DNA from: a virus
Lineage: Duplodnaviria; Caudoviricetes
IMG/VR virus record: IMGVR_UViG_3300006919_000235
Span: 1 to 31,895 of that record
Reading direction: 5' to 3' (one strand)
DNA: 31,895 bases
Positions 1-31,895 of the stretch are shown here, in pieces. Position 1 is the first letter of the stretch. Each line of letters starts with the position of its first letter. The position numbers and the translations under genes were made by a program. The notes under the pieces are model-generated. The model was given only the letters and a program-made list of their open reading frames with translations. It ran no database searches and was not told the origin of the DNA.

Positions 1-1
1 C

Positions 2-187
2 CTGTATAAAGGACACGACATTGGTGTTATAGCACAAGAGGTAGAAGAAGTATTACCTGAAATTGTGGATACAAGAGAAGATGGTCATAAGGCAGTTAAA
101 TACGATAGAATGGTTGCTTTATTAATTGAAGTAGCTAAAGAACAACAACAACAAATAAACGAACTTAAGGAGAAGTTAAATGGCTAA
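2..187 (+). CDS. C-terminal end of tail fibre/tailspike with peptidase S74 intramolecular chaperone domain (5'-truncated by window)
   Basis: Manual translation of frame 2 gives LYKGHDIGVIAQEVEEVLPEIVDTREDGHKAVKYDRMVALLIEVAKEQQQQINELKEKLNG*. The G.IAQE...PE.V...V.Y..L..LLIEA.KE pattern plus coiled coil is the S74 chaperone signature. Not in the ORF track. Confidence 0.9.
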   Translation: MYKGHDIGVIAQEVEEVLPEIVDTREDGHKAVKYDRMVALLIEVAKEQQQQINELKEKLNG

Positions 188-431
188 AGTAATCGCAGAA
201 AAAACACAAGAAGCAGTACAAGCTGACTCTACTAAAATAGTAGAAATCAAACATACAAGAACAATGCAAGATGCATCAGGCAATGATGTAGTAGTGGTTG
301 ATTATACTGAAGAAAAATTAGTAGACGATGCTATTTCACAATGTGAATCAAATATAGCTAGCTTACAAACACAGCTTACTGAGTTTGAAGCAGAATTAGC
401 AGACTATATAGCAATAAGAGATGCTGAATAA
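180..431 (+). CDS. Small coiled-coil protein, tail-fibre associated, hypothetical
   Basis: 83 aa ORF with AAGGAG RBS upstream, overlapping the fibre stop; C-terminal heptad pattern. Confidence 0.75.
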   Translation: MAKVIAEKTQEAVQADSTKIVEIKHTRTMQDASGNDVVVVDYTEEKLVDDAISQCESNIASLQTQLTEFEAELADYIAIRDAE

Positions 432-434
432 TAA

Positions 435-728
435 ATGGCTTTACCAGCAATAGGAACAACAAATTTTGGTATAGGTAGTGTAGGTGCTGATATAAAAACA
501 GCAACTGGTTGCAATCAAAGTACCAATTTAAGTCTTAAACACCTAATGATAGGTGGCGGAGGACTTACATTTGATTCTGCTGGTGGACCATGTGGAGATA
601 TGACTGGTGGTAGTCCAGCGCCTGGAGTAGAAGACGCACCGTACGCAATGAGTGAAGTAAGAGGATTATTCCACGATGATGGCGGCGGTGGCGGAGGCGG
701 CGGAGGTGGAGGAGTACCTTTCCCATAA
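435..728 (+). CDS. Small glycine-rich virion/tail-tip protein with C-terminal Gly11 tract
   Basis: 97 aa ORF starting MALP; Gly-rich; GGN x11 at 681-713; lies directly downstream of the fibre genes. Confidence 0.65.
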   Translation: MALPAIGTTNFGIGSVGADIKTATGCNQSTNLSLKHLMIGGGGLTFDSAGGPCGDMTGGSPAPGVEDAPYAMSEVRGLFHDDGGGGGGGGGGGVPFP

Positions 729-733
729 ATTAA

Positions 734-762
734 TTGAATAGTATCTAATAATTCAATAAATT
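734..762 (+). promoter_or_regulatory. Putative sigma70-type promoter TTGAAT-N17-TAAATT
   Basis: Hexamers at 734-739 and 757-762 with 17-nt spacer, in the intergenic gap before ORF 797; same architecture as the sites at 5192 and 31054. Confidence 0.45.
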
Positions 763-796
763 TGAATATATTTTTAATAGCAAATAAGGAGAAAAA

Positions 797-973
797 ATGG
801 CTAAAGAAAATGAAACAGTAAAAGAAGTAGTTCAAGAACCTATTAATTTACAAGAACAATTAAAGGTCATTGAAGCACAAATTGCTGAATTACGTGGAAC
901 ACACAACTATATAAACAGCTTGTTACAACAAGGGTTTAGCGTTGTACCTCCAGCCAAGAAAGAGGGTAAATAG
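797..973 (+). CDS. 58-aa coiled-coil hypothetical protein (below ORF-track cutoff)
   Basis: AAGGAG RBS then ATG at 797: MAKENETVKEVVQEPINLQEQLKVIEAQIAELRGTHNYINSLLQQGFSVVPPAKKEGK*. Confidence 0.75.
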   Translation: MAKENETVKEVVQEPINLQEQLKVIEAQIAELRGTHNYINSLLQQGFSVVPPAKKEGK

Positions 974-974
974 A

Positions 975-1004
975 AAGTGGGGGGGAATTTATTTTCCCCT
1001 ACTT
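975..1004 (+). terminator. Stem-loop immediately after ORF 797-973 (terminator or processing site)
   Basis: AAGTGGGGGGGAA...TTTCCCCTACTT pairs with G-U wobbles on the + strand; no U-tract follows. Confidence 0.5.
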
Positions 1005-1032
1005 AAACACCTAAATCGGAGCAGGACTGAAT

Positions 1033-1326
1033 ATGGAATTAGATAAAAAAACTAAATTTACTTTGAGCATAGAAACATTAATATCACTAGCAGTATCAAT
1101 ATTTATGTTAGTAGGTATGTGGTTTTCTCTACAAGCTGATATACAAGAAGCAAAAGAGTTACCAGAACCACCAGTATCTAGAACAGAGTATGATTTAAAA
1201 GACCAGATGATTCGTAATAGCATTATGAATACTGAGGAGAAAGTAGAGAAACTTGAAGAAAAAGTAGACGATATTAAAGAAGATACTAAAATGATTAATA
1301 AAACTCTACTGGATATGAACAAATGA
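1033..1326 (+). CDS. Single-TM membrane protein with C-terminal coiled coil
   Basis: Hydrophobic segment LISLAVSIFMLVGMWFSL, Pro-rich linker, heptads (VEKLEEKVDDIKED). Confidence 0.7.
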   Translation: MELDKKTKFTLSIETLISLAVSIFMLVGMWFSLQADIQEAKELPEPPVSRTEYDLKDQMIRNSIMNTEEKVEKLEEKVDDIKEDTKMINKTLLDMNK

Positions 1327-1338
1327 GGAAAATAGAAG

Positions 1339-1737
1339 ATGAAAAAGTTAGACAATATTATATTACGACTCTTGTCGTATGGTTTTGCTTTATATGCTTC
1401 CTTGTCTTCTTTATCGGCGCAGTCAGTTAATCTTGATTCTTTTGAAGAAATTCAATTGATGAAGAATGAATTTTGTGCTGTTATAGAAATTAATGCAAGT
1501 TGGAATTGGCAAAATAAAGTACCTATTGAAGAATTAGAACGTTGTTATACTGGATATGTTAATTTATCTAATAAAGAAATCGGTGCAGTCATTCAAAAAG
1601 AATGGGATATTACAGTAGTACCAACCATTATTATCTTTGAATATGGAGTAGAGGTAAAACGATTTGAAGCAGATTTAAGTATGAAATTTACTAAGGATGA
1701 AATATTAAATAAAATACGCAAGGAGATTGGTCAATGA
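1339..1737 (+). CDS. Exported thioredoxin-fold-like protein lacking CxxC
   Basis: Signal-peptide-like N-terminus. VIEINASWN aligns by eye to thioredoxin VDFWA.WC, and W.ITVVPTIIIF..G.EV.RF matches the cis-Pro/beta region. Confidence 0.65.
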   Translation: MKKLDNIILRLLSYGFALYASLSSLSAQSVNLDSFEEIQLMKNEFCAVIEINASWNWQNKVPIEELERCYTGYVNLSNKEIGAVIQKEWDITVVPTIIIFEYGVEVKRFEADLSMKFTKDEILNKIRKEIGQ

Positions 1738-1759
1738 ATTGTGAATGTGGATGTGGATT

Positions 1760-2131
1760 ATGCCTAGATTAGATTTAGTAGGTAAAATTATTGACAAAGT
1801 TGCAGACAATGTTGATAGATTTACTTTAGACAAACAGGAAAAAGCTGATTTAATTTCTGAAATTAATAAAGCACAAATGGAAGTAAATAAAGTAGAAGCT
1901 GGTCATACCAGCATTTTTGTTGCGGGATGGCGCCCTTTTACGGGCTGGATATGTGCCACAGCATTAGCATATCATTACATTTTACAACCTTTATTAACAT
2001 TTATTTTATATAGTTTTGGAAATGAAATTGTATTACCAACTTTTGATATGGGTACACTAACTACTGTACTTTTAGGTATGCTTGGTCTTGGGGGAATGCG
2101 CTCGTTTGAAAAGGTAAAAAGAAGTGCCTAA
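1760..2131 (+). CDS. Holin, 3TM (GTA-holin-like) family
   Basis: GWRPFTGWIC motif, hydrophobic segments and C-terminal LGLGGMRSFEK.K, typical of this family; start set at MPRLD (1760). Confidence 0.8.
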   Translation: MPRLDLVGKIIDKVADNVDRFTLDKQEKADLISEINKAQMEVNKVEAGHTSIFVAGWRPFTGWICATALAYHYILQPLLTFILYSFGNEIVLPTFDMGTLTTVLLGMLGLGGMRSFEKVKRSA

Positions 2132-3695
2132 AAAAGAATATAGAATATTAGGGTTTCACGGAGGTTTAAACGACCATTCTGATGCAAAAGATATTCGTGA
2201 TATTGATTTAAAATCGGCTACAGGAGTGTCTGTACATAGAATTGGTAGATTAGTTGGTATTGGTAATAATACGAACACAGCAGTCAATTCTAGTGAGTTT
2301 ACGGCTGATATAGAACCAGGTTATGGATTACATTATTTTTCTACTGACGTAAATAATGCAGAAACAAAAACTTCTGAAGATTGGTTAGCAATATATGATA
2401 AAGCAAATACAAAAGTACGTTTATATTATCGTGATAAAGTAAATAATGATGCAAGTCCTGGATTTAGTTCAGAAGAAATAACATTTTCAGGAAACATTAA
2501 AGCAAATTATTATTATGCTGATGGTATGTTGCGTATAGGAGATGCTGGACACAATGAAAGAAGTAAATGGTTTGGATATATAGATAATGATTTATTTTGG
2601 ACAAATCAACACGGAACTATAAACTTACACGATATTAATAAATGGTCTAATGGAGACCAAAGATTATTACCTGTAAGCAATTTAATAGGTGATGATTATT
2701 TCAATTTAGTAGACTTATCTAGTGCAAATCCTGATGCAACTACTATAGGTGATGGTACACAAAAAAGATTAATATTAGGATATTGGACAACTGAAGGTGG
2801 AGAATGGAGTGGTAATTATAGTTTTGGATGTACGTTTATTTATGAAGGAGACCAAGAATCAGCTTTAAGTGTTATTTATGATGATGCTTTAAATGAAATA
2901 GAAACCACAGCAAACTTTTACGAAGAACAAGTAATGTTTCAAGTATTTATTCCTATGGGTACTAGTAGCACTATTGCAACAGATGCTAGTCATAGATTGG
3001 GAGACGATAGAATTATAGGATTAAATTGGTATTTTAAACAACAAGGTGAAGATGAAGATTGGATATTTTTAATGCATACTGATTTAAAAGAAGGTGGAAA
3101 ACATCATTGGAAAGCATATAATGCTACAGCAGAAACTTCTTATGGTTATTGGGATGGAGAAGTAGTAAATGATAGTTTAAAAGATAGTGTTACTGAAGGA
3201 GTAGATATTTTATTGAACAGTTCTACCCCAGCTACACATATTGCTTTTTGGGATAATAGTAACGGAACAAACAATTCTCCTATTGGTTGGAAAGATACTG
3301 GTACTGGTGCAAGTACGAGCGGATTATCGTATAGTAATGTGTATTTAGAAGTAAATTTAAATAACAATAATATTAATGGATTTAATAATAGATATGGTTT
3401 TTTAAGAGTATGGGGTGGAGCAATATCACCTTTATATGTAAATAGCGCATTAGATAGTAGTGCTAACATAGATGAAATTGCATTAAAAACAGGACAAGAT
3501 GGAACTCCAGGTACAGACTGGGATACTTATTTTGTACCTATGGTATTGCCTGGTCCTGGTACGGATAGAGAATTTAGAGTAGAAGTGTTAGATGAAAACT
3601 TTGCAGTTATTGCTGATAGTGGAATTAAAACAATGACAATAGCTGATAGTGGTAAAGAAGCACCACCTGATTATGAACAAGAGGTAGAAATATAA
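2124..3695 (+). CDS. Tail nozzle/stabilisation-like structural protein (N-terminal part)
   Basis: 523 aa, beta-rich; N-terminal F.GGLN motif common in podoviral tail tubular B/stabilisation proteins; lies before the ejection genes. Confidence 0.55.
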   Translation: MPKKEYRILGFHGGLNDHSDAKDIRDIDLKSATGVSVHRIGRLVGIGNNTNTAVNSSEFTADIEPGYGLHYFSTDVNNAETKTSEDWLAIYDKANTKVRLYYRDKVNNDASPGFSSEEITFSGNIKANYYYADGMLRIGDAGHNERSKWFGYIDNDLFWTNQHGTINLHDINKWSNGDQRLLPVSNLIGDDYFNLVDLSSANPDATTIGDGTQKRLILGYWTTEGGEWSGNYSFGCTFIYEGDQESALSVIYDDALNEIETTANFYEEQVMFQVFIPMGTSSTIATDASHRLGDDRIIGLNWYFKQQGEDEDWIFLMHTDLKEGGKHHWKAYNATAETSYGYWDGEVVNDSLKDSVTEGVDILLNSSTPATHIAFWDNSNGTNNSPIGWKDTGTGASTSGLSYSNVYLEVNLNNNNINGFNNRYGFLRVWGGAISPLYVNSALDSSANIDEIALKTGQDGTPGTDWDTYFVPMVLPGPGTDREFRVEVLDENFAVIADSGIKTMTIADSGKEAPPDYEQEVEI

Positions 3696-4894
3696 TGGCT
3701 AATTACGCAGCAATGAACCCAGGTAAATATCATTTAGGACAATTGTTCAGATATCCGCCGTTACAAAATAGAAGATTAAATGAGCGCTATATTATACAAG
3801 AAGTTAAATGGAAAACTTCTGCTATGGTAGGTAGAAGAATATATATTGGTAATGTAGAAATTAAAGATAAAGATGGAAAGTTACGTACAATGTCTGATAC
3901 TGTCTTAAAGTCTAGAGCTGGTAAGTTTGATACTTTTACTACAGATAGATTAATAGATGTAGCAGTAGGAGATGGAGAAGATATAATAAGACTAGCTTCT
4001 TTTGCAGATAGATTATTACAATATAAACAAAATACTATGTACATAATTAATTGCACAAAATCACTAGAAATACTAGAAAGTAAACATAAGTTTAAAGGCG
4101 TAGACCATCATAATGCAGTATGTGAAACAGATTATGGTATAGTATGGTGTAATGAACACGGAGTATATATGTACAATGGTCGTTCAGTTAACGAACTATT
4201 TATTACTGAAGGTGTACGTAATGTATCTGAAGAAACTTGGAATAGTTTTTATTCTAAAGGAAAAACAAGTGTAGGATATTTACCAGATTCAAAACAAGTT
4301 ATTTTTGTTCGTGGCGTAGATAGTTCTGATACAGATAGTGGAGATATATTAATTTATGATTTAGTAAGCGCTTCTTGGGTAAAAGGAGATAGTCAAATCA
4401 ATGCTGAAGATAAAACCAATTTGATAAATGATTGGAATAATGATTTAATATATGGCTATGAAAGTGATGTTGCTAAAACTACATTACAAAAATATTCAGT
4501 AACACCTACTTCTAGTATTGCTACAATGGATATGAAAACAAAGTTTTTTAATTTTGGTAATCAATCAAGAAAAAAGATTTATAAAGTAGAAATTACTTAC
4601 AAAGGCGGCGTTATTAATGATATAGACTATGAAACAACTAATGTGTTGCCTCAATATGCAGTAGATAGTTCTAATAGTTATAGTGGTGTATTTAGAGATG
4701 CTGATGGAAATGCTATTACAAATATACCTAGTAGTGGCGATTGGAGCGTTATAGAGCTATATACAAGCCCAATAGATAACAATAATGTAAAAAGTATCAG
4801 TATTCAACTTACAGAAGCATCTGCGGGTGCGGTAAGACAAAACTTTGAAGTCAATGATATTACTATAGTATATAGACAAAAGAGTGTAAAATAA
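3695..4894 (+). CDS. Tail stabilisation/nozzle-like beta-propeller protein (C-terminal-type part)
   Basis: 399 aa with repeated beta-blade-like segments (GIVWCNEHGVYMYNG, ILIYDL..SW) and a C-terminal F.FG...KK segment; TAATG-coupled to the previous gene. Confidence 0.55.
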   Translation: MANYAAMNPGKYHLGQLFRYPPLQNRRLNERYIIQEVKWKTSAMVGRRIYIGNVEIKDKDGKLRTMSDTVLKSRAGKFDTFTTDRLIDVAVGDGEDIIRLASFADRLLQYKQNTMYIINCTKSLEILESKHKFKGVDHHNAVCETDYGIVWCNEHGVYMYNGRSVNELFITEGVRNVSEETWNSFYSKGKTSVGYLPDSKQVIFVRGVDSSDTDSGDILIYDLVSASWVKGDSQINAEDKTNLINDWNNDLIYGYESDVAKTTLQKYSVTPTSSIATMDMKTKFFNFGNQSRKKIYKVEITYKGGVINDIDYETTNVLPQYAVDSSNSYSGVFRDADGNAITNIPSSGDWSVIELYTSPIDNNNVKSISIQLTEASAGAVRQNFEVNDITIVYRQKSVK

Positions 4895-5187
4895 TGGCAA
4901 GACAAACAGAAAACAATAATAGATTATCTAGCTATCAAGGTGGCGAAGATAGAATGGAGCGTAGAAGAAATCATCATTATTATCAAAAACAATCACGCTT
5001 TGTAGAACAAATACCAAATGATATAGATGGACAAGATGGTGATATTGTGTATATTGTTAATAAAGAAAACTATAATAAAGTAGAGCAACTTATTAAACAT
5101 GATGGAAGATGGATAAATTTATCTTCTGGACGACCTCAAGACGATACAAATAAACAAAAAAGATTTGTACAGGCAAGGGCAAGATAA
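4894..5187 (+). CDS. Hypothetical tail-associated protein
   Basis: 97 aa ORF, TAATG-coupled; P..DGQDGDI motif. Confidence 0.6.
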   Translation: MARQTENNNRLSSYQGGEDRMERRRNHHYYQKQSRFVEQIPNDIDGQDGDIVYIVNKENYNKVEQLIKHDGRWINLSSGRPQDDTNKQKRFVQARAR

Positions 5188-5191
5188 AATG

Positions 5192-5220
5192 TTGATTATA
5201 GACAATAAAAGTATTATATT
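5192..5220 (+). promoter_or_regulatory. Putative sigma70-type promoter TTGATT-N17-TATATT for the ejection-protein operon
   Basis: Hexamers at 5192-5197 and 5215-5220, exact 17-nt spacer, in the only sizeable gap in this part of the operon. Confidence 0.55.
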
Positions 5221-5246
5221 AAGTATAAAAAACTTTAGGATTATTT

Positions 5247-6611
5247 ATGGCTAAAGCTCCTATCAAATCAGCAGTTAGAAGAAAAGCAACATATTCAGGT
5301 ATGCAAAAAGCGTCTATGTATGATGCTATGATGCAAGAACAAATGGGTAAAATGGCTGTAGAAAATATCTATGCCAACGAAAATCAAAAGCAACGTAATA
5401 TTACTGCTTTAGGTGAAGTAGTTAACTTTATGGACGCAAGACGCCAAGAAAAAGAGCGTATGCGTGAAGTAGAAAAAGGTGTTGCAATTGCTGAAGAAAA
5501 AGCTAATGGAACAGTTGTATATGATAAAGTAACACTTATGGATGTTTTTGAAGGTAAAAATAAATTGAGTGAAGTAGGTATGGAATCTTGGCAAATAGGT
5601 AAAACAAAATACGATGCCGCTGACATGAGAGCTTTAGCTCAAACTTATCAAACAAATAAAATGCAACAATTTATTAATGGAGAAATAGACGAACAACCTG
5701 TATTGCCTAAAGGTAGTGGATGGACATATAAATCAGGAGAAACACAACCTATATTAGGTACAGGATATTATGGAGTAAAAGCGGCTAAAGTATTACGTGA
5801 AGAAGATGCATACAAAGCTGGACAAATTATTTATCAAGCAGATAGGTCAACAAAGAGTTATGGTTTAGATAAATGGTCTTCTAAGTCTGAAGTCGTAGAC
5901 AAATTAATACAAGATAAATTTAGTCCAGATAGTGCAAACTATGATGCAGATTTAACATCTATGGTAGGACTTACTGATACAGAAAAGACTGAATTTACTG
6001 AAACTTATGCAGAATATAAAGACTTAGTAAGTATTAAAAAAGGCGCAAGAACAAAAGAACAAACAGCTCGTATAAAAGAAATACAACAATTTATGAAACC
6101 TTATTATAATAAGATTAGCGATAATATGGCTTGGGAAGATGTTGCTCCTTATATTCGTACAGCAGAATCGGCTGATAGAGAAATGATTATTAGAGAGAAT
6201 GAAGCTGGGTTAGGGTTTGATTTAGGTCCATACCAAATTAATACAAGATGGTTGTTTGCTGGTGATGGAACATTTCAAATGATGGCTGGTACAGATAAAG
6301 TATATGCACCTTGGGCTGAAATAGATACAATGTTAATGGGTAGTTTAAGTGAAACAGAAAGACAACAACTACCACAAGGTACTCCAACATATACTGGTAA
6401 AGAAAAAGGATTAGATTTAGGAGATTTTTACGGTGATAATTCTATGTGGAAACGTTATAAAAATAGAGATAATATTAATCCATTTATAGAAGAATATAGC
6501 GAAGAACAAGAATTATTAAAGAAAGCTGGTATTGTAGATGAAAATTTACAATTATTTAATGTAGATGCAAATGCAAGTCAAATATATACTATGGAAGACG
6601 AGGTAGAATAA
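5247..6611 (+). CDS. Internal virion/ejection protein with lytic transglycosylase (SLT/lysozyme-like) motif
   Basis: YIRTAES (catalytic Glu-Ser motif) followed about 18 aa later by DLGPYQINTRW, matching the D.G..QIN motif of SLT/c-type lysozymes. Confidence 0.6.
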   Translation: MAKAPIKSAVRRKATYSGMQKASMYDAMMQEQMGKMAVENIYANENQKQRNITALGEVVNFMDARRQEKERMREVEKGVAIAEEKANGTVVYDKVTLMDVFEGKNKLSEVGMESWQIGKTKYDAADMRALAQTYQTNKMQQFINGEIDEQPVLPKGSGWTYKSGETQPILGTGYYGVKAAKVLREEDAYKAGQIIYQADRSTKSYGLDKWSSKSEVVDKLIQDKFSPDSANYDADLTSMVGLTDTEKTEFTETYAEYKDLVSIKKGARTKEQTARIKEIQQFMKPYYNKISDNMAWEDVAPYIRTAESADREMIIRENEAGLGFDLGPYQINTRWLFAGDGTFQMMAGTDKVYAPWAEIDTMLMGSLSETERQQLPQGTPTYTGKEKGLDLGDFYGDNSMWKRYKNRDNINPFIEEYSEEQELLKKAGIVDENLQLFNVDANASQIYTMEDEVE

Positions 6612-7120
6612 TGGACCCATATTCAATAGCACAATTAGGATTATCAGCATATAGTATATTAAGCGGAGCTGGTGCTGAAGCAAGTGCAAATAGAGCGCAA
6701 ATAGCTTCTAACAATATACAAATAGAATTTTTAAATGATGCATTAGGATTTACAAAAGATACTGCACAAGCACAGCGTGAAGTTGCTGAAGACGAATTTA
6801 GATTTAGTTTTGAACAAGCTGGAATAGAATCTGGTACACAATGGGAAGGCATTGGTAGAACAATGGAACAAACATTGGATTTAAATAAATTTGCTAATGT
6901 AGGTGCAATAGAATCAGAAATGGATTTTTTAACTGATAAAATGGACCGAGCATTTCAATCTCAATATGTACAACTAGAACGAACAAGAGATGCTGGATTT
7001 GCAGCAGCAGATGAATATGAAATTAGTACATTAGCTTCTATTGAAAATCAGAAAAAATTATTAAAAAGACAAAATCAAAATTTATCAAAAAGAGATAGTT
7101 TTTGGGAAGTATTATTTTAA
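6611..7120 (+). CDS. Small internal virion (ejection) protein
   Basis: N-terminus MDPYSIAQLGLSAYSILSGAGAEASA followed by Ala/Gln-rich helix, like small podoviral ejection proteins; operon position fits. Confidence 0.55.
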   Translation: MDPYSIAQLGLSAYSILSGAGAEASANRAQIASNNIQIEFLNDALGFTKDTAQAQREVAEDEFRFSFEQAGIESGTQWEGIGRTMEQTLDLNKFANVGAIESEMDFLTDKMDRAFQSQYVQLERTRDAGFAAADEYEISTLASIENQKKLLKRQNQNLSKRDSFWEVLF

Positions 7121-7130
7121 AGGATAAACA

Positions 7131-8366
7131 ATGGCTGTAGAATACGCAAATATATTTAGAACATTAAACTATATGATGGAAAGTCGTGCTAGAAGAGAAG
7201 ACGCTAAAACAGAAGCATCATTAAGAGCATTACAAATGGCGCAACAAGAAGAACGATTTGACAAAGAACTTGCTTTTAAAAGAGAACAATTAGGATTACA
7301 ACAAGAAGAATTGTTAGCTAAAAAAGAAGAACGATTTATTAATAGAGCAAAAGGATTAGCACAAGTAGCATTAACGAATTGGGGTTCAGAAGCAAAAACT
7401 GTATGGAATACTACTTTTGATGGTTGGTATAGTAGCTTTTTAGATGAAGATGGTGCTATATCTGATAAAAATAAAAAAGCAATGATAGAAAGTTTAACTG
7501 GTAATGGAGACTTTGTATTTACTGACACAGCAACAGGCAAACCAATTACAATGGATGTTGCAGCAGCAGACAATTTGATTACACAAATGCGTGTGATAGA
7601 CAAATTAATTAAAGGTGGTGGAAGTGCTACTGGTGAATTAGATATTTTATATGGACAATGGGAACAAGCAACTGGAACTGCATTGACTAATTATAATGAT
7701 GGAAAACAATTTAGAGATGGATATAATAGATTGACTGCAGAATTACAACAAGTAGAACTAGGTGATTTTGATTTTAATATTTTACAAGACCAAATAAGTG
7801 GACTTAAAGATATGATATTAGATGAGTCATTACTAGGTGCAGACGAGTCAAATATACTACAACCAGATAAAAGCGAAGAAATAACGTTAGAAGGCGTATT
7901 AAACACCTTAGATTCTGAATCTATGATGCAATTTATTAATTTAGATAATAGCGAAGCTAATATGTTAGCACGTAAACAACAAATTGTAAAAGGAATACCT
8001 TATTTAAATGAATGGGCTGTAAAAATAGATGAAATGACTGTACCTTATGACGCAGATGAGAAAACAAAATTTAATGCATTAAAAGGGCAAATGGATATTA
8101 TTAACTATGAAATACGTAAAAGTCAAAATGCTTTAAAAGATTTAAATAAAGAAATTCAACAAGAAGTAAATCAACATAATAAATACATTGATTATAATGA
8201 AAGTATTGGATTAACAAGTGATATGAGCAATGGAAATATTTATGGACCTGAAATGCAAGAACAGCACAATCTTGAAAAATTATTATTAGAAACAACATTA
8301 GATGTGCTAGAAAATAAGAAACAAGAAATAAAACCAGCATACAATAAATTATGGAGAGGATGGTAG
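7131..8366 (+). CDS. Alpha-helical internal virion (ejection) protein
   Basis: 411 aa, N- and C-terminal coiled coils, AAGGA RBS, directly upstream of the large RNAP gene. Confidence 0.5.
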   Translation: MAVEYANIFRTLNYMMESRARREDAKTEASLRALQMAQQEERFDKELAFKREQLGLQQEELLAKKEERFINRAKGLAQVALTNWGSEAKTVWNTTFDGWYSSFLDEDGAISDKNKKAMIESLTGNGDFVFTDTATGKPITMDVAAADNLITQMRVIDKLIKGGGSATGELDILYGQWEQATGTALTNYNDGKQFRDGYNRLTAELQQVELGDFDFNILQDQISGLKDMILDESLLGADESNILQPDKSEEITLEGVLNTLDSESMMQFINLDNSEANMLARKQQIVKGIPYLNEWAVKIDEMTVPYDADEKTKFNALKGQMDIINYEIRKSQNALKDLNKEIQQEVNQHNKYIDYNESIGLTSDMSNGNIYGPEMQEQHNLEKLLLETTLDVLENKKQEIKPAYNKLWRGW

Positions 8367-8369
8367 TAA

Positions 8370-11300
8370 ATGCCAGATTTAAGTGAGTTAAGAAAAGGCT
8401 TAAACTTAGAACAAAAAGTAGAAAAACAATTTGAAGATAATTTAAAAGGAATTTCTACACAAACACCTACACAGATACCTAGTTCTCCTATAGGTCAAAC
8501 ACCTGTACAACAATCTGGTGGTATGATTGGTGCTAGACGTATTGAAGTAGATGAAAAGAATATGTTTGAAAACCTTGGTTCTGGATTATGGGACTTTGGT
8601 AGAGAAGCTGGAGAATCATTTGTAGATTTAGCATTAGGAGGAATACCAAGTGCCGTGAGTGATTGGGACCCAGCAGAAGGTGCATCTGATAGTTTAGGTG
8701 GTAAATTAGGACAAGCGGTAGGTAGTGCAGCTGGATTTTTAGTACCATTTAAATATGGTGCACAGGTTATGCGTGGTGTAGGTAGAGCATTTGCTGGACA
8801 AAAAAGTGCTACTAACGTTGCAAAAAGTATTACTAAAGATATTGAAAATGTTTTATCAAAGAAAGGTGCTATAAAATTTGGTAAAAAAGGAGAATTAGCA
8901 GATGGTATTAGTAAAACTGATGACATCATTGAATCATTTAAAAAACACGTATTAGACCCTGCATTAATTAATCCTATTAAAGGATTTGATGGAGCGTTTC
9001 AAACAGTAACAAAGCGTAATGAGTTTTCAAAACAAATTATGGATAACGCTTATAAAATGATAGATGATTTGGCTATGCAAAAAGGATTTAGAATTGATAA
9101 AGGTGTAGCAGAAAAAGCAATTAATTCTATTGTAAAAGATGCTTGGAAAGCGGTTGATGGTGTTCCTATTACTAGTATGCAATCACTTATTGCACAAAAT
9201 TTACATAGATTTATTCCATTTAATATGATGCAACAAGGCGGTAAAGTCGCAAACCTATATGGTCATTTAGGTGAAGAAGCGTTATTGTTTGCTGGTGTAG
9301 AAAATTTAATGCACGGAATTGATGTATTAGGTGGTAAGTTTGTTACAGGCGATGAAGTAGAAGCTGATTTTGGCGGAACAACAAAACACGCACTTATGAT
9401 GGGACATTTATTAGGTGCAGTAAGATTTGTTCCTGGCGGTGTTAGAGGTGGTATGTTACCATTAATGCGTGGTAATGGTGCGCAACGTATAGAACGTATA
9501 TTAAAAGCTAGTAAAAACCATTCTTCTACAATTGATGTTACTACTAAAAAAGGACAACAAGCGATTTATGACCAATATAATTTATTAGCAAACATTAAAG
9601 ATGATGCATATACAGGTGGTCCTATTGCATTAGACTTAAAGAATTTTGTAAAAAAACATCCATTATGGAATAGAATAGATGATGAAGCGGCTTCTACGCA
9701 AACATTTAGAGATATTATAATGAACAAATCACGTGGTAAAAAAGCATTACAACAAAAAGAAGATGCAACAATTATTATGCGTGATGCATTAAGAGATTTA
9801 AATAGACAAGTACAAGGTCAATGGAGAAAGAAGTTTGTAGCTGAGTTTGGAAAAGATATATTACAATCTACTCCTAGAATGGTATTAGGTGGTTATACAA
9901 TGGGTGGTATGAATGAAGTATTCTTAAATCCAAATATACCATTTGAAGATAAATTAATTAGTTTTATGACTGGTGCATTCTTAATGAAACACGGAAAAGA
10001 ACTACAATATAAAAATATTAATGGTAGTTATGAAGGAATGCAAGTATTAGGGTTTAAAGCTCACGGAGAATTTCCTAAAAAATTATTAGCACAAGAACAA
10101 TTAATGAATGCATTTGGTACTTCTATGAAGAATAGTCCTGAATGGTCTAATATTTATGTTAAAGCGTTAATTGAAACTGAAATACCTTCTATTGTACGTA
10201 ATCAAACACCAGAAAATTTAGAAACTTTAAATAGTATTCACGATATGGTAATTGCAGGTGGAAAAGGTAATGTAGGATTTACTACTGTAAAAAGTTTAGA
10301 TGTAAAACCAAAAGAAAATAATCAAATTAAAAATGATTCTCAGTATGAAAGTATTTATAATGAGATTATACACCAAGAATCTACAAACATCAAACGTGCG
10401 GCTCACGAAACAGAAATATTAAAATCTAAAAAAGAAAGACGATTTAAAGTTTGGAGTGAATTAACAAAAGCTGAAAAAAATAGATTTGTTAAAAGTGCTG
10501 ATAAAGAAGGATTAATGACTCGTTTAGATGTCTATGATAGATTTAATGATGCAAATGCTGTATTTATTAATGAGTTAAGAGATTTATTAGATGTTAATGC
10601 TACTAATTTAGCTGATGTATTTGGAGATGTAGGATTGTATACTAAGATACCTAATAGCTCACGTATAGAATTTAGACAAATTCGTATCAAATTATCAGGA
10701 GAACAACGTAAACAATTAGATGCTAGAACAGAAGCGGCTATTGATGGATACAATGAATTAGTAAACCTAATTACTTCAGAAGGTGTACATACAAAATCCA
10801 GCACTCCTTGGGAATTAACTGGTGATAAATTTGATAGCGGTAAAATGCAAGAACTATTAGCAACCTATAAACAAGGATTAGGTGAACTTAATGGTCGTTT
10901 AAAATTAAATGAAATTAGACAACAAGTAGACTACTCTACTGAAACATTAACAGATGCATTTAGATTTTTAGACTTACATAATGCAATTAGAACTGCTGCT
11001 GGTCCTAATGGATTAAAAAACATATTTGATACAAATGCAGAATTTGCTGATGTATTTATGGATGCAGATACAGCATTAAATGTTGTAGGTAATTTTGTAG
11101 TATCAAGAGGTAGAAATAGAGATAGACAATTAGAACATCAAATGAACGCTATCTTAAAAACTATTCGTCAAATGCATTCTAATTTAGACCCAGCATTAGG
11201 AAGTGCTAGTACTAAAACCATTACACAAGAACAAGCTAGATTTGTTATAAACACTCTTGAAAATGTTGGTATACACGCATTTAGCGGTGTATTAAAAAGA

Positions 11301-14300
11301 AATAATAGTTCCTTAAGTATTACAGAAATGGGCAAACAAGTAGCACAACGATACAATATAGAGCGTTTACGTAATAGCACAAAGAATAATGGTGAGCGTA
11401 TAGATGTAGAAGACATTGGCGTATTACAAGCATTAGAAGATTTTGGTATTACGAAAAACTTTACATTACGTTCTGTGTCTAGAGTATTGTTTGATGTCAA
11501 AACAGAAGGTTGGTTAGATAAAGCAAATACGGATGGTATTGAAGCAACTATTGAATCATTAAAACAACAAGGAGTTACCGAAAATAATGTAGGGATATTA
11601 GATGCATTATTGTCTATGCAAAAATTAGTAGAAAGAGGAACTTTAAAAGCAAATGAAGCTCCAGGGTTTTTTGATGATGTATTAGCGGCGTTACAAGGAA
11701 TTATTAGACCATATGAAATTAATCCAGTAAATAGCAAAGGTGAACCTGTAAGAAAAATTGATGGTAAAGATGTTATTAGTGGTGCTGGTGTATTAAATAG
11801 AAGTGGTGGTAATAAGTACGAAACTGGTATTACACCAGCAAAACTTTTAGAATTGAAGAATCATATTGAAACTATTAGAACAGAAGGTTTAACAAACGAA
11901 ACACAACGATTTATAAATGATATTACTGAGTCTATTGCTCGTACAGAAAATATGACTAATAAGCGTTTTAGATTGTTAATACTAAATTTAATGGGACAAG
12001 GTTCACGATTCAATTACAAGAGTGCTACAGAAGTATATACATTAGCACAAGAATTAAAGTTATACAATCCTAAAGGAGATAAGAAGTTTGCAGACGAAGA
12101 TTGGAGTGCTGAAACTATTAAAGAGTATAGTGAAAAGTTAGTCAATAGATTAAATCGTAATTTTAAAGATGAAAACAAAGCAATTGATGAAGTGTTAAGA
12201 AATGATAAATTCTTTGAAAAAGATTTTCCTGAACCAAAAGATGTTAAGCTAACTGATATTCTAAATAAGTATGATTTTGCTGAAGGTAGTAGATTTAAAT
12301 TGCCACCTGAAGCTGGTAGAACTACTGCAGACCACGTACAATATATGCAACGAATTTTAGAAGATGTATATAATAAAGACTACGATTTATTTATAAAAGA
12401 TTTCCAAAAAGATTTAGGAAAAGCAAAGATTGTAGATAGGGATAATGCTCCTAAAGAAATAGACATACAAGAAGCTACTATTGCTTTAAGTCAATTTATA
12501 CAAACAAAAAATAAACAAATTAAAGTAGTACGTTATGATTGGAATGGTCAAGAAAATAAAAATGTATTAACCTCAGAAGATTTAATACAAGAACCTATTG
12601 TAGTACAAATACTTCGTGGCGCTCAATCAGAATTTGGTAAAGAAGTAAATATTTTACAAGGTAAGGGAATTAATGATAAAGGTAATAGACAAACATTATC
12701 TGATGCTGGATTGCGTAATAATGCATTAGAAAACTTATTCCAAGGAACTTATGCTTCAATAGATAAAGCATTTGCTATTAGCGATATTTTTAAAACAAAA
12801 GAACAACTTGAATGGGAATCTGTAAACTCTTTTAATCCAGATGTAAACGCAAATCAATCATTTATTGCATTTCGTTGGGGAAAACAAGAGTATGCTTATC
12901 TTATCAAATCAGATAAAATAAACTTAGATGCAATTGCTAACAACTATGTAAAAATGTTAGATGCAAGATTAAAAGCAAATAAAGATGTTAATATAGATAG
13001 AAATAAATTATTAGAAGAAGTAAACATTAAAGAAATATCAGAAGGTGTTTATGAATGGAACATAGGTAATGATACAACATTAGCTACAGAAAATATGCAC
13101 AAAGTAATGAATGATTTAATCTATGATAGAATTATTGGTCAACGTTACTGGAATGAAAATATGCGTACGTTTGAAGGAAAAAATTTAAATGGATTACTAA
13201 AACGTGCATCATTGTTTAACAACATAAGTGCAGTAAGTCAAACAGATGCGTTAATTAAAATGCATTTGAATGCCTTAAAGCGTAAAGGACCTAGAGGAAA
13301 GTATGAAATTACTTTTGAGGGTAAAGAAGATGTTATAGAAGTATTATCTGATTTAGCTAATACAAAGAAACGCTGGAAACAAGTTACCGTAGCTGATGAA
13401 GTAATTGATGGTATTGATGTAAAGAACTCAGTAATAGAGCAAATTAGACAAGATATTGCTGAATTAAAAGCTGAAAATAAAACATTAGGCGATAAAGCTG
13501 AAAAAGAATTTAACGAATTAATAGATAGTAAAAAATTTTCTGATGCATCAGATGTAAATGGTATTACGTTTGTAAGCGAAAAAGTATATAAAGCACTAGC
13601 ATATTTAGCTGGGGAAACTGATTTTACAAGAGTAGGTGGTATTAAACCTATCATATTAGGTACAGGTGCTAATCAACAATTATTTGTAAACAAAACAGCT
13701 ATGGTAAATAATCCTAGAATAAAATCTATATTTGATGCAAATCAAGATGTAGCTTGGTTAACTTTTACTAGTGCTAGTAAACAAATAGGTGCATCTAGAG
13801 AAATTAACTTACTTCGTGCTGAAGATGTATTGAAACCAGGTTTTGTTATTGACAATGCGTTTAAACAAACTATTTTACCAGAAAACATTAATATTATTAG
13901 TACAAAGAAAAGTAAAGAATATGCAACATTATCTATTAATCATACTTCACATTTAAATACTAAAGAATCTAGAAAAGCATATTACTTGCAATATGTAGAA
14001 CCAAAAGTAACTAAAATTAAACAAGCAATTAGCGACTTTAAAGACCCAAGTAAATCTAATTGGACAAAAGCATATTTTAAAAGTTTAATGAATCAACGTG
14101 CAGAAACACGATTAAGCTTAGGACAAGAGATGTTATCTAGTGAAGGTATTATGGCGGCATTTGCTCGTAATAATGTACTACCAACTATTATGACTAGACA
14201 ATGGGAAAATATGATTAAAAACAATCTAGTAGATGATATGTTTAAAATTAAAACTGTAGGTGGTAATGCGGTATTATCTCCAACAGACTTTGGCGTAAAA

Positions 14301-17204
14301 GATATATATAGCGGTGAACGATTAAAGAATACATTAATTGTCGGTGAAAAGATTTATAATTTTGGTGAAGCTGAAATACCATATCTTGATGGTTTAAAAC
14401 CTATTGATTGGAAAAATGAAAATGTAAATTTAATTCAAAGAGTTAAAGGTGATTATGATAAAGTGATAGATGTATTTGCCTCAGAAAATAGTAAAATTAA
14501 ACAAGCGCTAGAAAAAGAAGGTATTAATCAAAACTCTTCATTAAATGACTTACAACAAGCGGTATATAAACTGGGTAAAGGTAAAGGTGAATATCAAGTA
14601 GCATTAGCTGTAGAACGTAATCCACATACAAAACCAAGTAGTGTAATGGTAGTAGGGTTAAAAGGATTCTTAAGTAAAGATATGTCTAATCAGTTTAATT
14701 TAAATAGTGTAGATGTTAAAAGAGCGGCTGAAGGAGACTTTGATATTGATACCGTAAACTATTGGTGGAACTCAAATAAAAACACATTAAGTGAATATGT
14801 TAAAGGTCGTGAAATGATACAAGATTCACAACCGCTTCCTAAAGAAGGTGGTTTGATGAACTATGAAGGATTACAAAACACAGCTGAAAGTATACAAAAA
14901 TATATGGCATACGAACAAAATGCTATGTATCTACGTGGTTCTTTAATGAATGCTAATAGAATTGTACAATATTTCTTAAGTAACCAAACTACAAGAAAAC
15001 AAAAATTTATTGATAGTGAAACTGGTAAATCAGCACGTGTAGTATTTGAGTTTGGTGAAGGAGCAAATAAAAGATATATTACTATTAGACAAGGAGCTTC
15101 TTTAAAGAAAGTATATCAAAAGATTGCAGACTATAATCAAGCAATACTTGACTATGAAAATGGATATAATCGTAATAAGTTTAGCGACAAGCAAAGTATT
15201 ATGGACGATATATTCTTTAATGCAAAAGACGGATTTTTTGTACAAGCAAAATTAATTACTACAAGACAAAAAGTACAAGGAAAACAAATAGAAACATCTG
15301 AACTTACAAGATTAGAAAATGCAAAGATTGATTCTAAAGATAAAGAAATTATTACAAAAGCATTAATACGTCCATACGAACAAATACTAAAACTATCTAA
15401 TAAGATTTATAAAGATGGTGAATCTAAAAGTGTAGGATGGAGAGACTTAGTATCTCAAGCAGAAGAATTTAATTATGCTATGAATCGTGCACAGTATTAT
15501 GCAAACAACTTAAATGGAAAAAAATGGAATAGTCAGGATATAGACTACTTTGGTGGATTTGCACAAGATGCTCGTTTAACAAATACATCTAAAACATCTG
15601 AGAACTTTATGCATCACGATAGAGTATTAGCTGAAATTATGCATATGAAAAATATTCAGTTTAGACCTGTAGGTAGAAAAGACAAATCAGAAACTATACC
15701 TTTTGCTGATGAAATAGCTGAATTAACTAATATGCCAATTAATGATATGGGTGATGCTATTGCACAATTCAACAGTAATTTTAAAAATGATGCAAGAAGT
15801 ATACAGGTAGCAAATGAAATACAAAATAGAATAGACAAACTAAAAAGAATACGTTCTAAACAAGCTAGTATTAAAGGTCAAGGTAATTATGATTCTTATA
15901 ATTATTATGATAGACAAATTAACAAATTAATAAAAGCAAAAGATGGTATATTAAATAACTTAGTAATCTATAAACCTGGTATGGATAAAAAAGGATTTCC
16001 AATTACAAATAAAGATTATGATGCTATTCGAAATGCTAGAATTAAATCAGAAGTATTTAAAGAAAAAACAAATCTTAAAAAAGATGCATTAACAAAAGAA
16101 GAATTTGATGCCGTTGTAAAACGTGTAGATAAAGACCTACAAGACAAAGGTATGCAGATAGATACTGTAAGAGATTCTGATATGATTAATACATTAGCTC
16201 TTATGGAAGGATTTGGATTCTATGGATATAAAGTAGGTGCAGAAATAGGATTTGCTAAGAATGAAGGACAATATAAATATATTGAATCTAAAATTAGAGA
16301 AATTAAACAAGATTATAATGCGGCTTGGCAAGAATTTTTTGCTAAAGATAAAGTAAGATGGCGTACTGAAAATGAAATTAAAGATTGGTTTTATAATCAG
16401 ATAGATAGTTTTTTACAAGGATTAGATTCTCAACAACAAACTTGGTTTATGTTGCGATTAATGACACCTGAAATGGATACTTCAACACTTGTAAATTATA
16501 ATGGTAGTTTTTTCTTTAAACCAACTACAACAAATGTAGAAAAATTTATTAACCTAGGATTAGGATATATGATAGACTCACAAACAAATAGTGCTTCTAT
16601 GGTAAAATTTGACACAATGCAAGTAGATGCATTCGTCAAAGGAATTGGTCGTAGTTATGAATATGTATACAATAGACTACATAATAGAGAAACAGATATT
16701 AAAGCATTAAATGAAGCTACAGGTAAAGATGTAGAACATTCATTCTTTGTAGAACCATTTGAAATTGCAACAGGACATAGTAAAGCGGAACTTGTAGATG
16801 CATTCTATCCTGGCACAGCTAGTAAAATGAGAGAACAAATGGAGTTTAGTAAGTTAGATGAATATAGTAGATTACAAAGTATGTTTGGTGTAGGTATGAT
16901 TAGAGATATTATTACCAATGGTAAAGAACTACAACTACCAACACACGTAATTACACGTATGAGTATGTATGGTAGACATATGCAACTTAATGGTATAGAA
17001 GGATTGCGTAGAGCTCAAGAAATGGACGATGCATTGTTCTTGTATCAAAAAGATAAAGGTAGTATATTTAACACTAGTGATACTATGTCTGGAGGTAGCT
17101 ATAATGGAGTCGACCATCTTGGTAGAAAGAAATACGGAAACGAACAAGCAAACCCAGAAGATGTTGCTAATAGACATATTGATGAACTAAAGAGGAACTG
17201 TTAA
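8370..17204 (+). CDS. Large single-chain two-barrel (DPBB) RNA polymerase, probable virion-packaged RNAP of the crAss-like type
   Basis: 2944 aa. Metal-binding GDFDID (DFDID at 14736-14750) is preceded by R.P (ERNPH, RNP at 14616-14624). Upstream conserved-Lys segments GGIKP...VNKTA...SASK. Located among ejection genes. Confidence 0.85.
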   Translation: MPDLSELRKGLNLEQKVEKQFEDNLKGISTQTPTQIPSSPIGQTPVQQSGGMIGARRIEVDEKNMFENLGSGLWDFGREAGESFVDLALGGIPSAVSDWDPAEGASDSLGGKLGQAVGSAAGFLVPFKYGAQVMRGVGRAFAGQKSATNVAKSITKDIENVLSKKGAIKFGKKGELADGISKTDDIIESFKKHVLDPALINPIKGFDGAFQTVTKRNEFSKQIMDNAYKMIDDLAMQKGFRIDKGVAEKAINSIVKDAWKAVDGVPITSMQSLIAQNLHRFIPFNMMQQGGKVANLYGHLGEEALLFAGVENLMHGIDVLGGKFVTGDEVEADFGGTTKHALMMGHLLGAVRFVPGGVRGGMLPLMRGNGAQRIERILKASKNHSSTIDVTTKKGQQAIYDQYNLLANIKDDAYTGGPIALDLKNFVKKHPLWNRIDDEAASTQTFRDIIMNKSRGKKALQQKEDATIIMRDALRDLNRQVQGQWRKKFVAEFGKDILQSTPRMVLGGYTMGGMNEVFLNPNIPFEDKLISFMTGAFLMKHGKELQYKNINGSYEGMQVLGFKAHGEFPKKLLAQEQLMNAFGTSMKNSPEWSNIYVKALIETEIPSIVRNQTPENLETLNSIHDMVIAGGKGNVGFTTVKSLDVKPKENNQIKNDSQYESIYNEIIHQESTNIKRAAHETEILKSKKERRFKVWSELTKAEKNRFVKSADKEGLMTRLDVYDRFNDANAVFINELRDLLDVNATNLADVFGDVGLYTKIPNSSRIEFRQIRIKLSGEQRKQLDARTEAAIDGYNELVNLITSEGVHTKSSTPWELTGDKFDSGKMQELLATYKQGLGELNGRLKLNEIRQQVDYSTETLTDAFRFLDLHNAIRTAAGPNGLKNIFDTNAEFADVFMDADTALNVVGNFVVSRGRNRDRQLEHQMNAILKTIRQMHSNLDPALGSASTKTITQEQARFVINTLENVGIHAFSGVLKRNNSSLSITEMGKQVAQRYNIERLRNSTKNNGERIDVEDIGVLQALEDFGITKNFTLRSVSRVLFDVKTEGWLDKANTDGIEATIESLKQQGVTENNVGILDALLSMQKLVERGTLKANEAPGFFDDVLAALQGIIRPYEINPVNSKGEPVRKIDGKDVISGAGVLNRSGGNKYETGITPAKLLELKNHIETIRTEGLTNETQRFINDITESIARTENMTNKRFRLLILNLMGQGSRFNYKSATEVYTLAQELKLYNPKGDKKFADEDWSAETIKEYSEKLVNRLNRNFKDENKAIDEVLRNDKFFEKDFPEPKDVKLTDILNKYDFAEGSRFKLPPEAGRTTADHVQYMQRILEDVYNKDYDLFIKDFQKDLGKAKIVDRDNAPKEIDIQEATIALSQFIQTKNKQIKVVRYDWNGQENKNVLTSEDLIQEPIVVQILRGAQSEFGKEVNILQGKGINDKGNRQTLSDAGLRNNALENLFQGTYASIDKAFAISDIFKTKEQLEWESVNSFNPDVNANQSFIAFRWGKQEYAYLIKSDKINLDAIANNYVKMLDARLKANKDVNIDRNKLLEEVNIKEISEGVYEWNIGNDTTLATENMHKVMNDLIYDRIIGQRYWNENMRTFEGKNLNGLLKRASLFNNISAVSQTDALIKMHLNALKRKGPRGKYEITFEGKEDVIEVLSDLANTKKRWKQVTVADEVIDGIDVKNSVIEQIRQDIAELKAENKTLGDKAEKEFNELIDSKKFSDASDVNGITFVSEKVYKALAYLAGETDFTRVGGIKPIILGTGANQQLFVNKTAMVNNPRIKSIFDANQDVAWLTFTSASKQIGASREINLLRAEDVLKPGFVIDNAFKQTILPENINIISTKKSKEYATLSINHTSHLNTKESRKAYYLQYVEPKVTKIKQAISDFKDPSKSNWTKAYFKSLMNQRAETRLSLGQEMLSSEGIMAAFARNNVLPTIMTRQWENMIKNNLVDDMFKIKTVGGNAVLSPTDFGVKDIYSGERLKNTLIVGEKIYNFGEAEIPYLDGLKPIDWKNENVNLIQRVKGDYDKVIDVFASENSKIKQALEKEGINQNSSLNDLQQAVYKLGKGKGEYQVALAVERNPHTKPSSVMVVGLKGFLSKDMSNQFNLNSVDVKRAAEGDFDIDTVNYWWNSNKNTLSEYVKGREMIQDSQPLPKEGGLMNYEGLQNTAESIQKYMAYEQNAMYLRGSLMNANRIVQYFLSNQTTRKQKFIDSETGKSARVVFEFGEGANKRYITIRQGASLKKVYQKIADYNQAILDYENGYNRNKFSDKQSIMDDIFFNAKDGFFVQAKLITTRQKVQGKQIETSELTRLENAKIDSKDKEIITKALIRPYEQILKLSNKIYKDGESKSVGWRDLVSQAEEFNYAMNRAQYYANNLNGKKWNSQDIDYFGGFAQDARLTNTSKTSENFMHHDRVLAEIMHMKNIQFRPVGRKDKSETIPFADEIAELTNMPINDMGDAIAQFNSNFKNDARSIQVANEIQNRIDKLKRIRSKQASIKGQGNYDSYNYYDRQINKLIKAKDGILNNLVIYKPGMDKKGFPITNKDYDAIRNARIKSEVFKEKTNLKKDALTKEEFDAVVKRVDKDLQDKGMQIDTVRDSDMINTLALMEGFGFYGYKVGAEIGFAKNEGQYKYIESKIREIKQDYNAAWQEFFAKDKVRWRTENEIKDWFYNQIDSFLQGLDSQQQTWFMLRLMTPEMDTSTLVNYNGSFFFKPTTTNVEKFINLGLGYMIDSQTNSASMVKFDTMQVDAFVKGIGRSYEYVYNRLHNRETDIKALNEATGKDVEHSFFVEPFEIATGHSKAELVDAFYPGTASKMREQMEFSKLDEYSRLQSMFGVGMIRDIITNGKELQLPTHVITRMSMYGRHMQLNGIEGLRRAQEMDDALFLYQKDKGSIFNTSDTMSGGSYNGVDHLGRKKYGNEQANPEDVANRHIDELKRNC

Positions 17205-19909
17205 TGGCTGAATGTAAATATCCCTCACAACAAAGAGAAAAAGATGCAATGGCGTATAGAAAGATTGCACAAGATTTTCAAAGCAAATCAGTAATTCAAC
17301 AATTTGGTTCACATTCTGCTGATATGTTTAATCGTTTAGTACATCAAGTAACTAATGGTGAATCACGAGTACCATACACAGAAGAATTAAAGTTATTAAA
17401 ACGATTAACAGATAGAACTGTAAAAAATGTTGGCACTACAAGAGGTAAGTTTGCTGAGTATATGTATTTGCCACAAGAGCTGTATAAAGATATACCATTT
17501 GTTGCTGATTGGTTTAAAGATGTACAAAAGTCCAATGAGTTTATGAAAGGTCAAACTTCTATGTCAAACGAAGGACTAAATAGAATCTTGCGTTTGTTAA
17601 AAGGGGATGCATTAATTGAAGGTGCTAAAGTAAGTGATAAAGTAAAATTTACTAAAGCACAAAAAGAATTAAAAAAATTGTATGGGGAATATAATAAATT
17701 AAGAAGAGAAGGAAAAGATGGTGAAGCTGATAGATTGTATCACGGTGAAATAGCTGAGTTTATGAAACAAGGTGAAGGAAAAGTGTTACAACAATTTCAC
17801 GAACTAGCATCTGCGCCTAAAGAAAGAACAGCAAATGACAGTAGAAAAACATATGACGAGTTATTAAAAACAGGTCAATATTCTAATAATGTCAAAGCGG
17901 CTGCAGAAGTATGGCGTAATCAATTACAACCAGAATCAACAAGATTAATGATACAAGGTATTAATAATATGTTATATGGATTAAAAAATAACAATCCTAT
18001 AATGAAAGATTTACCTGGTTTTAATGAAACTATACAAAAACTAGAAAGTGTAAGAGATAGATTTAAAGATGCTGATTTGCAACGTAATGGATATTTTCCT
18101 GTATTAAGTTTAGATATATTTCCTTCATTGTCTAAAGCGGCACAAAAGTTAGCTCTTGCAAGTAAACCTAAACAAGTAAAAGAAGCTACAGATATTATAG
18201 ATAATTTAGAAAAAGTATTAAACGAAAACATTTATATCAATAGAAACTTAACAGACTCTACGCCAATGCACGAGCGTATTAATTATAATGTATTTCCTAT
18301 TATGCAATCATATGCTAATAATGCAATACGATTTAATTACAATGCATTTAATACTAGAAAGTATATGGATGTAATGAAAGATATAATGGAAACACAATTA
18401 AGAGGTGATAACAAACAAGTAGAAGCAAAATTAAACTTTTTAAAGAATTATGTATCTGATAGTTATTCTGATATTGTAGGAACACGATTTGAAAATCCTA
18501 CTATGGGAACACAACTATCAAGAATGATTACCAGTTTAGAGTTTGCAAGTAAGTTAGGATTAAATATTAGAGGTGCGGTTCGTAATAGTACACAAAGTTT
18601 ATTTAACTATATTTGGTTTGGCGGAAATGGAATTAAACAAGCTAGAGAAATTTATAAAGATACAGATATGATGGCTCGTATTAATGAAGGGCTAAAAAAT
18701 AATGGTGTATTGTTTCCTGAGATTACAGATATTTATGGTAGTATGAAGTTCACTCGTACAGAATATAACGAAAGAACAAAAACATATGAAGAAGTTATAG
18801 ATGTGTCTATGGGCGATAGAATAGGAGACCAAATACAAAAGACTGCTGAAACATTAGGTAAACCTATGACTTGGGTTGAAAATAATATTAATCGTAGATG
18901 GACATTTAAAATAGGTTATGCATTATCTTGGAAAGCTATTGAATCTAATTTACAAATGTATCAAAATAGATTTGAACGTGTATTACAAAGAGATTTAAAA
19001 AGAGAAGGTAGAGAAGAGACTGTAGAAGAATTACGTAATAGTAAAGATAGAAACAGAAAGATATTTAAAGAAGGCGATGCTACTGAATATGAATTTAGAT
19101 TTGAACAATATAAAAGAAAAGTAGCTGAAGCTGAAGGTAATGCCGCTACTAGAAATTTACATTTTGATTATTCGCCTCTTGCAAAAGCAAAAATTATGCG
19201 TGGTCCAATAGGAGCAATATTAACACAGTTCCAACATTATGGATTTAACTTTTTTAATCTACAAAGAAAAATTGTAAGAGATGGTACTGACGCTGTATTT
19301 ACTAAACAATGGAATAGTGAACCTGCTTGGAGAATGTATCGTTTAGGATTAACTTATTTAGCAATCAATGGTGTTATGGCTCCATTATTAAATATGGATT
19401 TAGGGAACCTTGTACAAAATGATACTTGGGAAAGAATAAAATCATATCACGATGTAGTAGCTGGTGATGAAGAAACTCGTAAAAGAGCATTTTTTGGTAA
19501 AGGTCCTATTATAGGTACATTTGGTGGTCCGTTTGTATCAGACGCCGTATCGATAGGAAACATTATGGGATTCTATAATATGGATGAAGATTCTGCATTA
19601 GCATTTATGGCTGGATACCAAGATATGTCTGAGTTATCTGGTAATGAAAAAATGTCTGAAGCTGTTAAAGTATTAAACACACAAACACATCGTCTGTTTA
19701 CTAACACTATACCTAAATGGTCTAAAGGAATTAATAGCTTTACATTATTACAGGGTGAATTAGGATTATATCCTAGAAGTGAAACTCGTAAAAAACAAAT
19801 TGTACAACCAGCTGTTCAAAAATTATATGGTTTAGATAAAGAAAAACCTAAAAAAGTACAGCGATATGATTATAATAAAGCTGTAATGGAAGCACTAGAT
19901 AAGCTATAA
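17204..19909 (+). CDS. Large ejection/DNA-delivery protein
   Basis: 901 aa helical protein TAATG-coupled to the RNAP; SKLGLN...RN..Q and LTQFQHYGFN segments plus hydrophobic C-terminal helices typical of last-in-operon ejection proteins. Confidence 0.5.
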   Translation: MAECKYPSQQREKDAMAYRKIAQDFQSKSVIQQFGSHSADMFNRLVHQVTNGESRVPYTEELKLLKRLTDRTVKNVGTTRGKFAEYMYLPQELYKDIPFVADWFKDVQKSNEFMKGQTSMSNEGLNRILRLLKGDALIEGAKVSDKVKFTKAQKELKKLYGEYNKLRREGKDGEADRLYHGEIAEFMKQGEGKVLQQFHELASAPKERTANDSRKTYDELLKTGQYSNNVKAAAEVWRNQLQPESTRLMIQGINNMLYGLKNNNPIMKDLPGFNETIQKLESVRDRFKDADLQRNGYFPVLSLDIFPSLSKAAQKLALASKPKQVKEATDIIDNLEKVLNENIYINRNLTDSTPMHERINYNVFPIMQSYANNAIRFNYNAFNTRKYMDVMKDIMETQLRGDNKQVEAKLNFLKNYVSDSYSDIVGTRFENPTMGTQLSRMITSLEFASKLGLNIRGAVRNSTQSLFNYIWFGGNGIKQAREIYKDTDMMARINEGLKNNGVLFPEITDIYGSMKFTRTEYNERTKTYEEVIDVSMGDRIGDQIQKTAETLGKPMTWVENNINRRWTFKIGYALSWKAIESNLQMYQNRFERVLQRDLKREGREETVEELRNSKDRNRKIFKEGDATEYEFRFEQYKRKVAEAEGNAATRNLHFDYSPLAKAKIMRGPIGAILTQFQHYGFNFFNLQRKIVRDGTDAVFTKQWNSEPAWRMYRLGLTYLAINGVMAPLLNMDLGNLVQNDTWERIKSYHDVVAGDEETRKRAFFGKGPIIGTFGGPFVSDAVSIGNIMGFYNMDEDSALAFMAGYQDMSELSGNEKMSEAVKVLNTQTHRLFTNTIPKWSKGINSFTLLQGELGLYPRSETRKKQIVQPAVQKLYGLDKEKPKKVQRYDYNKAVMEALDKL

Positions 19910-19958
19910 ACCTTGTCTGTACAATATTTTTAATATAACTATCCACTAAATTTGTCTG

Positions 19959-19976
19959 TTTACTTGGTGCGTAAAC
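19959..19976 (+). repeat. 18-bp element TTTACTTGGTGCGTAAAC, inverted copy of 31088-31105; forms GTTTAC-N7-GTAAAC palindrome with 19958
   Basis: Its reverse complement GTTTACGCACCAAGTAAA occurs exactly at 31088-31105. Confidence 0.85.
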
Positions 19977-20282
19977 TTAATTGTATGATTTTTTAAGATG
20001 GTTAATGAAGAACTCATTAATTTTAATTACTTTATCAACTTTTTTAATAATGTCTTTTTTATCTTGATATCTTTCAGGATGTAAGAAAGCATCAAACTTT
20101 GTGTTTTCTAATTGTCTTTTAATACGATATAAGTCTTTTAAGTCTGTTTTAGTGTCTGTAATAAATTTTCGTCTATATTTTGTTCTTTCTATTTGTTGTT
20201 GATATTTTTCGTATTCAATATCATCCATTTTTTGTTGCATATACTCAGCGTATAATTCACTATCATTTCCTACTTTACTCAT
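19977..20282 (-). CDS. Hypothetical protein
   Basis: 101 aa ORF, last gene of the minus-strand operon, overlapping the upstream gene's stop. Confidence 0.7.
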   Translation of the reverse strand: MSKVGNDSELYAEYMQQKMDDIEYEKYQQQIERTKYRRKFITDTKTDLKDLYRIKRQLENTKFDAFLHPERYQDKKDIIKKVDKVIKINEFFINHLKKSYN

Positions 20283-20799
20283 TAAACAATACCTCCTGTA
20301 CTGTATGTATGCCTATGCAAACAGCATCTGCATTAGTTAACGTAATTTTATGTTCATCACCTGCCCAATTTTGTGCAAGTGCTTTAAAATATCTTTTTCG
20401 TTCTTGATAATCTTTTGGAATAGATTCTTTACCTCCACCAATAGTAAGTTGCCATTCTCTAGGTAATACTCTTATTATTTCACACCCAAAGGAAGCCGCT
20501 ATACCTAACCACATTCCATAGTTTTTACCAAAAGCAAAAGCACCTCTTTCATACGGACGACTCCATACCCTTTCAATTACGACTTTAGGTGTCGATTCGG
20601 AACTAATATCAATTTCATTACGAGTTGTTGATACAGAGTCGCCCATACATTCTTTAAATACTTCTGCTAAATCATTTTCGTCCCTGGAGGATGGACAATT
20701 ACTGGTAGATTGGAGGTATATGTGATTACGATGGTATTCGAAAACAGCAATCGCTCCATTCCATCCAGGGTCTATACTTAATAGTTTATTTGTTTTCAT
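20275..20799 (-). CDS. RuvC-like Holliday junction resolvase
   Basis: LSIDPG..GAIA, VVIERV, AFAFG..YG, P.EWQ and ADA..IG motifs of phage RuvC-like nucleases. Confidence 0.8.
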   Translation of the reverse strand: MKTNKLLSIDPGWNGAIAVFEYHRNHIYLQSTSNCPSSRDENDLAEVFKECMGDSVSTTRNEIDISSESTPKVVIERVWSRPYERGAFAFGKNYGMWLGIAASFGCEIIRVLPREWQLTIGGGKESIPKDYQERKRYFKALAQNWAGDEHKITLTNADAVCIGIHTVQEVLFNE

Positions 20800-22148
20800 T
20801 ATTCCTTATACTTAGACATTACACTAATAGCTTCTGTTCTATCAAAGTAAACGCTACATTTATCTCCATTGAAGCCCATAGTATAACTACCTAATTGACC
20901 ATATCTAGCCTTTTGACAAATAATCTCAGACTCATATCTATCATTTTCTCTATCATCTACCGCATAAGGATAGTAAACAAAGAACGCCGCTTCAGCAGTT
21001 TGTTCAATTACACCACTTTCCGCAAAGTCTGATAGTTTTGGTCTAGGGTCTATACGTCTTTCAATTTCCCTATTTAATTGAGATACTAATATAGCACTAC
21101 AATTGATTTTCTTACAAATCCACTTATAATCTAACATAATATCTTCAATTTCAAAACGTCTATCTTTATTACTACTATTATCTGTACGAATAAGTTGAAT
21201 ATAGTCATCAAGAACAACATCTGGTTTCTCTTTAGCTATCTCTTTCATAGCATCTGCAAGAGTTTTACAATCATCGTGCATTATAAGATTTTTGTATTTT
21301 TCACCTAATCTTTCTTTTGCTAATGCAATCTTACTAATTTCAGTATCAATGTTTCCAGCTTTACGAATCTTTTCATAACTAAATTCTGGAAACTCCATAA
21401 CTAATATCTTTTTCATCATTTCAACATTAGTCATCTCACGATTAAATAACATTACTTTAAAGCCTTGTTCTAATAATCGTTTTACAATATTAATTACAAG
21501 CGTTGTTTTACCGTGTCCTGGTCTACCACCAAGAACTGTAACTTCACTTCTAGTCATACCACCTGCTGCTTTATCAAGCTGTTCAATGCCAAATGGTATT
21601 AGATTACTACCTGTTTTCAATGTTTCTATTGTATCGCCAATAATATCTTCAGTTTCTACAGTTTTATTAGGTGTAGTATCTTTCAAATCTTCAATGGCTT
21701 TTTCGTGTTGATGAATAATTTCTAAGACATCTTTCTTATTATTCATACTTGCATTGAATAGTAATCTTGAACTATGAATTACTTTGCGTTGTATAAATTT
21801 CATCCATACGTCTTTAGCATAGGCTTCAACGTGATGGGTATGTGGAACCATTTCTGTTAATCCACTCAAGAAATGTATTGATACATCTGCTTTATTGTCC
21901 TTTAGCTCTCCGCTTACTGTAACCAAGTCAATTGCAGTATCATTCTTGTATAGATTATGAAAAGCGTTCCATATTATTTTGTGTTTATCTGTGTAAAATG
22001 CTTCTGGGTTTCTTATATGTGTTTTTGCTTGTTCAAATAATTCATTTCCCTTTAATAGAATACAACCTAATACTGCAATTTCAGCCTCTTCATTTTTAGG
22101 CATTTCATGCATATCAGTTAGTTCTTTAAAGTCTTTCTTATCAGACAT
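20799..22148 (-). CDS. dnaB: Replicative DNA helicase, DnaB family
   Basis: N-terminal P.N.EAE.AVLG, Walker A GGRPGHGKTT, DDYIQL, SQLNR, RP.LSD..ESG.IEQ.A, KARYG. Confidence 0.95.
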   Translation of the reverse strand: MSDKKDFKELTDMHEMPKNEEAEIAVLGCILLKGNELFEQAKTHIRNPEAFYTDKHKIIWNAFHNLYKNDTAIDLVTVSGELKDNKADVSIHFLSGLTEMVPHTHHVEAYAKDVWMKFIQRKVIHSSRLLFNASMNNKKDVLEIIHQHEKAIEDLKDTTPNKTVETEDIIGDTIETLKTGSNLIPFGIEQLDKAAGGMTRSEVTVLGGRPGHGKTTLVINIVKRLLEQGFKVMLFNREMTNVEMMKKILVMEFPEFSYEKIRKAGNIDTEISKIALAKERLGEKYKNLIMHDDCKTLADAMKEIAKEKPDVVLDDYIQLIRTDNSSNKDRRFEIEDIMLDYKWICKKINCSAILVSQLNREIERRIDPRPKLSDFAESGVIEQTAEAAFFVYYPYAVDDRENDRYESEIICQKARYGQLGSYTMGFNGDKCSVYFDRTEAISVMSKYKE

Positions 22149-22156
22149 ATTTCCTC

Positions 22157-22990
22157 CTAATCATCAAATAAGCTAATTTGTTCTTTTTTTGGTATATAAT
22201 TTGTAATCACGATTTCATTCTTTTCTTCATCGCTATGTAATTGACCAGCATATTTAATTGATATTGTATCAATATTATAATATCTATACATTTCCCAAAT
22301 CTCAGGTCTATCATCATAAGATACCATAAACTTTCCCCCGCCTTTATCTATATTGTCGCAGATTTGTTTTAAGTCTATATGGTCTTGCTCTGTAAACGAA
22401 TGTATGTAGTAATCATTTCTATCTGTAGCCGCCCAATAAGGTGGGTCCAAATACCACATATCATCTTCATTTGGTTTATACTTGTCAATTAACTTTCTAA
22501 AATCCATATTTTCAATAAATACATCATTTAGCTTTTTTCTACTTGCTTCTAAGCCATCCAGTATTTCATCATTCCATTTAGCCGCATTTGATAGTGGCAA
22601 ATATGGGTTTTTGTTAAAAGCAGTTTTTAATACAAAAAAGTATGATGCCGCTCTTTTGTAATCTGGATATTGTGTTAGTGTTGTGTTGTGTATCTCTTTT
22701 CTAAAGTTTTCGTGAAGAGTTCTAGATAACAGAATGTGTTTACAATAGTATCTAAATTTATCGAAATCCTCCGCAACTGAAATATACAAATTAATTATAT
22801 CATTATGCAAGTCATTTAATATATTTATTTGCGCTTTGTTTTTGCGGAAGAACATACTCCCACCACCAAGAAATACTTCAATATATCGTTTATGACTATG
22901 TAGCATAGGAACAAGTTGTCTTGATAAAGAAAACTTACCTCCGTAATATGGAAATATAGTTGGACAATCATCTTTCATTAATCCCTCCAA
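22157..22990 (-). CDS. DNA adenine methyltransferase, Dam/D12 class
   Basis: PYYGGK, YIEVFLGGGS, NDL and catalytic YLDPPY motifs. Confidence 0.9.
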   Translation of the reverse strand: MEGLMKDDCPTIFPYYGGKFSLSRQLVPMLHSHKRYIEVFLGGGSMFFRKNKAQINILNDLHNDIINLYISVAEDFDKFRYYCKHILLSRTLHENFRKEIHNTTLTQYPDYKRAASYFFVLKTAFNKNPYLPLSNAAKWNDEILDGLEASRKKLNDVFIENMDFRKLIDKYKPNEDDMWYLDPPYWAATDRNDYYIHSFTEQDHIDLKQICDNIDKGGGKFMVSYDDRPEIWEMYRYYNIDTISIKYAGQLHSDEEKNEIVITNYIPKKEQISLFDD

Positions 22991-23214
22991 CAGTTATCAC
23001 ATAAAGCATCACCGCTTTTGTGTTGACTCCAAAACATTTGGTCTTTTTCGTTCATATATTCCCACCAATTTAAATCATCTGAATATTCTAATACACCACA
23101 TTCATCACAAGTATTTAAATCAGTGTTATCTATTATATAAGATATTGCTTCAGATATATGTTTTGGATTATTACTTCTTGTTTTTAATCCTACCATATCT
23201 TTTTCAACTATCAT
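22978..23214 (-). CDS. Small Zn-finger protein
   Basis: CDEC...CDNC pairs in 78 aa; GGAGG-type RBS. Confidence 0.6.
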   Translation of the reverse strand: MIVEKDMVGLKTRSNNPKHISEAISYIIDNTDLNTCDECGVLEYSDDLNWWEYMNEKDQMFWSQHKSGDALCDNCWRD

Positions 23215-23605
23215 CTTTAACCTCTTCTAGTTCAGTATGACCAGATTCATCCCAGCTTTTATTATCTAAACCATGCATTTTTAGCCACATATTTTTATAT
23301 GATGAATTACTTTCTACACCTACTGGTAAACAAGAAGTACATATTCCTTCTTTTTTAAGTTTCTTTTGACGTTTTTCATCCATACCAATGTGTAAAGCAC
23401 CTGGACCATTACCTTCATCATCCATTCCTACAAAGAATGCATCACCTTTGTCTGTAACAAATACTAATCCAGTTCCTTCTTCTGGATAGTCTTCATCCCA
23501 TTCTTGCCACCATACATTTTCAATAGTTCTACCCATAAGTAATTTCTGTGCTGAATCATACCACATTTTAGTTCTATCGTATTTTTGTTTTAATGTTTCT
23601 TCCAT
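23204..23605 (-). CDS. Hypothetical phage protein with DDEGNGPG motif
   Basis: 133 aa ORF with AGGAGG RBS. Confidence 0.7.
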   Translation of the reverse strand: MEETLKQKYDRTKMWYDSAQKLLMGRTIENVWWQEWDEDYPEEGTGLVFVTDKGDAFFVGMDDEGNGPGALHIGMDEKRQKKLKKEGICTSCLPVGVESNSSYKNMWLKMHGLDNKSWDESGHTELEEVKDDS

Positions 23606-23614
23606 ATTTTCCTC

Positions 23615-24478
23615 CTAAAATATGTATCTTATTTCTTGCCACGGAACGTGTCGTTTCATAGCATTACGAAATGCGTTTATATAATGTCTTTTAATATCGT
23701 GTTTATATCTGATATTACGACCTCCATATTGACTTGTTTTAGCTTCTTGCAATTCACTTCTCCATAATAAGTTTTCGCCTTCTACGCCTTCTGTAAGATT
23801 AAACTTATGCATATCTTCGTTGTGGGTTAAGAAAATGCATTCTGCCTTTACTTTATGCTTAAACAAGTTATGTACGTGCGTATCTACTAAGTCAAATAAT
23901 TCTGCATATGCTTTTTTAGAATTTTCATATACTATTATTGGTGAGTAATTTACGTGTACATCATAACCAGCTTCTATAAAATCATTAATAGCTTTTATCC
24001 TATCTATAATTTTACTTGTTCCTGGTTCTAGTTTATCAGACAACTCTTGTGGCATTAGACTAAATCTAATACGAACTTTCTGTAAAGGGTTGAAAGATAA
24101 TAAGTCATTGTTTACATATTTTGTTGCTGCAGTACCCATAATCTGTTCGTTATGTTTAAATACACCAAACAACTTTTTCCAATCGTGATACTTTGCGTGT
24201 AATACATAATCTTCATTGCAACTAAAATCATATGTATAATATGTTTCGTGTGTTTGATTTGGTGTTTTTGGGTAAGGTAGTGTAATACTGTGTTGTATAA
24301 TAGCTTTTATTATATCATCTGTATTATCAGCAATCGTTACACCAGACTTTACGTGTCTTCTCATATAACAATAATTACATTTAAATAAGCAACCGTATCC
24401 AAAACTAGGTGTAATAAAATCACTACTTCTACCAGACTCTCTAATTAACATAGATTTACGATTAACTCTTTTTATCAT
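23615..24478 (-). CDS. splB: Spore photoproduct lyase-like radical SAM protein
   Basis: SSDFI.P...GC...CNYCY (CxxxCxxC), DFSCNED (position of the SPL H-donor Cys), ATK, R.RFSL.P, EPGT..I..RI.A. Confidence 0.85.
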   Translation of the reverse strand: MIKRVNRKSMLIRESGRSSDFITPSFGYGCLFKCNYCYMRRHVKSGVTIADNTDDIIKAIIQHSITLPYPKTPNQTHETYYTYDFSCNEDYVLHAKYHDWKKLFGVFKHNEQIMGTAATKYVNNDLLSFNPLQKVRIRFSLMPQELSDKLEPGTSKIIDRIKAINDFIEAGYDVHVNYSPIIVYENSKKAYAELFDLVDTHVHNLFKHKVKAECIFLTHNEDMHKFNLTEGVEGENLLWRSELQEAKTSQYGGRNIRYKHDIKRHYINAFRNAMKRHVPWQEIRYIF

Positions 24479-24708
24479 TAGAATATTTCCTTTGCGTATA
24501 AGAATGCTTCATCAGCCGTCATATTATCCATAGCATAATCTGCCTGTTTATCAGACCAACCATCTAAATCACCCTGCGTATTAGCCGCACATTGTAACAT
24601 ATGCTGTTCAAATTGATTTCTCATTTCATCGTAATCATATATTCTAATTCCGTTTTCATCTGTTCTATAATTTAGCTTAATAGATATAAATTCCATTTTA
24701 TTTTCCAT
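24478..24708 (-). CDS. Hypothetical protein
   Basis: 76 aa ORF, coupled to neighbours, GGAGG RBS. Confidence 0.65.
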   Translation of the reverse strand: MENKMEFISIKLNYRTDENGIRIYDYDEMRNQFEQHMLQCAANTQGDLDGWSDKQADYAMDNMTADEAFLYAKEIF

Positions 24709-25090
24709 TTTCCCTCCAAGAATTTTTTAATTTATCATCAACTTTTTTCATTTTTTCTACTATTTTTTGATATTTATTAGTATGAAAAATTATATTATTT
24801 TTATTCAAGTGTCCTTCGTGTTTAATACTCCACGCAGTATTTTGTTTAGTATCTTGTATTTCTTGTTTCGTTGGTGTATATGAGATAGGATATTTATCTA
24901 CACCATCTTCATAAAACTCAGCTTCCCTCAAATCAAATATTTTTTCTGGACTTGTTTCTTCTTGACAACTATCACACCAATAACTGCTATCGTCTACAAA
25001 ATCTACAAGTTTTTCTGTATTAATATTTACCCAAGCACTTTGAGAAACATTTTCGCTTTTACAAGATTTACATACAAATTTACTTGTCAT
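24698..25090 (-). CDS. Zn-ribbon protein
   Basis: CKSC.S.NV...WCDSC; GAGGAG RBS. Confidence 0.65.
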   Translation of the reverse strand: MTSKFVCKSCKSENVSQSAWVNINTEKLVDFVDDSSYWCDSCQEETSPEKIFDLREAEFYEDGVDKYPISYTPTKQEIQDTKQNTAWSIKHEGHLNKNNIIFHTNKYQKIVEKMKKVDDKLKNSWRENGK

Positions 25091-25383
25091 ACATCCTCCT
25101 CTACGTGTTCTACTCTAAATTGTTCAATCCAAGTAGATTGATAAGTAGCTCCATATTTTCTAGGTAATCCTGCAAATATCCACCAAGCACGTCCGTACTT
25201 TTGTGCATTTTCTTCAGCTATCTTAAGACCCTCCTCACTCCACGGGTCTACAAATTTAAAGTCTTTTAACCTTTCTTCAAAGCTTTTTTTTGTTTGCATT
25301 TTTTTATATGAAGGGTGCGATTCTTTTTTTAATTTTCCTTCATTTCTACGTTGCCACGCTTGTTCTCTACTATTTAATTTCAT
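25087..25383 (-). CDS. Hypothetical protein
   Basis: 98 aa ORF with GGAG RBS, first gene downstream of the structured non-coding region. Confidence 0.65.
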   Translation of the reverse strand: MKLNSREQAWQRRNEGKLKKESHPSYKKMQTKKSFEERLKDFKFVDPWSEEGLKIAEENAQKYGRAWWIFAGLPRKYGATYQSTWIEQFRVEHVEEDV

Positions 25384-25400
25384 TTTATCTCCAAAGGTTT

Positions 25401-25889
25401 AGGGTAATAATACCTCACGGTGACGGCTTTACATATTACCCTGTTATGTAGCTAGTTTCGGTTTCCATGGACTTTATGCAAGACTCACCTTCTGTTGCTA
25501 CTTCTAATTTTTTAGAAAGATTCGCTTCAAATTTGAGCTCTAACTCTGTCCCCAACCGATTATATTAAAGGTATCGCCCTAGGGTTCGGTCCGTCATTGA
25601 GTTTTACAATATGGTATTTCTCCATATCAACTTTCTAATTCTTTAGGCGGCTTATAAACTCTAGAGTCTACTGGCTAATCCATCACCGCCCAATTTAACT
25701 ACAGAATAAGGCAAAACCTTGTGTACCTGGTATTAAATAGTTATCGGCTTCAACTATCACAAGGAATGATTATATGTGCGTCTTCTGTAGTTTTACTAGC
25801 AAGAGAATAGACTTTGTAGAGAGGGTCACGCTACGTTCTCTATATGACTTCTGTACAGTAGCCAGTCTCTATCAAGTGGTCTATATCTC
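25401..25889 (-). ncRNA. Candidate structured ncRNA, or array of six tandem stem-loop domains
   Basis: Closing stems: 25401-09/25434-42, 25448-52/25497-501, 25512-19/25631-38, 25646-50/25686-90, 25697-706/25783-92, 25803-12/25879-89, with nested inner helices. A/C mismatches on + become G-U pairs on the minus strand. Confidence 0.65.
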
Positions 25890-25913
25890 AGGGACCTTTT
25901 ACGTTTCAGGAAC

Positions 25914-26699
25914 CTACGCTCTTGCTAATCTTGTTATTGTAGGATATATCTGATTTTCCATAATATGAACAGATTCTCTATCACGATTTGTAGAATGTGT
26001 GGACACATATGTAGCCGCATTCAATAAATCCCAATAATTATTCATATCGTTATTCAAAACATATCTAGTAAACTCTTCAAGGTATACACTTGGCATAAGT
26101 TTACTCATTTCAATAATATGTCTTTTCTTTAACTTGGTATTAATCAGATTAGGAAATTCTGTTTCAAAGATTTCCACTAACATACCTACTGTTCGAGAAA
26201 TATTATCCTCTAATTGGTCAATACTAGTGTTACTATTTTTATGTACTGCTTTTTTACTAGTCAATACATTACCAATAGTTAAACCATTTAAACAAACCAA
26301 TCTAAATGCACCACCCATAATATTAACTGATGTGCTACCATCATAACTATTAGAAACAATTAATTGTGGATTAATTAAATCGCCTTTGTTTACTTTTACT
26401 TCAGTTTTAGGAAAGTTCCACTTCCAGATAGCACGTTGTCCACCAGAAAATGTTTTGGCTTCTACGAGTTCTGTTTGTGTACCTCTTAAAACTTTTTGAA
26501 CTTTGTTGACAACTGACCTATTATCAACAACTTTATATTCTTCAGTCATACAAGACAATACATCTCCTGTATCTTCTCTTATGATGAATTTATGACCTGT
26601 ACCAGTTACTAAAGTTCTTTTCTTTCCTTCAGCTTTCATAAATGTCGCTGGAACTTCTTTAACTGGAAATAGGGTTTCCTCCATTGCTACTATAGACAT
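25914..26699 (-). CDS. DUF932-like phage protein
   Basis: R.DTG.VL....Y..V.N, GG, and NSYDGS.S.....GAFRLVCLNGL...H signature. Confidence 0.85.
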   Translation of the reverse strand: MSIVAMEETLFPVKEVPATFMKAEGKKRTLVTGTGHKFIIREDTGDVLSCMTEEYKVVDNRSVVNKVQKVLRGTQTELVEAKTFSGGQRAIWKWNFPKTEVKVNKGDLINPQLIVSNSYDGSTSVNIMGGAFRLVCLNGLTIGNVLTSKKAVHKNSNTSIDQLEDNISRTVGMLVEIFETEFPNLINTKLKKRHIIEMSKLMPSVYLEEFTRYVLNNDMNNYWDLLNAATYVSTHSTNRDRESVHIMENQIYPTITRLARA

Positions 26700-27081
26700 T
26701 TTTATACTCTCCTCTTTCTACTTTTACTCTTTTTGGTGTTTTACCAAAACGTTTAATTTCATTTTCTAACATCTTAGTTCTATTTGCGTATCCATCAATA
26801 ATCATTCTTTGCAAATAAGCAAATCCTTTGCCTTTATATGCGTGTTCATCTGTTATATAATTATGTATAACCTTTTCAACTGCATCATCAGGTATCTTTG
26901 ATATTGCCTGTAAGAAATAAAATGTTTTCTGGTTATCTTTATCAGAAGGTATTTCTTTTCTAATTAAGCGTATCACATCTTTTAATTTTTCGTTATGTGT
27001 TCTTGCTTCTATTAGTTCGATAATTCTTCTTTGTGGATTATATTTTCTTCCGTTAATATGTCCACAACATTCACATTTCAT
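26659..27081 (-). CDS. Hypothetical protein with N-terminal CxxC, possibly a replication accessory
   Basis: 140 aa ORF, MKCECCG, helical body with GKGFAYL; function inferred only from context. Confidence 0.6.
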   Translation of the reverse strand: MKCECCGHINGRKYNPQRRIIELIEARTHNEKLKDVIRLIRKEIPSDKDNQKTFYFLQAISKIPDDAVEKVIHNYITDEHAYKGKGFAYLQRMIIDGYANRTKMLENEIKRFGKTPKRVKVERGEYKNVYSSNGGNPISS

Positions 27082-27305
27082 AATGGTTTTACTTCGGTTT
27101 TATTAGACCAAGTATGTTTACCGCTATAATAAGAATCGTGCATATTATACCACTCATTATTTATTTTACTCAAAATAACTACATCGCAATTAATTCCCTT
27201 ATCTACTAACATTACGGTAAGACCATTTACTTCACATTTACTTCCAACTGGTAAGTCTTTTAAATATACTAATCCTTTCTTTGGAACTGGTTTCCATTCA
27301 GTCAT
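27078..27305 (-). CDS. Hypothetical protein
   Basis: ORF-track 79 aa; start moved to MTEWK after a GAGGT RBS. Confidence 0.6.
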   Translation of the reverse strand: MTEWKPVPKKGLVYLKDLPVGSKCEVNGLTVMLVDKGINCDVVILSKINNEWYNMHDSYYSGKHTWSNKTEVKPL

Positions 27306-27537
27306 CGCATACCTCACAATTAGGATTTACAATTGATAAATCCATTGATTTTCTACTATCTAATAATTGACGTTTTCTTCTTTCAGTCTTTACAAGTTCT
27401 TGTATTACTAAGAAATCATCTGTTAGTTTTTTAATTGGTTGTTTGTGTTCACCATTTAAGGTGGTGTTTGTTAAGCATTCTGCAAGTAAGTTTATTTCAC
27501 TATCGCTTAATTTAATTGTTATTACTGCTTCGTTCAT
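27298..27537 (-). CDS. Hypothetical protein with C-terminal CxxC
   Basis: Start MNEAV at 27537 after AAGGA; ends NPNCEVCDD. Confidence 0.6.
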   Translation of the reverse strand: MNEAVITIKLSDSEINLLAECLTNTTLNGEHKQPIKKLTDDFLVIQELVKTERRKRQLLDSRKSMDLSIVNPNCEVCDD

Positions 27538-27691
27538 TGCGTTTTTCCTTCGCCCATTCAATTTGCACAATATCGTCTATTAAATCTTTTTCACTAGAAC
27601 CAATATCCAAACTATCTTTTATTCGTTTTATGATTCCATTCCAAACAGTATTTACACGCAACAATTCTTGTGCTTGTTTAAGTTTATCCAA
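27512..27691 (-). CDS. 59-aa hypothetical protein (TTG start, not in ORF track)
   Basis: AAGGAGG RBS then TTG: MDKLKQAQELLRVNTVWNGIIKRIKDSLDIGSSEKDLIDDIVQIEWAKEKRNERSSNNN*. Confidence 0.7.
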   Translation of the reverse strand: MDKLKQAQELLRVNTVWNGIIKRIKDSLDIGSSEKDLIDDIVQIEWAKEKRNERSSNNN

Positions 27692-27701
27692 AATTCCTCC
27701 T

Positions 27702-27954
27702 TTTATACGAGGGCTCTAAGTAGCCATACCAGTATTTACATGACCAGGAATATCCTGGTTAATCTCAATACGTTGAACCCTCATATAAATTACATTTTTT
27801 ACATTATATTTCAAAGAGATAAATGAATCCATCAGATATATTTCATTGTTTATGTGGAGTTTCGCTACCATAGAAGCTCTCTTTAATATTAGACTTGGGG
27901 TCTGTTATATATGAAGATAATCAATTGATTATAGTTCACCGACCCCGCTGTCTA
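27702..27954 (-). ncRNA. Second candidate structured RNA region, three tandem stem-loop domains
   Basis: Stems 27702-16/27775-89 (two G-U pairs on minus strand, inner ACCAGGA/TCCTGGT), 27813-19/27878-84 and 27890-902/27941-54 (inner ATAATCA/TGATTAT). Confidence 0.6.
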
Positions 27955-27958
27955 GTAA

Positions 27959-28525
27959 TTAGAATGGTAAGTCATCTGCTTCCAATTCATCAGAACTAAT
28001 GCGTTCTCCGTCTTCCCACTTATGTACTTTACCTACTTTAAGTGATGAACGAGTTTCGCCATCTGCATTTTTGAACTCAGTATTGACTAACTGAATTAAA
28101 CAAGGTAAACCCATTACATCAGCTTCTTCAACCATTTGTAATTGCGTATTACCATTGTCGTCTTTACCAAAAGCCATACCAATACTTGCGAAGAACTCAG
28201 CATAACGTTTGTTTTTCCAAGAATCTTCTTCAGATAAGTTTGGTGTTAACCATATACCTTTATCAGTACGATATTCCTTGCCTACAGCTTGTTGTCCAGT
28301 AACACTAGCACCTGTTGGTACTAATTTACCATTGTTATCTTTCTGCTGTTCAGCAAACTCAATATCTTTGGCTTCTTCTGCTACTTTAAAAGTTACATTA
28401 AATACATATGCACCATTATATTCTTTTGACTCAAACTTGCTAATATGAGCTGGATATGTACCTTCAGGTATTGGTTTATATGTGTTTTTACTTTCATTGT
28501 ATATTGCATTTTCTATCGGTTTCAT
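27959..28525 (-). CDS. Single-stranded DNA-binding protein, DUF669-like
   Basis: PIPEGTYPA.I N-terminal motif, OB-fold-like strands, acidic C-terminal tail DDLPF. Confidence 0.8.
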   Translation of the reverse strand: MKPIENAIYNESKNTYKPIPEGTYPAHISKFESKEYNGAYVFNVTFKVAEEAKDIEFAEQQKDNNGKLVPTGASVTGQQAVGKEYRTDKGIWLTPNLSEEDSWKNKRYAEFFASIGMAFGKDDNGNTQLQMVEEADVMGLPCLIQLVNTEFKNADGETRSSLKVGKVHKWEDGERISSDELEADDLPF

Positions 28526-28800
28526 TTAGTGTCTCCAGTTTCAGTTGTGGTATATTCTTGAAATAAAGAATTTACCTTTGTTTTTAATTCAAGCATTTTT
28601 TCGCTGTATTGTGCTTTACCTAATCCATCAAAATAGAGTCTTGGAGAAACCCAAGTTCCATCTGCTGTTTCAATAAAACGTGTTGTACTTCTTCTAGAAT
28701 TAGAAAACGCACCATCTTTTTCCATTTCGTCAAAAGTTTCTTGGTCTATTTTCCCAGCATCTAGCATCGCTTTTGCGTCTTCACGAGTAAATTTACCCAT
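28522..28800 (-). CDS. Hypothetical protein
   Basis: 92 aa ORF with GGAGG RBS, overlapping neighbours. Confidence 0.7.
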   Translation of the reverse strand: MGKFTREDAKAMLDAGKIDQETFDEMEKDGAFSNSRRSTTRFIETADGTWVSPRLYFDGLGKAQYSEKMLELKTKVNSLFQEYTTTETGDTK

Positions 28801-29053
28801 CTTGGTCTACCTCCATTGGCTCTTCTATCGCATAGGATAGATAGCTTTGGTTAATATTTAAGTTTAGATGACCATTACGTGTACCACCCCACATAACAAA
28901 TGTCATTATTGGTTTTCCGTGATATAGCTTTGTACCAGTAAAGGTAGCTTCACGAAATTCTTTACCATCATTGACACCTATTGTGTATTTTGCGTTTACT
29001 TTGTATACATCATCTCTATAATTGTCTGTATTGTTGATTTCTTCTAACTTCAT
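28793..29053 (-). CDS. Hypothetical protein
   Basis: 86 aa ORF with ATGA coupling to the annealase gene. Confidence 0.7.
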   Translation of the reverse strand: MKLEEINNTDNYRDDVYKVNAKYTIGVNDGKEFREATFTGTKLYHGKPIMTFVMWGGTRNGHLNLNINQSYLSYAIEEPMEVDQDG

Positions 29054-29625
29054 TTTGCACCTACCTTATTAGCTTTGCGTTTCAGTTTTGCATACGCCGC
29101 TTTAAAGTTAGCATCATTGATAGTTTCATCACCAATTTGTTCAATTACTTTTGCCTCTAACTCTTTATCGTCAATTATTTTCAACAATCCAAAGATTGAT
29201 TCATATTGCTCTTTATTTAATTTATCAGGAGCTGTTGGCAAATCTTCACCAGCATAGATATACAATCCTAATCCATGTAGTGCTATTGCTTTTGCTAAAC
29301 AACGTTGTATTGCTGTGTTTATTTGAAAAGCATTAGGTTCTAATACAGTTTTATTTGTATGGTCTAATACTGGGTGTACTTGAGTTCTTCGTATTCCTTC
29401 TACATCTACTGATACTTGTACAAATGCACCAGCTTCAGTACGCATATAAGGTGTTTCTACGCTGTTATCAAAGAAAGTATGTACTTGCCAAGTTGCTTCT
29501 GGAAAGTGCTGTAGTAATACTCTTACAGCCCAAGCCCAAGAAAGATAGCTAAAATTACCTTTCTTCTCAATGTGTTCTTTGACGTCTATTTTACTTAGTA
29601 CTTCAAATACGTTATTCTGTTTCAT
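29050..29625 (-). CDS. Single-strand annealing protein, Sak3/DUF1071 (Rad52-like) family
   Basis: EKKG.FSYLSWAWA...PEA, and INTAIQRCLAKAIALHGLGLYIYAGED signature; start set at MKQNN. Confidence 0.9.
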   Translation of the reverse strand: MKQNNVFEVLSKIDVKEHIEKKGNFSYLSWAWAVRVLLQHFPEATWQVHTFFDNSVETPYMRTEAGAFVQVSVDVEGIRRTQVHPVLDHTNKTVLEPNAFQINTAIQRCLAKAIALHGLGLYIYAGEDLPTAPDKLNKEQYESIFGLLKIIDDKELEAKVIEQIGDETINDANFKAAYAKLKRKANKVGAK

Positions 29626-29821
29626 TGTTACCCCATTCTTTTTCAAGTGTTTCATAATTAGATAGCATTGCAAACCAAGTTTCCTTGTCGCAACCTCCTT
29701 CTACTCTTGCTGCTGGACTCATCATATTATGATTTCCAGACTTCTGCACTTCTAGAAATGAACGCCATTCAGTTTCATAAACAACTACATCTCCAAAAGT
29801 TTTACTATTTACGTTTGCCAT
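29612..29821 (-). CDS. Hypothetical protein
   Basis: 69 aa ORF with VQKSG.HNM motif, coupled to neighbours. Confidence 0.65.
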   Translation of the reverse strand: MANVNSKTFGDVVVYETEWRSFLEVQKSGNHNMMSPAARVEGGCDKETWFAMLSNYETLEKEWGNNETE

Positions 29822-30020
29822 CGTGTTTACCTTCTTTCTTTGTTTGATTTACGAATAGTTTTAATCGTGTTGGTAATACTGCTTGGTAATTACATACTGC
29901 ACAGCATCTTCCATTTTTTATTGGCTCTGCGTTGAATCCATAAGGATTTCCTAATTTCTCTCCACAAAGACAACAATTCTTAGGATTCTTATATGTATCA
30001 AGCGTCATATGCATTCCCAA
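29805..30020 (-). CDS. Small Cys-rich Zn-finger protein (paralogue of next ORF)
   Basis: CCLCG...G.NAEP...GRCC..CN...VLP.RL. Confidence 0.7.
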   Translation of the reverse strand: MGMHMTLDTYKNPKNCCLCGEKLGNPYGFNAEPIKNGRCCAVCNYQAVLPTRLKLFVNQTKKEGKHDGKRK

Positions 30021-30228
30021 CCTGAAGTCTTCTAATGCGTTCAGGCACTACAACATCATTATTACAACTTGTACAACATCTACCATCTGTAACTGGTTCA
30101 GCGTTGTGTCCCTCCGTCCAGTATACATCTCTTACTTCTACTCCTGTAGATGGATTTATCCTTGATAGTATTTGTGTATCTATATCTTGATGACAAATAC
30201 TACATTCTTGTATCGTTACTTCTTCCAC
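29998..30228 (-). CDS. Small Cys-rich Zn-finger protein (paralogue of previous ORF)
   Basis: CSIC...GHNAEP...GRCC..CN...V.P.RI; AGGAGG RBS, GTG start. Confidence 0.7.
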   Translation of the reverse strand: MEEVTIQECSICHQDIDTQILSRINPSTGVEVRDVYWTEGHNAEPVTDGRCCTSCNNDVVVPERIRRLQVGNAYDA

Positions 30229-30250
30229 TAGATTTCCTCCTTTCTAGTGT

Positions 30251-31000
30251 TTAAATATTATATAATCCAGGACAATATTTTCCTTGGAACTCACAATATT
30301 TACATTCCCAATTATATACGGGAACATTTTCACTTCCAGGGTCTAGCATTTCTGCCTCACCCTTTATATTATCGCTTGTTTCATTTAAATCTGTCCAATA
30401 GTCGAAAGCCGCTTCCATATACATATTAGAAATTGGCTCTTCTTTCATTTGTGAATTATCTTTATTATACCACATAATGGATAATCTCACATCAGTTATA
30501 TCTTCTTGGTTACCTAGTCCTATAGCATATGTAGCTAACTGTAACTCATAATTTGTACTAGGATTTTTGTCTGGATTTCTACCAAACTTCATACGCCATT
30601 TCCAAGCACCTGCGGTTTTAATATCATATACGTGTATCATTTCACCTTCACGATTGACAACACCAATATCTAGATGCCCCATTACATTGAGTTCAGGTAT
30701 TTCTATTCTATGTTCTGTAAATACTTGTATCTCATCAGGTTTATCTACGTGTTCTTGTATGTCCCAATCTTTTAATGCTTGTTCAAAGTCTGCATGTACT
30801 AGAGTTCCTAATCGTAAAAGTCTTGCACTTTTTTCTTCTAAAGGCTCTAATGTCAAATCTTGTTGTCTATGCAACTGCTTTCTATAACAACTACCTGCGC
30901 TACTAGCACTAAACCACCCTTGATAATCTTTGTACTTTTCACGATTTTCTTTGTTTTTTTGTTGTAGATAATCGTTATATATTTTTGGAATATCTATCAT
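30251..31000 (-). CDS. Cas4-like PD-(D/E)XK exonuclease with Fe-S cluster ligands
   Basis: SASSAGSCYRK, LGTLVH, E...GHLD...DIKT, QLATY and C-terminal CKYC.F...C. True start MIDIP at 31000 after AGGAGG. Confidence 0.85.
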   Translation of the reverse strand: MIDIPKIYNDYLQQKNKENREKYKDYQGWFSASSAGSCYRKQLHRQQDLTLEPLEEKSARLLRLGTLVHADFEQALKDWDIQEHVDKPDEIQVFTEHRIEIPELNVMGHLDIGVVNREGEMIHVYDIKTAGAWKWRMKFGRNPDKNPSTNYELQLATYAIGLGNQEDITDVRLSIMWYNKDNSQMKEEPISNMYMEAAFDYWTDLNETSDNIKGEAEMLDPGSENVPVYNWECKYCEFQGKYCPGLYNI

Positions 31001-31025
31001 ATATTTCCTCCTAGAAATGTTTCTA

Positions 31026-31054
31026 AATATAGCAATATCAATAGAAAAAGTCAA
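31026..31054 (-). promoter_or_regulatory. Putative sigma70-type promoter TTGACT-N17-TATATT driving the replication operon
   Basis: Minus strand reads TTGACT TTTTCTATTGATATTGC TATATT, about 25 nt before the exonuclease start codon. Confidence 0.7.
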
Positions 31055-31077
31055 GGTATATCCACTAAGAATATACC
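31044..31077 (-). terminator. Putative intrinsic terminator of the upstream minus-strand unit, overlapping the -35 box
   Basis: Minus strand GGTATATTC-TTAGT-GGATATACC followed by TTGACTTTTT. Confidence 0.5.
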
Positions 31078-31087
31078 CCAACCTTTC

Positions 31088-31105
31088 GTTTACGCACCAA
31101 GTAAA
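31088..31105 (-). repeat. 18-bp element, inverted copy of 19959-19976
   Basis: GTTTACGCACCAAGTAAA on +; exact reverse complement of 19959-19976. Confidence 0.85.
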
Positions 31106-31117
31106 ACAAGTAGAGTG

Positions 31118-31387
31118 CTAACTATTAATTACTGCCCAATCTTGTAAGAAATATTGATGTAACAATGATTCATTTGTATCGTTTTCAATTAGATAATATC
31201 GTCCAAACGATTTTCCATTCTTAACAATACGCTCTGTATTAATGTTAAATCCATCTTCTCTAAGATTGTATATAATACCACTAAGTCTTGTAGCATTAAA
31301 TTTTGTAAACGCTTCCATTGACGTGATGCGTCTATGTTTTTTTAAATGCTTTAAGATGCGATATTTTTGGCTTTGTTTATTTACCAT
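31118..31387 (-). CDS. Winged helix-turn-helix DNA-binding protein
   Basis: SQ..RIL.HL.....IT..EA...F..TRLS..IY.LR..G..I.T...Y.L pattern of small phage wHTH proteins. Confidence 0.8.
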   Translation of the reverse strand: MVNKQSQKYRILKHLKKHRRITSMEAFTKFNATRLSGIIYNLREDGFNINTERIVKNGKSFGRYYLIENDTNESLLHQYFLQDWAVINS

Positions 31388-31893
31388 ATTTCAAACCCTC
31401 CAGATTGTTTCATAAATTCTGCAAATGATAACATACTTTCTTTATTAAATCCATAATAAGAACGCCAATCTCTTTGATTTGATAACTCATCATACTTTAC
31501 TCGAAATTTCTTTGGATAGTTTATAGGAGCAAGTCCAGACTTTCCAGTCTCTTTTTCTACTTCTTGTTTTAACTTATCCATCTTTTTTTCTAGTTCTTTA
31601 TTAATTTTATTTGCTTCAAGTCTATCATTTCTATTTGAGTCTTCTAATTCGTCCAGCGTACCATCTTTATCATGTTTAAAGATAATTTCTGCTATCTTTT
31701 TTGCTTGTTTACTTGAAACTGTAATTCCGTCATTATATTCGCCACCTTTACATATAGATTCATCTATAATTACTGGTTTTTTATTTCTGAGTAATTCATC
31801 GTGTGCAAAATGACAAATATAGCTCCAAGGTAATCTCCATCCCCAGACATTAAATCGATAATCGCTATATTGTTCTGAGCTTGGTTTTTTTGC
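31381..31893 (-). CDS. Hypothetical phage protein, 5'-truncated by the window
   Basis: The frame of the 66-aa ORF stays open to the window end: ...YRFNVWGWRLPWSYI...YNDG...FAEFMKQSGGFEIW*. Confidence 0.75.
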   Translation of the reverse strand, partial: AKKPSSEQYSDYRFNVWGWRLPWSYICHFAHDELLRNKKPVIIDESICKGGEYNDGITVSSKQAKKIAEIIFKHDKDGTLDELEDSNRNDRLEANKINKELEKKMDKLKQEVEKETGKSGLAPINYPKKFRVKYDELSNQRDWRSYYGFNKESMLSFAEFMKQSGGFEIW

Positions 31894-31895
31894 TA

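Follow-up and report, generated by a model that had tools for sequence, protein, structure and literature searches.

What can a 530-nt stretch without a gene be doing inside a phage operon? The window (the whole 31,895-nt stretch of DNA analyzed) is a 31.9-kb viral record with an estimated completeness of about 60%, and the array considered here is surrounded by a minus-strand operon running from 31.6 kb to 20 kb. By Pfam and PHROG profile annotation, this operon encodes a PD-(D/E)XK exonuclease, Sak, an SSB-like protein, DUF932, a spore-photoproduct-lyase-like protein, Dam methylase, DnaB and a resolvase; complete relatives (~53 kb) carry portal, terminase, capsid and endolysin genes. The gap at 25384-25913, on the minus strand and 3' of the DUF932 gene, consists of six unrelated folded units, A–F. 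The array is real, is structured on the transcribed strand and behaves as a tradable set of small RNA genes. Its features, in the direction of transcription, are:

25914-26699, minus strand: DUF932 gene (PF06067, E = 1e-18), upstream neighbor of the first array
25797-25927, minus strand: unit A, complete at the DUF932 site in 14 of 23 close relatives
25825-25862, minus strand: pseudoknot core of unit A, by alignment count
25697-25792, minus strand: unit B, closing stem of 9-10 bp with nested helices; at the DUF932 site in 4 of 23
25643-25693, minus strand: unit C, closing stem, invariant segment of 13-16 nt and tetraloop hairpin; 11 of 23
25512-25638, minus strand: unit D, four-way junction with an invariant central arm; 7 of 23
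25448-25501, minus strand: unit E, shortened closing frame with stem 25448/25497; 10 of 23
25401-25442, minus strand: unit F, 9-bp stem 25401/25434; 3 of 23
25087-25383, minus strand: 98-aa orphan gene 3' of the first array, with no Pfam, PHROG or Atlas match

An earlier note on this DNA had described the gap as six closed RNA domains. All 11 stem pairs that it named lie where it had placed them, and at 25645/25691 and 25651/25685 the plus strand has A/C and C/A, hence G-U on the minus strand. As it had noticed, the gap is GC-richer than its 2-kb flanks (0.391 against 0.314 and 0.307), holds no open reading frame of 60 aa or more (longest stop-free frame, 57 codons on the plus and 42 on the minus strand) and shares no repeat among its domains, there being no repeat family longer than 14 nt and no tandem repeat within it. 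ARAGORN confirmed the lack of tRNA or tmRNA in the window, and the proposed Rfam check gave no match in the window and none in the gap even at E ≤ 10. The division into six closed domains stands in that all stems are present, but E is a shortened copy, and A extends past the bounds described into DUF932; the stem of A was found, but the domain also holds a pseudoknot that had been missed.

The comparison of folding energy with shuffled sequences that had been suggested gave a qualified answer for the whole gap (minus strand, z = −1.9, 5 of 100 shuffles as good; plus strand, z = −1.25, 12 of 100), energy alone being weak evidence. Taken singly on the minus strand, with unit boundaries picked post hoc, the units gave z-scores of −2.1 (A), −3.3 (B), −2.6 (C), −2.0 (D), 0.0 (E) and −2.3 (F); folding of the minus strand as DNA was weak for A, C, D and E (z of −0.6 to −1.5). 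The real support for folded units is comparative. DUF932 neighborhoods were gathered from viral and metagenome contigs, yielding 24 distinct loci in which DUF932 identity is 71% or more; one was cut off and left out, and 23 complete sites were counted. Units were sorted by hand into about 26 families. In the relatives' loci the stems covary, as the earlier note had asked to be checked, with a G-U bias on the transcribed strand: among 43 varying pairs, 20 show G-U on that strand and 3 show A-C. Since each family holds 6-13 related sequences, the independent events behind these counts are few.

Unit A comprises a closing stem (25914-25927 with 25797-25810, the start coinciding with the last DUF932 codons), small 5' hairpins and a long bulged arm that ends in the pseudoknot; the stem previously named for it lies at 25803/25879. 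Across its alignment 98.8% of cells are paired, and the crossing 5-bp helix is kept in 12 of 12 variants, with an A-U/G-C swap. Stem 1 of the pseudoknot pairs 25862-25858 with 25834-25830 and stem 2 pairs 25848-25844 with 25829-25825, so that the 3' strands of the two stems are contiguous; in stem 2, 60 of 60 cells are paired over 12 distinct sequences (A-U to G-C, 6:6; U-A to U-G, 8:4). Unit B, with a stem at 25697/25783 plus two inner stems, shows two one-sided G-U changes and no two-sided change in six variants. In unit C (stem 25646/25686), 144 of 144 cells are paired across nine variants, and all six varying pairs show G-U on the minus strand. Unit D has a stem at 25512/25631 that encloses three inner stems, and its central arm does not vary among variants. 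The two variants of unit F, the final unit before the ribosome-binding site of 25087-25383, lie one two-sided change apart (A-U/G-C). Invariant unpaired segments occur in B, C and D, and units A and C share an 8-nt complement.

The wiring of the pseudoknot in A, with long first and middle loops and contiguous 3' strands, is also seen in unit g5 and at loci L141 and L174. The pattern recurs in unrelated units, with 26 matches, overlapping ones included, against 9 on the reverse strand and 2-12 in eight shuffles. The pseudoknot of the SAH riboswitch has been termed LL-type in the source consulted (PMC4604430). Several loops change sequence yet remain self-complementary. The idea that they serve as palindromic dimerization sites was dropped, as 6-mer palindromes with at least two G/C occur at 8.1 per kb against 10.4 in shuffles; this lack of enrichment, together with a non-palindromic variant of unit I in which only a 2-bp mini-stem is kept, means that the loops are better read as tight hairpins. 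Within genes of the fetched loci, 6-mer palindromes that contain G/C are rarer than after shuffling (5.8 against 8.4 per kb), as restriction avoidance would lead one to expect. The set of 101 gaps used for the counts of 7-mers, palindromes, rRNA and tRNA matches and knot wiring may include a few mis-called gene starts.

Manual reading of the 23 complete sites gave 19 arrangements, from no unit up to seven, with gaps of 0-582 nt; the longest is the seven-unit arrangement, and no gap follows DUF932 in L033, L039 and L126. In the nearest relative (L001/L031), whose DUF932 is 99.6-100% identical, precisely D and E are missing. Alignment ends fall at or within 3 nt of AU-rich linkers at 15 of 38 distinct positions, where 11% would be expected (p about 6e-6), and contigs from sequencing runs skip B, replace B by 133 nt or insert 70 nt between D and E; the order of units is mostly kept. 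Modularity is also nested: frames E, H and U enclose differing interiors, and single arms of A and D are cleanly deleted. Thus L038 has lost the arm of A and kept its frame, the last arm of D is missing by deletion in L026, G611 and G612, and frame E in relatives is a 10-bp closing stem that encloses no fewer than four different interiors. In the window, E no longer has the outer pairs of that stem, so some copies may be decaying. In six of six relatives the units are 89-99% identical, whereas four-fold sites in the adjacent DUF932 are 59-69% identical, which would reflect either selection or recent transfer. Two loci carry two divergent copies of one frame in tandem (array 2 of L028, g2-g2; L512, H-H), an arrangement suggesting that new units can arise when a copy is duplicated and its interior then changes.

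A second array of the same kind follows the SSB-like gene:

27959-28525, minus strand: SSB-like gene (phrog_378, E = 3e-6), upstream of the second array
27702-27954, minus strand: second array, units g1, g2 and g3
27889-27954, minus strand: unit g1
27811-27885, minus strand: unit g2, with a pseudoknot wired like that of A
27702-27789, minus strand: unit g3, with 217 of 217 cells paired

Two-sided changes occur at 8 of the 17 pairs of g3, which is the final unit before the ribosome-binding site in every example of the second array listed; a search with its model gave firm matches in close relatives only, distant ones having E ≥ 0.035. The crossing helix of g2 has two covarying pairs, with the window's row and one other lying one column off register, and its G-N-A-A segment varies at N only. 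A 51-aa open reading frame overlying this array (27716-27871) is probably spurious. Units are found at either site. In G005, where there is no gap after DUF932, the post-SSB site spans 802 nt, occupied by A's frame, B, C and seven more units; unit A lies after the SSB gene in L039 and unit B in L129, so that A, B and C are all found there in one or another of these three. Free-standing A starts with the same letters as the DUF932 end, and this short homology may have allowed units to pass from one site to the other.

Arrays of similar style extend beyond the close relatives: distant ones, with DUF932 40-50% identical, carry unrelated closed units. The hairpin tip of one g3 variant (L021, 1958-2051) holds an inserted short g4 loop sequence, from which it follows that hairpin tips are swapped too. 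Long structured gaps of 716-984 nt also lie at the start of the early region in G004 (12804-13787), G611 (5454-6169) and G612 (6488-7346), and Rfam gave no match on the stretches of these gaps that were scanned. About 2 kb upstream of DUF932, L148, L152, L162 and L177 have units with long C/U-rich loops, which could pair with ribosome-binding sites. The most enriched 7-mer apart from the ribosome-binding site is GGTTGGC, in 18 contexts against 0.8 expected. As GGUUGGC(U/A/G) it occurs in unrelated units, often within a hairpin loop or in a single-stranded stretch toward the 3' side (for example in L131, L138, L141, L147 and L152, near 44040 in G611 and near 18240 in G612); such a word might conceivably read a tRNA end or the Gly anticodon loop. 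Two loose pattern scans yielded a single true match in one and no g2-like knot in the 120 loci of the other, and six of seven new contigs from a further scan were rejected as chance coding matches.

The units also cross between distant phages. The exact core of D is present in 13 viral contigs, three of them new. G611 (48 kb, 99% complete) has no match to DUF932 and carries unit D. G611 and G612 are 29-34% identical to G004 in capsid, portal or terminase and match none of seven tested G004 replication genes; in both, D is 95-99% identical over 96-105 nt. Units of the D, E, M, H, U and J types stand behind other genes in G611-G613. Because D is near-identical in these distant phages, G611 among them having no DUF932 match, the units are independent of DUF932 and of any one phage lineage, and DUF932, as far as these gene contents go, is not a required partner. 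A shared host would be the simplest common factor of the phages that share units. Searches found no cultured relative or host of this phage group: none of 301 genomes from the class of G008 matched, 20 of 301 genomes from the order of G006 had no more than AT-rich matches of 19-39 nt, and five contigs from metagenome-assembled genomes of four unrelated lineages resemble mis-binned phage.

Several neighboring genes merit mention in their own right. A small Trp-rich orphan family follows the array in most close relatives and unit D in G611, and occurs in L505; a similar gene, by eye, directly adjoins DUF932 in the array-less L033, L039 and L126. It is possibly a partner of the units, or else a neighbor in a variable region. 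The 2,944-aa protein encoded at 8370-17204 (plus strand) has no Pfam or PHROG match, and is only 27% identical to its G004 counterpart, over 390 aa. The spore-photoproduct-lyase-like radical SAM gene (23615-24478, minus strand), with 3,580 relatives found, is present in G005 and absent from the G004 list of open reading frames.

How do these arrays compare with known phage RNAs? No Rfam 15 family reached its gathering score in the window or in sets of 5 and 10 related loci; this includes the xrRNA family and self-cleaving ribozymes, and no hammerhead core pattern occurs in the 101 gaps. The large ornate RNAs are not matched by 19 arrangements, an empty one included, in 23 loci. ARAGORN at relaxed scores of 95 and 90 found no tRNA look-alike in 103 gaps, and two poor matches at 85. 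The gap lacks the repeats of a CRISPR array or of Racrs and gave no match to CRISPR-DR models. Tandem near-identical repeats of the type III antitoxin (pseudo-ToxI) kind are likewise absent from it. Each type III antitoxin unit contains a classical H-type pseudoknot, from which the knots of A, g2 and g5 differ by a long middle loop and a last loop of 0-1 nt; none is shown in B–F. No reverse transcriptase or Nop-domain protein, as retron, DRT or TIGR systems would call for, turned up in the 28 (Pfam) and 33 (PHROG) proteins of the window or in 15 others, a scan of ~60% of the genome and part of the relatives' open reading frames. T7-type RNase III processing hairpins appear not to fit folds that differ and stand in tandem without intervening genes. 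Beyond chance, the units resemble no known antitoxin, CRISPR repeat, tRNA or rRNA piece, and antitoxin-mimic, CRISPR-like and self-antisense functions found no support.

The closest model for a possible mode of action may be the phage RNA counter-defenses, that is, the pseudo-ToxI repeats of phiTE (PMC3475682) and the Racrs (PMC10651486). As described there, these too are non-coding, vary by recombination and may neutralize host factors; they are, however, repeats or single copies of one recognizable host RNA, whereas the arrays mix about 26 unrelated folds with neither repeat nor identified host template, the repeat and mimicry comparisons having failed. The PeSLs of T4-type phages are intergenic stem-loop cassettes tied to modular shuffling (PMC2839356), and like them the arrays lie in variable, modular regions; but the PeSLs of that account are repeated promoter-plus-terminator units that flank genes, whereas array units all differ and are themselves the cargo, and 25384-25913 has no promoter or terminator site. 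Fremin et al. 2023 reported covarying intergenic viral motifs from IMG/VR (PMC10690425), and seven of their table entries have DUF932 downstream, whereas the array units lie downstream of DUF932. The main text of that paper does not contain 'array', 'tandem' or 'adjacent'; four short motifs were not found in its supplements 3-6, nor six dataset identifiers in files 3-4, and single units may be catalogued in its alignments. T4 RNAC/RNAD and the T5 tRNA regions yield stable small RNAs of unknown function, believed to arise by cleavage of a single transcript; several small structured RNAs from one phage transcript are likewise proposed for the array, but those RNAs lie among tRNA genes, whereas here there is no tRNA and units are exchanged singly. 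GOLLD, ROOL and OLE share with the array a size of several hundred nucleotides and a multi-domain build with pseudoknots, but each is a single molecule with a fixed core, and in the array nothing is obligatory. On sequence comparison no known family fits, and no description of such unit arrays was found in the literature searched, which excluded most subscription papers.

Contigs from RNA libraries lie on the array in seven of seven RNA runs examined (8 of 24 listed runs were examined), one of them spanning the second array (27700-27930); in run X10 both contigs within 20 kb fall in the gap. The runs had been chosen for containing words of 25100-26700, the contigs are assemblies and the libraries may include DNA, so the contigs show presence only and nothing on strand, ends or level. 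In several runs contig depth is highest over the array, a measure that cannot rank regions, and stretches not covered by contigs carry no weight either. As for targets, the longest match of the units to the rest of the window is 12 nt, against 12-15 nt in shuffles, and self-antisense action was therefore rejected; a 17-nt match in the same sense, seen in G004, is missing from the variant in the window. Mimicry of, or pairing with, rRNA or tRNA was rejected too, counts lying within the shuffle range for three bacteria (the orientation of one 23S copy was unverified). The searches found no partner or target of any unit.

We propose that each array is a set of separately folding units drawn from a pool of about 26 families and traded singly by marine phages. 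The earlier suggestion that the minus strand carries a polycistronic cassette of small structured RNAs is borne out by whole-unit gain and loss, relocation, transfer between groups, covariation and G-U bias; the function that it offered, decoy or aptamer, would still be a matter of interpretation. No promoter-like or terminator-like site is listed in 25384-25913, and the gap would thus be transcribed by read-through within an early or middle operon. RNase E prefers single-stranded AU-rich sites, and a host endonuclease of this kind could cut the transcript at the linkers; paired 5' and 3' ends and pseudoknots would then protect the released RNAs. Paired ends, AU-rich spacers and the lack of promoter or terminator would fit a read-through transcript cut into stable pieces, just as free position, optional presence and distant exchange would fit accessory genes under host-driven selection. 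Exchange may proceed by recombination over short homologies, located in the linkers and in shared closing stems, and the phage's Sak-type annealing protein and exonuclease probably assist it. The released RNAs could act as decoys or inhibitors of strain-variable host factors in defense or RNA metabolism. That the units are processed small RNAs which bind host proteins, defense factors possibly among them, and which phages trade as a repertoire, we hold with moderate confidence; folding, minus-strand G-U bias, unit-wise gain and loss, relocation and near-identical distant copies are the observed part of this reading. Compact folds, invariant junctions and the lack of complementarity to phage, rRNA or tRNA favor shape-based binding of host proteins over the alternatives. 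In a bolder form, possible but doubtful, the units would be an RNA-only counter-defense arsenal of unrelated small RNAs with exchangeable frames and cargo, each jamming an immune protein or soaking up a signal; islands of dozens of such RNAs traded between distant phages of one host would be an equally tentative corollary.

The units might instead be cis elements of the operon mRNA, that is, processing sites, exonuclease roadblocks or stabilizers that set the levels of flanking genes. They do sit within an operon whose genes run in their own direction, nucleases can be halted by closed stems and pseudoknots, the DUF932 stop lies within A and g3 always ends just before a ribosome-binding site. 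Yet G005 strings as many as ten different units together without an intervening gene, no unit follows DUF932 in three close relatives, other phages carry the same units behind unrelated genes, and interiors are conserved beyond what a roadblock needs; we consider this unlikely overall, although g3 alone may have a cis role. Base-pairing small RNAs, whose invariant loops would pair with host mRNAs or host small RNAs, would account for the invariant single-stranded segments and for frames with exchangeable interiors, and ribosome-binding sites could be bound by the C/U-rich loops of distant relatives; examples of such sRNAs in phages exist (PMC12197685). Invariant loops, however, fit ligand binding equally well, and the absence of any self-target above shuffles, of excess matches to rRNA or tRNA of three bacteria and of an intrinsic terminator makes this rather unlikely as well. 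Stand-alone aptamers that soak up immune signals or metabolites would suit the riboswitch-sized junctions, the pseudoknots with A-rich loops, the invariant joining strands and the lack of expression platforms, but we think them improbable, given that many units are simple rods and that no riboswitch family matched in the window or 15 other loci scanned.

Equally improbable are features of the DNA itself (single-strand origins, recombination hairpins or miniature mobile elements) or neutral slippage debris. Genes for SSB, Sak, exonuclease and helicase do adjoin, slippage removes closed hairpins as units, and G-T pairs occur in single-stranded DNA too; but, besides the weak DNA folding of four units, families are mostly single-copy, terminal repeats covary without keeping their sequence, the G-N-A-A of g2 varies at one position, and slippage accounts for loss but not for gain, relocation or transfer. 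Least probable of all is one large multi-domain RNA with optional domains, like GOLLD, ROOL or OLE. The A–C complement and the mostly kept order speak for it, but the A segment of that complement is already used in A's own stem, and Rfam gave no match. No unit is obligatory and the gap is absent from 3 of 23 close relatives; optional units, division over two sites and distant transfer led us to reject the earlier note's 'one large ncRNA'.

Phage accessory genes are generally assumed to encode small proteins, and the RNA weapons known from phages consist of repeats or of single mimics. In these arrays, units that encode no protein behave as accessory genes do: their number varies, their position is free and they have recently passed between phages whose capsids are ~30% identical, which implies selected functions invisible to protein-centered annotation. 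That units are gained, lost, moved and traded one by one makes it likely that they work as small RNA genes directed at the host cell. The roughly 26 short candidates are easy to synthesize and could be screened against defense systems, host proteins and small molecules, and the recurring pseudoknot wiring is worth solving. Were the cis reading true, the units would be new RNA-stabilizing parts; were the arsenal reading true, the arrays would be the RNA counterpart of anti-defense protein islands.
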